Origin: a virus
Taxonomy: Duplodnaviria > Caudoviricetes
Length of the DNA stretch: 64,000 bases
IMG/VR virus record: IMGVR_UViG_3300045996_002689
Span: 484-64,483 of that record
Strand: one strand, 5' to 3'
Shown: positions 1-64,000 of the stretch, piece by piece
Layout: each line of letters starts with the position of its first letter
Numbering within the stretch: the first letter of the stretch is position 1
Notes under the pieces: model-generated
What the model saw: the letters and a program-made list of their open reading frames with translations, nothing else
The model's database searches: none
Told to the model about the DNA's origin: nothing
Position numbers and translations under genes: made by a program

Positions 1-199
1 GTTTCCAGTTCTCTTGGCAGCGTAGTGCCGGTTCGTGCCAGGATGTGTAGGCGTGTCCTTGACAAATTTGGTGCGCTAAGTCCAAGGTATCGACGGTGCA
101 GTTCTCAAAACTATTGTTAAAAGAGAACCAGCGTTTGTCGCCCTCCGCCAACTTAGCGTCGAGAACCATGCGGTTGATTGCAACGGCGCTCTGTGGCAT
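1..199 (-). CDS. N-terminal part of a putative primase, runs off the left edge
   Basis: Own translation from ATG at 199: MPQSAVAINRMVLDAKL...FNNSFENC...LAHQICQGHAYTSWHEPALRCQENWK, open to position 1. Resembles N-termini of phage AEP/VirE-N-type primases; matching C-terminus likely at 63582-64000. Confidence 0.55.
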   Translation of the reverse strand, partial: MPQSAVAINRMVLDAKLAEGDKRWFSFNNSFENCTVDTLDLAHQICQGHAYTSWHEPALRCQENWK

Positions 200-200
200 C

Positions 201-617
201 TCACCTTCCCTCCTTGAGCCGTGCGCTCTTGATGGTGCCAGGGTCTACCGAAGAGGCTTGCCCGTAGTTCTCGACCGCCAGGTGAATGATGTAGGCGGCG
301 GCTTGCGCACAGCGGCGCGCCAGGGGTTGTCGATCTGGCCCAAGCTCATCGCTAAAACACTTGTATATCTCGTTGGCCTCCATGCCTAAGCTAATGGCCT
401 GTTCGATACGGTCGATGTAGTAGGGTTTCTTGGCCTGCAAATACTCGTAGGCATCGCGGTTGACCGCGTGGCGCAGGAGATGTCCTCCCGAATTTTCGTA
501 CATAAGCGAGGTGCCCCCCTCCTGGGGGTAATCCCAAAAAGAGCCGTTGACGAACTTACCGTAAAAAAACCTAGCGTTTCTTGGGCTTCTCCTTTCCGTC
601 ATCTTTGACGAACGCAC
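201..617 (-). CDS. hypothetical protein
   Basis: 138-aa ORF tightly packed between the 571-765 gene and the primase start at 199. Confidence 0.6.
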   Translation of the reverse strand: MRSSKMTERRSPRNARFFYGKFVNGSFWDYPQEGGTSLMYENSGGHLLRHAVNRDAYEYLQAKKPYYIDRIEQAISLGMEANEIYKCFSDELGPDRQPLARRCAQAAAYIIHLAVENYGQASSVDPGTIKSARLKEGR

Positions 618-765
618 TCTCGTTGACCTTGGCGTTGGCGATCAGAACCCGAATCACCTTGCTGCGGCTAAAGCCCGTGGCCTTTTCAAGCGCCAGGAGC
701 TTGGCGTGGGTTTCAGGCGTCAATAGGGCGCTGATCACCCACTGGTTTGCGTCATACTTTGACAT
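571..765 (-). CDS. small ribbon-helix-helix/CopG-like DNA-binding protein
   Basis: 64 aa, ISALLTPETHAKLLALEKATGFSRSKVIRVLI strand-helix-helix pattern; GAGGA RBS; own promoter. Confidence 0.6.
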   Translation of the reverse strand: MSKYDANQWVISALLTPETHAKLLALEKATGFSRSKVIRVLIANAKVNESAFVKDDGKEKPKKR

Positions 766-824
766 GGGTGTCCTCTGGATGCTGTGTAGTGTTTACATAA
801 AATGTGGCTAAATCAGCTACATGA

Positions 825-853
825 AGTCTAACGCACTTTTTGTAAAATGTCAA
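825..853 (-). promoter_or_regulatory. sigma70-type promoter for the leftward replication operon
   Basis: minus strand TTGACA-17 nt-TAGACT. Confidence 0.65.
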
Positions 854-877
854 GCACGAATTTTGAAGGAAAAATTT

Positions 878-960
878 AATTTCAAAAAAAATTTGTGGGG
901 ACGCAGGCGAATTTGAAAACGCGTTTCAAAAAATTGGCTGGGGATCGCCCTTATAGGGGG
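878..960. repeat. boundary element copy A (A-tract/GGGG element)
   Basis: Shares AATTTCAAAAAAA, TGGGG, GAATT, AAACGCGT, CAAAAAAT and GGGATCGnCCTTATAGGGGG in the same order with 7360-7443. Confidence 0.85.
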
Positions 961-966
961 CACCGT

Positions 967-1029
967 CAGACCGGCAACGGTCTGGACACGGGCGGTTCCA
1001 GACCGAACCCAGACCAAATTCAGACCGAA
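967..1029 (-). promoter_or_regulatory. phased CAGACC box array (inverted copy of the early-promoter element)
   Basis: CAGACC at 967, 999, 1010 and 1021 (11-bp phasing), plus hairpin CAGACCG-GCAA-CGGTCTG at 967-984. Confidence 0.7.
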
Positions 1030-1042
1030 AGGCTACGCACAG

Positions 1043-1648
1043 ATGGAACGGGGAGCGGGCGCGCCTATCATTTTAGGCAATATATTTTTTACGGTGCTTG
1101 GTATTTTTGCGCTAAAACTAGGCGGCTGGAACGGGGTGGCAATCATGGCGTTGGCTGCGCTGTACTTTCCTCTTAGCACCAGCGTGTTAATCTTGGCCGG
1201 ATCGGGCGGACTCAGGGATGTGTTATTGGCAATCACCGACAGGACATTTAGGGTTCTTGAGATTATGATCATAATTTCATGGCGCAAGTGGCAACACAAC
1301 ACCGGTTTAGCCATGCACGGTGACGACCAAGAACTTATCGAGATAATCCCAAGTGAATACAAGAGCTTCGTACCGGCGCAAATTCCCACGCGCCAAAGTG
1401 TGAGACAACAGGCGCGTGGCTGGCTGATGGGCTTGTGCAACGAGCGCACAGGGGAGCTAGACCCCAACAAAGTACATGACACGGGCGACACGCGCAGCGC
1501 GGGCTGGCTCAAGATCAAAGCACCGACCGGAGATGTGCGCGATTATTTGCTCAAGCGCGATTTGCTTGTGCCGCGCGCCAATGGCTTTGCGGTGAATATC
1601 AACAAAGTGGGCAACAGTCGAGACATAGAACAAGTTTTTCAAGAGTGA
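1043..1648 (+). CDS. hypothetical membrane protein
   Basis: 201 aa, two hydrophobic N-terminal segments, followed by a terminator. Confidence 0.65.
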   Translation: MERGAGAPIILGNIFFTVLGIFALKLGGWNGVAIMALAALYFPLSTSVLILAGSGGLRDVLLAITDRTFRVLEIMIIISWRKWQHNTGLAMHGDDQELIEIIPSEYKSFVPAQIPTRQSVRQQARGWLMGLCNERTGELDPNKVHDTGDTRSAGWLKIKAPTGDVRDYLLKRDLLVPRANGFAVNINKVGNSRDIEQVFQE

Positions 1649-1678
1649 CGTAGTAGGTATATATATAAAGGTCAACTT

Positions 1679-1708
1679 GTACCAGTGTGGCACACTGGTA
1701 CTTTTTTT
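1679..1708 (+). terminator. intrinsic terminator
   Basis: GTACCAGTGT-GGC-ACACTGGTAC followed by T7. Confidence 0.85.
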
Positions 1709-1737
1709 ATTTGTAGCAACGCGCTATTGCGTAGAGA

Positions 1738-1852
1738 AACGGTCTGATTATGGTCTTGGTTTTGTCCAGCATGCCCGCCCGACAGCCGCTATACTGGGGG
1801 CATAGGCAGCAAACGCAGTCGAGGAACAACCACAATACAGGAGAACAGGGAC
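1738..1852 (+). promoter_or_regulatory. repeated early promoter/leader, copy 1
   Basis: AACGGTCTGA.TATGGTCTT....TTGTCCAGCA...CCGCTATACT.GGGG...ACAGGAGAAC; nearly the same at 5534-5649. Confidence 0.8.
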
Positions 1853-2536
1853 ATGGCAATTCAACTTACCACGGACGAAGCGAAGTTTTTGAGCGCGGCA
1901 CTAGACGCCAAACACACGTCGTTGCACTTGCGCTACTACCTGATGACCGACAAACAAAAACTTGTCACCACGGATGGCTTTCGCGCCCACGTAGTCGCCA
2001 CAGAGGTACAATGCGAACCAGGCTTTTATGTGCTTGACAAAGAGCGCACCCGCCTAAACCGCGTAGCAGATGACGATGTGGCGGACGCACGCAAAGAGTT
2101 TTACCTGATGAAAAACTTGGGGTTGGACAGGATTGTTCCCCAAAGCGTTATCGAGGCAAACCCATCTGTGATGTACTGTGTGCGCAACGGCGAATTTGAT
2201 AACTTCTCTTGCAACTACTTTCCGCGGCACAAGGGCAAAAGAAACACAAGCAGCCACATGACATTTCGCCGCGGCAAGATCATGGGACAGGAACGCGCCG
2301 TGTGCTTGGGCATCAACGCCTATCCGGTTGTGTGGCAAGAGGATGGAACCGTGGCTTTTGATAATGGCTTGGGAACGATTGCGCTGGATTCAAACTTTAT
2401 CCTAGATGCACTTTCCACGCCAATGGTAAGACCGGTCATGCGCTGGACAACGCCCAGAAGCCCCGCCATCATTGGCGACATGGGCGAGGCGCACGCGATT
2501 GTTATGCCCATTTACCCGCGCTACATAGAGCGTTAA
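1853..2536 (+). CDS. beta sliding clamp (DnaN)-like protein, two-domain/truncated
   Basis: LVTTDGFRAH (cf. DnaN VATDGHRL) and C-terminal IALDSNFILDAL...SPAII...AIVMPI; only 227 aa. Confidence 0.6.
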   Translation: MAIQLTTDEAKFLSAALDAKHTSLHLRYYLMTDKQKLVTTDGFRAHVVATEVQCEPGFYVLDKERTRLNRVADDDVADARKEFYLMKNLGLDRIVPQSVIEANPSVMYCVRNGEFDNFSCNYFPRHKGKRNTSSHMTFRRGKIMGQERAVCLGINAYPVVWQEDGTVAFDNGLGTIALDSNFILDALSTPMVRPVMRWTTPRSPAIIGDMGEAHAIVMPIYPRYIER

Positions 2537-2602
2537 GTTACCAGGTGAACAGGACGGGGCAGGGGTAAAACCTTGCCCCGATAACCACAGGGGGACAGGG
2601 GC

Positions 2603-2962
2603 ATGACAACGGCGACCGAAAACAGGTTCAAGCAACTTATCGAACGCGGCTTTTTGCCAGGGTACACAGTCAAGCGCAGCACGTCGCTTGTGCCCCTACA
2701 GGAGCGCGCCGACGCAAACGTTCCCGTGGATGTGTTGATGCAAGGCGGCTGGCTGGATGTAGCAAAGGCACTTGCGCGCCAGGTAGAACTAGGGGAGCTA
2801 AAGATTGCTTTTGCGGTACTGGACAAACGCGGCCTATGGGATTCTCGCGGCAAGTTCAAGCAGGTCAATAGCCCGTGGGATTGCTTTGAGTACGCCATTT
2901 ACTTGCGGGTTGGCTACCGCATTGACGGTATCGGGGTATCTATGTACGAAAGGGATTACTAG
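2603..2962 (+). CDS. hypothetical protein
   Basis: 119 aa, purine-rich leader ACAGGGGGACAGGGGC. Confidence 0.7.
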   Translation: MTTATENRFKQLIERGFLPGYTVKRSTSLVPLQERADANVPVDVLMQGGWLDVAKALARQVELGELKIAFAVLDKRGLWDSRGKFKQVNSPWDCFEYAIYLRVGYRIDGIGVSMYERDY

Positions 2963-3095
2963 ATGAAGGCAATTTTTCTGTTGATTGTGATGTGGGTATC
3001 GCCCGTGTTGTTCTGGATATTGTTTTTTCAGCTAGTTGTCAAACCAGGTTTATCAGGTCAGTAAATTTAGCAGGACAAAGACAAGGACTAGGAAC

Positions 3096-3785
3096 ATGAA
3101 ACCAAGATTCAAGTTTGGCTACAGCGTGAGCTACACGCTCGCGCCAGCGATCAGCTACGCCATGCGCGCCGACTTCACATTTAGGATCGGTGTAGTTGAC
3201 GAGTACGCCCAGGACACTGGCAGGGGCTACACGCAGCAATGGCAGGAGTTTGACCCGCGCGCCGAGGTCACGTTTGTGAGTTTTGCCGAGACGCCAGAGG
3301 AAGCCATTTCTCGCTACACAGACACCTATTGTTTGCACCCGTCTGTTCTGCCCATACGCTTTAACCCGATTTTTGCCGCAGGTTACAACCAGGGCATCCA
3401 GGCCAGGATAGGCGACCTTATCTTTACCGAGACAAGCGCAGGCTCCTTGATGATGGGGACTTGCTACCGGTGGTATCAGACACCCGCTATCTTGGAGTTT
3501 CTGGGGAAATGTTTTGATTACCCCGACGACAACATGAGTTTTGCGGCATCTAAGAAGTTCGACGCGGTGCGCGACCAGTGGGACAGGATGGACGCAATGG
3601 CAAGGTTCTGGTACTGCCTACACATGCGCGGGGCGCGTTTGGGCGTGGTCAACCCGCAAACGGGCGCATGGGAGCAAGTTCCCGCCAAAGAGCAGATAGA
3701 CGCTGATCGGTTGTCGCTCATGCTCATAGACACCAAGCTCAAGTGCGACACGCTCAAGGCGCAGGTCGAGCCTGCAAAAGTTTAG
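3096..3785 (+). CDS. hypothetical protein
   Basis: In-frame ATG after GGACTAGGAAC leader; start moved from 3036. Confidence 0.7.
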   Translation: MKPRFKFGYSVSYTLAPAISYAMRADFTFRIGVVDEYAQDTGRGYTQQWQEFDPRAEVTFVSFAETPEEAISRYTDTYCLHPSVLPIRFNPIFAAGYNQGIQARIGDLIFTETSAGSLMMGTCYRWYQTPAILEFLGKCFDYPDDNMSFAASKKFDAVRDQWDRMDAMARFWYCLHMRGARLGVVNPQTGAWEQVPAKEQIDADRLSLMLIDTKLKCDTLKAQVEPAKV

Positions 3786-3797
3786 GGGGATAAACTC

Positions 3798-4445
3798 ATG
3801 GACAGAAAAATGGGTGGCGTGAGTGCATTTAACTTGTTGCTTGGCTTTCCCCCGCCAACGCCGAAAGTAGAAGCAGAAGCGGAGCCGGAAGAATCACTCC
3901 TGCTGCCCATTGTCGACGAGGTAGACATCCAGGGCAACCGTATCTGGCGCGTGTCTCTAGGGGACATTGACTTTGACATAAGTTTTTGGCGGGTGACAGA
4001 GCGACCAGGCTTGCCGCCCTTGCCCAATTGTTACGCGGCGCGTGTGTGGGTGGCTACGCCAGAGTACAGGACGCTCAAGCCCTTGATCATGTACCACTCG
4101 CTTCTTGATCGCAGGCAGGTGACGCGCACAAGTGTTCTTGTCGAAATGATTTTTCAGGCAAACTTTAGCGTGAACTTTCGCCCCTTTGCGCAGAGCGTAT
4201 CTTCTTTGGGCTTGTACTGCGTAGGCATTACCGAGGCAAACCAGTATGCCTATGGCTGGATCAACCAAGCCGTTGGCGCGGCAAAGTTTTTGAATGAGGC
4301 GGGGATCGACAAGGGGAAAATCCAATACCTGTGGGCATGTGCCCTAGACGCACACGGGCCTATAGTAACGAACGTTACGGGCGACTTGAGAGTAAAACTA
4401 CGAAAAGCACAGGAGATGGCAGATGGCAAAGCGCAAGGTAATTGA
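3798..4445 (+). CDS. hypothetical protein
   Basis: 215 aa, RBS AGGGGG, operon packing. Confidence 0.7.
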   Translation: MDRKMGGVSAFNLLLGFPPPTPKVEAEAEPEESLLLPIVDEVDIQGNRIWRVSLGDIDFDISFWRVTERPGLPPLPNCYAARVWVATPEYRTLKPLIMYHSLLDRRQVTRTSVLVEMIFQANFSVNFRPFAQSVSSLGLYCVGITEANQYAYGWINQAVGAAKFLNEAGIDKGKIQYLWACALDAHGPIVTNVTGDLRVKLRKAQEMADGKAQGN

Positions 4446-4890
4446 CAGGGAAGCGACGACAATGGAATTGCCTGTAACCAGCAATATCTGTGTGGACTGC
4501 AAGCGCGAAATCGCAGTCACAGATGGGCAAGGAGGTACAGGCTACGGGGTCAGTGAACAGGGGGACAGAGTGTGTTACTCCTGTTGTGGTTATCGCGATA
4601 AAGGCGACATGATCCTGGAGGGAAAAGCTGTGCTTTTTTGGCACGCAGGCGAGCTAACCAATTGGCCTGGCACGTTGCGATTTGGCAGGGTAACGACAAG
4701 GGTGGCGCGGGCTGGCTTCACCGGACGCAGGCTATACCTGACTTTTATCGGGCCAGATGGCTACGTGTGGATCGGCAACCGTAACGCAGACGGGTGGGAC
4801 GAAATTGTGCGCGTCAAGCGTTCCAGCAGAAAATCCCTCCTGACGCTAGGCTTGCACCAGACAAGGGGGCAGGTAACGCTTGCGGGATGA
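4423..4890 (+). CDS. hypothetical protein with Zn-binding motifs
   Basis: CVDC and CYSC motifs; AGGAG RBS. Confidence 0.7.
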   Translation: MAKRKVIDREATTMELPVTSNICVDCKREIAVTDGQGGTGYGVSEQGDRVCYSCCGYRDKGDMILEGKAVLFWHAGELTNWPGTLRFGRVTTRVARAGFTGRRLYLTFIGPDGYVWIGNRNADGWDEIVRVKRSSRKSLLTLGLHQTRGQVTLAG

Positions 4891-4961
4891 GTTATCTCGC
4901 GGTAGACTTTGGGGGACTGGCAAGTGGGCCAGTCCCCTCTTACATTTATGGAGATAAGACC

Positions 4962-5267
4962 ATGCCCAACGAAGGCGAAGAAGTGCAACCCAAATTTCAC
5001 GTCTGGAATTTTAGGCTGACGCGTACCAGCATCCCGCAGCAATTTGAGTTTGGCAATGCCTTGACCAAACGCGAGGCGGGGGATCGCATTGCCAAACAAC
5101 TTGGCATGAAAGAGCTACCCTATGGCGCGGTGCTTTCGCAGCGCGAGCTAGAGCGGCTGGAGCCACTTGAAGCGCAGCCAGAGCAAGAAACCGAGCCGGA
5201 AGAAAAACCCCAAACACGCACAGCGGAGAAACCCAATGAACGAGACGGCAAAGGACGCGCACGCTAG
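4962..5267 (+). CDS. hypothetical protein
   Basis: In-frame ATG after GGAG; start uncertain, 4887 possible. Confidence 0.55.
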   Translation: MPNEGEEVQPKFHVWNFRLTRTSIPQQFEFGNALTKREAGDRIAKQLGMKELPYGAVLSQRELERLEPLEAQPEQETEPEEKPQTRTAEKPNERDGKGRAR

Positions 5268-5535
5268 TCCAGCCAGGATAAAAATTGTAAGCCTGAGATA
5301 TTTTGGCTACGGCTATAAGTTTACCGTACAAACTTTTTACCCAAACGGGGCTGTCCACCGGAGCCTTGCTTGCGCTACCTACGGCAACGGCATGGGGTTG
5401 ATTGTGGCCGGTCAACCGGTCAACTTGGGGCTAAACTGGCGCGGTATGACTTTGGAGGAAGCGCAAGCCAAGCTAGAAGCCCTTTTTGCCGACAATCCCA
5501 GGTGGCTTGTCACGGGCAACCAACGCGTAGGGTAA
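5236..5535 (+). CDS. hypothetical protein
   Basis: In-frame ATG after GGAGA. Confidence 0.6.
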   Translation: MNETAKDAHASPARIKIVSLRYFGYGYKFTVQTFYPNGAVHRSLACATYGNGMGLIVAGQPVNLGLNWRGMTLEEAQAKLEALFADNPRWLVTGNQRVG

Positions 5536-5649
5536 CGGTCTGAGTATGGTCTTAGACTTGTCCAGCAACCGCCCCCAAACCCCGCTATACTAGGGGCAAG
5601 CGCAGATGTGAGAGCGCAGGACAACACACAACACAGGAGAACTAGGGAA
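5534..5649 (+). promoter_or_regulatory. repeated early promoter/leader, copy 2
   Basis: AACGGTCTGAGTATGGTCTTAGACTTGTCCAGCAACCGCCC...CCGCTATACTAGGGG...ACAGGAGAACTAGGGAA-ATG. Confidence 0.8.
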
Positions 5650-6129
5650 ATGTACGAACACTTGCGTATCATGGCGGGGGAGCGCAAAATCAGCCAGGTG
5701 CTTTTTGCGTGTGGCGACAAGCAACCGGAGTATGCGCTGTTGGCTTTTTCGTTTGGCGACAACGAAATCACCTGTGTGGAAAAACTAGAAACCTACACAC
5801 AGGCGGGCGCGCTGGGCGTGGCGGAACGCGCCGCAGGACTTAGCACTTATCACGACAAGCCCATCACGGCGATTGCCATTGCTGCGCCAATGGGCCAGGA
5901 TAGCCCTACCTGGGCCTGCTATGCCACCGATCATCATATGCAGGTGGACTTGAGCTACCTTGCGCCTTTTGACCACGAAGGCACGACGGACTTTGGGCGT
6001 ACTCCTGTTGTCGAAACGCATCCGGTTTTTAATGCGCTGGCGATGGTCTTGACTGATTGCTGGAGCTTTTTGCAGGACGAAGGCAAGTGCGAATTGCATG
6101 TACCCGCAGAAATGGAGTTATCGCAATAA
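5650..6129 (+). CDS. hypothetical protein
   Basis: ATG directly after the conserved leader. Confidence 0.75.
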   Translation: MYEHLRIMAGERKISQVLFACGDKQPEYALLAFSFGDNEITCVEKLETYTQAGALGVAERAAGLSTYHDKPITAIAIAAPMGQDSPTWACYATDHHMQVDLSYLAPFDHEGTTDFGRTPVVETHPVFNALAMVLTDCWSFLQDEGKCELHVPAEMELSQ

Positions 6130-6359
6130 TGGCAATGTACTTGTCTTTGCGCTGTAACCAGGGGGAATCTGCTTTGGCTCGCATCGAGCGAGCCAAGCTG
6201 CCATCACAGGAACCCGCGCCGTTGCCTGCCGATGCCTACAAAGGGCCAATCCAACGCGATAGATTTGGCTGGCAACCCGCTCCAGGAAATGTAAATATCT
6301 TGGGCGACGTGACTGAGTTTAGCGGGAAAATCTCATACTACATCTGCCAACGAAAGTGA
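6129..6359 (+). CDS. hypothetical protein
   Basis: TAATG translational coupling with the upstream gene. Confidence 0.55.
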   Translation: MAMYLSLRCNQGESALARIERAKLPSQEPAPLPADAYKGPIQRDRFGWQPAPGNVNILGDVTEFSGKISYYICQRK

Positions 6360-6374
6360 GAACTAGGGGACACC

Positions 6375-6683
6375 ATGAACCAGAACGAAGCGGACTACCT
6401 GTTGGGGTGGAACGACGCCCATGGTGAACTTTTCGCCAGGTCGCAGTTTTTGCTGAACGATAACTATATGCAGGGCTACAACGACGGCTGCGATGAGTTG
6501 ATCTACCAAGCGGGGTGGGACGCGGGCTATTGCGGCGAGGATGCCGACGAGTCATGTGTTTATCTGGACAAGTACATGCAGGGATACCAGGACGGGCGTG
6601 CCGAGAACCAGCGCGAAGAACAACAACACCTTAAGAAACTGGGGAGGATCACGGGCCATGCCAAAACCAGCCTACTATATTGA
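6375..6683 (+). CDS. hypothetical protein with four YxxG[WY]xx[GA] repeats
   Basis: YLLGWNDA, YMQGYNDG, YQAGWDAG, YMQGYQDG; CTAGGGG leader. Confidence 0.7.
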   Translation: MNQNEADYLLGWNDAHGELFARSQFLLNDNYMQGYNDGCDELIYQAGWDAGYCGEDADESCVYLDKYMQGYQDGRAENQREEQQHLKKLGRITGHAKTSLLY

Positions 6684-6990
6684 GGTTGACACCTACTGGC
6701 AAGATAGCCCTAGCTTTTTTGTGGGGCCATTTGCCAGCCGCCAGGAAGCAACCAACTGGCACGCAAGCGCACCCGAAGGCGCAAACCTGTGGTTGTCGAG
6801 TAGCATATGCGGGGGCGACATCAGGAGCGCATGGCGCGTCTATGCAAACGCCTTGAGCCAAACCGAGGCGCGCAAGCGTGGCCTAAAAGATGACTATGGG
6901 CATGGCTACAACATCCTGCCTGCCCACACAGAGCCAACCGCCGCCGCCTTGTCGGTCGCCAAGATGGAGCTATACGAGATATTAGGGTAG
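6658..6990 (+). CDS. hypothetical protein
   Basis: GGAGG RBS, ends just before a terminator. Confidence 0.65.
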   Translation: MPKPAYYIEVDTYWQDSPSFFVGPFASRQEATNWHASAPEGANLWLSSSICGGDIRSAWRVYANALSQTEARKRGLKDDYGHGYNILPAHTEPTAAALSVAKMELYEILG

Positions 6991-6998
6991 GACGTGCC

Positions 6999-7034
6999 GC
7001 CCCTCTTGGGTAAATCTCAAGAGGGGCATGTTTT
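6999..7034 (+). terminator. intrinsic terminator
   Basis: GCCCCTCTTG...CAAGAGGGGC then TGTTTT. Confidence 0.7.
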
Positions 7035-7359
7035 ATAAATCACCAACCAAGCAAAACTTTTCCTCAATAAATTCTACACCGTAGGTTTTTGTAAATATCC
7101 CAACCAAATACTCAAGTTTACATAAGATTATCACGCGACCAAAAGCTACCTACTTTACATAACGCATGGGCGCATTGGGTGGAGGTGCAGAGGTGGGCCT
7201 GTTGTGGGGGCTGTGGCACACACGCCAGCATCTCCCCAGGGCAACGTAGAGGGGACTAGGTGACGTGATAGCATCCCATAGGTACATCCATAGCCTTATT
7301 GCGCAAAAATAAGCTTGTAGCGGCTTTATTTTGCCCCAGGAACTAAATACTCTGGAATA

Positions 7360-7443
7360 AATTTCAAAAAAATTTTTATGGGGGTGGGCAGGAATTCGCA
7401 AACGCGTCTGCAAAAAATAGCCAGGGATCGACCTTATAGGGGG
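7360..7443. repeat. boundary element copy B
   Basis: Diverged direct repeat of 878-960. Confidence 0.85.
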
Positions 7444-7514
7444 TCGCGGCGGGGCACAGGGTAGCCCGCACACGCGGGGGCCATAAGATTATGTCAATAC
7501 GAACATGGGTTCTA

Positions 7515-7530
7515 GGGATTATGTCAATAA
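7515..7530 (+). repeat. left arm of 16-bp perfect inverted repeat flanking the AAA cassette
   Basis: GGGATTATGTCAATAA; reverse complement at 12690-12705; further ATTATGTCAA copies at 7488 and 7541. Confidence 0.85.
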
Positions 7531-7687
7531 ACTTACCAGCATTATGTCAAGTGTAAACTGCTGCAAAATTTGCTGTCACAAAATGTTGCTGAACTTGACA
7601 CTTGTTATTGTTGCGCCAAAATTATACCCATCTGTAGGCTTGCGCCATTGCGCCAAAAACTCATGCTCGAATATCATGTATCAAGTA

Positions 7688-7716
7688 TTGACACGATAAG
7701 TATATGATGCTAAGAT
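7688..7716 (+). promoter_or_regulatory. strong sigma70-type promoter
   Basis: TTGACA-17 nt-TAAGAT with extended -10 TG. Confidence 0.75.
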
Positions 7717-7764
7717 ACAGACCGGACGTTTTTTTCAGAGAAAAACACAGGAGAACACAGGGGA

Positions 7765-8031
7765 ATGAACGCACAGCAGATTAGACGTAATGCAGTCAAC
7801 GCACAGCGGTACACACCAATGACACAGTGGAATACAGTAGACAACACACCGGAACGCTTTCTTTTGGTACAAGAGGAACCCGAAAGCAACTTATTTTTGA
7901 TCGTGGATGAATGGCTTTACGAGCGTGAATACTGGATACTGCGCGCCGTGGTCGCTCTTTTGGTACTCAAGAGCATTACAAGTACAGATATAAGCAACGT
8001 GGTTAACCTGATTGCTCGTATCGTCAACTAA
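7765..8031 (+). CDS. hypothetical protein, possible C-terminal membrane segment
   Basis: 88 aa, ACAGGAGAACACAGGGGA leader. Confidence 0.7.
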   Translation: MNAQQIRRNAVNAQRYTPMTQWNTVDNTPERFLLVQEEPESNLFLIVDEWLYEREYWILRAVVALLVLKSITSTDISNVVNLIARIVN

Positions 8032-8052
8032 CAAAGAACAGGACTAGGGACA

Positions 8053-8289
8053 ATGGCAACTTTTGGGGAGAACACAATTGGGGGCAAATGCATCGCAGAG
8101 ATGCAGGCGCAAGGGTACAAGTACGCGGGTTTTACGACCGGACAATTTTCGTTGCGCAAGGGGAGCAATCTGTACCGTAAAGTTACGACACTGGGTCTAT
8201 CGATTGAAAATGTAGCAGTACGGCGCGGCGCGAAAATGCGTCATCGCACACAGGGTACGCAATTGCTCATTTTTGTCAAGGCAGAATAG
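8053..8289 (+). CDS. small basic hypothetical protein
   Basis: 78 aa, GGACTAGGGACA leader. Confidence 0.7.
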   Translation: MATFGENTIGGKCIAEMQAQGYKYAGFTTGQFSLRKGSNLYRKVTTLGLSIENVAVRRGAKMRHRTQGTQLLIFVKAE

Positions 8290-8301
8290 GACTAGGGGAC
8301 A

Positions 8302-10035
8302 ATGACAACTTACCTTGAGACAATCAGTAAACAGTTTACAGCGGAATCTAATCACGCTTTTGTGCTACACGGTAACACGCGCGATTTACAACTTGGCGCA
8401 AGTGGATCATGTAGCTTGGTCAATCACATGATCGGTGTATTCAGCCAACTAGAATCGCCGCGACTGGTCGCAGTCTATCGCGTGGGGATCGGCTGGCAAT
8501 TTGCGGTAGATAGTGACAAGGCGAAATTTAGCGAGATCACCGGACTAGCATCCGACAATAGCGGCGCGTTGGCTGGACTTGCCAACACAGATGACCAGCT
8601 ACCAATTGACACAGCTACAGCAATTGGTCTGATTGATCTTGCAATGCGACAAAGCAAAGTTGCTGTCGTGTGTGTTGTGGATCGGGCGGAATTGGTCTGT
8701 GCCAACGCGACATACGGCACGATGTCACCATCCGACAAGGCAGTCTTGTCTATTCTGCAAGCATTAGCCGCGGATGCGTCGGTGGCGGACACGCGTAATC
8801 TACTCATCCTTGTCACCGATACATTGTCAGACTTGCATAGCTCATTGCGTTTAGCGTCAAGTCGGTTTTATGCCATACAGATTGTGCCGCCAGACTACAA
8901 CGAACGTTTGGAAATTGCGCGTCAGGTACTCACGCAACTTGAAACTACGCACAATTGCCAGCTAGAAATCAGCGCGGAGCAATTCGCGCAAGCAACGTCG
9001 ATGATGACGCGCTACGGTTTGCTTGACGTGCTTTTGGATGCCAAGCAAAGCGGCAAACTCACAAAGGCGCAAGTGCGCACAGTCAAAGCGCAAGTCATGT
9101 CACAAGAGTATGGAGACATACTGGAACCACTTGATCCAATCGAATCGGGCTGGCGCGGGGTGGCTGGCATGGCACAGCTAAAAGCCTACTTCGATACCAT
9201 TGTCGCGGACATGCTATCTGGCAATCTATCGGATGTGCCCGCGGGTATTTTGTGCGCAGGCGCGGCGGGACTAGGCAAAACACACTTTATGAGATGCGTC
9301 GCGGGTGAAACTGGCTTGCCTGTGATCAACCTGAACATTGGTCGCATACTGGGATCATTGGTCGGTGAATCGGAAGGGAATCTAGAGCGCGCATTGACAG
9401 CCATCCGTGGTGCCGCGCCGTGTATGGTAGTGCTTGACGAAATCGAAACTACGTTCCCAGACCGATCAACACAGGGCGCACAAGGCGATAGCGGCATCGG
9501 ACAGCGTATTCTCAAGAGAATGTTAGAGGAATTGTCAAACGCAGACAATCGCGGCCGCGTGGTATGGATCGGGATCACCAACTTTCCCCAAAAGCTTGAC
9601 GCGGCACTCTCGCGCGCGGGTCGGTTTGACATTACGGTTGCTTTCCTTCCGCCGACCGAAAGCGAACGCGTCGCATTGGTCGAGCTATATTGTGCCAAGT
9701 ATGACATGTTGATTCCGTCGCAAAAAAGCCTGCTAGATCATGCTGGCAAGCTGGCGGGTTACACCAATGCGGAAATCGAGAACGTTGTGCGCAAGGCGCG
9801 TCAAATTTGTGTAGATCGATGGCAAGATGGTCAGGTAAGTCTAGCCATTACCGACGCAATTAGCCGCGTGCGCGCCAACACTCGCGACGTGCAAGTCATG
9901 ACCTTAAATGCACTCGCGGCAGTCAACGATAGCGACTTGTTACCGGATGCCTACATCGACCAATGGCGCAACGTCACAGGGCAAGTAAGCACAGCTACCA
10001 CGCAAAAATCAGAGACGCGCAAAAGCCTATTTTAG
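8302..10035 (+). CDS. AAA+ ATPase, Ycf46/SpoVK-like (degenerate N-terminal AAA plus active C-terminal AAA)
   Basis: Walker A GAAGLGKT, pore-loop region SLVGESE, Walker B VVLDEIE, SRH TNFPQKLDAALSRAGRFD. Confidence 0.9.
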   Translation: MTTYLETISKQFTAESNHAFVLHGNTRDLQLGASGSCSLVNHMIGVFSQLESPRLVAVYRVGIGWQFAVDSDKAKFSEITGLASDNSGALAGLANTDDQLPIDTATAIGLIDLAMRQSKVAVVCVVDRAELVCANATYGTMSPSDKAVLSILQALAADASVADTRNLLILVTDTLSDLHSSLRLASSRFYAIQIVPPDYNERLEIARQVLTQLETTHNCQLEISAEQFAQATSMMTRYGLLDVLLDAKQSGKLTKAQVRTVKAQVMSQEYGDILEPLDPIESGWRGVAGMAQLKAYFDTIVADMLSGNLSDVPAGILCAGAAGLGKTHFMRCVAGETGLPVINLNIGRILGSLVGESEGNLERALTAIRGAAPCMVVLDEIETTFPDRSTQGAQGDSGIGQRILKRMLEELSNADNRGRVVWIGITNFPQKLDAALSRAGRFDITVAFLPPTESERVALVELYCAKYDMLIPSQKSLLDHAGKLAGYTNAEIENVVRKARQICVDRWQDGQVSLAITDAISRVRANTRDVQVMTLNALAAVNDSDLLPDAYIDQWRNVTGQVSTATTQKSETRKSLF

Positions 10036-10062
10036 CTTTGCGCGTCGATAGAGCGTTGGTAC

Positions 10063-10091
10063 TTGACAGACTAACGCTCTATCGCTATACT
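10063..10091 (+). promoter_or_regulatory. sigma70-type promoter embedded in an inverted repeat
   Basis: TTGACA-17 nt-TATACT; the -35 box is the loop of a 15-bp IR at 10046-10084. Confidence 0.75.
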
Positions 10092-10138
10092 TGCGTTTAG
10101 TACGGTAATTTTTTGAGAACACAGGAGAAACTAGGAAC

Positions 10139-11452
10139 ATGGAAACTTTGACTGGCAGTAACTTAGATGCTTTGCAAGTCTTGCGCGACAGGTTTGCGCG
10201 AGTAACCACCGACGTTACATTGTCGCGTTTTGATTGGCGCGCGCTACTAGAGAGCGGTGCGGTGGCGACTTTGAGCATAGGGCGTTACCGTGGTGTAAAA
10301 GCACTCACGGCGGACGATCTAGGGCTTGACGTCGAAGAAATGAAGGAAGTAGACAAGATTGTACAGCTAGGACACAGACTACTTCTACCACAGGATGTGT
10401 TGAACCAATTTAACACAGTCGAAACGCGTGCGCGCCAAGTGTTGCGCCAATACTGTTTGTCGACGCCCGCGGGGTTGTTTTTGCCAGCTAAGAGCAACGA
10501 TAACTGCGCGAGTGCTATGTTGGAGTTCAAGACCAAGTTTTTTGATCTTGTAGAGCTATTGGTTCAGAACCTACCGGATCACAAACGCGCGATAGAGCGT
10601 CAGTACACCGACTTAGCCAAACAGGTTTACAACCGGTTGCGCGACAGTGGCAAGTATGACTACTCGTTAGCGGAATGGGAGTTTGTAGACACCTTTGTAA
10701 ACCGCTGTATGGCGCAATTTCCAAATGAACAAGAGTTGAGACGGTCTTTCCGGTTTGCCTTGCGTTTGTCGTTTGTTCCTGTGCCCGAAACCAATGGCGA
10801 AACGCCCAGTTTTGCCAATGCCACAGATGATTTACTCCGCCAGCGTAAGATGGTGATACAGGATACGGAAATTGCGCGGCGCGAGTTGATTGACGGTTTT
10901 ATCTCCAGTATCCAATCAGAGGTCTACACGCTGGTGAATACGGTACTAACGGACGTGCTAGGCAGTATAGAGAAAAACGCGCAATTGCAATCTAGGTCGG
11001 TTGTGCAGCTTAAAAACCTAGTCGAAAAGGTTAGTGCGCTAAATTTTTGGGGTGATAAAAGACTAGAGATGATCCAGTCGGAGATAGAATCACTCTTGAG
11101 TGTAGGCAGCAGCAAACGCGATCTAGGCTTGAATCAACAAGTACTGCGTGAATTGCAGTTACAATCCAAAGTAGTGTTGGGCAAGCTTGAACGCGTGGAA
11201 CGCGGCGACCTAGAGATTAAGGCAGAATCGCCCAAAGTGGCATTGTCCAATGCTACAGACCAATGGCGCGGCACAATAATCAATGTATCGCGTCCCGCGC
11301 TGACTGCGAGTGAAATAGACGCCGCCAACAAAGCGGAGTATGAGCGGACAGGTAAGTTACCACAAGTCGAGATGTTTGGCGCGACTTATCAGATAGTGGA
11401 GAACAAACCGACTTTCACACTGGGCACGTCAAGCGGACGCAAGTTGTTTTAA
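10139..11452 (+). CDS. DUF3150-like helical protein
   Basis: LGHRLLLP...FNTVETRARQVL...GLFLP...FP..QELRRSF pattern; next to a phage AAA ATPase. Confidence 0.55.
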   Translation: METLTGSNLDALQVLRDRFARVTTDVTLSRFDWRALLESGAVATLSIGRYRGVKALTADDLGLDVEEMKEVDKIVQLGHRLLLPQDVLNQFNTVETRARQVLRQYCLSTPAGLFLPAKSNDNCASAMLEFKTKFFDLVELLVQNLPDHKRAIERQYTDLAKQVYNRLRDSGKYDYSLAEWEFVDTFVNRCMAQFPNEQELRRSFRFALRLSFVPVPETNGETPSFANATDDLLRQRKMVIQDTEIARRELIDGFISSIQSEVYTLVNTVLTDVLGSIEKNAQLQSRSVVQLKNLVEKVSALNFWGDKRLEMIQSEIESLLSVGSSKRDLGLNQQVLRELQLQSKVVLGKLERVERGDLEIKAESPKVALSNATDQWRGTIINVSRPALTASEIDAANKAEYERTGKLPQVEMFGATYQIVENKPTFTLGTSSGRKLF

Positions 11453-11477
11453 TTTTTCACACAGGAGAAACTAGATC

Positions 11478-11876
11478 ATGGCATGTAACAGCGTAGCAGT
11501 CAGTAGTGCAATCGTCAGTCAGGTGAATCTCGACCTTACTGAAATGAAGAACCTGTTATCTTCGATCACAGGGATCAAAGCGGAAAGTATTTATGCGTAT
11601 GCGTATGATGCTACTGAGTCTTACGCACAAGTCACCCTAAATGGCAATGTAGAAGTGTATATCGAGCAAATTGACGGTAAGATCACGCTCAAGGTTTACA
11701 CGTCAAACCAAGCGACGGCGGACGCGACAAAAGCCAAACTTGAACCACTCCTGCAAAGTGGCATGGTGATTGCGCAACAGCGTACTGTGTTGCGCAGACT
11801 GGCAGAACTTGGCAAGCTAAGTAACGTCAAGCAAACCAATGGCGGGGTTGTCGCCAAGCTACAGATCACGATCTAG
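11478..11876 (+). CDS. DUF1257/Ycf35-like protein
   Basis: 132 aa, C-terminal Q...V......G....KQTNGGVVAKLQI pattern; position in a Ycf46-type operon. Confidence 0.45.
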   Translation: MACNSVAVSSAIVSQVNLDLTEMKNLLSSITGIKAESIYAYAYDATESYAQVTLNGNVEVYIEQIDGKITLKVYTSNQATADATKAKLEPLLQSGMVIAQQRTVLRRLAELGKLSNVKQTNGGVVAKLQITI

Positions 11877-11888
11877 GGGAATCGACAA

Positions 11889-12125
11889 ATGTCTAAAACA
11901 GGTAAAGTAATCACGTTGGACTTTGGCATGACAGCAGACGGACAAATTGCTTTTTTTGTGCGCGGCGATGCGACTAGCGAAGATGGCAACAAGGCAATCA
12001 AGTTGTTGATGGACGCACTCCAGACCGAAAACATAACGCTGAGTGGTATCACGGAACCCGAACGTCACAGGGACGATACCAGAATACAAGTCGTACACGA
12101 TCTAACGCACCTGCATAACCACTAG
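11889..12125 (+). CDS. DUF2997-like small protein
   Basis: 78 aa, ITLDFGMTADGQIAFFVRG; His-rich tail; last gene of the Ycf46-type operon. Confidence 0.45.
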   Translation: MSKTGKVITLDFGMTADGQIAFFVRGDATSEDGNKAIKLLMDALQTENITLSGITEPERHRDDTRIQVVHDLTHLHNH

Positions 12126-12152
12126 ATTGTTCCTCACAACCGAATAGAGTAC

Positions 12153-12185
12153 AAAAGCCTACAATCCAATGTAGGCTTTTTCTTT
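12153..12185 (+). terminator. intrinsic terminator
   Basis: AAAAGCCTACA-ATCCAA-TGTAGGCTTTTT. Confidence 0.85.
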
Positions 12186-12689
12186 GTCTATTGCGCAACG
12201 AAAGTTGCCGCACTTTACCGTTATTTGAAATCGCTTGTGAGGCACGTAGAAGGCTCTATTTGAGGTCTAGATACGTTTGTGTGTGATTGTATCACTACAT
12301 GGTCTATCGCCATTTAGAGCGGCGATTTTAGCCCACAACAGACCATGTGCAGCAATCACCCTAGAACCCACGATAGGGACATGCCTATGCTTGCATACAG
12401 AATTGCAAGTTGCAGTACTGCGCGGCCAGCATAACAGTACTGCATCCACTATGGTACATGGCGATGACTGCGTGCAAGCAACAGTGGGCAATTGCGATAC
12501 AGAACAATCAACAGTGGGTACAGGGTAGTGTGCAGCATGACGCAAAGCACAGGGGGAATAGAAGGTCTGGGATCGTCGCGTGGATTTATCGCGCTAAGTA
12601 CATACCCCATAGCATACCCGCAATAATCTTTACAGGTAGATAGCTTGTGACAATGTTACGTTGTCCCAAGCAACATAACTTGCGTGAGG

Positions 12690-12705
12690 TTATTGACATA
12701 ATCCC
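12690..12705 (-). repeat. right arm of 16-bp inverted repeat
   Basis: TTATTGACATAATCCC is the reverse complement of 7515-7530. Confidence 0.85.
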
Positions 12706-13357
12706 AAGAGGGGTCATGCCCTTATTATGGTAAAGTCAGACCCCTCTTGCAGTCCATCTCGCACGCTACCGAAAATCCCCTGAAAAAAATAAAAATTTCC
12801 GAAACCCTTTCGTTTCTCGTTCAAGCGAAAGGGTTTACGCTATTAAAGTAAGGCTTTCGGAAGGGTTCTGGAAGGTCAGTTCCTTACTCATTTAATGAGT
12901 ATTCAATCAATGAGTAGCCCCTTCCCCACTCCCTGCCCTCCTGTTGTCGAATACTCCCCTACCCCTGGTAGCCCCCCTCCCTACCACCCCCTGCTTGCGC
13001 TGGGGGAGTGGCTATGCTAGGATGAAGATCGAAAGCATGTGGATATGCGTGTAAGGGTGGGGGCCAGCACCCCTGCCAAACCCCAAGACCCCCTTGTAAA
13101 CTGCCTAGGCTTCTACGCAAGACCCTCTACCCCGTTCAAATTGGTGTGCGCCGGTAGAGGGTTTTGCGCGTCTGCAAGAAATGTTGCGGGCACCCATTTT
13201 TCCAAAAATTACTATCCGAAAAAATAGATCAAAAGCTTTGTTTTTCCGTGCCCCCTCAAAAACCTCTCTCCTTCAAAAATTTATTCAAAAAAAGTTGCAT
13301 TGACTTTCTCGCCCCACCATGCTACAGTGGGCGCGTAGGAGCTAACGAGATAATCCC

Positions 13358-13855
13358 ATGCACACGACCTACCTGCCTTCTATCTTTGGCGACCCGCAAG
13401 GCGACTGGGGGTGCGGTATGAACGCCCAGGCCAAGACCTTTGTCCGCGCCTGGCTGAGTCTTTTGGGCGACAAGGGCGCAGAAATGCGCTGCGACCCCAG
13501 GTTGGTCGCCGCCGCCCAAGCCCATGCCGACTACCTCCACGCCCGCACCGAAGCAGAGATTCTGGCCCGCGCCCACATTCCCCATGCCTCCCACTACGGT
13601 GCCGACTGGTCGATGTCCAATGACCGCGCCCGCGCCCACGGCTACCCCCTCCCCGACAACTACCTGCCCCTCCACAATAACTTAGAAAGCATCACCCGCC
13701 ACTTCGACACCCCCACCCAAGCGGCCCGCGCCCTCTACGACCACGATACCCACCACGACCATATGGCGCTCGTCGGCGGCTTTGCCCACCAAGTGATCTA
13801 TGGCGTGGGCGCAACAGGCCATGATTATGTCGTGTTGACCGCCCCACCCGCTTAA
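13358..13855 (+). CDS. CAP (SCP-like) domain protein
   Basis: LVAAAQAHADYL...SHYGADWS...RARAHGY...ESI...HHDHM...GVG; N-terminal YLPSI motif. Confidence 0.75.
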   Translation: MHTTYLPSIFGDPQGDWGCGMNAQAKTFVRAWLSLLGDKGAEMRCDPRLVAAAQAHADYLHARTEAEILARAHIPHASHYGADWSMSNDRARAHGYPLPDNYLPLHNNLESITRHFDTPTQAARALYDHDTHHDHMALVGGFAHQVIYGVGATGHDYVVLTAPPA

Positions 13856-13865
13856 AAACTGCTAC

Positions 13866-13893
13866 TTGACATTGTGCGCAAATCTGCTACAAT
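13866..13893 (+). promoter_or_regulatory. sigma70-type promoter
   Basis: TTGACA-16 nt-TACAAT with extended -10 TG. Confidence 0.6.
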
Positions 13894-14048
13894 GTCCGCA
13901 AGGCGCTTGTCGTCCGCCTTTTCCACTCCCGCCTATGGACAACGGCGAAAAAATCCTGCTTTTGATATTGGCGCTCTGCGTGGGCACCTGGCTGGCCCTG
14001 GGCCTTTACGCGGTTCTTTGCTGCGCATAGCATTATGGAGATAAACTT

Positions 14049-14261
14049 ATGGTCAAACGCAACAGTAGCTTGGGCGGCAAAGTAGACCCCGAATGGCGGC
14101 GAGCCTATGCCGCCACGCCTGCGCCTGAACCGTGCAAGTTCAAGCCCCCCTGCGGCGAGCGGTGCTGCCTAGACCCCGACGTCGACCATGAGTTGCACAT
14201 CTGCCGCAACCCAAGCTGTCTCTGCCACTCCAGAGAACGCTACGAAGGCAGGCTCCCATGA
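14049..14261 (+). CDS. small Cys/His-rich protein
   Basis: GGAG RBS; seven Cys. Confidence 0.6.
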   Translation: MVKRNSSLGGKVDPEWRRAYAATPAPEPCKFKPPCGERCCLDPDVDHELHICRNPSCLCHSRERYEGRLP

Positions 14262-14536
14262 CCAACCCTAACCCGCCGCAAGCTACGGAGCCGCTGTGGA
14301 GTAGTGACCGCATTGATGAACGAGTCGCGGCACTTGAATATGAGTATGTTGATTCAGGTGCTTTTATTGTGGACGCCAGCGATGTCTACTTACTCTGCCG
14401 AGAAATACAATACGACATGCAACAGGAGATCGACCGCCTCACCGCAGAGAATGAGGCGTTAGCGCGCGCAAGCCCCTTGCTTGTCTTTTTGGGAGGGATT
14501 CGGATCGGCGTTGTTTTATCAAGAGAGGATTTGTGA
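14258..14536 (+). CDS. hypothetical protein
   Basis: ATGA overlap; short coiled coil. Confidence 0.6.
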   Translation: MTNPNPPQATEPLWSSDRIDERVAALEYEYVDSGAFIVDASDVYLLCREIQYDMQQEIDRLTAENEALARASPLLVFLGGIRIGVVLSREDL

Positions 14537-14537
14537 G

Positions 14538-14861
14538 ATGGACAGACGTAAATTTTTGGGGGTAAGCACATTGTCGGTAACAGGACTCTTTGTGGGACAA
14601 GCGCCGCCAAGAGAAGAGACGGTCGAGCAGAAGTTGGGCAGACCGCCGGTTGCCGACATCGGACTCAAGTTTCATGGCGACAGCATCCACTTCCCAGGCT
14701 TTTTTACGGTCTTTGTGGACGGCAAACCTTACGGCCGCATGCGCGCGGGCGACCGGTACGAGGCCACGGGTATGGTGCATGTGGTCGCCTACATGAACTT
14801 CGAGACGACGCCCGCCTTTGACCGGTGGCTCACTCCAGGCGAGAGCTTGGAGATCGGCTAA
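14538..14861 (+). CDS. hypothetical protein with twin-arginine-like N-terminus
   Basis: MDRRKFLG followed by a short hydrophobic stretch; GAGG RBS. Confidence 0.6.
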   Translation: MDRRKFLGVSTLSVTGLFVGQAPPREETVEQKLGRPPVADIGLKFHGDSIHFPGFFTVFVDGKPYGRMRAGDRYEATGMVHVVAYMNFETTPAFDRWLTPGESLEIG

Positions 14862-14888
14862 AAGTTTAGCGGGGAAAGGACTAGGGGA

Positions 14889-15344
14889 ATGAGTGGCATC
14901 TTGATTGCGGTGGGCTTTTTTGCTTTTGGTTTTTTGGCGAGCAGCGTGCTGATCCTGTGGATCGTGGTGGGGGAGTACGACAAGATCGAGGCGGCGGTGA
15001 TAAGGCGCGCCCGCGAGAGGGAAAACGCTTCTTCTGCCACGCCATCGGAGTGGGTAGAGGGGCATGCGCTCACGGCAAAGGCGTTCACGCTGCCCGCCAT
15101 AGGCGTGTTCTGTTTTGCCTACCTGTCGGTGGCGTGGGGGGACTTTCGCAAAGGGCAGATCGTGATCGTCAAGTACATGGAAGATACGGACAAACAGAAC
15201 GTTCGTGTGGGCACGGTCAAGTTTGTTCTCAGCAACGTGTCGTCGGACGGCAAGATGTTGATGCTGGCGCGCATGGAGGGCGGCGCGGACGGCGCGACGA
15301 TTCCCCAGGGAAGCCCGCTCCTTGCCGTCAAGGGAGAGGCGTAG
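14889..15344 (+). CDS. hypothetical membrane protein
   Basis: GGACTAGGGGA leader; hydrophobic N-terminus. Confidence 0.6.
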   Translation: MSGILIAVGFFAFGFLASSVLILWIVVGEYDKIEAAVIRRARERENASSATPSEWVEGHALTAKAFTLPAIGVFCFAYLSVAWGDFRKGQIVIVKYMEDTDKQNVRVGTVKFVLSNVSSDGKMLMLARMEGGADGATIPQGSPLLAVKGEA

Positions 15345-15455
15345 CATGGAAGGTTCACTTGCCCAAACCGCCTGGGTTGTCGTCATCTTTGTGGTCTTTT
15401 TTGTGGTGGGGTGGGTGGCGGGAGAAGCCGCCAGAAGAAAGAAGGGGTGAGGGCA

Positions 15456-15752
15456 ATGAGGCAGGAAGAGTTGCGCGAGAAGTGGATGGAGTTGGTGAGG
15501 GAGGACATCGAGAGCTTGCGCAGGGCGTACCTCTTGTCGCTGCCCCTAGGCAGGATGGAGCAGGAGGACGCGGCGACAGAGGGGAGCGCCTTTGCCACGC
15601 TTGCCCATATCAGCCACTATTTTGTCGAGATGGCGCATTTTCGGGACGTGTTGTGGTTGCAGAGGCGTTTTGGCTATGCGCCGCAAGACGCCGCCAGTGA
15701 AGGAGGGGAGGATAACCATTATGTTTTGGACGATTTGGCTGCTTGGCTTTAA
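15456..15752 (+). CDS. hypothetical protein
   Basis: GAGGG RBS, in-frame ATG. Confidence 0.55.
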   Translation: MRQEELREKWMELVREDIESLRRAYLLSLPLGRMEQEDAATEGSAFATLAHISHYFVEMAHFRDVLWLQRRFGYAPQDAASEGGEDNHYVLDDLAAWL

Positions 15753-15961
15753 GACCTGGGGGTGGTAGAATAGGGGGGCAGGGACGATCCCTGTGCCAAA
15801 AGTCTAACCAAGCTGTCGCGTAAACTGCAATGGCGGGGGAGCGTCCAACTCTTGAGAACGGGGGGACGACTCTCCCGCTGTTGTTTGGCGCGCTTGCTAC
15901 CAAGACTTTTGTGTGATAACTTTTTGAGGCGACCGCTTTTTCTCTACGAAGGGAAGGGATC

Positions 15962-16366
15962 ATGCCTGCAACACTTCTGACCAACATGCAAGGGCCAATC
16001 GACCAGGACAACCCCCTGGTGATTGCCGCCCTCCCTCTTGCCGAAAACGGCTCCGCCCTAACGCCTCAGTACGCGGCGATTGATGCGGCCACCAGTGGCA
16101 ACAACACGCTGGTGGCCGCGGTCACGGGCAAACGCATCCGCGTGGTGGCGCTCATGCTGGTGGCGGGCGGCACCGTGAATGTGCGTTTCGAGAGCGGGGC
16201 TGACGGCACGGCTTTATCGGGACAAATTCAACTGGTGGCGCAGGCGGGTTTCGCCCTGCCCTTTAACCCCGCTGGCTGGTTGCAGACCGCGGTGGGTGCC
16301 CTGCTCAACCTGGAGCTTTCGGCGGCGGTATCGGTCGATGGCATGCTGGTCTACGTTGAGGTATAG
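15962..16366 (+). CDS. putative virion decoration / head-fibre base protein
   Basis: 134-aa beta-rich Ala/Gly/Val protein heading the fibre-like genes. Confidence 0.5.
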   Translation: MPATLLTNMQGPIDQDNPLVIAALPLAENGSALTPQYAAIDAATSGNNTLVAAVTGKRIRVVALMLVAGGTVNVRFESGADGTALSGQIQLVAQAGFALPFNPAGWLQTAVGALLNLELSAAVSVDGMLVYVEV

Positions 16367-16369
16367 GGC

Positions 16370-17497
16370 ATGTCACGCATGGCGCTTTTGGGCGCAGGAT
16401 CGGGCGGAGGGAGTGGCCTCACCTTCCTCCTGCGCGATGACTTTACAACCGCCGCTTCCGCGCCGCTGGCAAGTCCGCGTTCAGCCGAGCCAGGGCCAGG
16501 GACGCTGACGCTGGTGCAGACGGATGGACAGTTTTCAATTAGTAGCGCAAAGCTGTCATTTCCGGTGCAGACTACGCCCGCTTGGGGCGATTTGGGATTT
16601 CACGGCGCTTCGCAGAGTCGTATTGCTGGTCGTGCTGTCCTGGCAACGGTGCGCGTCAACGCTATCAACACCTATGCTTTTTGGGGATGGGACGATAGCT
16701 CAGCATTGAGTCAAGCCAGCACTATCGAGACATTTGTTCTCAATGGGGGCAACTCCAGGTTGGCGCGTTGGACGGCTGGCTCGTTTGCGCCAGACGAGTT
16801 GTTTGCTCATGCGGCCACAACGGATTACCAGTCAGCTATCATATTGCGCGGGGCAGGTGCTTACCTACTTCTAAAAGGTGGGGTGCTTTCAAACTGGACG
16901 CTCGTATGGGTATCGAATACCGGAACAACAACGCCGCTCTATCCTGTGTTCAACAATTTCAACACAGTCGGCACACTCGACCTCTTCCGCGTCCTCGACC
17001 TTGCCGCACCGTTTGACACCGACTATGGCTTGGCGACTCAGCGATTGTCGGGCAGCCAGAGCGCAGGACAAACGTTCACGCATGAGGCGAACTGTGTACT
17101 TGAATATGTGCAAACAACTATGCCAAGCGGGGGCGGCACAAATTCAATTATTACGTTTCGCCGCCAAGACGACAACAATCGTTGGGCAGTTGGTTGTAAC
17201 GAAACTGGGGCATTGTTTCTGCTGGAATATATAGCCGGAGTTCAGAACATTCGGGGTTTGGTTGGTGCTGTTATGGCGAGCGGCCATCGAGTTGTCGTAG
17301 TAGCCGATGGGTCTACCATCCGTGTCTACACTAACAACGTTTTGCGGATCACATATACAAGTGCGAGCAACTTTGCGACCATGACTGCGGGTAAAGTAGA
17401 AACGCTGGCTGGATCATCCGTAGTCAGCGACATTGTTTTGTGGCCGCGCCAACTTGGTGTAGCCGCGGCAGCGTTATTAGATTTGGCGGTGGCCTGA
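16370..17497 (+). CDS. putative head fibre / lectin-like (beta-sandwich) protein 1
   Basis: N-terminal ALLGAG...LLRDDFT; beta-rich, Thr/Ser/Gly-rich. Confidence 0.55.
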   Translation: MSRMALLGAGSGGGSGLTFLLRDDFTTAASAPLASPRSAEPGPGTLTLVQTDGQFSISSAKLSFPVQTTPAWGDLGFHGASQSRIAGRAVLATVRVNAINTYAFWGWDDSSALSQASTIETFVLNGGNSRLARWTAGSFAPDELFAHAATTDYQSAIILRGAGAYLLLKGGVLSNWTLVWVSNTGTTTPLYPVFNNFNTVGTLDLFRVLDLAAPFDTDYGLATQRLSGSQSAGQTFTHEANCVLEYVQTTMPSGGGTNSIITFRRQDDNNRWAVGCNETGALFLLEYIAGVQNIRGLVGAVMASGHRVVVVADGSTIRVYTNNVLRITYTSASNFATMTAGKVETLAGSSVVSDIVLWPRQLGVAAAALLDLAVA

Positions 17498-17895
17498 TGG
17501 CTAAAGCATTGGTTATTGCCAAAATGAAAACAGGCGCACTCACGCGCGGTCAAATCGACGTGCCGCAAGGCGTTAACTTTGTGCATGACGGCAGCGTGAT
17601 TTTGCCTGGAAATTACAAGCTTTTTGTCATCACGGGCACAGGGGCGCAACTCACCAGCGTCTCTCAGCACGCCAATTTTCTCGTCGGGCAGCAAATCTTG
17701 ATCAAGGCGGATGGCTCCTACGATTGGGAGAACGCGCACACAGCGATAGCGCCTGGAGCGATCACCACGATCAATACCTGGCTTGTCGCCAATGGGCACA
17801 CGCCTCTCCAGGCTGGCGACAACATCGTGACGCTGGTTCGCAAGTTCCAGCCGGACTATGAGCCTGGCACATGCGACGTTTTCGACGGCGGTTAG
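17497..17895 (+). CDS. hypothetical protein, possible fibre chaperone
   Basis: TGATG coupling to the upstream gene. Confidence 0.6.
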   Translation: MAKALVIAKMKTGALTRGQIDVPQGVNFVHDGSVILPGNYKLFVITGTGAQLTSVSQHANFLVGQQILIKADGSYDWENAHTAIAPGAITTINTWLVANGHTPLQAGDNIVTLVRKFQPDYEPGTCDVFDGG

Positions 17896-17973
17896 ATGGC
17901 AAAGGAAACTCAGGATGGGACGAAGAACCGCATGTGATGTCGATGGCTTGCTTGTCTACGTGGAGGTGTAAGC

Positions 17974-19383
17974 GTGGCCTCTCTTGCCCTATTGGGCGCA
18001 GGCCCATCCAGCCCGCTGGCGGTCGCACAGGCGGTTCTGCTCTTGCACGATGAGTTTACCGGCGCGGGCGGCACCCTGCTGGGCGACCATGTGCCCGACA
18101 GCCATTGGGAGTGGAGCGGCTATTTTACGGGCGGGCAAGCGGCAAACACCTGGGCGCTTAACGGCGACGGCACCCTTTCGCAGACCGCCAACCCGACGAC
18201 CACCGCCCGCGCCTACCACGCCTGGATCAAGGCTGGCTCCAGCGACATCAAAGTTTCCACGATAATGACAAGCGCCGCCAGCGGCAACTTCAGGGCGGGA
18301 CTTGTCGCCCGCCTTTCCGATGCCAACAACATGTGGAAGGCGATGCTCAACAAGGCCACCAACAACCTGGAGCTTGTGCAGACAGCCAGCGGTGCCGATA
18401 CGGTGCGCGCTTCGGCCTCGATGGGCACGCTCGCCAATAACACCGCCTATCCCTTGGAGTTTGAGTGCGTGGGCAACACGCTGACCGCGCGGAGCGGCGC
18501 GGTATCGTGCAGCTTTACAAGCGCCACCCACCAGACTCGACTCAACGTGGGTTTTACCGAGCTAGTGGCGGTCGGGGAGGCGCACAATAAATTTAGTGCG
18601 CTAGAGGTATACAGGGCCAACAATAATATCCTGCCCACACGCTTTTTCTTTTCGGGTGCCGATGGATCGGAGGCGACCGAGTGGGACATGGTGAGCGTGA
18701 CCGGCATCGCCAGCAACAACCGCGCCGAGGTCAACGGCAACTGGCGTTGGCGCTTGCAGATCACCGCCAACAACCTCACGTCGGCCTACCGGTTGGAGTT
18801 CCAATGCGATGCCAGTGGCCCCGTGCCCAACCCCGAAGCGGTGCATTGGATCAAGAATTTACCCGACGAAGCCTATTACGAGTGTTATTATTGGTTCCCG
18901 TCGCAGGTGCAGCGGTTGGGCGGTTTTTGGAACATCCTGCAATGGAAGCAGCGCGACGTGACAGCGACAACCTGGCCGGTCTACGCGCTCAACGTCGGCT
19001 GGACAACCGACCACATGCACTTTGAGTTAAACAGCAACATGGCCGCAGACGGCTCCTACAACGGCGAGCAACCCGACCTGAGCGAAGTGCATTACGCCGT
19101 GCCGGTGGGACAGTGGGTCAAGATCACCGCCCTCTATCGCTGGCACGCCAGCAACGGGCGCGTGGCTTTTTGGCTTGACAACAACCTGATGTGGGACTTT
19201 GACAACATCCCTACGCTCTTTACCACGGGGCAGGATTGGACGGCTCCGCAGAACCCGCGCCAGTTTGCCGTCAACAACTACGCCGACAACCTGGGGGCGA
19301 GCGCGGTCAACCTTTACCTGGACAATATCAGTGTCGCTTTTTTGGCGCAGGCCGACAACTACCCGACCGGAGCGCCGGTGTAG
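17974..19383 (+). CDS. putative head fibre protein 2 with C-terminal polysaccharide-lyase-like domain
   Basis: N-terminal ALLGAG...LLLHDEFT; C-terminal EAYYECYYWFP...WNILQWKQ...VPVGQWVKI...GRVAFWLD...LYLDN. Confidence 0.6.
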   Translation: MASLALLGAGPSSPLAVAQAVLLLHDEFTGAGGTLLGDHVPDSHWEWSGYFTGGQAANTWALNGDGTLSQTANPTTTARAYHAWIKAGSSDIKVSTIMTSAASGNFRAGLVARLSDANNMWKAMLNKATNNLELVQTASGADTVRASASMGTLANNTAYPLEFECVGNTLTARSGAVSCSFTSATHQTRLNVGFTELVAVGEAHNKFSALEVYRANNNILPTRFFFSGADGSEATEWDMVSVTGIASNNRAEVNGNWRWRLQITANNLTSAYRLEFQCDASGPVPNPEAVHWIKNLPDEAYYECYYWFPSQVQRLGGFWNILQWKQRDVTATTWPVYALNVGWTTDHMHFELNSNMAADGSYNGEQPDLSEVHYAVPVGQWVKITALYRWHASNGRVAFWLDNNLMWDFDNIPTLFTTGQDWTAPQNPRQFAVNNYADNLGASAVNLYLDNISVAFLAQADNYPTGAPV

Positions 19384-19401
19384 CGAGAAAGGAAACCTAG
19401 C

Positions 19402-19722
19402 ATGAGATGGCGAATTGTATGCACGATAGCTCTTACGGTTATCGCAATAACTTTAGGAGCCTGTCACAAAGAGAGCGGTGTCTTTCACTGGATCACGCCC
19501 GAAGCGGTAGAAGCGGGACAACCGCCCCTGCCCACGGTCGCGCCCACCGTCGCGCCTGCGCCCACCATCAAGGGCAACATCGACGCCCAGGGGCGCAAGA
19601 TTTACCACGTCCCAGGCAGTCCCAACTACAACCAGGTGGTGATTGACGAATCGAAGGGCGAGCGCATGTTCTACACCGAGGCGGAGGCAGTTGCAGCGGG
19701 GTGGACAAAAGCAGGAAACTGA
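19402..19722 (+). CDS. secreted/lipoprotein with nuclease-associated IKGNI...YHVPG...EAEAVAAGW domain
   Basis: Signal peptide with LGAC lipobox; characteristic C-terminal motif. Confidence 0.75.
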   Translation: MRWRIVCTIALTVIAITLGACHKESGVFHWITPEAVEAGQPPLPTVAPTVAPAPTIKGNIDAQGRKIYHVPGSPNYNQVVIDESKGERMFYTEAEAVAAGWTKAGN

Positions 19723-19787
19723 TCTAGAATGTAGAAGCTGAACACGGGTTTCAGCGGGCGAAGTCAACAACAAACCAAGAGTCAAAG

Positions 19788-19828
19788 GAAGAGAGCTACT
19801 GTGTCTTTCACCGCAGTAGCTCTCTTCT
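19788..19828. terminator. bidirectional terminator-like hairpin
   Basis: GAAGAGAGCTACTG...CAGTAGCTCTCTTC between convergent genes. Confidence 0.75.
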
Positions 19829-19830
19829 GT

Positions 19831-20031
19831 TTAGTAGGGAAACGCCTCATCGACAATGCTCTTGATGCGCTGCAACACCCTTGCCGCCTTGTGCGGGGCG
19901 TAGAACCAGTTGACGGCGGCATCCTGCAAATCTACATCGTCAAGCTCGCTGATCTTGACCCCCTTGGCGGCGGCGATCCAGACCAGTTGTGTGTCATCCA
20001 ACGTCACCGTGATCGTCACTGTTCGCGACAT
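19831..20031 (-). CDS. hypothetical protein
   Basis: GGAG RBS before MSRTVTITV. Confidence 0.55.
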   Translation of the reverse strand: MSRTVTITVTLDDTQLVWIAAAKGVKISELDDVDLQDAAVNWFYAPHKAARVLQRIKSIVDEAFPY

Positions 20032-20236
20032 ACTCCGCTCCTTCCGTTGGCGGGCTGGCAAAAAAGTTGCAGTCGCGCACGACGACATTGCGCACGTCGC
20101 ACACCTTGGCGAACGCCTTGAGCGCGGCGATCTTTACCCTGTCGCCACAGGGCGCATGGACGATCTGCATGATCGCGGAACGGGCTTCCCTGACGGCATC
20201 GGTCGATGCGCCTATTTGCAACATGCTCTCTGTCAT
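19994..20236 (-). CDS. hypothetical protein
   Basis: ATGA coupling within the minus-strand operon. Confidence 0.5.
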   Translation of the reverse strand: MTESMLQIGASTDAVREARSAIMQIVHAPCGDRVKIAALKAFAKVCDVRNVVVRDCNFFASPPTEGAEYVANSDDHGDVG

Positions 20237-20445
20237 GGCTGTTGTGTCCCTTTCAGCTTGTCGTTGATCCACTTGATTTCCGAGAGGCGGTAGCGAACCG
20301 CCGCCTGGATAAAGTCGGCCACCTCTGCCTGTGTCAGTTGCGAGGCGTCCTCTTTGCCGTAGGCTTGCGCCAACAGCTTGCCTTCTTCTGCGCTAAACTC
20401 GATGGTGTCATTCGCCAGGGGTTCCACTTGTTCTTCTCTGTTCAT
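20233..20445 (-). CDS. hypothetical protein
   Basis: AAGGAG RBS before MNREEQ. Confidence 0.55.
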   Translation of the reverse strand: MNREEQVEPLANDTIEFSAEEGKLLAQAYGKEDASQLTQAEVADFIQAAVRYRLSEIKWINDKLKGTQQP

Positions 20446-20459
20446 GTGCCAGTTCTCCT

Positions 20460-21080
20460 TCACTTTAGCTCGATAACGATTTGCCTGCCGGTCACTGTAA
20501 ATACAGGCGGTCGCTTGGCGCGTGACGGTTCGGGTTCTGGCGCAGGCGCGGGAGCCAAGGTCATGCCCTGGTTCCAGATGTAGATGGCCCTTCCTCTCGA
20601 CTCGGTAGCCGCTCCCTCCAGCCCGCACCGAAAACACTTGGCGTAGACCCCCTTCTTGAGATAGGGAGGGCTTCCGCCCGTGATCACAACCAGATCGGCT
20701 TCCGCCCCGCAGCGGTGGCATGGCACCAGGGCGGTGGCGACCTGCTCTGTGTCCACCTGAAAAACTCCCCGATTGTCGTCAAAGGTCACGAACCCATCCG
20801 GCTCTGCGGTGAACACGTTGTCCTGCACGCGCAAGTCGTCCCCGATCACGGTGCCCCAGGGCGTTGTGATGGTGCTGCCCCTGTAGCCGTATACGTAGCC
20901 GCCAAGAAGCGGCATAGCGGTCGAGGGATCAATCTGTATCTGTGGCACGGCGGTGTTTTCCTGTATCCTTGTGAGCGCCTCTCGAATCGCCTGCGCTTCC
21001 TCCTGTCTCTCCCTCTGCGCCTTGTTCCACCTCTCCCGTTCCCGCGCTTGTTGCGCCCACAGGCTGTCCTTGCGTCCCAC
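20460..21080 (-). CDS. protein with Lar-like (restriction alleviation) Zn ribbon
   Basis: PCHRCG...CFRCG...AIYIWN. Confidence 0.6.
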   Translation of the reverse strand: MGRKDSLWAQQARERERWNKAQRERQEEAQAIREALTRIQENTAVPQIQIDPSTAMPLLGGYVYGYRGSTITTPWGTVIGDDLRVQDNVFTAEPDGFVTFDDNRGVFQVDTEQVATALVPCHRCGAEADLVVITGGSPPYLKKGVYAKCFRCGLEGAATESRGRAIYIWNQGMTLAPAPAPEPEPSRAKRPPVFTVTGRQIVIELK

Positions 21081-21300
21081 GCGTTGTCCCCTTTCTGATC
21101 ACGTTGTACAGCACGTTGTTCTGGTCGCGGCGGCGCGTCACCTGCCAGCCGTCATGCTCCATCTGCGCGATGGCGTTGGTCACGGTGGTGGGCGACACGT
21201 TGTAGCTCTTCGCCAAGGCCGTTGCCGTAAACCAATTCAGGCGATTCTGGATGTCGCCAAAGAGCTTCTCCAGGTGGTCGCGCGTTGTAAGCCTGCTCAT
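20929..21300 (-). CDS. winged-helix HTH protein
   Basis: FTATALAKSYNVSPTTVTNAIAQMEHDGW. Confidence 0.7.
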   Translation of the reverse strand: MSRLTTRDHLEKLFGDIQNRLNWFTATALAKSYNVSPTTVTNAIAQMEHDGWQVTRRRDQNNVLYNVIRKGTTRGTQGQPVGATSAGTGEVEQGAEGETGGSAGDSRGAHKDTGKHRRATDTD

Positions 21301-21423
21301 GTGCGTTCCTTTCCGAGATTGCGCGTTGTTTACGCGTCACATTCTCGCACAAACTTGCTCTTTATGCAATGGGCAATTACAATGGGTTTGCGACCGATTC
21401 TACTACAACAAGGAGATTTCCAC

Positions 21424-21675
21424 ATGGCGACATCCGGCAAGAACTCGCGGGTAGTGGCGGAGCTAGAGCGATTTTTCAGCCCTGGCAACCCAGGGTACGG
21501 CAAGCAGTACACGGCGCTGGCTCTAGCGACACGCCTGCGCTTTAGCGAGAACAGCATCAGGGGCGCAATCACGGCGCTGACCAAGAAAGGATGGACGGAC
21601 ACAACCGACGACGATCCGGAGCTAGGCCGCTTCCACAGGTTGACGCCGCCGCTTGACAAGCGCGTAGCGGCATGA
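21424..21675 (+). CDS. winged-helix HTH protein
   Basis: YTALALATRLRFSENSIRGAITALTKKGW; AAGGAG RBS. Confidence 0.7.
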   Translation: MATSGKNSRVVAELERFFSPGNPGYGKQYTALALATRLRFSENSIRGAITALTKKGWTDTTDDDPELGRFHRLTPPLDKRVAA

Positions 21676-21927
21676 TACATTGAAGTCCCTAGTTCTTCTG
21701 TGTCTAGTCCCGCTCCTGTTGCGTCCTCAACAGAGGGCGGGACTTTGCTTTGGGAGGCGCTTATGATTGTCGAGGCAATCCGTTGGGTGCTGGAGATTCC
21801 CGTGAGCGAAGAGCGCATCGCCGCCATCAGGCTCTTTGCGGCGCTCTGTTTTGTGGCGGCGCTGACACTCATACTGCAAGAGATAGACGAAGATCGAAGG
21901 CTCTGACAAAACACAAACAATCGGCTA

Positions 21928-21956
21928 TTGACAGGAGCGCGCCCGCCTGCTATAAT
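21928..21956 (+). promoter_or_regulatory. consensus sigma70 promoter for the tRNA-like RNA
   Basis: Perfect TTGACA-17 nt-TATAAT. Confidence 0.85.
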
Positions 21957-21990
21957 CCCTGCAAGGTCGCTCGACCTTACACATAGATAC

Positions 21991-22063
21991 GGGTGGGTAG
22001 CTCAGTCGAGATCAGAGCATCCCCTTCGGAGGAAGGTCGGTGGTTCAAGTCCATCCCCGCCCA
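21991..22063 (+). ncRNA. tRNA-like RNA with anticodon loop replaced by a C(UUCG)G tetraloop
   Basis: Acceptor GGGTGGG/CCCGCCC, D arm GCTC/GAGC, T arm GGTGG-TTCAAGT-CCATC, variable loop AGGTC; 14-nt anticodon arm TCCCC-TTCG-GAGGA. Confidence 0.8.
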
Positions 22064-22091
22064 CAAGTACCCTGACAGGTACACGAAGTAC

Positions 22092-22136
22092 AAAGAGAGT
22101 GATGCTGGATTATTTCAGTATCGCTCTCTTTTTTTT
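22092..22136 (+). terminator. intrinsic terminator after the tRNA-like RNA
   Basis: AAAGAGAGTGATGCTG...CAGTATCGCTCTCTTT followed by a T run. Confidence 0.85.
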
Positions 22137-22141
22137 GCCCC

Positions 22142-22170
22142 TTGACAAAACAAATGAGTGCGTCTATAAT
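22142..22170 (+). promoter_or_regulatory. consensus sigma70 promoter
   Basis: Perfect TTGACA-17 nt-TATAAT. Confidence 0.85.
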
Positions 22171-22221
22171 GCCCGTAGTGCGTCGATTCCGACGCTTTGT
22201 AACGCACAGAAAGGAAAGCGC

Positions 22222-22590
22222 ATGGCAAACCTAATCAACCTCAGTCCCCACCCCGCCTTTGTTTTTATCAACAGCTTTCTCACCAGCATGATCGGGCACC
22301 CCTGTGAGTGCAGGAGTTGCGCGCAGAACCGCGAGAGCGCCTTTGGCGCACAGGTGTGGCTCTACTCGGTGGCGACCAAGATTCCCCAGGTAAAGGGACT
22401 TGCCGACATGGTGGAAGGGCAGGCAGAGATCGCCGTGCCCATGCCCCCACCCGTTGTCGAGACGCCCGAAGAGGTGATCCGCTTGGTCGAGGGGCAACTG
22501 GCGCGCGGCTTTGTCAAGGGGGCGCAACTGGCGGTCATATCGGGCTGGTTGGAGTCGGTTAAGGCTCTGTCGGGCTACGGGGAGGGCTGA
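22222..22590 (+). CDS. hypothetical protein
   Basis: AAGGA RBS; CECRSC motif. Confidence 0.65.
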   Translation: MANLINLSPHPAFVFINSFLTSMIGHPCECRSCAQNRESAFGAQVWLYSVATKIPQVKGLADMVEGQAEIAVPMPPPVVETPEEVIRLVEGQLARGFVKGAQLAVISGWLESVKALSGYGEG

Positions 22591-22856
22591 TGGCAAAAGG
22601 GAAGAAGTCACCGGCGCAGGATGTGGCGCGCAGCGCGGTCATTATGCAGAACAACCAGGCTATCTTTGACCAGTTGATCGAGATGGGCAGGGCATTACCC
22701 AAGGAACAACAAGACCTCTTGCGTGAGGCGCTTGTCGGTCTTGAGGCAACCGTAAGCGCCTATGGCGGCATCGGCGTCATGGCGCTGGGCATGTTGGCGC
22801 TCCAGATGATCATGGAGATGGAGAAAGAAGTGCTGGATGGAGGAATACCTGAGTGA
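22590..22856 (+). CDS. hypothetical protein
   Basis: TGATG coupling. Confidence 0.65.
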   Translation: MAKGKKSPAQDVARSAVIMQNNQAIFDQLIEMGRALPKEQQDLLREALVGLEATVSAYGGIGVMALGMLALQMIMEMEKEVLDGGIPE

Positions 22857-23049
22857 CCGCAAGGCGATTGATGGCTTTGTGTTTGCCGTCGTTATCTGGC
22901 TGGTCTTTAGCATGGGCAGTTGCAGCAGGGCGCTTGTCTACGACTATCCGGCCATGAAACAGCGGTGTGTGGCGACAAAGACGAAGCTTTTAGAACCCCG
23001 CGTTATCGAGCGGTGTTATGCGCGGGAAGAAACCATGACAGGAGAATAG
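22837..23049 (+). CDS. small membrane protein
   Basis: Hydrophobic segment; operon packing. Confidence 0.5.
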   Translation: MEEYLSDRKAIDGFVFAVVIWLVFSMGSCSRALVYDYPAMKQRCVATKTKLLEPRVIERCYAREETMTGE

Positions 23050-23051
23050 GG

Positions 23052-23408
23052 ATGGAACTGAAAAAGAGCTACAGGATTTACAAGTGGACGCCCAACGCCC
23101 AACGCCAGCGGGCGGGGTACGGGACGCACTTCATGGTCGAGACGGACATAGAGAGCATGCTGGAGGTGTATGAGGCGCAGGAGGCCGTCCCGCGTCTATG
23201 GGCGGAGCAGGGCGGCGAACTGACACGCCTTGTCGAGATGCCCGAAGAGGTGCTGGAGCTTATCATGGCATGGATCGAGAATCTGGACGAGATCGCAGGC
23301 AGCGGCATGGCGGTGATGACCCAGGACTCCATCGAGAAGTCCGAAATCCTCTTCGCCTGGCGCGCCAAGGTGTTGGGGAAAGAGGCGGGTTATGGCGGAC
23401 GATCCTAA
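23052..23408 (+). CDS. hypothetical protein
   Basis: AGGAGAATAGGG leader. Confidence 0.65.
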   Translation: MELKKSYRIYKWTPNAQRQRAGYGTHFMVETDIESMLEVYEAQEAVPRLWAEQGGELTRLVEMPEEVLELIMAWIENLDEIAGSGMAVMTQDSIEKSEILFAWRAKVLGKEAGYGGRS

Positions 23409-23682
23409 TCTGCAAGGCGCGCTGACCGGCACCCTCTGCGGCATACCCGCCTTTACCTTTATCGTGCTGGCCTTTCTTCTTGCGATGCTCGGAAAGGTAG
23501 AGCAGCGCGGCAGCGAGGCCGAACTAAGAGAGGCAGAGAGGCTCAAGGAGCTAGATGCACCGCCCGAACTGGTCGAAGAAGCTGTGCAACGGTCGTCTCG
23601 CTACTGGTGGGGCGTTGTGATCTGCACCTTGTTTTTTGTGCTGGCGCTGGCAGGTTTTGTCATCGCCTACGGCAATCCATAA
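23392..23682 (+). CDS. two-TM membrane protein
   Basis: Two hydrophobic helices. Confidence 0.6.
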   Translation: MADDPNLQGALTGTLCGIPAFTFIVLAFLLAMLGKVEQRGSEAELREAERLKELDAPPELVEEAVQRSSRYWWGVVICTLFFVLALAGFVIAYGNP

Positions 23683-23715
23683 ATTTATTCCAACAACAAC
23701 AGGAGAACAAACACC

Positions 23716-24156
23716 ATGTCACCGATTAGGATCAAGATTCGGGAGTCACGCGCCGCCCCTGGCCCCAACGAAGCGGCACGCGAGATCGAGGCGGAGTACA
23801 GCAGCGAGTATTTTGACCAGGCGCAGTTTGGCGACGTGCTGCAAAAGCTCAACTACGAGATCGAAGGCAAGTTTGCCGAGTGGGAAAAGGAGATGCGCGT
23901 GCGTTTCGAGTTTGACAGCCACCGCAACGCGCTGCGTGAGCTTGTCAACGCTGTCTGCGCGGAGGGATGGATGGAGCCGATGGGGGCGCGTGTCGATATG
24001 GCCGCGGCGGTGTTGCCGGAGAGCGAGATGGAGCAATTTCGCCAACACATCGAAGTCGCCAAGGAGATACACAAGGCGCTCCAGGAGATGCAAAAGAGGG
24101 GCGGGCGCACCATCGGTCACGGTCACTTTGGCGACTTTGGCATCCATTCGGAGTAA
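23716..24156 (+). CDS. hypothetical protein
   Basis: CAGGAGAAC leader. Confidence 0.7.
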   Translation: MSPIRIKIRESRAAPGPNEAAREIEAEYSSEYFDQAQFGDVLQKLNYEIEGKFAEWEKEMRVRFEFDSHRNALRELVNAVCAEGWMEPMGARVDMAAAVLPESEMEQFRQHIEVAKEIHKALQEMQKRGGRTIGHGHFGDFGIHSE

Positions 24157-24186
24157 GGGCGGGCACCAGGAGAGCGGGGAGGGCGC

Positions 24187-25077
24187 ATGGACGGATGGCA
24201 GATCGAGAACGCCGTCAGGGGAGAAAAGTTGCTCTATAGCAGGGACGGCACCTTTGGCGTGGATGGCGTCGAAGTTGTCTACTTCATCGAGTGCAGTACT
24301 GCACTCAAGGACAAATCTTCTAGGAAAACCGACTTCAGCAAGGTCTTTGTCAAGGTGGCAGGGACGCGCAAGGAAGCGTTGTCCTACAACGGCAAGTCGA
24401 CCTATCACGGCCTGGCGATGGCAAGTAAACTTGCGCCCTGCACGGAGAAGATGCACAGGCGCTTGGAGAGAGTCCGGCGCGAGATGGCGGAGTTTAGCAA
24501 CAGCTTTAAGGAACTGGCCCAGGGACGCAAGCGCCCACAAGGAGAGCGTGAGGATGCCCCACTTGTGATTATTGCGCCAACGCCACGCTACGACCTCTTT
24601 ATGCAAAAGCAGCTTCGCAAAGAGGCGGTCGCTGTGGCAGTTGGCGACGAGCCAAAAGAGAAAGAGAAGCAGAATGAAGAGAGCGTTAAGTCCGCCACCC
24701 CTAAGCCCCGCACCGTCACCCTCGATGATCTCGTTGCCGAAGCAGTCAGGGGCATCACCAGTCGCGGCGGAGAAGAACTCGACCGCCAAATCTACCGAGT
24801 CGCCCAAGAGGTTTCCCAAGCCACGGGGATCAGCTTCGGCTACGTCCTCGATAACGTCCGCGCCGTCGTCCTCGACCTCATCGAAGAAGAGAACTGGTGG
24901 CAAAGAACCAGAGAAGCCAGCAAGAGTGCGGATCAACGTTTTTATCGCGAGGGAGGCATACCAAGCCCTGTTGAAACTGGCGGGGAGCGACAAGCGAATG
25001 GGGACGTGGATCGAGAAGGCGATCCTCTCCGCCCACGACAAGGAGCAGGAGCAGTCGGTCAGCGAGGCAATGGATAG
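24187..25077 (+). CDS. hypothetical protein
   Basis: 296 aa, GGAGG RBS; 3' end overlaps an RHH-like frame ending at 25126. Confidence 0.6.
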   Translation: MDGWQIENAVRGEKLLYSRDGTFGVDGVEVVYFIECSTALKDKSSRKTDFSKVFVKVAGTRKEALSYNGKSTYHGLAMASKLAPCTEKMHRRLERVRREMAEFSNSFKELAQGRKRPQGEREDAPLVIIAPTPRYDLFMQKQLRKEAVAVAVGDEPKEKEKQNEESVKSATPKPRTVTLDDLVAEAVRGITSRGGEELDRQIYRVAQEVSQATGISFGYVLDNVRAVVLDLIEEENWWQRTREASKSADQRFYREGGIPSPVETGGERQANGDVDREGDPLRPRQGAGAVGQRGNG

Positions 25078-25133
25078 GTTGCGGCTGGCAAAAGATTCGC
25101 TCGATAAGGTCTTTGGCAAGAAGTGAAGAAGGG

Positions 25134-25165
25134 AAAGAGGGGAGAAAATCTCTCCCCTCTTTTTT
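25134..25165. terminator. terminator between convergent genes
   Basis: AAAGAGGGGAGA-AAATC-TCTCCCCTCTTTTTT. Confidence 0.8.
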
Positions 25166-26018
25166 ATTGGAGCCAGTCCACGCTGGGCAACTCGGCGCGC
25201 TTTACATAACGTTGGGTGGTGACAATCGAGGCGTGCCCCAGAACCGCCTGCGCCTCTACGATGTTGCCCTCCGCCAGCTTGGTCGCCACATAGCGGCGGA
25301 AGTCGTGGGGCGATGCGTCTATGCCCATCTTGCGGGCCGCTTCCACCACGACATTGTATGCGCCCTGGGTGGTGATGGGTTTGTCGACGGCGCGCATGCT
25401 GCGTCCTGCAAAGCTGTTGAAGAGCCAGGCGCTTGCGATCTCGCGCGCAAAAAGCCAGGCGGTCAAATTAACCTCCGTGACCTGGGCGACCGGTACCGCC
25501 CGCGGGCGAATGTCGGTTTTTCCCTGCACGTAGATCACACGCTCAGGGATGCGCCACTGGTCGCCGCGTAGTCCACACAATTCTTCAATGCGCACACCCG
25601 ATGTCGCAAGCAGACACAGCATCGCCTTATCGCGTAAACCCTTGGGGGTAGAAGTGTCGATGTTGTCGATGATCTCCTGCACGGCGATGTCGTCAAGCGG
25701 CACATTGCCCTTGCGCAGCCTGTCGCGCAGCGCGCGCACGCTCACCGAAGCAATGGCGCGCACCTGCGTGTAAAGCTCCACAGAAACGCTGCCAGCGGCC
25801 ACAGAAGCCGCAAAGATGCTCTTGATGGCAGATAGGGCGCTGTTGATGGTATTGGGGCTGTAGCGGGCTTCCACAAGGCTTGTGCGCCACGCCAGCACGC
25901 TCCCCGAACTCCACAGCGGCAAGTTGCTACTTACGCAGAAGTCCTCGTACTCGCGCCACGCCTTCTCATAGAGCGTAAGCGTCCTCTCCGAAACGGTGCC
26001 AAGCAACAGTTCTCTCAT
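25164..26018 (-). CDS. tyrosine recombinase (XerC/D-like)
   Basis: Catalytic set SGVRIEE (R), GKT (K), HDFRR, LGH, TQRY; SAM-like N-domain; start at MRELLLG after GGAACTAGGG. Confidence 0.9.
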   Translation of the reverse strand: MRELLLGTVSERTLTLYEKAWREYEDFCVSSNLPLWSSGSVLAWRTSLVEARYSPNTINSALSAIKSIFAASVAAGSVSVELYTQVRAIASVSVRALRDRLRKGNVPLDDIAVQEIIDNIDTSTPKGLRDKAMLCLLATSGVRIEELCGLRGDQWRIPERVIYVQGKTDIRPRAVPVAQVTEVNLTAWLFAREIASAWLFNSFAGRSMRAVDKPITTQGAYNVVVEAARKMGIDASPHDFRRYVATKLAEGNIVEAQAVLGHASIVTTQRYVKRAELPSVDWLQ

Positions 26019-26056
26019 CCCTAGTTCCTTTCTGTGTATCAATAACTGATACATGA

Positions 26057-26084
26057 AGTATATCACATGCACGCCCCTTGTCAA
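26057..26084 (-). promoter_or_regulatory. sigma70-type promoter for the recombinase
   Basis: minus strand TTGACA-16 nt-TATACT. Confidence 0.65.
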
Positions 26085-26136
26085 TGGCTTGTTGAAAAAA
26101 GCGTCATGGCATGATAGCCTGTAAGGGGAGGTAGTT

Positions 26137-26766
26137 ATGCCAAGTTATTATGAGTATTACGACAAGGAGGGGAAACGCGACCCCGACGAGCCGGATGCCA
26201 GTGATTTTTTAAGAAGGATGCGCGCCGTGCAGATTGACGACACGGACTTAAATTTAGCGCGAGAACGTTTTGGTGTAGAATTACCCGACGACGTAGTAGA
26301 ACAGATCGCCCGCCAGCAAGCGGTGGCGCGTCCCGTGCTGGAGCAATACCACCTCTTGCACGAACAGACGCCCTCCATTGCCATCGCCAGAGCGTCGATG
26401 GAAAAAGACATCGACGCCATCACCGACATCGTGGCGGCAATGGACTTGACCGACCTGGACGACGTGGGCGAGTTTGCCGACGAGTACACCTGCCCGCGCT
26501 GCGCCCACCGCTGGAGCGGAGCGCCCAATTACCGCACGGGTTATGGCGATAAGGTCTATGTGCCCACAGGCCGCGTCAGCCGCAGGACAGGCAGACCCCT
26601 ATCCGACCGCTATGGCCCGCCCATCAAGAGCAACAAAGAGTTTAAGTACGGGCGCAACTGGCGCGGATCGAGCGCCGCCAAGCTGCCGCGTGGCTTTGGC
26701 AACCGCGACATTGGCGTACCGATTGTAGGAGAAAACTGGCGTGGCCGCAGAACCCAAAAAAAGTAA
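26137..26766 (+). CDS. hypothetical protein with CxxC ribbon, upstream of terminase
   Basis: GGAGGT RBS; YTCPRCAHRW. Confidence 0.7.
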   Translation: MPSYYEYYDKEGKRDPDEPDASDFLRRMRAVQIDDTDLNLARERFGVELPDDVVEQIARQQAVARPVLEQYHLLHEQTPSIAIARASMEKDIDAITDIVAAMDLTDLDDVGEFADEYTCPRCAHRWSGAPNYRTGYGDKVYVPTGRVSRRTGRPLSDRYGPPIKSNKEFKYGRNWRGSSAAKLPRGFGNRDIGVPIVGENWRGRRTQKK

Positions 26767-27418
26767 GCCGAGACGCACCAATGGCTTCCAGCCTGGCTGG
26801 AAGAAAAAGGCCGCAAAGCCTGTCGAAGCCACACCCCTTGACGCCCTGGAGAATATCGACTTTGAGCGCGAGAACCTCTATGCGCTGCCCCAAATTGACC
26901 TGAAAGTAGACGGCACCAAAGTACAGGTCGAGCGCCTTGTCCTTACCGCCGAGCTTGTGGCGGTGGCGATCTACGAAGCCAGAGGCATGTTGTCGGTGGC
27001 GGCAAGAAAGCTGGGCACAAGCAGCCGCGTGGTCAAGAGCTTTATCCGCGAGTCCGACCTGTGCGCCGCCGCCGTCGAAGAGGCCAACGAGATGCTGCTT
27101 GACTTTGCCGAGGCAAAGTTATACCAGAAGATCAAGGCCGGAGACATTGCCTCGATTATTTTTTACCTGCGCACGCGCGGCAAGATGCGCGGCTACACCG
27201 AGAAACCCAACGAAAAAGACGAAGAGATGCGGCGCAAACAGGAAGAGTCGCGCCTGGATGCGCAGGAGAGCGCCAACCGCCTCAAGCTCAGGCTGGAGGA
27301 AGTGCGCCAACGCATCACGGCGGCAACCGCCGACATAGACATCTACCCTACGGACATAGAGACAGACGATGACGATACGGGACAGGCAGATTACGAGATC
27401 GACGCTCAAGACGCTTGA
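26741..27418 (+). CDS. terS: terminase small subunit
   Basis: HTH (GMLSVAARKLG) and LDFAEAKLYQKI...SIIFYLRTRGKMRGY; directly upstream of terL. Confidence 0.75.
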   Translation: MAAEPKKSKPRRTNGFQPGWKKKAAKPVEATPLDALENIDFERENLYALPQIDLKVDGTKVQVERLVLTAELVAVAIYEARGMLSVAARKLGTSSRVVKSFIRESDLCAAAVEEANEMLLDFAEAKLYQKIKAGDIASIIFYLRTRGKMRGYTEKPNEKDEEMRRKQEESRLDAQESANRLKLRLEEVRQRITAATADIDIYPTDIETDDDDTGQADYEIDAQDA

Positions 27419-28784
27419 GGCGCGTATCGTCCAGGCGCGACCGCAGATGGCGGCGCGCCCTTTGAGCATGGCGGAGCAAATCTCGATGCTGCCCGATGGC
27501 GAGCGCGAGGAAACGCTGGCGATGCTTGCGCCCACACCGGAGGACTTGCGTTTGCTGGAGTACTCCTGGGACTTTTGGGCGCGCCCCAACCAAAAAGAAC
27601 CGGAAGGCAACTGGAACACCTGGCTGTTGATGAGCGGCAGAGGTTTTGGCAAGACCAGGGTGGGGGCGGAGGCGGTGATCAAACGCGCGCAGATGTACCC
27701 GCGCTACGCCATCGCGCTGATCGGGCAGACCAAAGCCGACGTGCGCGACACGATGGCGGAGGTCTTTGAGTCCAGCATTATGAAAATCTCGCCGCCGTGG
27801 TTTATGCCCAGGCTGGAAACCACCAAGCGGCGCTTGACCTGGCCCAATGGCGCACAGGCGATCATGTACTCAGGCGACGAACCAGACCAGTTGCGCGGCC
27901 CACAACACGGCTTTGGCTGGCTGGACGAAGTTGCCAAGTTCAAGTACCCGCAGGAAACCTGGAGCAATTTTAGTTTGGGGCTGCGCCTTGGCCCCAACCC
28001 GCAATGTATTATCACGACAACGCCAAGGGCCATACCCCTCATCAAGGAGCTAAACAGCGACCCTGCCGTCATCAAGACCGTGGGCAGCACCTATGAGAAT
28101 GTGGGCAACTTGCCGCAAAGTTTTATCCGCACAATTTTAAGCCGTTACGAGGGCACGCGCCTGGGAGCGCAGGAAATCTACGGCAGTATCTTGGGCGATG
28201 TCGATGGCGCGCTGTGGAACCGCGACACCCTAGAGCGCGTGCGCGTGGTCAAGATACCGGAGATGGTGCGCATCGTGGTGGCGGTCGATCCTTCCACGGG
28301 GGGCAGCGCATCGGGCGGCACGGCAGAGACAGGCATTGTCATTGCAGGCATCGGCACCGATGGGCATTGTTACATCCTGGAGGATGCCAGCCTCAACACC
28401 AACAAGCCCGAACGTTGGGGAGCGCAGGCGGTTGCCGCCTACAACCGCTATGGAGCCGACCGCATTGTGTGCGAGGTCAACCAGGGCGGCGAGATGGTCA
28501 GGTCTACCCTGCACACGATTGACGACAAGCTCCCCATCACGATGGTTCATGCCTCAAAAGGCAAATACACGCGCGCCGAGCCGGTCAGTTCGCTCTACAG
28601 CCAGGGGCGCGTGCATCACTTGGGCATGTTTGCCGACCTAGAAGATCAGTTGTGCAGTTGGGTACCAGGGGAGCCGAGTCCCGATAGGTTAGACGCCCTT
28701 GTGTGGGCAGTTACCGAAGTCCTGATCCGCGGCTACGGCGGCATGGACATAGAAACGCTCGCATCGGTCTTTAACTACCTGTAG
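27369..28784 (+). CDS. terL: terminase large subunit
   Basis: Walker A GRGFGKT, LRGPQ, Walker B WLDE, ITTTP, nuclease VAVDP...SPDRLDA. Confidence 0.95.
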   Translation: MTIRDRQITRSTLKTLEARIVQARPQMAARPLSMAEQISMLPDGEREETLAMLAPTPEDLRLLEYSWDFWARPNQKEPEGNWNTWLLMSGRGFGKTRVGAEAVIKRAQMYPRYAIALIGQTKADVRDTMAEVFESSIMKISPPWFMPRLETTKRRLTWPNGAQAIMYSGDEPDQLRGPQHGFGWLDEVAKFKYPQETWSNFSLGLRLGPNPQCIITTTPRAIPLIKELNSDPAVIKTVGSTYENVGNLPQSFIRTILSRYEGTRLGAQEIYGSILGDVDGALWNRDTLERVRVVKIPEMVRIVVAVDPSTGGSASGGTAETGIVIAGIGTDGHCYILEDASLNTNKPERWGAQAVAAYNRYGADRIVCEVNQGGEMVRSTLHTIDDKLPITMVHASKGKYTRAEPVSSLYSQGRVHHLGMFADLEDQLCSWVPGEPSPDRLDALVWAVTEVLIRGYGGMDIETLASVFNYL

Positions 28785-28793
28785 GGGTGAAAT

Positions 28794-30374
28794 ATGCAAT
28801 GGTACGGGAGGCTCTCAATGGCACTTAGCGAAGGGTTAGGCGTCTTTCGTCGCGTCTACAACAACCCTGATGCCTTTGTCTCGCAAACGCGATACGAGGC
28901 ATGGGTAGACCGGTACACACTCAACTGGAGCTACTACATCGGCAGCGCCCTGGACAACCTGGGCATCTGGAGCGCCTACCGCGCCCAACACAGGCTTTAC
29001 AAGTTCACGCGCAATGTCTACAACCCCACGCGCCGCCTGGTTGACTTCTACGCAGGAACCATCTACCCAGGCTTGCTCACGGCAGACGCGCGTCGTTTTG
29101 AAGATGGCACCGTGATCGCTATCCCCTTTGCGGAGGATACGCCCCGCACCCTCACCACCGCCATCGCAAGCCTGTGGAAGTGGAGCAACTGGCACATCCA
29201 CAAGACCACCATGATCCGTTTTGCCGCCACCGCGGGGGAGTGTCTTGTCGAGATCATCGATGACCTAGAGGCGCGCAAGATTTATTTCCAGGTGTGGTAC
29301 CCTTCGATGGTGCGCAACGTGCGCCTGGATGTGCGCGGCAACGTCAAGTCCTATACCATCGAGTACACCTACGAAGAAGAGGTTGACGATCCGGACGGCA
29401 TCAAGACCGGTCGCAGGTATCGCTACAAAAAGATTGTCACCGATACCACCGTGCGCACTTTTCGTGATGACCAGCCTTACGCTTATGACGAAAACGGCAG
29501 CGTCTACAGCCACCCCTACGGCTTTGCGCCCGCCGTGTGGGTCAAGCACACCGAAGTCGGCTTGCCGCACGGCGAGCCTTGTATGCGCTACATGAGCAAG
29601 TGGGACGAACTCAACGCCCTGGCTTCGCATTGGCTCGACCAGGCGCACAGGGTACTAGAAGCGCCCCTACTTGTCAGCGGCGACGGCATCCAGCAACTCG
29701 ACCTGGACGCCCCTACGCTTCCCAGCGAGCCAAGACGCCCCGATATGCAGCGCGCCGCTATCAACATATTGCGCGGCTCTTTGGGCAGCGACATCAAGGC
29801 CGTGCAGCCCCCTAGCGGCGATGTGATGCTGGCGGTTGACCACCTGATCGAAGAGATCGAGAAAGACCACCCCGAATTGACCATGCATCGCGAGATGCGC
29901 AAGATGAGCCAGGTCACTGGCCCCGCCGTGACACGGCTCTTTGGCGATGTCGAGATCATGGTCAACGAGGCGCGCACCAACTACGACACGCAGATGGTCA
30001 AGGCGCACCAGATGGGGGTGGCGATTGGGGGGTACCGCGCCAACAACGGCGATTGGGGCGATGACCTGACCGAAGATCGGCGTGTCTTTCTGCCCTTTGG
30101 CCTGGAGTCCTACGAGCGCGGCGAGCTTGACTTTGAGATTGCCGACAGACCGCTGGTGCCCTTGGGTCGCTATGAGACGATCCAGACGCAGCGCAGCGAA
30201 GTGGCGCTCGCCCGCGAGGAACTGATGCTCAAACAACAACGCGCCATGCCGCTGGGCGCAGAGGGCAACCCAGGGCTTCCATCGGGCGACCAGGCCGTAC
30301 AGATCAGCAACCGCCTGCGCATGCGAAGCTCGACCGAAGGCGTGGGCAGCAACAACGGCCCCGCCAACCCATGA
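28794..30374 (+). CDS. portal protein
   Basis: 526 aa after terL; YNPTRRLVDFY...HPYGFAPAVW pattern. Confidence 0.85.
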   Translation: MQWYGRLSMALSEGLGVFRRVYNNPDAFVSQTRYEAWVDRYTLNWSYYIGSALDNLGIWSAYRAQHRLYKFTRNVYNPTRRLVDFYAGTIYPGLLTADARRFEDGTVIAIPFAEDTPRTLTTAIASLWKWSNWHIHKTTMIRFAATAGECLVEIIDDLEARKIYFQVWYPSMVRNVRLDVRGNVKSYTIEYTYEEEVDDPDGIKTGRRYRYKKIVTDTTVRTFRDDQPYAYDENGSVYSHPYGFAPAVWVKHTEVGLPHGEPCMRYMSKWDELNALASHWLDQAHRVLEAPLLVSGDGIQQLDLDAPTLPSEPRRPDMQRAAINILRGSLGSDIKAVQPPSGDVMLAVDHLIEEIEKDHPELTMHREMRKMSQVTGPAVTRLFGDVEIMVNEARTNYDTQMVKAHQMGVAIGGYRANNGDWGDDLTEDRRVFLPFGLESYERGELDFEIADRPLVPLGRYETIQTQRSEVALAREELMLKQQRAMPLGAEGNPGLPSGDQAVQISNRLRMRSSTEGVGSNNGPANP

Positions 30375-30403
30375 GATTATCTCAGGAGACATGATAATTT
30401 CTC

Positions 30404-31159
30404 ATGCGCGAAGAGTTTATCGAGCTACTGACAAGGCTGGTGATGGATGGCTTTATCACCCTACAGGAGGCCGAGAGCCTGATCGATGAGTTTGACAGGG
30501 GCGGCACCTTGCCCGAAGGCTGGGCGTTGCCGCTACCGCTCGATGAAGCCGTGCCTGACGAAGAGGGCTTGCGCGAGGCCATGAACGAGGCTCTCTTGTT
30601 TTTTGCCGATGTACTGAGTGACGCCGTGGACGAAATTCAGGACGAGTTCATGCGCGATGTGGAGCGACTGGCGGACGACCTGCGCAGGGGGGCAATCACC
30701 CTCAAGACCTGGCATGAGCAGATGCGCGACCTGATCGTAGATTACCTGGCGAGAGCGGCGCAGGTAGGGGCGCAGCGAGCGATTGTCGGGGATGACGAGG
30801 ATGAATTACTGGAGATTTTTGCCCTGCAACTGGCCTTTTTGTCCAGGTTTGCAGACCAGGCGGCAAGCGGCAGGCTGAGTGATGCTCAAATCCGCGAGCG
30901 CGCAAAACTTTATGCGGGAGAGGGCAGGGCGCTCTTTTACGAGCAGGCGGGCAGGACGGCGGCGCTCTACGGCTGGGTGGAAGATTACATCGCCGTCGAT
31001 GACCGCAACACCTGCGGCCCCTGCGCCAGAGCCGAAGCCCAAGGCCCGTACCTGCCAGGTCAAGGCCCGATGCCTGGCAGGGTGTGTTTGGGGCGCGGCT
31101 ATTGCAGATGTCGTAGAGCCTTGCGCTACGATGTGCAAGCCTATTTGCGGTTGGTATAA
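30404..31159 (+). CDS. minor head morphogenesis (MuF/gp7-like) protein
   Basis: After portal; DDRNTCGPC...CRC motif. Confidence 0.7.
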   Translation: MREEFIELLTRLVMDGFITLQEAESLIDEFDRGGTLPEGWALPLPLDEAVPDEEGLREAMNEALLFFADVLSDAVDEIQDEFMRDVERLADDLRRGAITLKTWHEQMRDLIVDYLARAAQVGAQRAIVGDDEDELLEIFALQLAFLSRFADQAASGRLSDAQIRERAKLYAGEGRALFYEQAGRTAALYGWVEDYIAVDDRNTCGPCARAEAQGPYLPGQGPMPGRVCLGRGYCRCRRALRYDVQAYLRLV

Positions 31160-31215
31160 CTTATGTGCTTGAATTTAGCCAGGAAATGTGTTAACGTAAA
31201 AAGGAGAAGTGGGTA

Positions 31216-31845
31216 ATGCCTCAAGAAGAAAACACAAACCCGACGCAGGACGAAGCGATTAACACGCCCGCGACGGGGGGTTCCTCCGGCGAGAAGCCAA
31301 ACCAGGGTAGTAATCCTCAAGAAGAGACAATCAAAGAGGGCGATGTCAAGAGCCTGCCCGAATGGGCAAGGATCGCCTTGGCTACCGCACGTCGCGAAGC
31401 GCAAGAGCGTAGGTTGGAACTGGAGAAACGCGACCGTGAGGAACAGACCAAAGCCAAGGATGAGCTGAAAGCCAAAGAGCAATGGCAGACCATTGCCCAG
31501 CAACAAGAGCAAGAGATTGCCGCGCTAAAGCCAAAGGCTGATGCGGCGACCACCCTCAACGAGTTGCTGACGGCTCGCATCAACGCCGAGATCGCGGACT
31601 GGCCCGAAGAATTAAAGGGCACCGCGCCCGAAGGCGAAGTCACCGCGCTGGAGATGGTCAAGTGGGTAGACAAGATGCGGCCATTGGCGGATCGGCTCAA
31701 GGTAGCGACAACGCCCAAAGAAACACCCAAGCCGAAAGGCGGCAACCCACCTGGCCCTACACCTGGCGGCAAGGCGGGCGACCCTAGCGGCCCAAGCGAC
31801 CCTGACGAAGCTGGCGAGCTTGTAGACCTGAGCCAGCGTTTCTAG
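31216..31845 (+). CDS. capsid scaffolding protein
   Basis: Charged coiled coil with Pro/Gly tail, upstream of capsid genes. Confidence 0.75.
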   Translation: MPQEENTNPTQDEAINTPATGGSSGEKPNQGSNPQEETIKEGDVKSLPEWARIALATARREAQERRLELEKRDREEQTKAKDELKAKEQWQTIAQQQEQEIAALKPKADAATTLNELLTARINAEIADWPEELKGTAPEGEVTALEMVKWVDKMRPLADRLKVATTPKETPKPKGGNPPGPTPGGKAGDPSGPSDPDEAGELVDLSQRF

Positions 31846-31853
31846 GAGGTAAT

Positions 31854-32267
31854 ATGGCTGTTGTTGCCGTGGCGAACCGACTTTATGTGTCGCCGCCAAA
31901 CGAGATGGAGATCACCCATCGCAACTACCGCGTGGCTACCCAAATCCTACAAGGACAGGTAGGCGTGTGGAACGCGAGCGGGTTTATCATCCCCACGGGC
32001 ACAGCGCCCGCCGCTGATGTCCCTGTCGCGGGAATCGCCATGTTGCGCGGCGATCCTTCGATGTCGGTCGAAATGTTCCAGGAGGGTTTTTTGGCGGGTT
32101 ACACCGTCAGCGGCCTTGCCCTCTACGACTACCTGTACGCAGGTGGATCGGGGAATGTGGAAACCACCGGAAACGTCATTATTGGTCAGGTCTTGCCCTA
32201 TTCTTATTCGGGCGAGAAGATGGCCTATTTTGATTTTACGCGCTCCTGGCTGCTTAACGCCGTCTAG
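31854..32267 (+). CDS. head decoration/cement protein
   Basis: 137 aa beta-rich, between scaffold and major capsid gene. Confidence 0.6.
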   Translation: MAVVAVANRLYVSPPNEMEITHRNYRVATQILQGQVGVWNASGFIIPTGTAPAADVPVAGIAMLRGDPSMSVEMFQEGFLAGYTVSGLALYDYLYAGGSGNVETTGNVIIGQVLPYSYSGEKMAYFDFTRSWLLNAV

Positions 32268-32297
32268 GACTTAGCGTAAGAAAGGCAAAGATCAATA

Positions 32298-33371
32298 ATG
32301 TCCACAACAATTTGGGGTTTACTGCAAGTCTCCGACGCCAATACTCCGGTACAGACGGTCGGGCAGCAGTTGACGTTTGAAGCGATCAACCGCTTCGCCG
32401 CCCGCCACAACACCAATGTAGGCAATATCATCCGTCGTTTTGTCGATGACACCACGACCGATATTGAAACCTACTACGAGACGCCAGGCGGCGGTATGAT
32501 GCAGGAAACCAACCGTCTGAGCCGCCCTGGGGCTGTCAAGACCTACGGGCGCTACAACGTCGGTTTCCCCATTCGCGATGCTCGCGACCAGATCGCAGGC
32601 GACGATATTACCTTCGCCTACTTGACGCTTGCCCAACTCCAGCGCCAAGTGACCAACATCTTTATCCGCCACTTAAATTGGGTGCGCTTCCACATCCTGC
32701 GCGCTTTGTTCAACAACGCCAACGAGACTTTCTTTGACGAGTTCCTGCAAAGGGAGATCACGGTGCGCCGCTTGGCGAACACGGACGGCACGATCTATGC
32801 GCCCAATCTCAACGCCGAAACCGGCACGGACGACAACCACTATCTTGTCAGTGGCTATCTGTCGTCCGCCATCTCCAACACCAACAATCCCTTTATCACG
32901 CTGCGCGATGAGATCACCGAGCATAGCGGCGACGGCAACATCGTCGTCTTTATCAATCCGGCTCAGAGCGCCGTGGTCAAGGCATTGGCCGATTTTGTCG
33001 GCTACACCGACCCCATGATCCGCCTGCCAACCGACTCTACGGTGATCACCGGCGCGGCCCCTGATGGGCTACCTGGCACCGTGATCGGGCGCGTGTCGAG
33101 CGTGTGGGTTGTCGAATGGACAACCATTCCTGCCGACTACATGGTGGCGCTTGACATCTCGCAGCCGCCGCCCTTGCGCAAGCGCATTGACATCGCCACC
33201 AACATCCAGGGGCGCGGTCAACTGGCGCTTATCGCCCGCCAGCAGGAGTTCCCGCTGGAAGAGAGCTTCTGGCGCGACCGCCACGGCTATGGCGTGGGCA
33301 ACCGCCTGGGGACTGCGATCATGCAGTTCAAGGCATCGGGCACCTACGACATTCCCGCGGCCTACGCATAG
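32298..33371 (+). CDS. major capsid protein
   Basis: 357 aa, position, followed by a terminator. Confidence 0.8.
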   Translation: MSTTIWGLLQVSDANTPVQTVGQQLTFEAINRFAARHNTNVGNIIRRFVDDTTTDIETYYETPGGGMMQETNRLSRPGAVKTYGRYNVGFPIRDARDQIAGDDITFAYLTLAQLQRQVTNIFIRHLNWVRFHILRALFNNANETFFDEFLQREITVRRLANTDGTIYAPNLNAETGTDDNHYLVSGYLSSAISNTNNPFITLRDEITEHSGDGNIVVFINPAQSAVVKALADFVGYTDPMIRLPTDSTVITGAAPDGLPGTVIGRVSSVWVVEWTTIPADYMVALDISQPPPLRKRIDIATNIQGRGQLALIARQQEFPLEESFWRDRHGYGVGNRLGTAIMQFKASGTYDIPAAYA

Positions 33372-33390
33372 GCACTAGACATTTTGCTTT

Positions 33391-33429
33391 CTATGGGGGA
33401 GTGGGCAACAGGTACTCCCCCATAGTTTT
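33391..33429 (+). terminator. intrinsic terminator after the capsid gene
   Basis: CTATGGGG(G)AGT...ACTCCCCATAG followed by TTTT. Confidence 0.7.
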
Positions 33430-33443
33430 AGCGAGGAAACATT

Positions 33444-33812
33444 ATGGCAACCAGAGAAGCACTCGCCATCCGCGAGGAAAAAGCCCAGGCGCGCATTGTC
33501 GCAGCAGCCGAGAAACTAGCGGCGCAGACCGGCAATGTTATCCCAGAGATCAAGCCCACCACCCGCGACCCCTTTGCCAAGAGCGCCGAGCTTTACGAAC
33601 AGGTGGCCGATCTGATGGAGTCGATGATCGTGCTGGATGTCGAGGAAGTAGACAACGACGATGACGATAACAAGCCGGACGGCGACGTAGACCAGACGCA
33701 AGATCAGGAGACAACTGGTGGCGGAGATAACCAGGAAGCAGGCGGCGGCAGCACTCCACGCCGGACTCGCCAACCTATCAAGAGAAGCAAGGCAAAGAGC
33801 AGACGGGGATAA
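33444..33812 (+). CDS. hypothetical protein (acidic then basic tail)
   Basis: GAGG RBS; typical post-capsid gene. Confidence 0.7.
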   Translation: MATREALAIREEKAQARIVAAAEKLAAQTGNVIPEIKPTTRDPFAKSAELYEQVADLMESMIVLDVEEVDNDDDDNKPDGDVDQTQDQETTGGGDNQEAGGGSTPRRTRQPIKRSKAKSRRG

Positions 33813-34221
33813 CCCCGAAGGCTACGGCTTTGACTTGGACAACGCCCTGCGCCGCATGTCTGTTGATGACGTTGCTGAGTTAACGTCCGCCAAGCAGATT
33901 GCGGCCTTTTTGATTCTGGCTAGGTACTACGCGCTGTGTAGGTTTGCCCAGCTAATCTCAACGCGTGTGGACACCGATGGCCTGACCCAGGAGGGCGACC
34001 GCGACAGCATCTTTGCGCATGTCATGGAACTTCGCGAGTACACCGCACGCGAGGCGCTTGCCTACGGCTATGTGCTGGAGGTGACAAGCGACAGCCTGAT
34101 CGGGAGCGCCAACCAGGACGTTGACCAGGATGGCGACAAGTCGGCCTGGGAGCGCGATGTGTTCCCCACCGACTACATCTCTGACCTGCCCTACTTTGAA
34201 CCAGGATTCTACTACTACTAG
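33718..34221 (+). CDS. putative head-tail adaptor
   Basis: AGGAG plus GTG start; position. Confidence 0.55.
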   Translation: MAEITRKQAAAALHAGLANLSREARQRADGDNPEGYGFDLDNALRRMSVDDVAELTSAKQIAAFLILARYYALCRFAQLISTRVDTDGLTQEGDRDSIFAHVMELREYTAREALAYGYVLEVTSDSLIGSANQDVDQDGDKSAWERDVFPTDYISDLPYFEPGFYYY

Positions 34222-34223
34222 CC

Positions 34224-34733
34224 ATGTCGATCCAGTCACTCTTGGCTTCGCCCGATCCCCTGTGGACATTGATGGATGAGTTCTTGCGCCAACTCTGCGA
34301 AGAGTGGGCTTCGCAATGGCTTGAGTTGCAGGATGCCCGCGTCGAGGTTGCCGAGCAGTACGACATCACCACTATCGAGTTGCCGGTGATCATCATTGTG
34401 GGCGTCGAGCGCAACATGAGCGAAGCCGAAGCCGAGTTTGGCGACGGCGAGTACCACCTGAGCGGCTTGCGCTACCCGTATGAAATCCATATTGTCGGCA
34501 GCTTTGGCGTCCTGCAAGACGCCAAAAAGTTTGCGGCCCAAGCGTCAGCCTCCTTTAGTGATGCCCTGCGCCGCTACCCTACCTTTGGTGGATTGGGCGC
34601 AGAGAACGGGGAGGTTGTCGAGCTAATCGAGTTTGACGACGGAGATATTTACGTGCGCGGCATTGCAGGCCAGGAGTCAGGCAATTACACTGGTATAGCG
34701 ATTGTGCGCCTACTTGTGCATACGGAGATATAA
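34224..34733 (+). CDS. putative tail terminator/completion protein
   Basis: Acidic 169 aa directly before the tail tube gene. Confidence 0.55.
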   Translation: MSIQSLLASPDPLWTLMDEFLRQLCEEWASQWLELQDARVEVAEQYDITTIELPVIIIVGVERNMSEAEAEFGDGEYHLSGLRYPYEIHIVGSFGVLQDAKKFAAQASASFSDALRRYPTFGGLGAENGEVVELIEFDDGDIYVRGIAGQESGNYTGIAIVRLLVHTEI

Positions 34734-34735
34734 CA

Positions 34736-35845
34736 ATGGCGAGTCCATCCAGTTTGACTACTCGTATTGGGTTTGGGGCGCAAACGGTCAAGGGGACATT
34801 TCCGACCACCAACATCCAGCTTGCGCGGGGTATCAGCGCCGAGTCGATGCCGCAGCCCGATTACATCGAGAACGAGAACCAGATGATCGGCGTGCATGAA
34901 CGCGCCACATCTGCACAGTCGGTAGCCGAACGGTCGAGCTTCTCGATTCCGGTTGACTACGACCTGGGGCTTTACCCCAAAAGTTTAGCGCACCTACTTT
35001 TTGGCGTGGGTTTTGTGCCAGGGACGGGCGTCACGACATCGGGCGTGACCGTGCATAAGCTGGTCAAGTCCAACCAGGCCGACGCCCCCTACCTGACCAA
35101 CTACTTGCGCGCCGGTTCGGGCGCGGACAAGTTCACGCGCCAAATCCAGGACGTGCGTTTTAACCAGTTGGTGATCACCCTCACGCGCACATCAGGTGCC
35201 ACGGTACGTGCGACCGGCATGGGACTCAACGAGACGGTGGTGGCCGATGGCGGCTACAGCGTGATTGCCGAAGCGGACACGCAGTTCCAGCCCTTCCTGG
35301 GCGGCTTCCTGTGGAACACAGCCGTAGGCTCCGACTATAACTTTGGCAGCTTCCGCGAGCATGTGATCACCATTGACCGTCCCATCGAAGAGGACGACCA
35401 GTACTTGCATGAGTTTTCCCGCAACGACAACCAGGAGATGAGCTTTGGTGTTTCGGGTGAAATCCGCGGGCTTGAGTTTAACCCCGCCGTCTACAACGAG
35501 CTTTATTACGGCGGCGTGGGCACGCTCACGGGAGCGAGCCTGTCGGTGACAAGCGTGTTGACCGGTCTGACAATGGAACTCAACACCAGCCGCGTGATCC
35601 CCACGACCTTGACGCCCTATAAGTTTATTATGAATATCCCTAAAGCAGAGATACGCATGACAAACTTTAGGTTCCAGGGCAACGAAATCGTGCGCGCCGA
35701 CGCCAGGTGGCGCATGATTGACGATGCAGCCACACCGCCGATCCGCGTCGAGCTACACAACGACGTGACCAGCTACCCGCACAACAACGCCTTGTTCTTG
35801 GCGGCGGGCGGCAGCGCGTGGACGTTGCCTGACGCAACACCTTAG
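34736..35845 (+). CDS. major tail tube protein
   Basis: RIGFGAQTVKGT N-terminus, beta-rich 369 aa; no sheath gene present. Confidence 0.7.
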   Translation: MASPSSLTTRIGFGAQTVKGTFPTTNIQLARGISAESMPQPDYIENENQMIGVHERATSAQSVAERSSFSIPVDYDLGLYPKSLAHLLFGVGFVPGTGVTTSGVTVHKLVKSNQADAPYLTNYLRAGSGADKFTRQIQDVRFNQLVITLTRTSGATVRATGMGLNETVVADGGYSVIAEADTQFQPFLGGFLWNTAVGSDYNFGSFREHVITIDRPIEEDDQYLHEFSRNDNQEMSFGVSGEIRGLEFNPAVYNELYYGGVGTLTGASLSVTSVLTGLTMELNTSRVIPTTLTPYKFIMNIPKAEIRMTNFRFQGNEIVRADARWRMIDDAATPPIRVELHNDVTSYPHNNALFLAAGGSAWTLPDATP

Positions 35846-35877
35846 TTTTATCTGGATAACGGCAAGGTTACGCTTGC

Positions 35878-38800
35878 ATGGCACTAAGATATGTGGTGGC
35901 CTCTGGAGGCTCAACAACAGCATCCGGCACCGATCCCCAGGTGCCGATCACATCCAGCAGGGCGGCGTCGGTGGCGGTGGCGGGCGACAGCTTGCAGTTT
36001 GCGGGAGGAACCTATACCGCCAACTTCGCCCTGACCAACAACGGGGCGGCGGGCAACCCGATCACGCTCTTTGCCGCGACTGGCGCGACGGTCATTTTCC
36101 AGGGCGAGCTTGACCTGATCGGCAAGTCCTACGTGATCGTCCAGGACTTTAACTTTCGATCCGATGGCAACTTTAGTATTGACTCAAGCAATACGACTTC
36201 GCGGATCACCATAGACGGCTGCACCTTCCAGTCCTACGGCACCTGGGTTAGCACCTGGGTCTTTGCCCAGCTACACATGCGCGGACGCTACTGGATTATC
36301 CGTGACTGTTGGTTCTACGAGTGGGTGGGTTCCGATGGACTCCAGTTGTGGGGAGAGTTCCACCTTTTTGAAAAGAACCACATGGGCTGGCACGATACGG
36401 GGCACGGCAGCTACATTGGTTATTGCGGTCGCAGCGTTTTCCGCGAGAACTACATACGCAACAAGTGGAGCGGCGTGCGTGAGTTTGTCGGGCGTCCTGA
36501 AACCGGCTCTGTCGAGTACAGCGCCCCCAACAACCTGATCGAGGACAACACCTTCTACGACATGGGCTACGCAGGCACAGGCGGCTCATCCAGCAACGAA
36601 GGGTATCCCGCAAAGGGCTGGGCAATCGGCCCCACATCGAGTCCAGGCGACCACCAGCATATGAAGCTGGGCGGCATGGGAACAATTTTTCGCAACAATC
36701 TTTTTGTGGGCGGCAACGAGGCGCAGACCGAGGTGCTAGAGCGCCCCTACCGCTGCAACATCCACATCACGCCCTATGTCGAAGGGCCGCAGACCGGACA
36801 CAACAGTGTCTATATGGGCAACATGCGGCTCTACCACAACACTTTTTATGACAACAAGTACAACTGGATGACGGTGGACTACAACGCCAATCTGCATCCG
36901 ATTGTAGAGATGGACGACAACCGCCTGCTCAACAACGTTGTCCACCTGCAAGACCTGGCGGCGATTCGTTTTCAGCCCAGCACGCAGCAGTACTTTGATA
37001 GCTGGCATTTTCACAAGAACATTATCACGGGCACCGTGGTCGAGCATGGCGTGCGCACCCACGCCACCATTGTCGCTTTCCAGACTTTCTTTTCGGAGGA
37101 ACATCCAGGACAGGCCACAGGCAACAGCGCCACAGCGCCCACCCTGGTCAACCCTGTCCACAGCGACATCCACGCCGACCGCGATCTGGAGTTGCCGCGC
37201 AACCGCTTCCTGATTTCGCCCACCAGTCCGGTGGGCTACCAGACGGCGATACCGCTCACCACGGTCACATCGGGCAGCACGGGCACCACCATCAACGTGG
37301 CCGACGCCTTCGTCTTTTTCCCCGACAGCAACACCGTGGTTCCTGGGGACATGATCCGCATTGGCTCGCAGACGCGCAGGGTGATGACGCGCAACAGCGC
37401 CACGCAGATCACGGTAAACTCCGCCATCACCGTATCGGCGGGCAACGCAATTTATCTCGACAAATATGGGGCAGCGCCCAGCGTGGGCATCGCTCCCTTA
37501 GTAGCAGATGACCCAGGAGGGGGAGGTGGCGACTTGCCGATAGCACTCAACACCACTCCCCTGCTCAAGCAGGGGTTAAGCGGCAATGCCACGGTATTTA
37601 CAACCAATGCCGTGACAGCGCCAACGGCGGGGGCGCTTCTGATCCTTGCCGTTCACCTGACAAATTCAAGCGTGACGGCGGTGCCTGTTACTCTGACGGT
37701 CGCCAACGGCACGCTGGGCGGGGTAAGCGCATGGACGCAGATCGGGGCGACCGCCGCAGACTGGTCGCACGAAGCGGGCACCGATACCCATGCCCACCTC
37801 TTTTGGGCGACGGTGACAGGCACGCCAAGCTCAGGCACTATTGCTATCACCGCCAGCGGTGTGGTTGATCGCTGGGTGGCTTCCGTGTGGGAGATCACGG
37901 GCGCTAACAACGCCGCGCCTATCGTGCAGTTTGCCGGTGGCACCAGCGCATCGACTACCCCCACCTTCAACCTGCCTTCCGTGCCCACGGCAGGCAACCT
38001 GGTGATGGGTTTCCTCAACTCGCGCGCCGAGTTCTCCAGCGGCGGCAACGACACGACGCCAGGATCGGGCTACACCGAAGTCATGGACGAAAGCCCGCTG
38101 GGGTCGAGCGCGTGGATGAGCGTCATCTACAAAACAACCAGCCTGGGGCAGCAGATCAACTGGACGGACGCCTGGAACATTCGCAACGTCTACGCGGGTA
38201 TCGAGATCGCGGCAGGCGGCGGGGCTTACACCCTGGACGCGGCGGCGGCTTCCTTTGCCCTGACCGGTGTTGCCGCGGGTCTAAAGGCGCAGCGCAAGAT
38301 CACGGCAGGCTTGGCTTCTTACATAGAGACAGGCATCGCCGCCAACTTGCTGCGCGGCACACGCGTGGCGGCAGGCGTGGGCGACTTTATCATCACCGCC
38401 AATAATCTGGGGCTTCTGGCGGGCAGGCGCGTGGCGTTGGCCGCAGCCGAGTACACGCTGTTGGGACAGCAGGTGCAGTTCCACAACACCTACTCGCTGG
38501 CGCTCGCCGCAGCTTCCTTCGCCTTATCGGGGCAAGATGTTGGCCTACTGGCGCAGCACTCGCTGGCGGCAGGAGCCAGCAGCTTTGCCCTGGCAGGCAA
38601 CGCCCTTAACCTCTACCGCGGCTATGCGGCGGACGCAGAGGCGGGTGTCTTTGTGCTGGCGGGACAAGCCGTAAGCCCGCTGTGGGGCAGGAGACTACCG
38701 CTCGATGCAGCCAGCTATGCCCTGACCGGCAATGCCCTGGGGCTTCTGGCGCAGCGGTTTATGAGCGCCGACAACGTGTTCTACGCCCTGACAGGCTTGG

Positions 38801-39264
38801 ATGTCGTGCTGGACTACAGCCCGATCAACGAGCCTGGCGCTTACATTATGACCGCAGGCCCAGGCAACTTCTCGCTCTTCTTGCAGGACAGCATCGTGCG
38901 CCAGGCGCGGCGGCTGGCGGCAGGTAGCGCCGAGTATGTCACGTCGGGTCAGGTATTGGGCATGACCTTTGGCAGAAGGTTGATTGCCGCCCCGTCTAGC
39001 TATATACTTAGCGGGGTAAATACAAGAACGCTCTACGGCAGAAGTGTACAAGCCTTGCCTGGCGTCTTTGTGCTGACCGGCAACGACGTGGATCGGGAGT
39101 ACCATTATGTGTTGAGCATGATCACCGCCAACTTTATCTTGAGCGGGCAGGACTCGACGCTCACCCACCGTCCCTTTGTGGCACCGCCGCCCCCCTCCGT
39201 GCGTACCTACTTCGCCGGATCGAGGCGTTCTCGTATCCGCCATGTGCAATCGCGTAACCCTTAG
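35878..39264 (+). CDS. large virion fibre: beta-helix (pectate-lyase-like) N-terminus plus 22-aa repeat C-terminus
   Basis: AGDSLQFAGGTY...GAAGNPITL, repeated NxF/NNxI turns; about 13 [AS]x[FY]xLxGxxxxL repeats. Confidence 0.7.
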   Translation: MALRYVVASGGSTTASGTDPQVPITSSRAASVAVAGDSLQFAGGTYTANFALTNNGAAGNPITLFAATGATVIFQGELDLIGKSYVIVQDFNFRSDGNFSIDSSNTTSRITIDGCTFQSYGTWVSTWVFAQLHMRGRYWIIRDCWFYEWVGSDGLQLWGEFHLFEKNHMGWHDTGHGSYIGYCGRSVFRENYIRNKWSGVREFVGRPETGSVEYSAPNNLIEDNTFYDMGYAGTGGSSSNEGYPAKGWAIGPTSSPGDHQHMKLGGMGTIFRNNLFVGGNEAQTEVLERPYRCNIHITPYVEGPQTGHNSVYMGNMRLYHNTFYDNKYNWMTVDYNANLHPIVEMDDNRLLNNVVHLQDLAAIRFQPSTQQYFDSWHFHKNIITGTVVEHGVRTHATIVAFQTFFSEEHPGQATGNSATAPTLVNPVHSDIHADRDLELPRNRFLISPTSPVGYQTAIPLTTVTSGSTGTTINVADAFVFFPDSNTVVPGDMIRIGSQTRRVMTRNSATQITVNSAITVSAGNAIYLDKYGAAPSVGIAPLVADDPGGGGGDLPIALNTTPLLKQGLSGNATVFTTNAVTAPTAGALLILAVHLTNSSVTAVPVTLTVANGTLGGVSAWTQIGATAADWSHEAGTDTHAHLFWATVTGTPSSGTIAITASGVVDRWVASVWEITGANNAAPIVQFAGGTSASTTPTFNLPSVPTAGNLVMGFLNSRAEFSSGGNDTTPGSGYTEVMDESPLGSSAWMSVIYKTTSLGQQINWTDAWNIRNVYAGIEIAAGGGAYTLDAAAASFALTGVAAGLKAQRKITAGLASYIETGIAANLLRGTRVAAGVGDFIITANNLGLLAGRRVALAAAEYTLLGQQVQFHNTYSLALAAASFALSGQDVGLLAQHSLAAGASSFALAGNALNLYRGYAADAEAGVFVLAGQAVSPLWGRRLPLDAASYALTGNALGLLAQRFMSADNVFYALTGLDVVLDYSPINEPGAYIMTAGPGNFSLFLQDSIVRQARRLAAGSAEYVTSGQVLGMTFGRRLIAAPSSYILSGVNTRTLYGRSVQALPGVFVLTGNDVDREYHYVLSMITANFILSGQDSTLTHRPFVAPPPPSVRTYFAGSRRSRIRHVQSRNP

Positions 39265-39282
39265 TTCGACAGGAGATAATCA

Positions 39283-39693
39283 GTGGCTACATTTAACAAG
39301 TTCCAACCGTTTGTGGAGGCAGTCGCGGAAAAGAAGCACAACCTGGGGAGCGACCAACTCAAGGTGGCTTTGACCAACACCGCCCCCAGCGCCGCCAATG
39401 CCGTGTTGACCGACATCACCGAGATCACCTACACCAACTTGTCGAGTCGCAACCTGACCACTTCCTCAAGTGCGCAGACCAGCGGCACCTACAAGCTGGT
39501 GGTCAATGACCTGGTGTTGACGGCGACAGGCGGCTCCGTTGGCCCCTTCCGTTATGCCGTGATCTACAACGATACGGCGACCAACGACGACCTGATCGGC
39601 TGGTACGACTACGGAGCAAGCATCACCCTGCTTGACGGCGAGACGTTTACCATCGACGCTGACGCGACAGCAGGTCTGTTGACATTGGCGTAA
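39283..39693 (+). CDS. virion structural protein
   Basis: LGSDQLKVAL...GPFRYAVIYNDT...LIGWYDYG...GETFTI pattern common in phage tail modules. Confidence 0.65.
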   Translation: MATFNKFQPFVEAVAEKKHNLGSDQLKVALTNTAPSAANAVLTDITEITYTNLSSRNLTTSSSAQTSGTYKLVVNDLVLTATGGSVGPFRYAVIYNDTATNDDLIGWYDYGASITLLDGETFTIDADATAGLLTLA

Positions 39694-39703
39694 GGAGGCT
39701 GAG

Positions 39704-39985
39704 ATGCCCAGGTTCGACCAAATCTTCGAGCAAGCGCCCGCGTCGATTCTGGATTACGGCTTCGATTGGGACGGATTTCTCGATGAGGGAGAGATCATCG
39801 TGGATTCCGTCCTTGCCGCCGATCCGCCTATCGAGATCACCAATGTGACCGTGACGGAGACGCTGGTGATCTTCCATGCGGGAGGCGGCAGCGATGGGCG
39901 CAAGTACCGTATCACCAACACCGTCACGACCAACCGCGGGCGCAGAGACAAGGATGGTATCGAGTTGCGCGTGCGCGAGCCTTAA
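39704..39985 (+). CDS. putative fibre-tail adaptor
   Basis: DYGFDW...GEII..S...GG..G..YRITN.VTT..GR pattern. Confidence 0.6.
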   Translation: MPRFDQIFEQAPASILDYGFDWDGFLDEGEIIVDSVLAADPPIEITNVTVTETLVIFHAGGGSDGRKYRITNTVTTNRGRRDKDGIELRVREP

Positions 39986-40003
39986 ACTTTACGGAGGAAC
40001 ACT

Positions 40004-40642
40004 TTGAATCTGCTTGCCGAGGAACGGATCACATGGACTGTGCCCGCTCCTGTATGGGCACGGCGCAAGGTTCGGGAACTGGAGCAACTTGGCGAGAAGC
40101 GGCAAGAGCGCAGACAAGAGATTCTGGCGCAGTTGCCGCTTCTTGTACAGTACAGGCTTACCCTTTCCAGCGCGACGATGCGTGAGGAAACGCTACGCGA
40201 GAACTACATGCGCAGCGCAAGAGATTGGTTTGAGAGCCAGTATCATATCGGGCTGTTTGAGTACAACCGCTGGTTTGTGCAGAAGTTTGTGCGCCAAACC
40301 GATGAGCAGGACATCGACTACCCAGAGGGAGAGAACTTGTCGCGCGATGACGCCGCGAGCCTGTGGGCGCTTGTGCAGGACATTGCGAATTGGGCGACGA
40401 TGCTGGTCTGCCTGCGCAAGCTAGAGAAGCGCCAGGTGCCGATGGTGGGCGACGAAGAACCGGCCTGGATGCCCAGCGACATTCCCGCCGACTGGAAAGA
40501 CATCGAGAAGTTCCTGGATGTCTTTCCGCGCAAGCTCTTTGACGAGGCGGTGGCGATCTGCAACGATCTCAACCCTGGCGTTTGGCAGGTGCAGATGGAC
40601 GAAGAAGCAAAAAACTTCGGGGGCGTCAACGTGCGTGGCTAG
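40004..40642 (+). CDS. tail assembly chaperone (G-like)
   Basis: Upstream of tape measure; slippery site near its 3' end. Confidence 0.65.
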   Translation: MNLLAEERITWTVPAPVWARRKVRELEQLGEKRQERRQEILAQLPLLVQYRLTLSSATMREETLRENYMRSARDWFESQYHIGLFEYNRWFVQKFVRQTDEQDIDYPEGENLSRDDAASLWALVQDIANWATMLVCLRKLEKRQVPMVGDEEPAWMPSDIPADWKDIEKFLDVFPRKLFDEAVAICNDLNPGVWQVQMDEEAKNFGGVNVRG

Positions 40643-41007
40643 AAGATGCCGTTGATGCCCTGCTCGACGCCGAAGAGTCCAGCGAGCGCAAAGGGGAGAT
40701 GCCCAAGCCCCCTACCGAGGATGAGTTGCGCCGCATCGAAGCGCAGGGGCTTTGTCACCCCAGTAGCCTAGAAATCTTTGTGGAGTGGTACACCTTTGGC
40801 GGCATCAGCAGGGGCTTGTCGCTCCAGGAGATTGCCGACATGCCCAGCACCCTGCGCAAGGACTTTCGCCTTATACTTAGCACGATAAGCACAAGACGCA
40901 GGGAACGCGAGAACATGCAGATGCTTGATATGCAGGACAAGCAGGAGCAACGACAAAAACAAAAGGGAGTGAGGTTGAAGAGCCGTGCCCGTAAACGTGG
41001 GCGTTAA
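40609..41007 (+). CDS. tail assembly chaperone T-like extension via -1 frameshift
   Basis: A AAA AAC at 40609-40615; -1 frame reads KKLRGRQRAWLE and is open to 41007. Confidence 0.7.
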   Translation, partial: KKLRGRQRAWLEDAVDALLDAEESSERKGEMPKPPTEDELRRIEAQGLCHPSSLEIFVEWYTFGGISRGLSLQEIADMPSTLRKDFRLILSTISTRRRERENMQMLDMQDKQEQRQKQKGVRLKSRARKRGR

Positions 41008-41473
41008 TATGCGCCGCCAGGACTTTGATTTTATGCGCCAAGTGTTGCAGCGCATGTCGCGCCCAAGCCCGATGTCGCTCAACTACATCGAGGGCGCGGT
41101 GCGCGCGGGCTTTGCCAATAACTTTGCGCGCCAGCAGGTTGGCGGAGGCGCTCCCTGGGCCACGCTGCGCCCCCGCACGCAGGCGGAAAGGCGTCGGCAG
41201 GGGTATGGGGCCAGTAGCCCGATTTTGAGGCGTAGCGGGGCTTATATGCTGTCGTGGACGCGCCTGGGGGGTTGGCGACAACTGGAGTACGGCGCAGGGG
41301 GCTGGACGCTGCGCGTCAGTTCCGATCACAAGTGGGCCTTTGAGCATGAGCTTGGCGTCAGAAGCCGCAACCTGCCCGCTCGCCCTGTCAGGTATCTGGA
41401 CAACGCCGACATACGCGGCGTGGGTTCGGCAGTCGAACGTTGGGTAGACAGCATCCTTGCCTACTTTACATAA
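40985..41473 (+). CDS. virion morphogenesis / tail completion protein
   Basis: PWATLRPRT...ILRRSG...HELG...LPARP motif. Confidence 0.7.
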   Translation: MPVNVGVNMRRQDFDFMRQVLQRMSRPSPMSLNYIEGAVRAGFANNFARQQVGGGAPWATLRPRTQAERRRQGYGASSPILRRSGAYMLSWTRLGGWRQLEYGAGGWTLRVSSDHKWAFEHELGVRSRNLPARPVRYLDNADIRGVGSAVERWVDSILAYFT

Positions 41474-41482
41474 GGTGTAACC

Positions 41483-43807
41483 ATGCCGAGACGCAAGATT
41501 TCTTTTGATGTAGCCGTAAACACGCCCAGCGCCCAGCGCGAGGCGGACAGGCTCGCCAACATCTTCCAGTCGCGCTTGCGCAATGTGCAGGTGGGCACGA
41601 CCGCGGGCAGGGGTGGCGCGGGCGGCACAGCAGGCGGTGGCGGGCGCGGAGCGACAGGCGGGATGCCTGGAAGCAGCATCCCCAACCTGATCTTGGGCAG
41701 CGCGCAGTTTGCCTTTGCAGGCATGTTCTACAAGTTCTTCTCAGACCTGCCTGGCAACATCATGCAGCTTAACGAACTTGCCACGGTCAACCGCAGGGCC
41801 AGCGCCTCTTTTGCGACCCTGGCAGGCAGCACCGAAAAAGCCAATGCCATGATCGACGCCTACATCCAGGGCACAGGTGGTGCCACGGATCGGGTAACGG
41901 CGACCACGCAGGCGATGAGGCTTTTTAACATTGGCATGGCCGATACCTCCGAAGAGATGCGTACCTTTACCACGCTAACCAGAGGCATGAGCCAGGCGCT
42001 TGGCCGCGACACGGACTACATCCAGGAGCAATTCTCCTTGGCGTTAGCCAACCAATCGCTGCTTAGGTTTGACCAGTTAGGTTTGTCCATCGAGCGCCAC
42101 CAAGAGCTTGTCGAAGAACTGAGCGACAAGTACCCCGACCTCTCCAAGGAACTTGTCTTTCAGAACGCCATGCTCTTGCAGGCCACCGAGAGATATTACA
42201 ACTTAGCCACGGCGCAATCGGCGCTCGCCACCAATACCGAACAAGCCACCACCGCGCTAGAAAATCTCAAGGCTATCGCAGGGCAGCGGTTGTCGGCTGG
42301 ATTTGTCGAGCCAATCGCAGGCGACATTGCTGGCTGGCTGGGTTCTACTGCGCTCAACCTGAAAGCCGCCGACCTGCGCGGTATGGCGGGGGTTCGCCAA
42401 CAGCAGGCACAGAACTTGCCCCCGCAGGTCAACGCCTGGGACAAGATCATGGGCGGTGTTTTTGGGCAGAGTTACCCAGGCAAGGCGCAGGACGCCAGGG
42501 ACGCCGAGATACGCTCGCTTGAGGAAGTGGCGGCAGTTGGCTATCGCACAGCCGAAGTGCTGGACAAGATGCAGGCGGCGCAAAACCTGGGGATCGATGT
42601 CAGCCAGGATTGGATTTCCGTCACCGATGGCGCAACACAGGCGGTACTCAACAACACCGCCACCACGGACGACTACATGGGCCGTCTGGACATGGTATCG
42701 CAGATGATCGATCAGGCGATGAACCCCGCCCTGGACGATGCCGCCAGCGCCTTGCAGCGCACCGGCGATTCCGCTGATGTTATGGCGGGAAAGTTAGAGG
42801 GATTGCAGGACAGGTTGACCAGCGTTGCCGCCAGCGCCATCGGCAAGCTGATCCAGGCAGGCATGTCACCCGAAGAGGCGTATGCCGCCGTGGGTGGGCA
42901 GGCCAGGGTGGACGAGGTTGCGCGCCTGGCGGTCGAAGAAGGCGCGCTCCGTGGCAGCGATCCGTTGATGCAAGAGGCGATCCAGATGGGCGCAGAGGAA
43001 GCCCTGGCTGCGCCCGCCGAGGCCATTATCGACGCACAGCAAGAGGCGGAGCGGTTGGCGCGGCGTGCGGCCAGCGCCCAGGAGCAAGCGGCCAAGAAGA
43101 TGGAGAAGGCGATCATCGACGCCTCTGACTACATCATGGACACCTACTCCGACATGCTCAGTAATGTGCCAGGGCTATTTGGCAAGAGCGAAGTCACCGA
43201 GGAAGATTTGCTGCTTGCCGAAAAGGGTGCCGCCATCAACTACGCCGATGACTACTTGCGGCGCGTGATGGATGTCGCCATGAACAAAAAAGATCGCAGC
43301 GATGTGGACTTGGGATTAGTGCGACAAGCCCTTGGCCTGGACGAAAAGACATCTCCCGAAGAGGTCGCCATTCGTTTTGGCAGGGCGTGGCAGTCGGGAA
43401 GCCTGTGGCAGAACCCCGAAAACATCGAGCGGTTCTTAAATGTGGGGGCGGTGCGCGACCAGTTGCGCGAGCAGGAGATGGCGGCGTTAGGCCAGCAAAA
43501 CCTGCGCGCCTTCTTTGGGCTAGGCACCGAGCAGGGCAAAGAGTTCTTGAGAATCTTTGGCGTAGAGGCGCTTGACCCCATCCAGGATGGGCTTATCTCG
43601 GAAATCACAACGCGCGGCCCGATCATGGGCGAAACCCTGGCGAACTCGATGTTCCAGGGCTTTAAGACACAGGCGCTCAACCTGCCCTGGGTGCAGGCGC
43701 TTGTTGTCGGTATCAGCGACAATCTGACCGTCGAGATGCTGACGCAGATGAATGTCAACGCCAACAGCGACTTGGCGGAAGCCGAAGGAGTGGCAGAGCT
43801 AGAATGA
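41483..43807 (+). CDS. tape measure protein
   Basis: 774 aa Ala/Gln-rich helical; LRFDQLGL motif; position. Confidence 0.85.
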   Translation: MPRRKISFDVAVNTPSAQREADRLANIFQSRLRNVQVGTTAGRGGAGGTAGGGGRGATGGMPGSSIPNLILGSAQFAFAGMFYKFFSDLPGNIMQLNELATVNRRASASFATLAGSTEKANAMIDAYIQGTGGATDRVTATTQAMRLFNIGMADTSEEMRTFTTLTRGMSQALGRDTDYIQEQFSLALANQSLLRFDQLGLSIERHQELVEELSDKYPDLSKELVFQNAMLLQATERYYNLATAQSALATNTEQATTALENLKAIAGQRLSAGFVEPIAGDIAGWLGSTALNLKAADLRGMAGVRQQQAQNLPPQVNAWDKIMGGVFGQSYPGKAQDARDAEIRSLEEVAAVGYRTAEVLDKMQAAQNLGIDVSQDWISVTDGATQAVLNNTATTDDYMGRLDMVSQMIDQAMNPALDDAASALQRTGDSADVMAGKLEGLQDRLTSVAASAIGKLIQAGMSPEEAYAAVGGQARVDEVARLAVEEGALRGSDPLMQEAIQMGAEEALAAPAEAIIDAQQEAERLARRAASAQEQAAKKMEKAIIDASDYIMDTYSDMLSNVPGLFGKSEVTEEDLLLAEKGAAINYADDYLRRVMDVAMNKKDRSDVDLGLVRQALGLDEKTSPEEVAIRFGRAWQSGSLWQNPENIERFLNVGAVRDQLREQEMAALGQQNLRAFFGLGTEQGKEFLRIFGVEALDPIQDGLISEITTRGPIMGETLANSMFQGFKTQALNLPWVQALVVGISDNLTVEMLTQMNVNANSDLAEAEGVAELE

Positions 43808-44220
43808 CACGCTACGCAAGCAATGCAATCCGGCCCATTATCGGCAACACCTATGTGATCGATTCCCTAGAGGCGCGCGGCAAGATCAGGCCCATCCCGC
43901 CCATCACCGGCGAAACCAATGGCCTGGGCGAACTGGTGTGGGCAGGCTTGTGGTCATACGAGTGGACATTTACCACCTTTAACCTGGACGAGATGAACTG
44001 GATACAGGGGCTTTTAGGCCACATCCCTGGCACGGGCTTGCCTCTCAGCAAACGTTTTACAACCGGTGCGGGACTGCCTGCCTTTCGCCTGTGGGACACC
44101 CTGTTGTCCCTAATTGACTTTCGGGCAGGCGTGCTGCAAGTGCCCACCTGGGAGGATTACCGCAACGCCACCTTTCGCGAAGTTACCCTAAGAATCACAC
44201 ACCTTGAGATCACCCCATGA
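43804..44220 (+). CDS. putative distal tail protein
   Basis: Immediately after tape measure, ATGA coupling. Confidence 0.55.
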   Translation: MTRYASNAIRPIIGNTYVIDSLEARGKIRPIPPITGETNGLGELVWAGLWSYEWTFTTFNLDEMNWIQGLLGHIPGTGLPLSKRFTTGAGLPAFRLWDTLLSLIDFRAGVLQVPTWEDYRNATFREVTLRITHLEITP

Positions 44221-47200
44221 CCGACAATTTGCAACATGGCATCCAGTTTCGCGCCTACATCGGCCCGCGCCTGGTTGCCGAAGATGACCCCCAGGAGTAT
44301 GGCAAGTGGGACTTTGCCACCGCCCTGGGCGATGACTACAACACGCCCCCGCATATTGGCGCACGCACGCTCAACAGCACACTACTGGCAGCGGCAACCA
44401 GCGGCCTCTCTGTGTCGGGCGCAGCTTTGCCCGCGGCGGCGGGCGTGTGGGTTGGCCCCAATGGGAGCGGGCAGGGGTGGGAGTACATCGCCTACCACTC
44501 GTCAGGCGGCGCACTCTTGCGCGATTACCAGATGGGCAATTTGCAGTCGGGGCACAACGGTATTCACACAGCGGGCGCGCCCGTGTACTTCTGGTACCCG
44601 CTCGACATGAACCTTGGCAATGTCCAGCTAAACTTAGAGTCATCCGACAACATGGCCGTGCAACAGTGGACGGCCCAGCTAAACGGCGCACGCGCCCCTT
44701 TTGCCGTCCTCAAACCCGAACACCTGATCATTGTCACCTACAAGCTGGACGACATGACCGTGGCCGAAAGCGCGCTCGACCTGCTCTTTGTGGGTTTTGT
44801 GGATCGGGTAACGGTCAACCAGGACACACAGCGCCGCGGGCTGTGGGACATCGAGATCGTGTGCAGCGCCCGCACCATCCAGGACTCGCTGATCCCAGGC
44901 GTCAGGTTTGGCCCGCTAAACTTGGCGCTTGAGGCCGACATTGATGCAAGCTCGTCGCTGGGTGCCGCCTGGAAGTTGAGCTTGCCGCAAAAACTGGAAG
45001 CGGAAGCAGGCACCATCCCCGAAATTGACCTGGTGGAGTTGCAGCAGGACTTAGGCCCAGAACATATGACCGACGACAGCGACTCGACGTTGTGGGTGAG
45101 CGACGGCTGGCTGGGCAATCCCGCCAGCTTTGCCAACACCCATGACCACAACGCCTGGGCGAGCGTCTTTGCCTACCCGCCGCCCTCGCAGGTGATGGGT
45201 TCGCGCTACATCGAGATCATCAACCACCTGGGGCTTGACTTTACGTGGTACTGGACATACCAGAAGTACACCTACCCCAGCGGCTCCAGGGGCAGATGGT
45301 TCCAATCTTCTGAGGAAGATATGTTCCAGGGAGAGGGCATTGACGATCCCGATGCGCTTTCAGGGCAAGAGGATCGCCTGGTGATTGCCGAACACGCCGA
45401 GACATTCAGGCGGCAATTCCCTGCCGCCAACCCCAAGTTCCTGATCGACGCGGCCCAGCTTGGCGGCGTCACCAACAGCGAAGCGGTCAGGCGACTGTGG
45501 TGGGAAGGCGGCGCGCTCTTTATGGTGTGGAGCAACCCGCCCGACAGCCGCGGCTACCTCATCTATTGGGGCAATGTCACCGAAACCGAACTGGAGGATT
45601 CGTGGGAGATTTGGGGTTCCAAAGACGTGGAGGGCGAACTGGAGTTTCCCTTGCCCCTCTCCACCGCCGTGGACATCGACAGCGGCACGATCAAGCCAGG
45701 CATGGTGATCCGGCGCAACTTTGCCGATGTCGAAGGGGACGCCTACATCGTGGACTATGTACACCACCCAGGCTACCAGATCACCAACACGGGCAACAAC
45801 TCGCCCAACCCTGAGTGGATCAAGCTGATCCTGCCCAAGATGACCCATGTGCTGCGCGACACCATCGACACCGCCACCACCACGATCTTTGTCGTGGACG
45901 GGCAAGGCGCACCCAATGTAGAAGGTTTGTCCAAGAATGGCGTAGCGGGCACGATCATGGTGGACGATGAGGTGATAAGTTTTACGGGAAAAGATTATTA
46001 CGCAGGCAGCTTGACGGGCTGCACCGTGACCGGCAAACATATGGCTGGCTCCAAGGTCTATGCGCGCTGGCGCACCAAATGGCACGCGCCCCTGAGCGCC
46101 CAGCCCGATCCCTTTGACGAGCTTTTCCAGGACAAGGTGTTTGATATTGCCACCGACGCCTACCCCATCGAGCGCATCGAGTGGGGCAGGGGGTATTACG
46201 CCAATGGCGATGACCGCTTCCCTTACCTAGGTAAATACACCGTCAACTTCTCGCTCTACGAAGAGGCGCGTCCGCCTGGCGAAGAGAGCTACCGCCAGGA
46301 CTATCTGGCGCAACTACTTGTCGACTCCGCGACCTTTGTGCCCAGCGTGGCGGTGCCCAATGCAGCAATCGACACCACCACGTCACACTTTGACCCCGAC
46401 TCGATAGGCGACGGCTTTAGACCCAAAGTGGTGATGTTTGACCTCTTTGAGATGTGGGGGGAGAGCGGCACGCCTGTCACCGCGCGCCCGCGCCTCAACT
46501 ACATCCGTGTCCATGCCGACCGCAGGTTTTTTAACCCCGACACCTGGATTGACATTCCCAGCGATGGCTACGCCAATGAGCTTATCGTGAGAACGCTACT
46601 TGATTTGTCCGGCCAGTATAGCTCGCTCTTTATGACCTTTGACGATGGCGTTACCGAGACAACGCGAAGAAGGCGGGGCATCACCGAGCGCAACACCGCC
46701 TGGCGCGTGGCGGTTGACATGGCAGAATATGGCTCCAGCATTATCCAGTGTCGCCGCAACGGGCGTATCCGTATCCGCGCCAACCCGTACTTATTGTCAA
46801 CCACCCACACACCCACCCTGACCCTGACCGACGCCGACATCGTGAGCTTGCAGGTCGCCAACATACGCGCCGCCGAAGTGGGGCAGGTGAGACTGGTGTG
46901 GACAAATGGCGTCACGGGGGCCAGCGGCAGCGCGGTTTGGCCGGAGACGGCGCGGCGCGGCACCTCGATCATCGACCTGGGCGACATCTTGGCAAATGAC
47001 CAGGCGCAGGCGGACGCCATTGCGTTCAACAACTACGTGACGCGGCGTTACCCGTACAATGTTTTTATCGAACTAAGCGAATCGACCCTGAGCATCGAGA
47101 TAGGCCAAGTCCACCAAGTCACCTATGACTTCCACCGCACGGGGGAGATGCTCGTCAAGATACTCTTGGTGGAGAGCGTGTCGATTGACATAAAAGAGGG

Positions 47201-47252
47201 CAAGATGCGAACCGTGGTAGGCTATCGCGAGATCGACAGAGAGGTGGTGTGA
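44217..47252 (+). CDS. baseplate hub / tail tip protein
   Basis: 1011 aa; position; hub-like N- and C-terminal regions around a large insertion. Confidence 0.65.
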   Translation: MTDNLQHGIQFRAYIGPRLVAEDDPQEYGKWDFATALGDDYNTPPHIGARTLNSTLLAAATSGLSVSGAALPAAAGVWVGPNGSGQGWEYIAYHSSGGALLRDYQMGNLQSGHNGIHTAGAPVYFWYPLDMNLGNVQLNLESSDNMAVQQWTAQLNGARAPFAVLKPEHLIIVTYKLDDMTVAESALDLLFVGFVDRVTVNQDTQRRGLWDIEIVCSARTIQDSLIPGVRFGPLNLALEADIDASSSLGAAWKLSLPQKLEAEAGTIPEIDLVELQQDLGPEHMTDDSDSTLWVSDGWLGNPASFANTHDHNAWASVFAYPPPSQVMGSRYIEIINHLGLDFTWYWTYQKYTYPSGSRGRWFQSSEEDMFQGEGIDDPDALSGQEDRLVIAEHAETFRRQFPAANPKFLIDAAQLGGVTNSEAVRRLWWEGGALFMVWSNPPDSRGYLIYWGNVTETELEDSWEIWGSKDVEGELEFPLPLSTAVDIDSGTIKPGMVIRRNFADVEGDAYIVDYVHHPGYQITNTGNNSPNPEWIKLILPKMTHVLRDTIDTATTTIFVVDGQGAPNVEGLSKNGVAGTIMVDDEVISFTGKDYYAGSLTGCTVTGKHMAGSKVYARWRTKWHAPLSAQPDPFDELFQDKVFDIATDAYPIERIEWGRGYYANGDDRFPYLGKYTVNFSLYEEARPPGEESYRQDYLAQLLVDSATFVPSVAVPNAAIDTTTSHFDPDSIGDGFRPKVVMFDLFEMWGESGTPVTARPRLNYIRVHADRRFFNPDTWIDIPSDGYANELIVRTLLDLSGQYSSLFMTFDDGVTETTRRRRGITERNTAWRVAVDMAEYGSSIIQCRRNGRIRIRANPYLLSTTHTPTLTLTDADIVSLQVANIRAAEVGQVRLVWTNGVTGASGSAVWPETARRGTSIIDLGDILANDQAQADAIAFNNYVTRRYPYNVFIELSESTLSIEIGQVHQVTYDFHRTGEMLVKILLVESVSIDIKEGKMRTVVGYREIDREVV

Positions 47253-47253
47253 G

Positions 47254-50200
47254 ATGTCAGAGGTGCTGACCAGGGCCATCAAGCGCACCCTGCAAAACGA
47301 ATACAGGCGCAGCGTGCAAAAGCGTAGCGGCGTGCGCAAAGCCAGCATCAGCGCGGGCGCATCAGGCCGCGGCGCGGTGGTTGCCGCAGGACAGGTCTTT
47401 CCTGCCAGCAACATCAACGCCACCGCAGGCGCGACTGTGGCCGTGCGCAATGTCGGGCGCATCGCCAATGCCCTCTACCAGCCGGACACCTCTTCTAGCC
47501 TTGTCTACAACATCGGCACGCCTATCACCATCACGGGAGAGGGCGGCGGCGGGGGCGGCAGCACCCTGAGCGCGGGCGACGGCATCAGCATTGTGAGCAA
47601 TGTGATCTCTGTCAACGTGCCCGCTATCATCGACAGCGCCAGGGCCATCTCCGTGACGGCAGGCAACCTGGGCCTCCAACTCAATGCCAACAGCGGTCTG
47701 CGCTATGGCAGCGGCGGCGGGCTGGAGATGGGCACGCTGGGCACAATTGCCTGGGACAGCCAGTCTATTATTTCAGGCACCAGCCACAACCACGCCATCG
47801 CAACCGTAGAGGATGCAGGGGCCAACGTCTCGCCCGTGCGCTCAATCTTGCGATCTTCAAGCTCAGGACACCTTGGACTTGGCGCACTAAGTTTAGGCGG
47901 CAACCTCACTTTTATTGATACCGGCGGCGTAGGGCGCAGCATCGTTGGTACCACGGATTTGACCATTGCCAATGCGGGCGACTTGACCCTCAACCCCAAC
48001 GGTAATGTTTACACACCAAACTCCCAGGAGGTGCGCGCCACCCTGATCCAAGACCTACCCACGGGCATCCTGGGCTACCGGCTGTGGGCGCGCCCTGAGT
48101 ACCCCAACTACCAGCAACTCACCATCGGCGCAATCAAGGCCGACGAGTTGTATGTGCGCGTCTTTGTAGCCGACGAGACGCGCATCGACCGCGGCGAAGA
48201 GTACTGGAGCAAGAGCTTTGGCCTGGTGCAGACGGACTTCGCCCTGCCCGCCATCGGCTCCACCGTCGACGTGTGGTTTGAAGATGCACCCGCCGCGATT
48301 GGCTTTAACCTCTTCTCCAATGGCGACTACCTGCTCATGCGCACGATTGATTGGGGCACGGGTTTGGTGGTGCAGAAAATCTGGTGGCAGGTTGCCGCCG
48401 CCAAGCTCGCCCAGGAAACCACGGCCGCAAACGGCGTAGACAGGCAACGTTGGCGTATCCGGCGCATTGCGGGCGGAAGTACCACGGGTATCATCAAACG
48501 TGGCTCCTTGGCGCTTGACGTGGGCGTGGTGGGGCAAGGGTGGATACATCTCAGCGCCCTCGATCAGGACGGCGGGCCTTTTATCCAGATCGGGGAGATG
48601 ACCAGTGTTGCCACGGTGCCGCAGTTTGCCAACCGCGTGCGCATGGGAAACCTCAACGGCGTGGTGGGGATCAGCGAAGATTTTTGGGGCTTTGCGGCAG
48701 GCAACGAGCTTGGCCTGGGCATCACCCCCACCAGCGGCTTTAGTGGTTTTGTAGCAGGCAAGGCACCCGCCAGCGCAAGCGCCGCTACCAAAGCCTATGA
48801 TGGCATGACGCTCTTCAACACTGACCTGCGCCTCTACAGCGGGGCGAGCCAGGTGCTTGCCCTCTCGCGCCAGGATGGGCTGGTGATGAAGATCGACCCC
48901 ACCCAGCAGGCAACGGCCTACCCGCAGATCAGGTGGTCGGACACGGTGCCCTACAGCAACGAGCGCGCTTTAATCACCGCCTGGGGCGTGACCGCTCGCA
49001 CCGACATGATCTCCTTGGTCAGGAACCAGGCCGCGGGTGGGGTGGCGCACATGCAGATCGCCGCCACATCGCTGACGCAACTGGCGACCCTGCACCTGGA
49101 CAGCTTCCCCTATGCCAGCCTCACCACGGCGCTAAGTGGCAACAACCCCTCTTTTGTGGTGAGCGGCAACTTTGTCGGCGTTGGCTTTAACCCGCCAACG
49201 TTAATGCCCGCCTCGCGTCTGCATGTCTACGAGAGCAACGCCAACACCAATGAAGCGGTGGGGGTGCTGATCGAGCAGGCCAGCACGGGAGACGCCGTGC
49301 TGCATTGGAAGTTGACCACGGGCGGCAGGGTATTTAGCGCAGGCATTGATAATTCGGCGGGCGACGTGTGGAAGTTGTCGGCCAATTCGTCTTTGGGTGT
49401 GACTGACTTTATCGTGGTAGACCCAACCACCGGTGTTGTCACCATCAATGGCCTTAGCGGGGGAAGCTCATCGTCGGGACTAATCGCCGGTGATGGCATT
49501 GACATCGCAGGCTCCACCATCAGCGTGGACACGACAGTGGCGCGCTCAGGTTGGCTGGTCAACGCGGGCAACGGACTGTCAGGCGGCGGCGGTTTGGTGG
49601 CGGGCGGCATCACGCTTGATATTGTCGGGGTAGTAGGAGGGGGCATCAGCGTCAACGCCAACAGCATCGGCGTGGACAACACCGTCGTGCGCACGACTCA
49701 GCAGGTGATCGCAGGCAATGGGCTGGCAGGCGGCGGCGCGCTCACGGGCAACGTCACGCTTGATATTGGCGGGGGCAACGGCATTACCGTACTAGCCAAC
49801 AGCATCGAAGCCAAGCCCCACCCCGCGGGCGGCTTAAATGTGGACGGCGCTGGCCTCTACATCGACCCCTCGTTTGTGGGCGGGGGCTTGGCGCTCTCGC
49901 CTACCTGGGTAGCCTCTGTGGGCGCGGGCAACGGCATCAGCGTGTTGGCCGACAGCATCGAGATCAAGTTGCTCTCGCCCTTTGCGGGCCTTACCGTGGA
50001 CTCGCTGGGGTTGCGCGTGCGCGATGACATCGCGGGCAACGGCCTGCTTATGTCTAGCTCTAAGATCATCGACCTGGTGGCGGGCAACGGCTCGCTGACC
50101 GTGGGGGCCGACAACGTAGTAGTGAACTATGCGCACAACTGGCCGTGGACGGGCGACCATACCTTTAGCACGGGAACGGTAAGGTTTAACACCACGCCCC

Positions 50201-53200
50201 AGGTCAACGCCAACTTGAACTTCCTGGGCGTGCGCAACATCACCTCCAATGACACCCTGGGCATCTCGCCCACAGGCGACCTGTGGATAACCCCCAGCGA
50301 CCTGGTTGTCCTGCCCATCGCCAAGGAACTGCGCAGCGAGCTTTTTAATGACCTGCCTACCGGCATCGACGGCATGCGTCTCTTTAACTCCGCCGCCAAC
50401 CACAAGAACCTGACGCTGCACGGCATCAAGGCCGACGAGCTTTATGTCAGGGTTTTTGTGGCCGACGAGACACGCATTGATAGGGGGGAAGAGTACTGGA
50501 GCAAGAGCTTTGGCCTTGTCGAAGAGGAATCTCCTGGGCTACCTCCCCTTGGCTCCACCTTCGACGTGTGGCTTGAGGACGCGCCAGGCGTCGGGCCATT
50601 TGCGCTCTTTACGGCAGGGGATTACATCCTGGTGCGCACGATTGACTGGAGCGTTGGCCTTGTCGTGATGATGGTATGGTTGCAGGTGGTTGACGGCGGC
50701 GGCGCGGGCGGCGACTGGATTTTACGCGATGACGCCAACGACCGCCAGAAGTGGCGCTTGCGGCGTCTCGGCGGCGGCAGCGTAGGCTACACCTTTAAGA
50801 AGGGCACGCTCCTATTGGATGTGGGCACGCTGGGTCAGGGCTGGATACACCTGTCGGCGCTTGAGCAGGACGGCGGGCCATTTATCCAGGTGGGCGACAT
50901 GACCAGCCTGCTGGGTGGCATCCCGCAATTTACCAACCGCGTGCGCATGGGCAACCTGAGCGGTACAGTGGGCATCGCTGAGGACTTTTGGGGCTTTGCC
51001 GCAGGCAATAACCTGGGAAGGCTCCCCAGCGATGTCGCCAATCCCTTTAGCGGCATTGTCGCAGGCAGGTCGAGTTCGGGAACGCATCCCTACGATGGCA
51101 TGGCGCTCTTCAACGTTGACCTGGAGATGTATAGCGGCGGCTCGCTCATGGCAAGGTTTAACAACACCACGGGGCTGACGCTTGACTTTGACATTGCGCC
51201 GGACGCTACCGTGGGCCGCTTTATCCGCTGGCAGGATGACCCGCGTGTTCACGACCCCAACTCCAACGCCCGCATCGGCGCGTGGAAGGATGTCAACACG
51301 GGGCGCAATCGCCTGGGCTTGCTCGCCATCGATCCGGCAGGCAACCCGATCATCGACAGCTACATCGAGAACAACACCAGCGGGCAGACTGCCACTACCT
51401 ACTTCTCGCTGGACGAGTATCGCATGGACTTCTTTAGCGGCGGCGGATCGTTCCGTGTTCTCAGCGACGGCAAAACACTTATCGGGGGAATATCGTCGCC
51501 CGACCCGCTCTCAAGGCTTCATGTTTACGACAATAACTCCGAGACAGGGATCGCCGCAGGACTACTCATCGAGCAGGATGGCGCGGGCGGCGATGCGGTC
51601 TTACATTGGCGCTTGACCGATGAGGCCAACTGGTCGGCTGGCATCGACAACGACGCCTCAAACGGCTGGAAGCTCTCTAACTCCACGACGCTGGGCACCA
51701 ACCCGATTATCTCCGCCGCCACATCCGGTTTTGTGGGCATCAGCGCCGCTCTGCCCGAAGTCTCCTTGGATGTGCGTGGGGACAGCGCCATTCGCCACCG
51801 TCTCGCCAGCGTCACCGCGGGCGGCGTTTATGTGCAGAGCATCCTGCACGGTTCTTCCCTGGACTTTGCGCGTGTCTCTTTTGCCCACAATGCCCGCTAC
51901 GATCCCGCCACGCGCACCTGGATCACGGAGTTTACGGGGGGTAGCGATGCTTCGGCCATGATCGTGCGCAACGGCGGCGGCTTTGACTGGATCATCCACC
52001 CCAGCGCGACAAGTCCTATGAGCAATACCAGCTTCATGGGCGGCAGGCGCATGGCGCTCTCGCCTGGGGCGGAGCTTCGCGTGGGCTTGTCGCTCAAGGT
52101 GGGCGATGCGGCTCTGAATGTGGCGTCCTCCATCCTTCACGTTTATGAGAATAACTCCAACACGGGCACGGCGGCAGGCGCAACCATCGAGCAGGCGGGC
52201 GGCGGCGATGCGCTCTTGAGATTTTTGGTCTTGGGACAGGGCTGGACAACTGGCATCGACAACACCGACAAAGCCTATAAGATTACCGCAGGAACGGTAA
52301 ACATCGACATCAACCCCGTACTGACCCTCACCACAGGGCGCAGCGCGGGCATCAACACGCCCGCTCCTGGACTCAACATCGTCGGCTCGTTTGACTACAA
52401 CCCAGGCAATGTTTTGCAGATCAATTCCACAGGCGGCGCATCGGTGATCGTGCATGGCGACAACGGTTCGACCGTGGACATGGTGACTATCGCCAATGCT
52501 CCCAACGAGCGGTGGTTCCGTTATGGGCTATTTGGCGGCGGCAAAACCAACTACCAGAGCATCAACGACACAGGCGCAATTGTCCACCAGTTTATGACGC
52601 TTGACCACACCACAGGCTACATCGGTCTTGACGAGGTAAACCCAGGAGCCAAGCTGGAGATTGCCAGCCAAACCGACGCTATCATCCAGCCCGCGGTGCG
52701 CGCCGTGGTTTATGGCAGCGGAGCCTATCACTTTATGGGCAGGCGCGCGCTCAACACGCAGGGAGTCCCTGTTGCCGTGACCAGCGGGCAGACCCTCCTT
52801 TCGATTGGCGCTCAGGGTTATCTAAACAACGGCACATGGCCCAGCAGCACGGTCGCCGCCTCACTACATGCGGTTGCCGCGCAGACCCACAGCCCGACCG
52901 CACAGGGAGCCAAGTGGCAATTCTTTGTCACCAAGATCAATACCACGACCACATCCGTGGCGCTTGACCTGGGCGATGACCGCCAGTTCTTTGCCCCTGG
53001 GGTGGACAGCCACGTCACCGCCGCCGCCCCCAATGTCAATGTCGAAACCGGCACGGGAAGCGGCTGGCTCAGACGCTCGACCAGCAGCCGTCTCTACAAA
53101 CGCGACATTCGCGATCTCAACCCCGACGCCAAATTTATTGACAAGCTGCGTCCCGTGTTGTACAGACCGCGCACCGATGTGGGCGGCGGCAACCGTGATT

Positions 53201-53373
53201 TTGTCGGGCTAATCGCAGAGGAAGTAGTAGACGCAGGCGGCAGGGACTACGTGTTCTTTGGAGAGAAAGACCAGCCGGAGGGTGTGATGTACGACAGGTT
53301 GGTGGTGGTCGCCATCTCCGAGTTGCAGTCCTTACGGCGCAGGGTCAGCGAGCTTGAAGCCCGTCTGAATTAA
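47254..53373 (+). CDS. long tail fibre with internal duplication and C-terminal intramolecular chaperone (peptidase S74-like)
   Basis: 2039 aa; AGNGL repeats; TSSRLYKRDI...LRPVLY...GLIAEEV...YDRL plus coiled coil. Confidence 0.9.
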   Translation: MSEVLTRAIKRTLQNEYRRSVQKRSGVRKASISAGASGRGAVVAAGQVFPASNINATAGATVAVRNVGRIANALYQPDTSSSLVYNIGTPITITGEGGGGGGSTLSAGDGISIVSNVISVNVPAIIDSARAISVTAGNLGLQLNANSGLRYGSGGGLEMGTLGTIAWDSQSIISGTSHNHAIATVEDAGANVSPVRSILRSSSSGHLGLGALSLGGNLTFIDTGGVGRSIVGTTDLTIANAGDLTLNPNGNVYTPNSQEVRATLIQDLPTGILGYRLWARPEYPNYQQLTIGAIKADELYVRVFVADETRIDRGEEYWSKSFGLVQTDFALPAIGSTVDVWFEDAPAAIGFNLFSNGDYLLMRTIDWGTGLVVQKIWWQVAAAKLAQETTAANGVDRQRWRIRRIAGGSTTGIIKRGSLALDVGVVGQGWIHLSALDQDGGPFIQIGEMTSVATVPQFANRVRMGNLNGVVGISEDFWGFAAGNELGLGITPTSGFSGFVAGKAPASASAATKAYDGMTLFNTDLRLYSGASQVLALSRQDGLVMKIDPTQQATAYPQIRWSDTVPYSNERALITAWGVTARTDMISLVRNQAAGGVAHMQIAATSLTQLATLHLDSFPYASLTTALSGNNPSFVVSGNFVGVGFNPPTLMPASRLHVYESNANTNEAVGVLIEQASTGDAVLHWKLTTGGRVFSAGIDNSAGDVWKLSANSSLGVTDFIVVDPTTGVVTINGLSGGSSSSGLIAGDGIDIAGSTISVDTTVARSGWLVNAGNGLSGGGGLVAGGITLDIVGVVGGGISVNANSIGVDNTVVRTTQQVIAGNGLAGGGALTGNVTLDIGGGNGITVLANSIEAKPHPAGGLNVDGAGLYIDPSFVGGGLALSPTWVASVGAGNGISVLADSIEIKLLSPFAGLTVDSLGLRVRDDIAGNGLLMSSSKIIDLVAGNGSLTVGADNVVVNYAHNWPWTGDHTFSTGTVRFNTTPQVNANLNFLGVRNITSNDTLGISPTGDLWITPSDLVVLPIAKELRSELFNDLPTGIDGMRLFNSAANHKNLTLHGIKADELYVRVFVADETRIDRGEEYWSKSFGLVEEESPGLPPLGSTFDVWLEDAPGVGPFALFTAGDYILVRTIDWSVGLVVMMVWLQVVDGGGAGGDWILRDDANDRQKWRLRRLGGGSVGYTFKKGTLLLDVGTLGQGWIHLSALEQDGGPFIQVGDMTSLLGGIPQFTNRVRMGNLSGTVGIAEDFWGFAAGNNLGRLPSDVANPFSGIVAGRSSSGTHPYDGMALFNVDLEMYSGGSLMARFNNTTGLTLDFDIAPDATVGRFIRWQDDPRVHDPNSNARIGAWKDVNTGRNRLGLLAIDPAGNPIIDSYIENNTSGQTATTYFSLDEYRMDFFSGGGSFRVLSDGKTLIGGISSPDPLSRLHVYDNNSETGIAAGLLIEQDGAGGDAVLHWRLTDEANWSAGIDNDASNGWKLSNSTTLGTNPIISAATSGFVGISAALPEVSLDVRGDSAIRHRLASVTAGGVYVQSILHGSSLDFARVSFAHNARYDPATRTWITEFTGGSDASAMIVRNGGGFDWIIHPSATSPMSNTSFMGGRRMALSPGAELRVGLSLKVGDAALNVASSILHVYENNSNTGTAAGATIEQAGGGDALLRFLVLGQGWTTGIDNTDKAYKITAGTVNIDINPVLTLTTGRSAGINTPAPGLNIVGSFDYNPGNVLQINSTGGASVIVHGDNGSTVDMVTIANAPNERWFRYGLFGGGKTNYQSINDTGAIVHQFMTLDHTTGYIGLDEVNPGAKLEIASQTDAIIQPAVRAVVYGSGAYHFMGRRALNTQGVPVAVTSGQTLLSIGAQGYLNNGTWPSSTVAASLHAVAAQTHSPTAQGAKWQFFVTKINTTTTSVALDLGDDRQFFAPGVDSHVTAAAPNVNVETGTGSGWLRRSTSSRLYKRDIRDLNPDAKFIDKLRPVLYRPRTDVGGGNRDFVGLIAEEVVDAGGRDYVFFGEKDQPEGVMYDRLVVVAISELQSLRRRVSELEARLN

Positions 53374-53453
53374 AATCTGGGTTGTGTTATAGTTAGCGAG
53401 GTAAGTCCATGAGACAAAATCACCAAAGCCGCAAGCAAGCCAGGAGAGATAAA

Positions 53454-53720
53454 ATGGCCGAACAAGAAGTCAAGAAAACAACCCGCAATTTTAGCGAAGA
53501 TATTGTCACCGAGAAGATCAAGGGTTTTCGCCAAGGGCTGCTGGAGATGCGCGAGCAACGCAACGCCTACCAGGAAGCCATAGATGACCTAGAGACACGC
53601 ATCGCACGCACAGAAGGGGCGCTATTGGCGCTACAAGAACTGGTGCAGCCCACCGAGTCGCAAATGGCGCAGCTACCGCCCGCGCCCGTGATCGAGGCCA
53701 ATGGAGATAAGCAAGAGTAA
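53454..53720 (+). CDS. coiled-coil hypothetical protein
   Basis: AGGAG RBS before MAEQEV. Confidence 0.65.
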   Translation: MAEQEVKKTTRNFSEDIVTEKIKGFRQGLLEMREQRNAYQEAIDDLETRIARTEGALLALQELVQPTESQMAQLPPAPVIEANGDKQE

Positions 53721-53722
53721 AA

Positions 53723-54562
53723 GTGCCTTTTTACAGATCGCTTGTGGTCGCACCCAGGACGCCGCAACTGCCCGCGCTGCAATACTCTGAACGAGAGGCG
53801 GCGGCGGTTGTCAGCGCGCTCAAGGCGAGCTTGCTCCAGGGAGAGGTCACAGGCGATCAGTTGATCACCGAGTTGCAGAAGGGTTATGACATCGTGTGGT
53901 TCATCACGCACGGCGACGAAAACGGCATCGCCCTGACCAATGAGTTTATTACTGCATCTCAACTGACGCAGGCTGTTCGATCCAGCCGCGCTAAACTTAT
54001 TGTGCTAAACACATGCAGCAGCCACAAGGTTGCCGCCAGAATCCACAACGAGTTGCGCACGTATTTGATATGCACGCTGCGGGATGTGCTAGACCAAAAT
54101 GCCTACTACACGGGGAGACTGTTGGCGGCGGCGCTAGGCGGGGGAGCAACCTTCCGCGCCGCCTTTAATGCGGCAATCCCAGGAGGCAACGAGGACTACC
54201 TGTACTTTCCTGGCGATTTCGAGGAACAGGGCGCTATGTCACCCCCACCGCTAAGAGATACGCCGCCCAGCGGCGCAGGCACACCCGTAACCCAAGAGGA
54301 TTTGCGCGAGATGCTGGAGCGCATCGACGCCATTGTCTTTGGGAGCGCACGCTGGCAGATTGTCGGGCTGGTCGAGTCCAACCGCATTTTAGGCGAGAAG
54401 GTGCAGGTACTCACGCGCGAGCTTGACACCACCAAGGCGGAGATGAAACTAACGCGCGAAACCATCCGCACGCTCAAGATATGGCTGATCCTGATCTCGG
54501 TCTTGTCGGTGCTGATGCTGGTGGCGCTCTTTATCCAGACCTTCCGGCCAGGAGGTGCATAG
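53723..54562 (+). CDS. CHAT (caspase-like) protease with coiled coil and C-terminal TM anchor
   Basis: LP.LQYSERE, YDIVWFITHG (His63), LIVLNTCSS (Cys98); C-terminal IWLILISVLSVLMLVALFI. Confidence 0.75.
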   Translation: MPFYRSLVVAPRTPQLPALQYSEREAAAVVSALKASLLQGEVTGDQLITELQKGYDIVWFITHGDENGIALTNEFITASQLTQAVRSSRAKLIVLNTCSSHKVAARIHNELRTYLICTLRDVLDQNAYYTGRLLAAALGGGATFRAAFNAAIPGGNEDYLYFPGDFEEQGAMSPPPLRDTPPSGAGTPVTQEDLREMLERIDAIVFGSARWQIVGLVESNRILGEKVQVLTRELDTTKAEMKLTRETIRTLKIWLILISVLSVLMLVALFIQTFRPGGA

Positions 54563-55072
54563 ATGTCACCCCTACGATCTCTTGTCCAGGCAGGGCACGC
54601 AAGCGCCGCCTTTTTGCGCCAGTTCGTCTACATCGTCGCCCTGGCATTGGTGTTGGTCGCCGCCATCATTGCCGCCGCCTGGGTTTATCGGGCCTGCTGT
54701 AACGTCCCCCCCATCCAGATCGAGATGCTGGACGCCCCCTCTCGCCAATACTGCCCTGGGGACACCATCAACTCGCGTGTCCGCGTGACCATCACGGCAA
54801 CTACCCTGCGCTATATGTACCGCAGCGTCATGGACGAAGGCGAGAACTACAGCTTCTTTGGCACAGAAGAGAGTGTGCCGCCCTCCAACCAGCCGCGTCC
54901 CACCATCTATGTCTTTTCGTGGCCGTGGACGGTGCCCGATCTGCCGCCTGGCACCTACCACCTGGTCACGGGCGGACGCGGGCACGAAACCGACGAGTTG
55001 CCGGTGAGCGACAGCGTTGACTTTATCATCAAAACGGGATGCCCTCCCCTAGAAGGGCAGGAGAAACAATGA
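54563..55072 (+). CDS. membrane-anchored Ig-like protein in the lysis cassette
   Basis: N-terminal TM; VPDLPPGTYHL motif. Confidence 0.6.
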   Translation: MSPLRSLVQAGHASAAFLRQFVYIVALALVLVAAIIAAAWVYRACCNVPPIQIEMLDAPSRQYCPGDTINSRVRVTITATTLRYMYRSVMDEGENYSFFGTEESVPPSNQPRPTIYVFSWPWTVPDLPPGTYHLVTGGRGHETDELPVSDSVDFIIKTGCPPLEGQEKQ

Positions 55073-55419
55073 AAACCGACTGGACAAAAGACGTGAGGTT
55101 GCCAGGCATCCTGTATGTGGTGATCCTGGTGGGCGGCACCTGGTACGCCGAGAACTACCTGAGCGACCCCAGGTGGCTGGAGGCCATTCTTTTGGTTGCG
55201 CCGATCATCGGCAAGATCATCTTTCCAGGCACGGGCCAGATGGAAGGCGTGCTGAACTTAGCCAAACAAATTTTGTCCGTGCTGCCGCCTGCGCCGCGCC
55301 ATGTGCGTGTGGCACCTGGGGAGAGCGCCCCGCCCACCCTGCAACCCTCCGTGGGCGTAGACTCGCGCGATATCGAGAAGCTCAAACCTAACAAGGTCGC
55401 TCGCATGTTTTTGGGGTAG
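55069..55419 (+). CDS. putative holin
   Basis: Two hydrophobic segments; upstream of endolysin. Confidence 0.5.
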   Translation: MKTDWTKDVRLPGILYVVILVGGTWYAENYLSDPRWLEAILLVAPIIGKIIFPGTGQMEGVLNLAKQILSVLPPAPRHVRVAPGESAPPTLQPSVGVDSRDIEKLKPNKVARMFLG

Positions 55420-55437
55420 AAAGAGGCACAAAACATC

Positions 55438-55641
55438 ATGGACGGACTCTTTGGGTTTTTGGTAGGGCTGATTGTCTTTCTGATTGTCGCGGCACTCCTG
55501 TGGAAGGCGTTGGAGAAAATCCTGGGCAAGTTTGCCTTAGATGCCGACATCAAGACCTGGATACAGGTCATCGTGCTGGTTGTGATCGCGCTGGCGATCT
55601 GGTACTACTTTGGGCATTACGTGGGGTTGCCCCCTCGATGA
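55438..55641 (+). CDS. putative holin (two TM)
   Basis: 67 aa, two TM helices, ATGA-coupled to the endolysin. Confidence 0.55.
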   Translation: MDGLFGFLVGLIVFLIVAALLWKALEKILGKFALDADIKTWIQVIVLVVIALAIWYYFGHYVGLPPR

Positions 55642-57554
55642 GCAAATTCCTGCACGGCATCCATGACCCAGGCGGGGAACACCTGATGCGCGAGGCTCCA
55701 GGCTGGATCGTCCACACGGTCGCTTTGCGCGAGGTGGGAGGCTTTGACTTTACCCCGTGGTCGCGCCAGGGTTTTACTAACATCTGCCGCATCAATTGGG
55801 GCTACCACCCGCATGGCACCATCCCCACCAACACCGACAGCTATGTGGCTTTCGCCAGGCGCGTGCGCGACTTTATCCGCAACGCTCCAGGCTGTGACTT
55901 GTTTATCCTGGGCAACGAACCCAACCACGAAATCGAGCGACCGGACGGCGTGCTGATCTCGCCGCACGACTATGCGCTCTGTTTTAACACCGCCTATGCC
56001 ACCGTCAAGAGCGAACTGAGGCAGGCGCAGTTGGGGGTGGCGGCGATTGCGCCCTGGAACCAGCAGTCGGGCGACTGGCTGGACTACTGGCGCGCCATGC
56101 TGGTGCTGATAGGCGAGTGCGACTTCTTGACGCTGCACGCCTACACGCACGGCGTTGACCCCCAGCTTGTCGAGTCAAACCAGATGGTCAACGGCTGGCT
56201 GTGGCACTTCCCTGTTTTTACGCAGATGCTTGCCAACGTGCCCCCCAAGTTCATCGCCAAGCCTGCCCACATCACCGAGGCCGACCAGGACGCGGAGTGG
56301 GCGAATGTCAATTCCGGCTGGATACAACGCGCCTGCGCTTTTGTGGACAACCACAATAAAAAGGCGGGCACTCAAAAAGTTTTCTCGATAAGTTTTTACC
56401 GCTGGCAGACCCACAACCATGACAAGTGGCACTTCAACGATAAGCCTGGAGTGCAGGAGGATTTCAAGCAGGCGGTCGCCGCCAGGTTTATGTCGCCGCC
56501 GCCCCTTGCCGCCCCCATCCACCCCACCACAATTGTCCTGCCCGACATCCGAAAGGAGCCAACCCCTATGCCGCCCTCATCTGTCTTGGCCCGCACCCTG
56601 ACGCCCGCAGCCGACGCCCACGGCATGCGCGTGGTGACACCTGCGCTCAACCCAGGGCAGGAGTTCTGGTACGCCGAGTATGTGGACAAGCTCAACAAAG
56701 ACCAGTCCGGTGGACGCCGCCACATCTACGGCAATGTCACCGACAAAAACGGCAACCGCCTGCACGGAGTGCGCCTGCGCGTCTCCTGGGAGAATGGCAA
56801 CAAAGAGGCTTTTGTCGTGACCGAGGACAAGTCCAGGGACTTGCCGCCCTGGAGCTTTGATTATAATTTTCCTCTTAGCTCGTCCCTCAACGACTTTGCC
56901 ATCGAGGTGGCCCAGGATCGCCCCTCCGAGAAAGTCACCGGCATTGGCATGGGCATAAACGGCAACCCAGGCGAGCATACGGTTAGCGTGGTAAATTTTA
57001 CCCTGGAGAACTATCCAGGGAGCGCAACCCCTGTTCCTGTGCCGGTCACGCCTGTACCTGTTCCTGTGACCCCCACACCCGTTCCGGTCACACCCGCCAA
57101 TACGCTGATCATCCTGCCTGTCACCGGCATTGTCACCCAACGCTGGGGTGAGAACCCGCAGAACTATGCGCGTTTTGGCATCCCTGGGCACAACGGGCTG
57201 GACATCGGCGCGCCCGCAGGCAAGGCTGTCCATGCCATCGCCAACGGCACCGTGGCCTTTGCGGGGGAGGACAGCGACTACGGCAACTACGTGCGCATCC
57301 ACCACCCGCACCTGGGCTTTGATTCCTTCTATGCCCACCTCCTGACCATTGACACCGCCATCGGCAAGCCCGTGTCGCAAGGAGAAAAGATTGGCACGGT
57401 CGGCTCGACCGGTAACTCCAGCGGCCCGCACCTGCACTTAGAGACGCGCCTGACGCGCCAGATGGACAACTACATCGTGTTGTCGGGTGGCTATGGCAAG
57501 GGGCGTTTTGATCCTGCAATTGCCTATTGGCTTTTGAACCGCCAAGTGGTATAG
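55638..57554 (+). CDS. endolysin: clan-A glycoside-hydrolase-like domain plus M23 peptidase
   Basis: GNEPN, LHAY and ITE motifs; PVT linker; M23 HNGLD...YAHL...GSTGNSSGPHLHLE. Confidence 0.85.
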   Translation: MSKFLHGIHDPGGEHLMREAPGWIVHTVALREVGGFDFTPWSRQGFTNICRINWGYHPHGTIPTNTDSYVAFARRVRDFIRNAPGCDLFILGNEPNHEIERPDGVLISPHDYALCFNTAYATVKSELRQAQLGVAAIAPWNQQSGDWLDYWRAMLVLIGECDFLTLHAYTHGVDPQLVESNQMVNGWLWHFPVFTQMLANVPPKFIAKPAHITEADQDAEWANVNSGWIQRACAFVDNHNKKAGTQKVFSISFYRWQTHNHDKWHFNDKPGVQEDFKQAVAARFMSPPPLAAPIHPTTIVLPDIRKEPTPMPPSSVLARTLTPAADAHGMRVVTPALNPGQEFWYAEYVDKLNKDQSGGRRHIYGNVTDKNGNRLHGVRLRVSWENGNKEAFVVTEDKSRDLPPWSFDYNFPLSSSLNDFAIEVAQDRPSEKVTGIGMGINGNPGEHTVSVVNFTLENYPGSATPVPVPVTPVPVPVTPTPVPVTPANTLIILPVTGIVTQRWGENPQNYARFGIPGHNGLDIGAPAGKAVHAIANGTVAFAGEDSDYGNYVRIHHPHLGFDSFYAHLLTIDTAIGKPVSQGEKIGTVGSTGNSSGPHLHLETRLTRQMDNYIVLSGGYGKGRFDPAIAYWLLNRQVV

Positions 57555-57601
57555 TGTTCTCACCAACGCACTACCGACGCTAATCTCAGGAGAATAACGC
57601 C

Positions 57602-58048
57602 ATGCGCTACAACGACATGAAGCAGTTACTCAAGAATATCTCGCCTGATGTGGTGGTGGAAGATACCGATCCCGTGACAAGAGCCAGGGAGCAGGCGTTT
57701 CGCGAGGACGCCAAAGTCACACAGAGCAGGGACTTTCTGGAGAACAAGTTTATGTCAACCTGGATGCGCCTGGGCGGTTGGGAGCTGGTGGCGCAGTATA
57801 AGTTTCACCCGACAAGGCGTTGGCGTTTTGATTTTGCCAACACCAGTCTCATGGTCGCCTTCGAGATACAGGGCGGCATCTATGCGGCGCAGTCAGGGCA
57901 TAGGTCTTTTGAGGGAGTGCAGCGCGACTACGAAAAGCTGAACGCCGCCACCCTGCTGGGGTGGCGTGTCTTTCAGGTCACATCCAAAATGATGAAGGAC
58001 GAAATTCTCCTGCGACAACTGATTGACTTCGGACTCAAAACGGGGTAA
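57602..58048 (+). CDS. Vsr/DUF559-like endonuclease
   Basis: YKFHPTRRWRFDFA...EIQGG...H...RDYEKLNAATLLGWRV. Confidence 0.8.
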   Translation: MRYNDMKQLLKNISPDVVVEDTDPVTRAREQAFREDAKVTQSRDFLENKFMSTWMRLGGWELVAQYKFHPTRRWRFDFANTSLMVAFEIQGGIYAAQSGHRSFEGVQRDYEKLNAATLLGWRVFQVTSKMMKDEILLRQLIDFGLKTG

Positions 58049-58169
58049 AATCAGCGTGACGATATGTGCATTGCAGCAAGAGCGACCATTGGTTTCCTAG
58101 GCCCAGTCGCTTTTGCTGCCGGAATTATTTATTTTTTTTGGTAGCGCCCACAAAAATCGAGAGAGTGCA

Positions 58170-58212
58170 AAGAGAGAGGGAGACAACTTCGGGTTGTTCT
58201 CCCTCTCTTCTC
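58170..58212. terminator. bidirectional terminator-like hairpin
   Basis: AGAGAGGGAGACAAC-TTCG-GGTTGTTCTCCCTCTCT between convergent operons. Confidence 0.75.
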
Positions 58213-58213
58213 G

Positions 58214-58366
58214 TCAGTTCTCTTTGTCTAGACGGTGGGCGTTAGAGCAATAGACGCCCTGCGCCCCGCTCACCCAGCCCTCATCCAGCAAGACCTCCAG
58301 CGCGTCCGCCTGGTTTGCGGCGCGCACCTGCTGCTGCCTCTTGCAGTTGTCGCAGCGCGCTACCAT
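58214..58366 (-). CDS. small Zn-binding protein
   Basis: CDNC...GW...YCSNAH. Confidence 0.5.
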   Translation of the reverse strand: MVARCDNCKRQQQVRAANQADALEVLLDEGWVSGAQGVYCSNAHRLDKEN

Positions 58367-58754
58367 AACGACGCTCTCTGCTCTTTTTTGTAGCTGGATC
58401 ACGTTGCACCTTTGCCTTTCTGCGCTCCCTGGCTCTTTGGTTGCGCTTGTCCTTGGCGATCCTGCGCCTTGCGTCCCGTTCGGCAATGCGCTTCGCCTCC
58501 TGGATGTCGTACTCCTGTAGCCGCTTGCCAAGCTCCACCGCCAGGTCAAGCCCCTGCTTGGCGTCGGTGATGGCCCTGGATGCGGTAAATCTGCTGATGC
58601 CCAACGTTTCCGCAATAAAGTTACGCGGGAAGTTGTTGGGGTCAAAGCTCTGCCCGCGCATGTAGTACAGATGCACAAGCGCCGCCGTGACTTCCGCTTT
58701 GCGCCAGCGTTCGCCGTTCTCTTCTTCTTCCGTCTTGTCCTGTAAGTTCTCCAT
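58281..58754 (-). CDS. HTH-containing basic protein
   Basis: PRNFIAETLGISRFTASRAI. Confidence 0.6.
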   Translation of the reverse strand: MENLQDKTEEEENGERWRKAEVTAALVHLYYMRGQSFDPNNFPRNFIAETLGISRFTASRAITDAKQGLDLAVELGKRLQEYDIQEAKRIAERDARRRIAKDKRNQRARERRKAKVQRDPATKKSRERRYGSALRQLQEAAAGARRKPGGRAGGLAG

Positions 58755-58757
58755 CGC

Positions 58758-59279
58758 CTATCCGATCCCTCTCATAAGACCAGGGTAAAAGACCACGCCC
58801 CCGCTTGACGCCAGCACGCTAAACCTTGCCAGCGCCACAGGGTCGCCCGTGTAGAACCACACCAGTTGTCCCTGTCTTGTTTCTCTCGCTTCCTTGCCGC
58901 CTGGCTCGATGAAATGCACCCTGCCCGCCAGCAGCCACACGGCGCTACAGCTTTTCGCCAACTCCTGCGCCCACCTGGTTTCGGTCACATTGTTGGTGAT
59001 GATAAAGCCGTTCTTGATCTCGCCTGCACCCCAATGCGCCAAAAACTTCTCCACAAAAGCATCGATCAACCCCTTGCTGTAGGGCGGGTTCATAAAGACG
59101 TTGCCAAAATAGCCAAGCGTCAACCCATCGCCCCCCTCGGACAAAGCGTAGTAGGTTGTCGCCTCGACGCGCGCATTGGCTTCGTCCGTGCTGCACGGGT
59201 CAAGGTCAATGCCACCCATGCTCTCCCTGGCGATCTCGACCACCCACTTGGGCGTCATCCAATCTCTACTTCCTGCCAT
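58758..59279 (-). CDS. DNA N6-adenine methyltransferase (phage Dam-like)
   Basis: WMTP, IDLDPCS, FMNPPYS, TETRW. Confidence 0.85.
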   Translation of the reverse strand: MAGSRDWMTPKWVVEIARESMGGIDLDPCSTDEANARVEATTYYALSEGGDGLTLGYFGNVFMNPPYSKGLIDAFVEKFLAHWGAGEIKNGFIITNNVTETRWAQELAKSCSAVWLLAGRVHFIEPGGKEARETRQGQLVWFYTGDPVALARFSVLASSGGVVFYPGLMRGIG

Positions 59280-59404
59280 ATCCCCTCCCATCTCCATTTT
59301 GCTTGTGGGCCACGTAGAAGCCCCACAGGACACCGAAAATCACACATTGGCTATAGATGTACCCGCAGCACTACAACGCTTCATTTTGCCGCCAAAAATC
59401 CATC

Positions 59405-59779
59405 CTAGCGGGCTTCTAGCGGGTTGTCTACGGGCATGAGTTTGGCAACCAGCTTTCTGTCGCCGCGCGGCGACACCCTAAGACGCTTGAGCATGTCGGG
59501 CAGGATGGGAGATGCGTTCTCCTTCGCCACCCCCTGCAAGTAGGGCAGGTTCTCTTTGATCAGCATGTACATCTCGGCGGCTGTCATCGGCTCGTCCAGA
59601 AAAAACCTGACTGCCACAGGGTCGCCGCCGTTGCCCGTGATACGCGACAGGATGGTCGGGTCGCCGTCGGGCAAGATTAGCGCCACCTCTCCCCTGTAGG
59701 TGCCAGGCGCAGGAAAAGAGATGCGCAGGGGCTTGAAGTGGCTGATCTTGATCAGGGTCGGGGCGCTGGAACTTGACAT
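59405..59779 (-). CDS. hypothetical protein
   Basis: GGAGG RBS. Confidence 0.6.
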   Translation of the reverse strand: MSSSSAPTLIKISHFKPLRISFPAPGTYRGEVALILPDGDPTILSRITGNGGDPVAVRFFLDEPMTAAEMYMLIKENLPYLQGVAKENASPILPDMLKRLRVSPRGDRKLVAKLMPVDNPLEAR

Positions 59780-60240
59780 AACGCAGTCCTCCGGATCGGT
59801 TGCTTGAGTGCAGATTCCTCAAAGAGCGAGAGGGGCGCGGCTTTGGTGATTTGCTTGCGCTCCTGCTGCCACATCTCGCGCAAGGCCAGCTTGATTTCCT
59901 TGTCGCCAAAGCCAGTCACTTCGGCACCGCCCGAAACCAGAAATAAGTCTCTGGCCCTTAAATTTGTCAGGATAATGGTAAGCGCGCGCAGCCTCTTCTG
60001 GCAGATGGGGCACAGGTCAAGCTTGATCTCGCTGGCCCCGTAGACCACTTTGTTTTTCCAGCCCGTGTAACAGAGCATCTTGCCTAGGTGCCCCCCGTAG
60101 AGGGCACCAGGCACAAAGATGTGGGAGAAGGCGCGTTTCTTCTTGGTCGCGCCCTCTAGGATGCGCACGAACTCCAGCCGCTCCACCAGGCGGTACCCGT
60201 AGAGTTGCAGCGTCTCTTCTTGGACATGGGTGGTTTTCAT
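59752..60240 (-). CDS. hypothetical protein
   Basis: ATGA coupling; CPIC motif. Confidence 0.6.
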   Translation of the reverse strand: MKTTHVQEETLQLYGYRLVERLEFVRILEGATKKKRAFSHIFVPGALYGGHLGKMLCYTGWKNKVVYGASEIKLDLCPICQKRLRALTIILTNLRARDLFLVSGGAEVTGFGDKEIKLALREMWQQERKQITKAAPLSLFEESALKQPIRRTALCQVPAPRP

Positions 60241-60431
60241 TCTTTGCCCTCCTTGATCTTCTTGATCTGCTCCATGGCGATGCCCGCCATCTGGTTTTTG
60301 ATGTAGATGTCTAACATCTGGAGGCCCGACACCTTGTCGAGCGGGGTGATCGAGTTGTCCAGCATCAGGTCGTTGAGCGCCATCACCACGCGCTCGAACT
60401 TCTCGTTGAGCAAAATGCTTGGTTGCGCCAT
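60237..60431 (-). CDS. hypothetical protein
   Basis: Operon packing. Confidence 0.6.
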   Translation of the reverse strand: MAQPSILLNEKFERVVMALNDLMLDNSITPLDKVSGLQMLDIYIKNQMAGIAMEQIKKIKEGKE

Positions 60432-60432
60432 G

Positions 60433-61341
60433 TCAGTCCCTCTCTTCGTTTAGGTGTTGCCCAGCGCGCTTGCGGTCAACCCTGTACTTGTCGCTGCCCG
60501 TGCTGAGCTTGCGCAGGTTAACCTTCTGCGAGTCCTTGATGCGGTGGTTGTAGATGTCGTTCATCACGGCAATGTAGCTCGCCATGTCCGCACAGCGCAC
60601 CAGCTTGGCGCTCTGGTAGTCCATCTTCATCATCATACGCTCATGGTTGTAGTCGCTATTGGAGGCCAGGTTGCGCAGCGCCGCCAGAAAAGCCCGATCT
60701 TTCCAGAAGGGAACGTTGTGCGCCTTAAAGTCCAGCGCCATCTGGCATACCTTGTCGGCAAAGGCGATGTCGTCCGCCACATAAAGCCCCTTGCGAAAGG
60801 TCGTGGTGATGTCCATGCCCTGAAACTCGCGGCGCGTGTCCCCGTAGTGACAGAGCGAGATCGCCACGCCCCCTTTGAGCCAAGGGTACTTGCGTTGGAA
60901 GTCGCGCAGCTTGAGGTACTCAGGGTACCCCTTCTGGCAGAAGTGGTTGAGATAATTCTGGTGCTGCCAGTTGGTTGTGTTCTCGTTGATCAGCGCCGCG
61001 TGCTCGATCTTCATCGTGCCGGAAATCTTGTAGTAGATCGGCACGCCCAGCACCCTTGCCGCCGCCAGCCGGTGTTGCCCGTCGATCACGTTCATGTCCT
61101 CGTCCACGACAATGGCGTAGATGTTGAGTAAATTTATCTGGCGAATGGCGGCGACCAGACCGGCCACTTTCCTGGGCACAATCTCTCGATTGGCGGGGTC
61201 GATCTTAAACATCTCGTAGTCGGTTGTCCAGTAGGTTACTTCGTCCGACTCGCGGTGTGCGTTGCCGTGGCGCGCCACCATCGCTGTCTCAACTCCGGCG
61301 CGGTTTCTGTACAGTCCTGTTCTCACGTATCCACCACTCAT
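60433..61341 (-). CDS. ParB/Srx-like N-terminal domain protein
   Basis: NREI...IVVDEDMNVIDGQHRLAAA. Confidence 0.75.
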   Translation of the reverse strand: MSGGYVRTGLYRNRAGVETAMVARHGNAHRESDEVTYWTTDYEMFKIDPANREIVPRKVAGLVAAIRQINLLNIYAIVVDEDMNVIDGQHRLAAARVLGVPIYYKISGTMKIEHAALINENTTNWQHQNYLNHFCQKGYPEYLKLRDFQRKYPWLKGGVAISLCHYGDTRREFQGMDITTTFRKGLYVADDIAFADKVCQMALDFKAHNVPFWKDRAFLAALRNLASNSDYNHERMMMKMDYQSAKLVRCADMASYIAVMNDIYNHRIKDSQKVNLRKLSTGSDKYRVDRKRAGQHLNEERD

Positions 61342-61401
61342 GGCTGTTCTCCCTTTCTTGGATCACACAAACACAAAAACAAATAGCTTAATTAAAAACC
61401 A

Positions 61402-61578
61402 CTACTTCTCTGCTTGCTTCTGGTCGATAAGTAGCTGCACCACCTCCCTGACAAGCCCTTCTCTGCACAGGTCTATGCGGTCACGCAAGGCGCGCAGCCC
61501 GTTTAGCCTGTCGGATAAGTCCTTCTCCTGGTCGCCTGCGTAGACCTGGATGAGTCCAAGCAGTTTCTCTAGCTCCAT
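61402..61578 (-). CDS. small helical hypothetical protein (58 aa, below ORF-track cutoff)
   Basis: Own translation MELEKLLGLIQVYAGDQ...QKQAEK*, abutting the dnaB stop. Confidence 0.55.
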   Translation of the reverse strand: MELEKLLGLIQVYAGDQEKDLSDRLNGLRALRDRIDLCREGLVREVVQLLIDQKQAEK

Positions 61579-62565
61579 CTATGCCCCCTGGTTGAGCGGC
61601 GTGCGCTCGATGTTGTAAAAACGCATGTTCGGCCCATCGTAGCCTGCCCGACTCACCCCCGTTGCGCCGTTGCGGTTCTTGGCGATGATAAAGTAGGCGA
61701 TGTCGTCCAGGTTTGAGGCTTGCCCGCCCATGCCCGCAAAGGCGTCATAGGCAGACATGTCTATCTTGATGCCTTTATCGAGATAATACTTTGGGCGCGT
61801 CATCAGCACTACCTGATCGGCCAGTTGCTCGATCATGCCGCTGCCGCGCAGGTCGTCAAGCTGGGGTATCTTGTCGGCTCTGGACTCGCACTCGCGGTTG
61901 AGGTGCGAGATGACAATGGCCGGAAAACCGTACTGCTTGGCAAGCGACTTGATGTTGCGCATGGCGTTGGAAAGTTGTTGTTCTTTGCTGTTGCCTGGGT
62001 CGGAGACAAGCTCTAGAAAATCAAAGATCAAGGCCACCACATCATAGCTTTGCGACAATAACCTCAACTCGCGATCTATGTACTCGGTGTTGGGACTCGA
62101 CCTGTCGTCAATCAACAGGGGCAACTCCGCCACGCGCCGGATAGCTGCCTCGGTCAGGTCAAAGTCCAGCCCCGACGCTTTGCCGTTGCGCAGCCCCCAC
62201 ATGGTTGTGCCCGCCAAGGCGCACGCCATGCGCATCACCAGGCTCCAGCCTGTCATCTCGGCGCTAAAAAAGGCCACGCGTTTGCGGCTGTCGGTGAGCG
62301 CGTCGGGGATGATCCCTTGGGCGATCTGCAAACAAAGCGCCGTTTTGCCCATGCCAGGTCGCGCCCCCACAACCGTCACTTCGCCAGGCACCAGGCGGAT
62401 GTAGTCGTCCAAGGCTCTGATGCCCGTGGTGTAGCCCGCTGCCGCCTCGCGGCTCGCCCATGCCCGCAGCATCTTGATCGCAGGCGCTTGCCATGCCTGC
62501 ATCGGGCGCAAGCCTTCTTCCAGGATTTCTTCGTCCACCCACCTAATCTCTTCTTTGGTCGCCAT
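61579..62565 (-). CDS. dnaB: DnaB-like replicative helicase (C-terminal ATPase domain only)
   Basis: GARPGMGKT, FFSAEM, SHLNR, LRGSGMIEQLAD, IAKNRNG. Confidence 0.9.
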   Translation of the reverse strand: MATKEEIRWVDEEILEEGLRPMQAWQAPAIKMLRAWASREAAAGYTTGIRALDDYIRLVPGEVTVVGARPGMGKTALCLQIAQGIIPDALTDSRKRVAFFSAEMTGWSLVMRMACALAGTTMWGLRNGKASGLDFDLTEAAIRRVAELPLLIDDRSSPNTEYIDRELRLLSQSYDVVALIFDFLELVSDPGNSKEQQLSNAMRNIKSLAKQYGFPAIVISHLNRECESRADKIPQLDDLRGSGMIEQLADQVVLMTRPKYYLDKGIKIDMSAYDAFAGMGGQASNLDDIAYFIIAKNRNGATGVSRAGYDGPNMRFYNIERTPLNQGA

Positions 62566-63457
62566 CGCCTAGTCCCTCCAGTAGCGATTTACGTTGTTGC
62601 ACCAGCCACTCGTCCTGCTCATACACAGGAGAGGCCACTTCCCCAGGGTTTCGTATAGCGAGTTCGCGTTGTTTGTTGGTTTCCTCCTGTTGTGCGATAC
62701 GCACGCATATAGCTCGGATGAAGTTAGTCGTCGGTCTGCTGTCCTTTCTGTTGTTGAGGACGGATTCGACAAGAGCCTGTAGCAGTACCTTGGGGGTGAA
62801 CGCCGTATACAATCCCCACAACATCGTTTCCTGGGCGGGCGTCACCGACTTGCCGCGGTTGATATTGTCGCGATAGAAGCGCAGGATGCCGATCCATCCG
62901 TCTTGGTTGTCGTTCTCATTTGCAACTTTCGACACTACGTATGAATCTTGTTCTTTGTCTTTATGAATCTTGTTATTACTATGTATATTGTTAGTGTTAA
63001 TTTCGTTAAGTAACTCACTCGTTCGAGGTTCCTTAACGTCGTTAAATAACTTAGGCGTCGGTTCATTAACAGAATTAAGTAACCTTTCTGGTTCGTTAAT
63101 CTCGTTAACGAACCTCCACTCGCTGCGGTCACGTATGCTGTAGACATTGCTGGCTCTTCCCTGGCTGTTGGTTCTCCCCTCCTTCGAGATCATGTTGTAG
63201 CTAATGAGCGTATCAATCGCCTTATCTACCGTTGGCACGGTAATGCCAAGGGACTCTGCCAGCTTCTTGAGGGAAGGCCATGCAACCTCGCGCTTGCCTG
63301 CATACGCCGCCAACGCCCCGTAGACCATCACAGCATACGGCCCCAACAGCTTTGCGTAGACCAGGAAAACATCGTTGTCGATCTGGACAAAGTAAGACTT
63401 GCGCTTGTCCTTGACTTCCAGACCGTCCCTCCTTGACTCTCCAACCTCATACTCCAT
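62543..63457 (-). CDS. replication initiator (wHTH N-terminus, DnaD-like C-terminus)
   Basis: AWPSLKKLAESLGITVPTVDKAIDTL...SNVY; iteron-like repeats mid-gene; upstream of helicase. Confidence 0.75.
   Translation of the reverse strand: MEYEVGESRRDGLEVKDKRKSYFVQIDNDVFLVYAKLLGPYAVMVYGALAAYAGKREVAWPSLKKLAESLGITVPTVDKAIDTLISYNMISKEGRTNSQGRASNVYSIRDRSEWRFVNEINEPERLLNSVNEPTPKLFNDVKEPRTSELLNEINTNNIHSNNKIHKDKEQDSYVVSKVANENDNQDGWIGILRFYRDNINRGKSVTPAQETMLWGLYTAFTPKVLLQALVESVLNNRKDSRPTTNFIRAICVRIAQQEETNKQRELAIRNPGEVASPVYEQDEWLVQQRKSLLEGLGDGDQRRD
62990..63114. repeat. putative origin iterons inside the initiator gene
   Basis: About four GGTTCnTTAAy..CGTTAARTAAC-like units, a 10-bp IR at 63090-63114 and an adjacent AT-rich tract. 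Confidence 0.65.
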
Positions 63458-63581
63458 GATTTATCTCCGTTGACATAGGGAGGGAATCGTGTTACATTGG
63501 AGTCCCTCACAACCTCCATACATACTGATGCGCTGTTGTCCCGCACATGCCCGCTACCACACAGGCGGGCATGTGCATTTT

Positions 63582-64000
63582 TTAGCGCAACCCCTTGGCG
63601 TAATGCACGATGGAAGCAATGGTTGTCACCTTACCGCTCTCGCGGCGCAAGGACTTCCACATGCGCTCCACCTCACCAGGCTTGCCATTGGCCCACGATA
63701 CCGCCAAATCCAAACCCGCTTCCCCACACTCGCGTTTGATGGCCCCAATCACCCCCACCCACTCCAGATAAGGCAATCCCCACGGGTCGATCTTGGGCAA
63801 AGCTTCTGCGATCACTTGCATTTTATCTTCGCCCGTGCTACCATGCGCTTGTAACGCTCTGTTGTTTTTATTGACGCCTCTGTCATGGGTAGGTGGCTCT
63901 ACTAAGGCGTTCGTGCGATTTCTGTGGCGTTGGTAAAGCGTCCACAGGTAATCCACCGACAACACACCGTTGTAGGTCATCACGCGGGCGTTGCAGTTGC
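63582..64000 (-). CDS. C-terminal part of primase with PriCT-2-like domain, enters from the right edge
   Basis: ALPKIDP...YLEWVGVIGAIK...GLDLAVSW...EVERMWKSL...TIASIVHYAK; frame open to window end. Confidence 0.75.
   Translation of the reverse strand, partial: NCNARVMTYNGVLSVDYLWTLYQRHRNRTNALVEPPTHDRGVNKNNRALQAHGSTGEDKMQVIAEALPKIDPWGLPYLEWVGVIGAIKRECGEAGLDLAVSWANGKPGEVERMWKSLRRESGKVTTIASIVHYAKGLR

What the first reader, a model, noticed from the sequence alone, without database searches (positions are those of the whole stretch)
7480..12740. Inverted-repeat-flanked, restriction-site-depleted 5.2-kb compartment, possibly a first-injected segment
Seen: a perfect 16-bp inverted repeat (7515-7530 and 12690-12705) brackets six genes with two near-consensus sigma70 promoters and their own terminator. 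A sampled line here is about 50% GC against about 65% in a structural gene. By eye I found no CCWGG between 7426 and 12963, where roughly ten would be expected by chance and where the site is common elsewhere, and only two GGCC. The + strand is G-rich left of the block (about 7170-7480) and C-rich right of it (about 12900-13850). Established: T5 injects a restriction-site-poor first-step-transfer segment bounded by a repeat-rich stop signal. Inference: this is a pre-early compartment that enters or is exposed first, or else a recombinase-mobilised cassette.
Basis: partly seen in the sequence, partly recalled or inferred. Interest (0 to 1): 0.85.

Follow-up and report, generated by a model that had tools for sequence, protein, structure and literature searches.

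The report
CCWGG-free early operon of a phage
One early gene block of an uncultured soil phage has been kept free of a common restriction-enzyme word that the rest of its genome tolerates, which is a further example of a known phage trick rather than a new kind of element.

Summary
The window is nearly all of a 64,483-base phage genome. CCWGG occurs 338 times in the window but never between 7421 and 12964. That is the most extreme gap among 485 five-letter words tested, and CCWGG (with its superset CCNGG) is the only one of 768 palindromic patterns that is absent here yet tolerated elsewhere. The 16-base inverted repeat, the promoters, the terminator and the G-rich and C-rich flanks are all real.

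The stretch is a conserved early operon: two lineage-specific small genes, then an AAA+ ATPase, a DUF3150 protein and two small proteins, with long conserved non-coding borders. Two diverged relatives keep the same operon in the same place and also lack CCWGG there (0 and 1 sites), although silent codon positions are saturated. So selection maintains the purge.

The best reading is DNA that must work before the phage is protected, like the T5 first-step-transfer region. Entry order could not be tested, and one relative's block carries sites that the rest of its genome avoids.

The repeat arms are outward-facing promoter-like motifs, not recombination sites, so the cassette reading is not supported. 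This scan has already noted similar site-free early blocks in at least eight other phage genomes.

The parts
7426..12963 (.). CCWGG-free compartment, bounded by the sites at 7421 and 12964
7360..7443 (+). Non-coding border element: A/T tracts, then CTTATAGGGGG at 7433, followed by a G-rich run. A second copy lies at about 878-960. One copy sits just upstream of the block in each relative.
   Evidence: In this genome and in G001 the last CCWGG lies 12-13 bases before this motif.
7485..7553 (-). Three tandem copies of TTGACATAAT read on the - strand, pointing away from the block. The middle copy is the left arm of the inverted repeat (7515-7530).
7595..7716 (+). Two sigma-70-like promoters: TTGACA-16-CAAAAT at 7595 and TTGACA-17-TAAGAT with an upstream TG at 7688
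7765..8031 (+). 88-aa ORF, no family match, not found in the relatives
8053..8289 (+). 78-aa basic ORF (pI 10.3), no family match, not found in the relatives
8302..10035 (+). 577-aa classical AAA+ ATPase. The PF00004 domain covers residues 316-447; the roughly 300-residue N-terminal part has no family.
10063..10091 (+). Internal promoter-like site TTGACA-17-TATACT (11 of 12), preceded by a 15-base hairpin at 10046-10084
10139..11452 (+). 437-aa DUF3150 (PF11348) protein, mostly helical, with no solved-structure match
11478..11876 (+). 132-aa conserved protein of unknown function
11889..12125 (+). 78-aa conserved protein of unknown function
12153..12180 (+). Intrinsic-terminator-like hairpin of 11 pairs followed by a T run
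12181..12689 (.). Non-coding tail. It holds a segment at 12407-12540 that exists as two alleles in the metagenomes, and the 17-base word GACAATGTTACGTTGTC at 12649-12665, which is identical in L081.
   Evidence: The substitutions show no three-base periodicity (my count on the positions listed).
12690..12750 (+). Right arm of the inverted repeat (TATTGACATAATCCC, reading outward) followed by an 11-pair hairpin. The region folds well on both strands.

Best explanation
Positions 7421-12964 are one conserved early transcription unit of an integrase-bearing, uncultured soil phage. It runs from its own promoters through six genes to its own terminator and has long non-coding borders. Shown: selection keeps its DNA free of CCWGG in three diverged lineages, while the rest of each genome carries that word at the expected density. 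Inferred: hosts of this phage family commonly carry a CCWGG-cutting enzyme (EcoRII-like; the name is from recall). The rest of the genome is shielded from that enzyme by something that is not yet in place when this block is exposed. The simplest shield is time. The block would enter the cell, or have to act, before a protective function exists, as in the first-step-transfer DNA of T5 and the leading early region of T7-like phages. The protective function may be encoded in the block itself; the AAA+ ATPase with its DUF3150 partner is the obvious but untested candidate. The inverted repeat is not a recombination site. Its arms are copies of TTGACATAATCCC, an extended -10-like promoter or operator motif that faces outward at both borders.
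For: 1. Size of the effect. There are 0 CCWGG in 5538 bases against 338 in the other 58.5 kb. It is the most extreme gap of 485 five-letter words. CCWGG, with its superset CCNGG, is the only one of 768 palindromic patterns absent here but tolerated elsewhere. Of 9 control segments of equal length, 7 flag no pattern and 2 flag one.
2. Not just composition. Synonymous-codon shuffles of the six genes give 4.8 sites (3 of 300 shuffles had none), and late-gene codon usage would give 18.7.
3. Conservation. The four-gene set lies in the same genomic position in G001 and L081. CCWGG counts there are 0 in 7969 bases (27.7 expected at the rest's density) and 1 in 6697 bases (12.5 expected). The AAA genes are only 34-37% identical at third codon positions, so the absence is maintained, not inherited.
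4. Same host pressures as the rest. The 24 hexamer palindromes missing from the rest occur once in the block against 31.8 expected. GGWCC and CCSGG are absent genome-wide. This argues against a recent foreign origin.
5. Extra purges in the relatives' blocks. G001 has 13 extra palindromic patterns missing, against 0-1 in 7 controls; L081 lacks CTNAG.
6. A second, wider purge. RGCGCY is absent from 728-13764, with 12.8 expected in the upstream operon alone and 123 copies elsewhere. Most extreme word gaps share a right end at 12.9-13.8 kb.
7. Long repeat-rich non-coding borders flank the block in all three genomes, as at the T5/BF23 first-step border (PMC10644984, passages).
8. Precedent. T5-like phages are restricted only when sites lie in the first-step region (PMC10644984, passages). 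Motifs in the first-injected region decide Type I sensitivity in Autographiviridae (PMC12455610, abstract).
Against: 1. No terminus is known. The contig ends are arbitrary, and the block lies 7-13 kb inside the record.
2. The phage carries a tyrosine integrase and a T4-type (Terminase_6) large terminase. That family includes headful packagers (recalled). Headful packaging would leave no fixed leading end.
3. Contig depth over the block is not doubled. A T5-style terminal repeat is therefore unlikely, though this is a weak measure.
4. The block is not uniformly the more protected part. CTAG is avoided in the rest (76 against 121.7 expected) but not in the block (26 against 21.3). In G001 the block carries AAGCTT 27 times and AGCGCT 8 times, while the rest of that genome has none.
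5. Near-consensus sigma-70 promoters are not special to the block. They occur from 0.8 to 26 kb.
6. Only three lineages could be examined out of at least 16 close AAA homologues.
7. No protein in the block resembles a known anti-restriction protein.
Confidence: 0.45

Rival explanations
1. The block is a module with its own evolutionary history and its own expression regime. It could be a prophage-expressed, immunity-like or accessory region flanked by outward-facing promoter or operator motifs, in the way the lambda immunity region is flanked by its two operator sets (recalled). Its odd word usage, including the lack of CCWGG, would reflect that history or regime rather than entry order.
For: The phage has an integrase. 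The block has its own promoters and terminator, lower GC (48.9% against 57.9%) and different codon usage, for example Gln CAA 61% against 22%. It tolerates CTAG, which the rest avoids. The three left-hand motif copies are spaced 30 and 23 bases apart and one inverted copy lies at the right border, an operator-like layout. The genes and repeat arrays next to the promoters differ between lineages, as immunity determinants do. G001's block carries AAGCTT and AGCGCT, which its late region lacks.
Against: The block is syntenic and orthologous in three lineages that diverged to saturation at silent sites, yet all lack CCWGG while all their late regions keep it. History alone would have been erased. 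The block shares the genome-wide avoidances. No repressor-like domain was found in it. A distant AAA/DUF3150 pair (L109) has 44 CCWGG in 3.3 kb, so the genes do not require the purge.
Confidence: 0.2
2. Methylation shadow. The hosts methylate CCWGG, so sites in most of the phage DNA arrive protected. The block is poorly methylated in the producing cell, for instance because it is densely occupied by a sequence-specific protein or by transcription. Only there are CCWGG sites dangerous and purged.
For: CCWGG in the rest is at its Markov expectation (336 against 356), as expected if those sites are harmless. The relatives' blocks are saturated with lineage-specific 7-8-letter words on both strands. 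This would fit dense binding by a lineage-specific protein.
Against: No cytosine methyltransferase was found in the ORFs scanned, only a Dam-like adenine enzyme. In this window's own block the repeated words are few. There is no direct evidence of any binding protein or of methylation state.
Confidence: 0.1
3. The block is a collapsed long terminal repeat, as in T5. Both of its sharp edges would then be repeat boundaries in a circularised assembly.
For: Both edges are sharp. Long non-coding repeat-rich borders are present. T5 and BF23 first-step genes lie in a terminal repeat of about 9.7-10 kb (PMC10644984, passages).
Against: K-mer depth of the contigs covering the block (6.4-7.3 in run X1, 4-5.8 in X2) is not higher than that of the flanks (6-8.8 and 4-6.8). 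Depth of assembled contigs is a crude measure.
Confidence: 0.05
4. The block is a cassette inverted or excised by a site-specific recombinase acting on the inverted repeat.
For: The 16-base perfect inverted repeat is beyond chance. A Xer-like tyrosine recombinase is encoded at 25164-26084.
Against: The motif reads TTGACATAATCCC and has the form of an extended -10 element, and -10-like words followed by CCC recur at other promoter-like sites. In G001 the flanking copies are direct, and in L081 the right-hand copy is split into a normal -35/-10 pair, so orientation is not conserved. Gene order and orientation are the same in all three genomes. Contigs of two runs show no joint. The recombinase lies 12 kb away.
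Confidence: 0.05

Closest known systems
First-step-transfer (pre-early) DNA of phage T5, BF23 and other Tequintavirus (PMC10644984, passages read; Davison and Brunel 1979 as cited there, not read)
   Same: It is a discrete block of several kb with its own host-type promoters. It lacks a restriction word that is common in the rest of the genome, and it is bordered by long non-coding, repeat-rich DNA. In the T5 group, restriction works only if sites lie in that block.
   Different: No terminal position or terminal repeat is shown here, and depth is not doubled. The phage carries an integrase. The genes (AAA+ ATPase, DUF3150) match no family annotated as a T5 pre-early function in the libraries searched. 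In this window only one word is specific to the block.
Leading early region of Autographiviridae (Murciavirus; PMC12455610, abstract read)
   Same: The position of a restriction motif, not its mere presence, decides sensitivity. The early region is variable and thought to hold anti-defence genes.
   Different: That case concerns Type I motifs in phages with a known leading end and their own RNA polymerase. No phage RNA polymerase was detected among the ORFs scanned here.
Site-free early blocks noted earlier in this scan (e1-6100757, e1-6097797, e1-5740158, e1-5965987, e1-6150396, e1-6140228, e1-6113322, e1-5326608)
   Same: These are sharp-edged early regions purged of restriction-type words, several involving CCWGG or CCAG/CTGG. 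Follow-up agents read them as T5-like leading DNA.
   Different: Those blocks mostly lose many palindromes at once. Here the whole genome is already heavily purged and the block adds essentially one word. These are unchecked AI notes on other genomes.
IetAS anti-phage defence (PADLOC model IetA)
   Same: The AAA domain (residues 308-525) matches IetA models, E 3.5e-21.
   Different: Only the generic AAA domain matches. No IetS-type protease is present in the block.

Membership tests
T5-type first-step-transfer region | Restriction sites absent from the block but present in the rest of the genome | tested here: met
   CCWGG counts are 0 against 338, and the pattern is conserved in two relatives.
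T5-type first-step-transfer region | Lies at the genome end that enters first | not testable with these tools
   Contig ends are arbitrary, and only assembled contigs of public runs were available.
T5-type first-step-transfer region | Lies inside a long direct terminal repeat, which would give doubled depth in an assembly | tested here: not met
   Contig depth over the block is about the same as over the flanks in two runs. This is a weak measure.
T5-type first-step-transfer region | Non-coding, repeat-rich border that could act as an injection stop signal | tested here: inconclusive
   Non-coding borders of 0.7 and 1.2 kb carry repeats and conserved elements. Their function is unknown.
T5-type first-step-transfer region | Homologues of T5 pre-early proteins (A1, A2, Dmp) | tested here: not met
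   PHROGs and Pfam scans of the six proteins returned only AAA-ATPase families and DUF3150.
Invertible or excisable recombinase cassette | Recombination sites in a conserved relative orientation at both ends | tested here: not met
   The sites are inverted here, direct in G001 and split in L081.
Invertible or excisable recombinase cassette | Both orientations, or an empty site, seen in sequence data | tested here: not met
   There are no joints in contigs of 2 runs, and orientation is the same in 3 genomes. Contigs drop rare variants.
IetAS defence system | IetA ATPase together with an IetS protease | tested here: not met
   Only the AAA domain matches, and no protease domain is present in the block.
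Lambda-like immunity region | Repressor gene between two outward-facing operator and promoter sets | tested here: inconclusive
   Outward-facing motif copies are present. No helix-turn-helix or repressor family was found in the block.

The most novel reading that the evidence does not exclude
An integrase-bearing soil phage family unrelated to T5 exposes its genome in two steps. A 5.5-7 kb beachhead operon goes first, and its AAA+ unfoldase/DUF3150 machine then shields the rest of the DNA from CCWGG-type and other nucleases. Each lineage has rewritten the beachhead DNA, coding and non-coding alike, into its own restricted vocabulary of safe words.
Probability: 0.2. Interest if true: 0.75.

Novelty: new member of a known kind. 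Interest (0 to 1): 0.5.

Why it matters
If the reading is right, word purges of this kind mark the DNA a phage relies on before it has disarmed its host. They would therefore point to candidate anti-defence genes without any culture; here those candidates are a conserved AAA+ ATPase/DUF3150 set of unknown function. It would also extend staged or protected genome delivery to a phage lineage that looks temperate. The case adds a caution for predicting restriction escape from site counts: where the sites lie matters, as PMC12455610 argues. Because the scan has met the same signature repeatedly, its value lies in the comparative detail and the candidate genes, not in the principle.

Tried and rejected
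Termini and inversion from public data. One search found two soil-metagenome DNA runs holding the stretch. Both are kept as assembled contigs only. Laid on window 1-20000, they showed no joints, no pile-ups of molecule ends and no loose ends. Contigs cannot show termini, so the entry question stays open. No RNA holder was listed, so expression timing could not be examined.

The contigs of the closest AAA homologues could therefore not be read: P0002 (68% identity, 62,230-base contig), P0017 and others, at least 16. The metagenome scan gave L081 and L082, and the viral scans gave G001/G002 and the distant L109. G002 turned out to be 99.99% identical to G001 and is not counted as a separate lineage. 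The genome-contig scan found only distant AAA proteins at 26-34% identity, which I did not follow. blastn against cultured phages found nothing. The best terminase match is 47.5% identical.

Function. No Rfam family was found in the window. The DUF3150 model (mean pLDDT 69.8) had no Foldseek match in the PDB at E <= 0.001, and the wider structural library was not available. The only paper containing 'DUF3150' was irrelevant by its title and abstract in the listing. None of the six proteins is strongly acidic like a DNA mimic. No canonical DnaA boxes lie at the borders.

Ideas dropped. (a) General palindrome richness of the block. It disappears once counts are split by word: the block lacks the same palindromes as the rest and concentrates on a few allowed ones. 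(b) Real direct terminal repeats in G001. A 179-aa ORF spans the 120-base end overlap, so it is an assembly overlap. (c) CWG depletion. It is strong in G001 and L081 but absent in this window. (d) A coding gene or diversity-generating element at 12407-12540. The substitutions hit all four bases, show no three-base periodicity and include a one-base deletion.
Full report
What the window is. The window is bases 484-64483 of a single 64,483-base virus record. It encodes a T4-type large terminase (27369-28784), a major head protein and a fibre-like 2039-aa protein with an endosialidase-chaperone end. It also encodes a peptidase/endolysin-domain protein, a DnaB-like helicase, DnaD-like and primase-C-terminal proteins, a Dam-like methyltransferase and a tyrosine integrase at 25164-26084. 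Cultured phages share no DNA similarity with the 7000-13400 stretch, and the best terminase match is 47.5% identical. Two soil-metagenome runs hold the stretch.

Check of the observation.
- The 16-base perfect inverted repeat (7515-7530 / 12690-12705) extends to 37 bases at 78% complementarity. It exceeds the longest match in 500 shuffles of the two borders, which was 12.
- Six + strand ORFs lie between two promoter-like sites (7595, 7688) and a terminator-like hairpin (12153-12180). A third promoter-like site lies at 10063.
- CCWGG occurs 338 times in the window and not once between 7421 and 12964. The gap is 5543 bases and the next largest is 1325.
- GGCC occurs 3 times in the block against 11.1 expected.
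- GC is 48.9% in the block against 57.9% outside. Structural genes reach 59-61%, not 65%.
- The left flank is G-rich and the right flank is C-rich, as stated.

Is the gap more than chance? The expected CCWGG count in the block depends on the model:
- 10.0 from base composition;
- 6.8 from a maximal-order Markov model of the block itself;
- 32.0 at the density of the rest of the window;
- 4.8 in synonymous-codon shuffles of the six genes with their own codon usage (3 of 300 shuffles had none);
- 18.7 if the same proteins used late-gene codons.

Two unbiased scans agree. Of 485 canonical five-letter words with at least 40 copies, CCAGG/CCTGG has the most extreme gap in the genome, and it is this one. 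Of 768 palindromic IUPAC patterns of 4-6 letters, only CCWGG and its superset CCNGG are absent from the block (at least 6 expected) while tolerated in the remainder. Among 9 control segments of equal length, 7 flag no pattern and 2 flag one. In this window, therefore, the number of block-specific words is not unusual. The size of this one effect is.

The genomic background. The whole genome is already heavily purged. GGWCC is absent where about 99 are expected in the rest, and CCSGG is absent where about 54 are expected. GGCC and CCGG are halved. Twenty-four of the 64 hexamer palindromes never occur outside the block. Those 24 occur once inside the block against 31.8 expected. The block therefore obeys all the avoidances of the rest and adds CCWGG. 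That is the nesting expected if the block meets everything the rest meets, plus one more enzyme. It argues against a recent arrival from a phage of other hosts. The nesting is not perfect. CTAG is under-represented in the rest (76 against 121.7 expected) but not in the block (26 against 21.3).

What the block encodes. The 577-aa protein is a classical AAA+ ATPase (PF00004, residues 316-447). Only that domain matches PHROG ATPase families and PADLOC IetA models. The 437-aa protein is DUF3150 (PF11348). The nearest ESM Atlas clusters are mostly viral. An AlphaFold2 model built from 12 sequences (mean pLDDT 69.8) is largely helical and has no Foldseek match in the PDB at E <= 0.001. The four remaining small proteins match no family, and none is strongly acidic. 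Function therefore remains unknown. Calling the AAA+/DUF3150 set an anti-restriction machine is inference only.

Relatives. A protein search found at least 16 close homologues of the ATPase, at 43-68% identity, all from metagenomes. These are the window itself, G001 (a 62,690-base viral contig, also fetched as L082/L085) and L081 (part of a 23.9-kb metagenome contig). G002 is 99.99% identical to G001 and is not counted.

G001 is collinear with the window from the integrase through the morphogenesis, lysis and replication genes. L081 links the window's last genes directly to its first, so the record's ends are arbitrary. The 120-base end overlap of G001 lies inside a 179-aa ORF, so it is an assembly overlap and not a real terminal repeat.

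In all three genomes the ATPase, DUF3150, 132-aa and 78-aa genes follow each other in the same position. The small genes upstream differ between lineages.

The purge is conserved.
- G001 has 190 CCWGG but none between 937 and 8911. That gap is 7974 bases; the next largest is 1637; 27.7 sites are expected at the rest's density.
- L081 has one CCWGG in 6697 bases where 12.5 are expected.
- The three ATPase genes are 57-61% identical in protein but only 34-37% identical at third codon positions. Silent sites have turned over completely, so the absence must be renewed by selection in each lineage.
- A distant phage contig (L109, ATPase 31.5% and DUF3150 29% identical) has 44 CCWGG in the 3.3 kb of these two genes and no site avoidance at all. 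The purge belongs to this phage family's ecology, not to the genes.

In this genome and in G001 the last CCWGG on the left lies 12-13 bases before a conserved non-coding motif, CTTATAG(G/A)GGG followed by a G run. That motif precedes the block in all three genomes.

The relatives go further. In G001 and L081 the block uses far fewer distinct six-letter words than the rest: about 1300-1570 per 3 kb against about 1700-1950. This lies 23-25 standard deviations below synonymous-codon shuffles, against 8-11 for late genes and for this window's own block. Codon usage is extreme and lineage-specific, for example Gln CAA 95% in G001 and Glu GAG 91% in L081. CAG/CTG is depleted two- to three-fold. G001's block lacks 13 palindromic patterns that its rest tolerates, including GCWGC and RGATCY, against 0-1 in 7 controls. 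L081's block lacks CTNAG. The same few words fill the non-coding arrays and the coding DNA, on both strands.

This fits a block under many more sequence constraints than the rest. One fact cuts the other way. G001's block holds AAGCTT 27 times and AGCGCT 8 times, while the other 55 kb of that genome holds none. A simple model in which the block meets everything first does not predict that.

A wider compartment in this window. RGCGCY is absent from 728 to 13764, with 12.8 expected in the upstream operon alone, yet occurs 123 times beyond. Many of the most extreme word gaps share a right end at 12.9-13.8 kb but have scattered left ends. There is thus a sharp compositional break just right of the block and a graded one to its left. 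This would suit entry from a right-hand end. It would equally suit a junction between modules of different composition, so I do not treat it as a test.

The inverted repeat. Both arms read TATTGACATAATCCC when read outward. There are three tandem copies of TTGACATAAT on the - strand at the left border, spaced 30 and 23 bases apart, and one on the + strand at the right border. The word has the form of an extended -10 element (TG, one base, CATAAT). -10-like words followed by CCC recur at other promoter-like places in the genome: 1343, 13350 and 21952. In G001 the copies flanking the block are in direct orientation. In L081 the right-hand counterpart is an ordinary TTGACT-17-CATAAT pair. I therefore read the repeat as a pair of outward-facing promoter or operator motifs.

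The right-hand non-coding tail is unusually conserved for genomes this diverged. Mean column identity with G001 over 291 aligned columns is 74%. A 17-base word is identical in L081. The region folds well on both strands, with z-scores of -3.95 and -4.29. Its function is unknown.

Mobility. Contigs of two metagenome runs show no inversion or deletion joint, and one contig crosses the left arm in the reference orientation. Orientation and position are the same in three genomes. The only recombinase gene lies 12 kb away. The cassette reading is not supported.

Entry order. This could not be tested. Depth of the contigs over the block (6.4-7.3 in X1, 4-5.8 in X2) is no higher than over the flanks, which speaks against a collapsed T5-style terminal repeat. 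The terminase belongs to the T4-type Pfam family. From recall, that family includes headful packagers, and with headful packaging there would be no fixed leading end. Near-consensus host-type promoters occur throughout 0.8-26 kb and are absent from the structural region. The block is thus one of several early units, not the only one.

Comparison with what is known. In T5-like phages, restriction and other nuclease defences act only when their sites lie in the first-step-transfer region. That region is followed by a long non-coding stretch rich in repeats (PMC10644984, passages read). In Murciavirus (Autographiviridae), a Type I motif matters only in the first-injected region (PMC12455610, abstract read). 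A preprint on T5 two-step injection was seen only in a search listing. The present block shares the signature but not the demonstrated position, the terminal repeat or the genes. This scan has already recorded at least eight other phage genomes with site-free early blocks that follow-up agents read in the same way. Two of those notes concern CCAG/CTGG, words that are also depleted in the G001 and L081 blocks. They are unchecked AI notes, but they lower the novelty of the principle.

Verdict. I put the reading 'DNA that must work before the phage is protected' at about 0.45. A module-specific history or expression regime comes next (0.2), then a methylation shadow (0.1), a collapsed terminal repeat (0.05) and a recombinase cassette (0.05). 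It is a new member of a known kind. Its value lies in the comparative evidence, in the restricted vocabulary of the relatives' blocks and in a conserved AAA+/DUF3150 gene set as a candidate early effector.

Noticed in passing
window 12407-12540: Contigs from both metagenome runs carry a second allele of this non-coding stretch: 30 substitutions and a one-base deletion within 134 bases. Both alleles are present in run X1. The substitutions show no codon periodicity.
   Followed up: partly
whole window: Site avoidance is extreme genome-wide. GGWCC count is 0 (about 99 expected) and CCSGG is 0 (about 54 expected). GGCC and CCGG are halved. Twenty-four of 64 hexamer palindromes are absent outside the block. 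The same holds in relatives G001 and L081, and L081 also lacks CCGG.
   Followed up: partly
window 728-13764: RGCGCY is absent from both early operons (12.8 expected in the first alone) but occurs 123 times in the rest. This is a second, wider compartment that shares the block's right-hand edge.
   Followed up: partly
window 878-960 and 7360-7443; L101 about 860-960; L081 about 8880-8985: A conserved non-coding element of A/T tracts, then CTTATAG(G/A)GGG and a G run. It occurs twice in this genome, before each early operon, and once before the block in each relative.
   Followed up: partly
L101 (G001) 942-7900: AAGCTT occurs 27 times and AGCGCT 8 times in the block and never in the other 55 kb of that genome. 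The 8-base palindrome CAAGCTTG occurs 9 times in the block.
   Followed up: partly
L101 1180-7600 and L081 9150-14860: The relatives' blocks, coding and non-coding alike, are built from a small lineage-specific set of 7-10-letter words on both strands (for example CCGGCAC in G001 and GAGGCAC in L081). They use far fewer distinct six-letter words than codon shuffles predict.
   Followed up: partly
window 12649-12665 and L081 14968-14984: An identical 17-base word (GACAATGTTACGTTGTC) lies in the non-coding tail of two genomes whose proteins are only about 60% identical. The surrounding 230 bases fold well on both strands.
   Followed up: partly
window 10021-10035 and 11438-11452: The AAA+ ATPase and the DUF3150 protein both end in ...RK(S)LF. 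The terminal F is invariant in 16 aligned ATPases, and the DUF3150 alignment consensus ends in KLF.
   Followed up: no
window 21991-22064: ARAGORN calls a tRNA-Arg (anticodon TCG) here, between two perfect TTGACA-17-TATAAT promoters at 21928 and 22142.
   Followed up: no
L109 7912-11251: A distant AAA+/DUF3150 gene pair (31.5% and 29% identity) lies in a 51.5-kb, 63% GC viral contig that shows no restriction-site avoidance. The pair therefore occurs beyond this phage family.
   Followed up: partly

What the first reader, a model, noticed from the sequence alone, without database searches (positions are those of the whole stretch)
21928..22136. Stand-alone transcribed tRNA mimic with a UUCG tetraloop in place of the anticodon
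Seen: a perfect TTGACA-17-TATAAT promoter, a leader hairpin (AAGGTC-GCTC-GACCTT), a cloverleaf with intact acceptor, D and T arms, and a strong terminator. The anticodon arm is 14 nt (TCCCC-TTCG-GAGGA) instead of 17, the D loop lacks GG, and no CCA is encoded. Established: C(UUCG)G is an extra-stable tetraloop, and anticodon nucleases (PrrC, VapC, PARIS AriB) are anti-phage effectors. Inference: precise capping with intact expression signals argues for selection rather than decay. It could be an uncleavable decoy for tRNA-targeting defences or toxins, or a ligand for synthetases or RelA.
Basis: partly seen in the sequence, partly recalled or inferred. Interest (0 to 1): 0.82.

Follow-up and report, generated by a model that had tools for sequence, protein, structure and literature searches.

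The report
Phage tRNA-Arg-like gene, shortened anticodon stem
A soil phage carries one stand-alone, strongly promoted gene for a tRNA-shaped RNA whose body is intact but whose anticodon stem is too short, so it probably no longer reads codons and may act as a tRNA look-alike, though simple decay is not excluded.

Summary
The sequence features are real. There is a perfect sigma-70 promoter, one of only two in the 64-kb phage. It is followed by a leader hairpin, a cloverleaf (Rfam tRNA 46.2 bits, the only RNA-family hit in the window), no encoded CCA and a strong terminator. A contig from a second, separate soil metagenome study is identical, so the short arm is not an assembly error.

The "UUCG tetraloop replacing the anticodon" reading is over-stated:
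- CUUCGGA is exactly the anticodon loop of three canonical phage tRNA-Arg(UCG) genes, and ARAGORN calls tRNA-Arg(UCG).
- Only one pair closes the UUCG before a C·A mismatch.
- The predicted minimum-energy fold uses a different hairpin.

What is abnormal is a stem region 2-3 nt too short.

CGA is the phage's rarest Arg codon. The GG-less D loop recurs in three distinct relatives, and two of those also have non-canonical anticodon arms. Separately, a gut-phage family keeps tRNA look-alikes with 3-4-nt "anticodon" loops in 75 of 80 loci, with compensatory stem changes. This scan has noted similar RNAs on other DNA.

My best reading is a non-decoding tRNA-body mimic (0.4). The rivals are a decaying tRNA-Arg gene, a still-working atypical tRNA-Arg, and a processing handle. 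No RNA data exist and the decoy role is untested.

The parts
21928..21956 (+). Consensus sigma-70 promoter TTGACA-17-TATAAT with an extended -10 TG. The likely transcription start is about 21962-21964.
   Evidence: 12 of 12 matches with TG. One of 2 perfect matches in the window, against 0 in 100 shuffles. The start site is inferred from spacing.
21963..21978 (+). 5' leader hairpin AAGGUC-GCUC-GACCUU, followed by a 12-nt spacer before the tRNA 5' end.
   Evidence: Folds at -7.0 kcal/mol, z -1.24. Kept in the fold of the whole transcript.
21991..22063 (+). 73-nt tRNA-shaped RNA. Acceptor 21991-21997 with 22056-22062; D arm 22000-22018 (loop AGUCGAGAUCA, no GG); T arm 22039-22055; discriminator A at 22063; no CCA.
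   Evidence: ARAGORN calls tRNA-Arg(tcg). Rfam RF00005 scores 46.2 bits. Sequence read.
22020..22038 (+). Aberrant anticodon region. It holds a 14-nt arm UCCCC-UUCG-GAGGA (22020-22033) that contains the Arg-type heptamer CUUCGGA (22024-22030), followed by AGGUC (22034-38). It is 2-3 nt shorter than canonical, and three competing pairings are possible.
   Evidence: The Rfam alignment deletes one position on each stem strand and one loop base, and flags a non-standard pair. Comparison with canonical tRNA-Arg(UCG) loops is.
22067..22082 (+). 3' trailer hairpin GUACC-CUGACA-GGUAC.
22092..22136 (+). Intrinsic terminator: an 18-pair stem with a 4-nt loop, then a U run.
   Evidence: The trailer folds at -34.1 kcal/mol, z -7.76, and 0 of 200 shuffles fold as well.

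Best explanation
The locus is a self-contained transcription unit for a 73-nt tRNA-shaped RNA that descends from a tRNA-Arg(UCG)-type gene but most likely no longer decodes.

Shown from sequence:
- A consensus promoter, a ~28-nt leader, an intact acceptor, D and T framework, the Arg-type loop heptamer CUUCGGA on a stem region 2-3 nt too short, no CCA, a trailer hairpin and a strong terminator.

Inferred:
- Host RNA polymerase makes a ~175-nt primary transcript early in infection or from the prophage.
- RNase P cuts at G21991, and the 3' end is trimmed and given CCA.
- The stable product works through its tRNA body (acceptor and T-arm stack, elbow, possibly the exposed Arg loop). It would occupy a host or defence protein that binds tRNA, rather than deliver arginine on the ribosome.

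The partner is unknown. A decoy or sponge role is my preferred guess for a stand-alone, very strongly promoted unit.
For: 1. Expression signals are as good as they can be, and the promoter is one of only two perfect ones in the phage. The terminator is perfect.
2. All departures from a tRNA sit in the anticodon stem region. The acceptor is 7/7, the D stem 4/4, the T stem 5/5 and the T loop is canonical.
3. The allele is identical in a second study's assembly, which differs from the window at two nearby bases (C>T at 21400 and 21409). So it is shared by two slightly different strains.
4. There is no codon-usage reason for a tRNA-Arg(UCG): CGA is 31 of 12,599 codons counted, 4.0% of Arg, and CGG is 8.0%.
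5. The GG-less D loop recurs in 3 other distinct tRNA-type genes, found by searches that did not fix arm length. L206 has a 19-nt arm with a 9-nt loop. L210 has a 22-nt arm capped by cUUCGg. L212 and L214 (one sequence) are canonical with anticodon CAU. Counting ours, 3 of 4 are non-canonical, and the acceptor and T stems differ by compensating changes.
6. Non-decoding tRNA look-alikes are a real, selected kind in phages.
   - 41 of 88 unique hits of a short-arm pattern have an intact 4-6-bp stem with a 3-5-nt loop.
   - In one gut-phage family sampled through a neighbouring protein, 75 of 80 loci carry at least one copy with a 5-bp stem and a 3-4-nt loop.
   - In an 8-sequence alignment of that family, 4 of 5 mini-stem pairs change on both sides and 100% of cells are paired.
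   - 14 of 36 CUUCGG-pattern loci have at least 5 pairs closing a UUCG cap.
Against: - No RNA run holds the locus, so expression and processing are not shown.
- No syntenic relative of this phage was found, so there is no covariation for this arm. The terminase relatives reach 60% identity at most and lack the element, and no relatives of the integrase or the downstream ORF were found.
- Our arm does not look like the clean capped hairpins of the comparison class. Only 1 pair closes the UUCG, against at least 5 in those 14 loci.
- The intact heptaloop CUUCGGA and ARAGORN's call fit a tRNA-Arg that is merely damaged or atypical.
- The missing bases lie in C and G runs, where slippage is common (inference).
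- The two strains sharing the allele are nearly identical, so the deletion could be recent.
- The 8-sequence covariation set was chosen for paired stems, and model R1 was built from short-arm sequences, which biases both.
- The lineage argument rests on only 4 distinct sequences.
Confidence: 0.4

Rival explanations
1. Decaying gene. A once-functional phage tRNA-Arg(UCG) lost bases from its anticodon stem, probably by slippage in the C run and the G run. It is now a neutral remnant whose promoter and terminator have not yet eroded.
For: - The loop heptamer CUUCGGA is identical to that of the 3 canonical phage tRNA-Arg(UCG) genes.
- A hypothetical UCCCC/GGGGA arm would give our sequence by losing one C and two G (inference).
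- There is a C·A mismatch in the capped reading.
- The element is absent from the nearest phages found.
- The two metagenome copies are almost the same strain.
Against: - Every other constrained position of a 210-bp unit is intact: the 12/12 promoter with TG, an 18-pair terminator and all three other helices.
- If two independent indels fell at random in 73 nt, both would land in the 17-nt arm with chance about 0.05. That is my arithmetic, and homopolymer runs weaken it.
- Relatives with the same D loop also have non-canonical arms.
Confidence: 0.25
2. Working but atypical tRNA-Arg(UCG). The 7-nt loop CUUCGGA sits on a 4-position stem (U-A, C·A, C-G, C-G) with a 4-nt variable loop GGUC. The RNA is charged by ArgRS and decodes CGA/CGG. 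One possible purpose is to replace a host tRNA-Arg gene broken by integration, as in tRNA-dependent lysogeny.
For: - ARAGORN calls tRNA-Arg(tcg).
- The Arg-type loop is intact.
- The phage has a tyrosine integrase (PF00589, 86.9 bits) and this single tRNA-type gene with its own promoter and terminator. That is the layout described for tRNA-dependent lysogeny (abstract of PMC10865867).
Against: - ARAGORN's pairing is less stable than leaving the arm open (-20.8 against -22.5 kcal/mol).
- The Rfam model needs three deletions and flags a non-standard pair.
- G19 of the D loop is missing.
- CGA and CGG are rare in the phage.
- No host tRNA or attB could be found.
Confidence: 0.18
3. Processing handle. 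The tRNA shape is only a signal for RNase P and 3' tRNA-trimming enzymes. These would release or destabilise flanking RNA: the hairpin-ended upstream early message that reads through from 21653, or the ~72-nt trailer, which resembles a terminator-ended small RNA.
For: - No terminator lies between the upstream ORF (ends 21906) and the tRNA shape, so upstream transcripts would run into it.
- A hairpin lies just upstream of the 5' end here and in the gut-phage family (AGCCCGG..CCGGGC, 4-5 nt before the 5' end). In that family, copies sit between early genes.
- The anticodon arm is dispensable for RNase P (recalled knowledge).
Against: - The unit has its own very strong promoter and contains no ORF, so most transcripts hold nothing to be punctuated.
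- No extended complementarity of the leader, trailer or body to the phage genome beyond chance-level 10-12-mers.
Confidence: 0.1
4. Attachment site. The tRNA-like sequence is, or contains, attP for the tyrosine integrase 3.1 kb away.
For: An integrase is present. Many integrases use tRNA genes (recalled knowledge).
Against: - The 25-mer spanning the T arm and 3' acceptor strand has 0 matches in one genome each of 185,579 species.
- An attP needs neither the 5' half of a tRNA nor a consensus promoter and terminator.
- The site is not adjacent to int.
Confidence: 0.03

Closest known systems
Canonical phage-encoded tRNA-Arg(UCG) (Rfam RF00005). Examples are L310, L311 and L312.
   Same: Cloverleaf body, T loop, AGGUC-type variable region and the identical anticodon-loop heptamer CUUCGGA. 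ARAGORN gives the same name.
   Different: Ours has 20 nt between the D and T stems instead of 22-23. The anticodon stem has at most 3-4 pairs with a C·A mismatch. The D loop lacks GG. The gene is solitary with a private consensus promoter and terminator.
Phage tRNA look-alikes with a sealed or miniature anticodon arm. These were seen here in IMG/VR contigs and noted before by this scan. I found no paper on them in 7 full-text searches.
   Same: Intact acceptor, D and T framework with a non-decoding arm. They are often solitary or in early regions of temperate phages, with flanking hairpins.
   Different: Those arms are clean helices (4-9 pairs) capped by 3-5-nt loops, or they carry long insertions, and they covary. 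Ours has a mismatch next to the cap, keeps a full Arg heptaloop and has no syntenic relatives.
Phage tRNAs that replace or outlast host tRNAs cut by defence nucleases. Sources: van den Berg et al., eLife 2023, PMC10264068 (abstract, and a term search of the text); the PARIS and retron papers (search listing only).
   Same: A phage-borne tRNA-type gene proposed to act in the conflict over host tRNAs.
   Different: Those are functional decoding tRNAs with point changes in a normal 7-nt loop. The terms decoy, truncat, deletion and tRNA-like do not occur in PMC10264068.
tRNA-dependent lysogeny (Guerrero-Bustamante and Hatfull, mBio 2024, PMC10865867; abstract read).
   Same: A temperate phage with a tyrosine integrase and a phage tRNA gene expressed in the lysogen.
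   Different: That system requires a functional tRNA of the isotype broken at attB. Here function is doubtful and attB is unknown.
Irregular tRNAs and tRNA-like small RNAs of soil bacteria, and tRNA-Other of Bacillus cereus (Mukai et al., NAR 2017, PMC5389517; passages read).
   Same: [quoted passage not shown]
   Different: Those have 8/4 or 9/3 acceptor/T geometry or other irregularities, and they sit in bacterial loci next to toxin-antitoxin genes. Ours has 7/5 geometry and is phage-borne.
RNase P-processed tRNA-like RNAs: P1/P7 C4 and P4 CI immunity RNAs, mascRNA, YrlA, and the tmRNA tRNA-like domain. All are recalled from memory, not from a call.
   Same: Non-decoding RNAs that borrow the tRNA acceptor and T-arm shape for processing or protein binding. 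C4 and CI lie in phage immunity regions, as this unit does.
   Different: No Rfam family other than tRNA matches the window at E up to 0.1. ARAGORN finds no tmRNA. Ours keeps a full four-arm cloverleaf.

Membership tests
tRNA (Rfam RF00005) | Covariance-model score at or above the gathering score of 29 bits | tested here: met
   46.2 bits, model positions 1-71 of 71. It was missed by the fast filters of the gathering-mode scan of the whole window.
tRNA (Rfam RF00005) | 5-bp anticodon stem with a 7-nt loop (17-nt arm) | tested here: not met
   The model alignment deletes one position on each stem strand and one loop base, and marks a non-standard pair. ARAGORN's 7-nt-loop pairing has 2 mismatched positions of 5 and scores -20.8 kcal/mol, against -22.5 with the arm open.
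tRNA (Rfam RF00005) | G18-G19 in the D loop to dock on the T loop | tested here: not met
   The D loop is AGUCGAGAUCA. The same GG-less loop occurs in L206, L210 and the otherwise canonical L212.
tRNA (Rfam RF00005) | 7-bp acceptor stem, 5-bp T stem and T loop UUCRANY | tested here: met
   GGGUGGG/CCCGCCC with one U·G pair; GGUGG/CCAUC with one G·U pair; loop UUCAAGU.
tRNA (Rfam RF00005) | Aminoacylation and decoding | not testable with these tools
   No RNA or biochemical data. Codon use gives no need for it.
Phage tRNA look-alikes with a UUCG-sealed anticodon arm | A continuous helix (5 or more pairs) closing C(UUCG)G | tested here: not met
   1 consecutive pair here, against 5-8 in 14 of 36 pattern hits.
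Phage tRNA look-alikes with a non-decoding arm (broad sense) | Non-canonical arm kept across relatives while the body covaries | tested here: inconclusive
   3 of the 4 distinct sequences with this D loop are non-canonical. No syntenic relatives exist to test this particular arm.
tRNA-dependent lysogeny tRNA | Tyrosine integrase plus a phage tRNA of the isotype disrupted at attB | tested here: inconclusive
   Integrase is present. The host, attB and tRNA function are unknown.
attP overlapping a tRNA gene | The 3' part is identical to a host tRNA gene | tested here: not met
   0 exact matches of the 25-mer in the genome collection. The host may simply not be represented.
Other tRNA-like RNA families (C4, YrlA, tmRNA) | Match to the family model | tested here: not met
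   Only RF00005 matches the window at E up to 0.1. ARAGORN finds no tmRNA.

The most novel reading that the evidence does not exclude
The RNA is one member of a widespread, so far undescribed kind of phage product: tRNA bodies stripped of decoding ability. They would be made in bulk early in infection or from the prophage to occupy a tRNA-binding immune nuclease, toxin or host enzyme. Here the bait would still display an Arg-type loop on a body that the ribosome cannot use.
Probability: 0.15. Interest if true: 0.8.

Novelty: new variant of a known kind. Interest (0 to 1): 0.45.

Why it matters
Phage tRNA genes are currently explained by codon supply, by escape from tRNA-cutting defences and by tRNA-dependent lysogeny. 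All three need a decoding tRNA.

A phage that spends one of its two best promoters on a tRNA shape that probably cannot decode points to a fourth use of the tRNA fold. The comparison sets found here support this: 75 of 80 loci in one family, and UUCG-sealed arms in 14 of 36 pattern hits. They show that such look-alikes are kept by selection in other phages.

This locus is a compact test case of about 210 bp with its own promoter and terminator. It could be moved into a laboratory strain as it stands.

If it turns out to be a decaying gene, it is ordinary.

Tried and rejected
- RNA evidence: no RNA holder was listed for the locus. All four runs laid were DNA contigs, so nothing can be said on expression, ends or CCA.
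- Close relatives:
  - blastn against 50,697 phage records gave 6 records, all generic tRNA similarity covering at most 32% of the query.
  - Exact or gapped patterns of the D and T arms gave 0 hits in viral contigs.
  - 80 terminase-related loci (45-60% identity) hold no similar element. The best blastn-short match was 13 nt, and ARAGORN found 4 ordinary tRNAs in 3 loci.
  - The downstream 122-aa ORF has no homologue other than itself.
  - The integrase has no close relative in viral contigs.
  - tblastx of the window against the loci that share the D loop found nothing.
It appeared as a Logan contig.
- Host: the 25-mer of the T arm and acceptor has 0 matches in the genome collection. The same acceptor stem occurs in Planctomycetota tRNA-Phe (4 loci) and in Spirochaeta and Chloroflexota tRNA-Val (2 loci), which does not name a host. 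The terminase is at most 47.5% identical to that of isolated phages of many phyla.
- Antisense idea: complementarity of the leader, trailer and body to the phage genome is at chance level, with 10-12-mers only.
- L206's downstream ORF reminded me of a peptidyl-tRNA hydrolase. Pfam gave no hit at E up to 0.01, so I dropped the idea.
- The weak Rfam hits RT-17 (E 0.54), STnc290 and two miRNA families are chance-level.
- Pfam and PHROGs on 50 window ORFs found no tRNA-related enzyme such as a ligase, CCA-adding enzyme or synthetase. Not all ORFs were scanned.
- Literature: 7 full-text searches found no paper on phage tRNA-like genes with truncated or sealed anticodon arms. Supplements were not seen, and subscription journals are largely outside the library.
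At least 5 of its 88 unique hits are ordinary tRNAs matched through a repeated AGAGC. No frequency relative to normal phage tRNAs could be computed.
Full report
**What the window is.** The window is bases 484-64483 of a 64,483-bp IMG/VR virus record rated 100% complete.
- It encodes a large terminase, a major head protein, an M23 peptidase, a DnaB-type helicase and a Dam methylase.
- It also encodes a tyrosine integrase (25164-26084, minus strand, PF00589 at 86.9 bits) and a MarR-type winged-helix protein (20929-21300, minus strand).
- The finding lies in the early/lysogeny region, between divergently oriented small regulator-like ORFs and the integrase.
- The same DNA occurs in four soil or rhizosphere metagenome runs from four studies.

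- Promoter: TTGACA-17-TATAAT with TG before the -10 at 21928-21956. The perfect consensus occurs only twice in 64 kb, at 21928 and at 22142 just after the unit's terminator. It occurred 0 times in 100 shuffles.
- Leader hairpin: 21963-21978, weak on its own (z -1.24).
- Cloverleaf: 21991-22063. It is the only ARAGORN gene and the only Rfam match in the window at E up to 0.1 (46.2 bits, gathering score 29). The gathering-mode scan of the whole window missed it.
- Body: acceptor, D and T stems are fully paired and the T loop is UUCAAGU. The D loop AGUCGAGAUCA lacks GG. A73 is followed by CAA, not CCA.
- Terminator: an 18-pair stem plus a U run. None of 200 shuffles of the trailer fold as well.
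- The whole ~177-nt predicted transcript folds as four separate modules (z -5.67).

**It is not an assembly artefact.** A 444-nt contig from a different study (X2) covers 21689-22132 with no difference and no gap. That strain differs from the window at 21400 and 21409.

- Written as UCCCC-UUCG-GAGGA, the arm has a C·A mismatch next to the closing pair. Only one consecutive pair closes the UUCG.
- A scan of viral contigs for CUUCGG in a tRNA frame returned 36 loci:
  - 16 were ordinary tRNA-Pro(CGG).
  - 3 were ordinary tRNA-Arg(UCG) whose loop is exactly CUUCGGA, the heptamer present here at 22024-22030.
  - 3 had no ARAGORN call.
  - 14 (10 distinct sequences) were true UUCG-capped helices with 5-8 closing pairs.
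- So "UUCG" here is just as well U33 plus the anticodon UCG, flanked by C32, G37 and A38. ARAGORN reads it that way.
- The abnormal feature is the stem. There are 20 nt between the D and T stems, where 22-23 are expected.
- Three pairings compete:
  - the capped form, -25.4 kcal/mol;
  - ARAGORN's 7-nt loop on a stem with two mismatches, -20.8, which is worse than leaving the arm open at -22.5;
  - the minimum-energy form CCUUC-GGAG-GAAGG, -29.9, which uses part of the variable region.
- The Rfam model handles the region with three deletions and a flagged non-standard pair.

**Is it a codon-supply tRNA?** Over 27 ORFs (12,599 codons), CGA is the rarest Arg codon (31 codons, 4.0% of Arg) and CGG is 8.0%. 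Codon use gives no reason to carry tRNA-Arg(UCG).

**Relatives.** No syntenic relative of the phage was found. The unusual D arm is shared, however.
- A 19-mer of the D arm hit 7 metagenome loci. One of them (L206) is a tRNA-type gene scoring 47.4 bits, with a 19-nt arm and a 9-nt loop, U73 and an encoded CCA.
- A looser D-loop pattern hit 6 viral loci. Three are tRNA-type:
  - L210, in a 416-kb phage contig, has D loop AGUCGAGAUCCA and a 22-nt arm ending in a cUUCGg cap.
  - L212 and L214 are one sequence, with D loop AGUCGAGACA and a canonical arm with anticodon CAU.
- These searches did not fix arm length.
- In the four-way alignment the D arm, AGGUC and the T loop are nearly invariant, while the acceptor and T stems differ by compensating changes.
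- Counting ours, three of the four distinct sequences have a non-canonical arm. This is a small sample. It does link the GG-less D loop with arms that cannot decode, and it shows that the D loop is a lineage trait, not decay.

**A wider comparison class.**
These gave 88 unique sequences:
  - 41 have an intact 4-6-bp stem capped by a 3-5-nt loop, usually with a fully paired acceptor and T stem.
  - At least 5 are ordinary tRNAs matched by accident.
- Eleven of these loci share neighbouring genes, including a small conserved protein and recombination genes.
- In an 8-sequence alignment from this gut-phage group, the 5-bp mini-stem is 100% paired and 4 of 5 pairs change on both sides. That set was chosen for paired stems.
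- To remove that bias, I re-sampled the family through the neighbouring 95-aa protein, which gave 80 loci. I then searched them with a covariance model.
  - 75 of the 80 loci carry at least one copy with a 5-bp stem and a 3-4-nt loop, and 36 carry two.
  - 4 of the other 5 carry a version with a long insertion in the arm, and 1 is cut by the locus end.
  - The only canonical 17-nt arm belongs to a neighbouring ordinary tRNA.
  - The model was built from short-arm sequences, which favours them.
- These copies are bracketed by conserved hairpins.
- Non-decoding tRNA look-alikes are therefore a selected kind of phage RNA. This scan's earlier notes describe similar cases on other DNA. I treated those notes as leads only.

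**How the locus most likely works.**
- Everything needed to make and mature a tRNA-shaped RNA is intact, and everything needed to decode is doubtful.
- My preferred reading (0.4) is a non-decoding tRNA-body mimic derived from a tRNA-Arg(UCG)-type gene. It would be transcribed as its own unit, cut by RNase P at G21991, trimmed and given CCA, and it would act by occupying a tRNA-binding protein.
- All steps after transcription-signal recognition are inferred.
- The rivals are:
  - a decaying gene (0.25), because the missing bases lie in C and G runs and the Arg loop is untouched;
  - an atypical but working tRNA-Arg (0.18), for instance in the tRNA-dependent-lysogeny layout of integrase plus a single phage tRNA (abstract of PMC10865867);
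  - a processing handle for flanking RNA (0.1), since no terminator separates the upstream ORF from the tRNA shape;
  - an attachment site (0.03), with no host match.

**What is known.**
- Seven full-text searches found no description of phage tRNA-type genes with truncated or sealed anticodon arms.
- The paper on phage tRNAs evading anticodon nucleases concerns decoding tRNAs with loop point mutations. It does not use the words decoy, truncation or tRNA-like.
- Irregular, possibly non-translational tRNAs of soil Acidobacteria, and tRNA-Other of Bacillus cereus, are the nearest bacterial parallels I read about (passages of PMC5389517).
- C4/CI immunity RNAs, mascRNA, YrlA and 3' external-spacer small RNAs are recalled analogies. 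No Rfam model other than tRNA matches.

**Verdict.** This is a real, cleanly built, probably expressed tRNA-Arg-derived gene with a defective anticodon stem. The tetraloop-decoy story is not shown, and part of its premise (precise capping) fails. The idea of a non-decoding tRNA look-alike remains the best single reading. It is supported mainly by the intact surroundings, by relatives sharing the D loop, and by a clearly selected comparison class in other phages.

Noticed in passing
L216-L295 (about 290 nt downstream of the conserved 95-aa ORF, e.g. L216:3026-3099); also L093, L094, L099, L111, L137, L166, L191: A family of temperate gut-type phages keeps one or two 73-74-nt tRNA look-alikes whose 'anticodon arm' is a 5-bp stem with a 3-4-nt loop. 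This holds in 75 of 80 loci, with compensatory stem changes. The copies are bracketed by conserved hairpins and sit between regulator-like and recombination genes. One Bacteroides phage record is among the 19 phage-database matches.
   Followed up: partly
L275:3033-3175; L241:3117-3236; L253:3148-3267; L253:2977-3061: In the same family some copies carry 26- to 83-nt insertions exactly where the mini-loop sits. The arm therefore tolerates large inserts while the body is kept.
   Followed up: no
L210:6440-6770 (416-kb phage contig): An array of irregular tRNA-type genes. One has a 22-nt UUCG-capped anticodon arm (6525-6608). One has a UUCG-capped hairpin inserted in its D loop (about 6672-6770). 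One has a long arm with a UCGG loop (6442-6522). They share repeated trailer sequences.
   Followed up: partly
L296, L298/L322, L299, L300/L305/L316/L323, L303, L318, L320, L328, L330: Ten distinct phage tRNA-type genes, counting L210, whose anticodon arm is a continuous 5-8-pair helix closed by C(UUCG)G. Arm lengths run from 16 to 22 nt. Several are solitary on their contig stretch.
   Followed up: partly
window 22142-22221: The second perfect TTGACA-17-TATAAT sits 6 nt after the terminator's U run. It drives a structured 5' UTR and a 122-aa ORF (22222-22587) with no homologue among 5.8 billion proteins. The weak RT-17 match (E 0.54) there is chance-level.
   Followed up: partly
window 20929-21675: Divergent winged-helix-type ORFs: a MarR-like one on the minus strand at 20929-21300, and an 83-aa ORF without a Pfam hit on the plus strand at 21424-21675. 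Together with a near-consensus promoter at 21653, they look like a lysogeny switch just upstream of the tRNA-like unit.
   Followed up: no
window 20460-21080 (minus strand): A 206-aa ORF with a sub-threshold match to the Lar restriction-alleviation domain (23.2 bits against a cut-off of 28.6).
   Followed up: no
window 1-64000 (method note): The gathering-threshold Rfam scan of the whole window returned nothing, although the tRNA model scores 46.2 bits here. The fast filters dropped it. Irregular tRNA-type genes can therefore be missed by default scans.
   Followed up: yes
L133:2670-2897 and L133:6645-6714 (332-kb phage contig): A permuted tmRNA (69.6 bits) lies near a tRNA array. The array includes a GG-less, 5-nt-loop tRNA-type gene with an acceptor stem resembling ours and an encoded CCA.
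   Followed up: no
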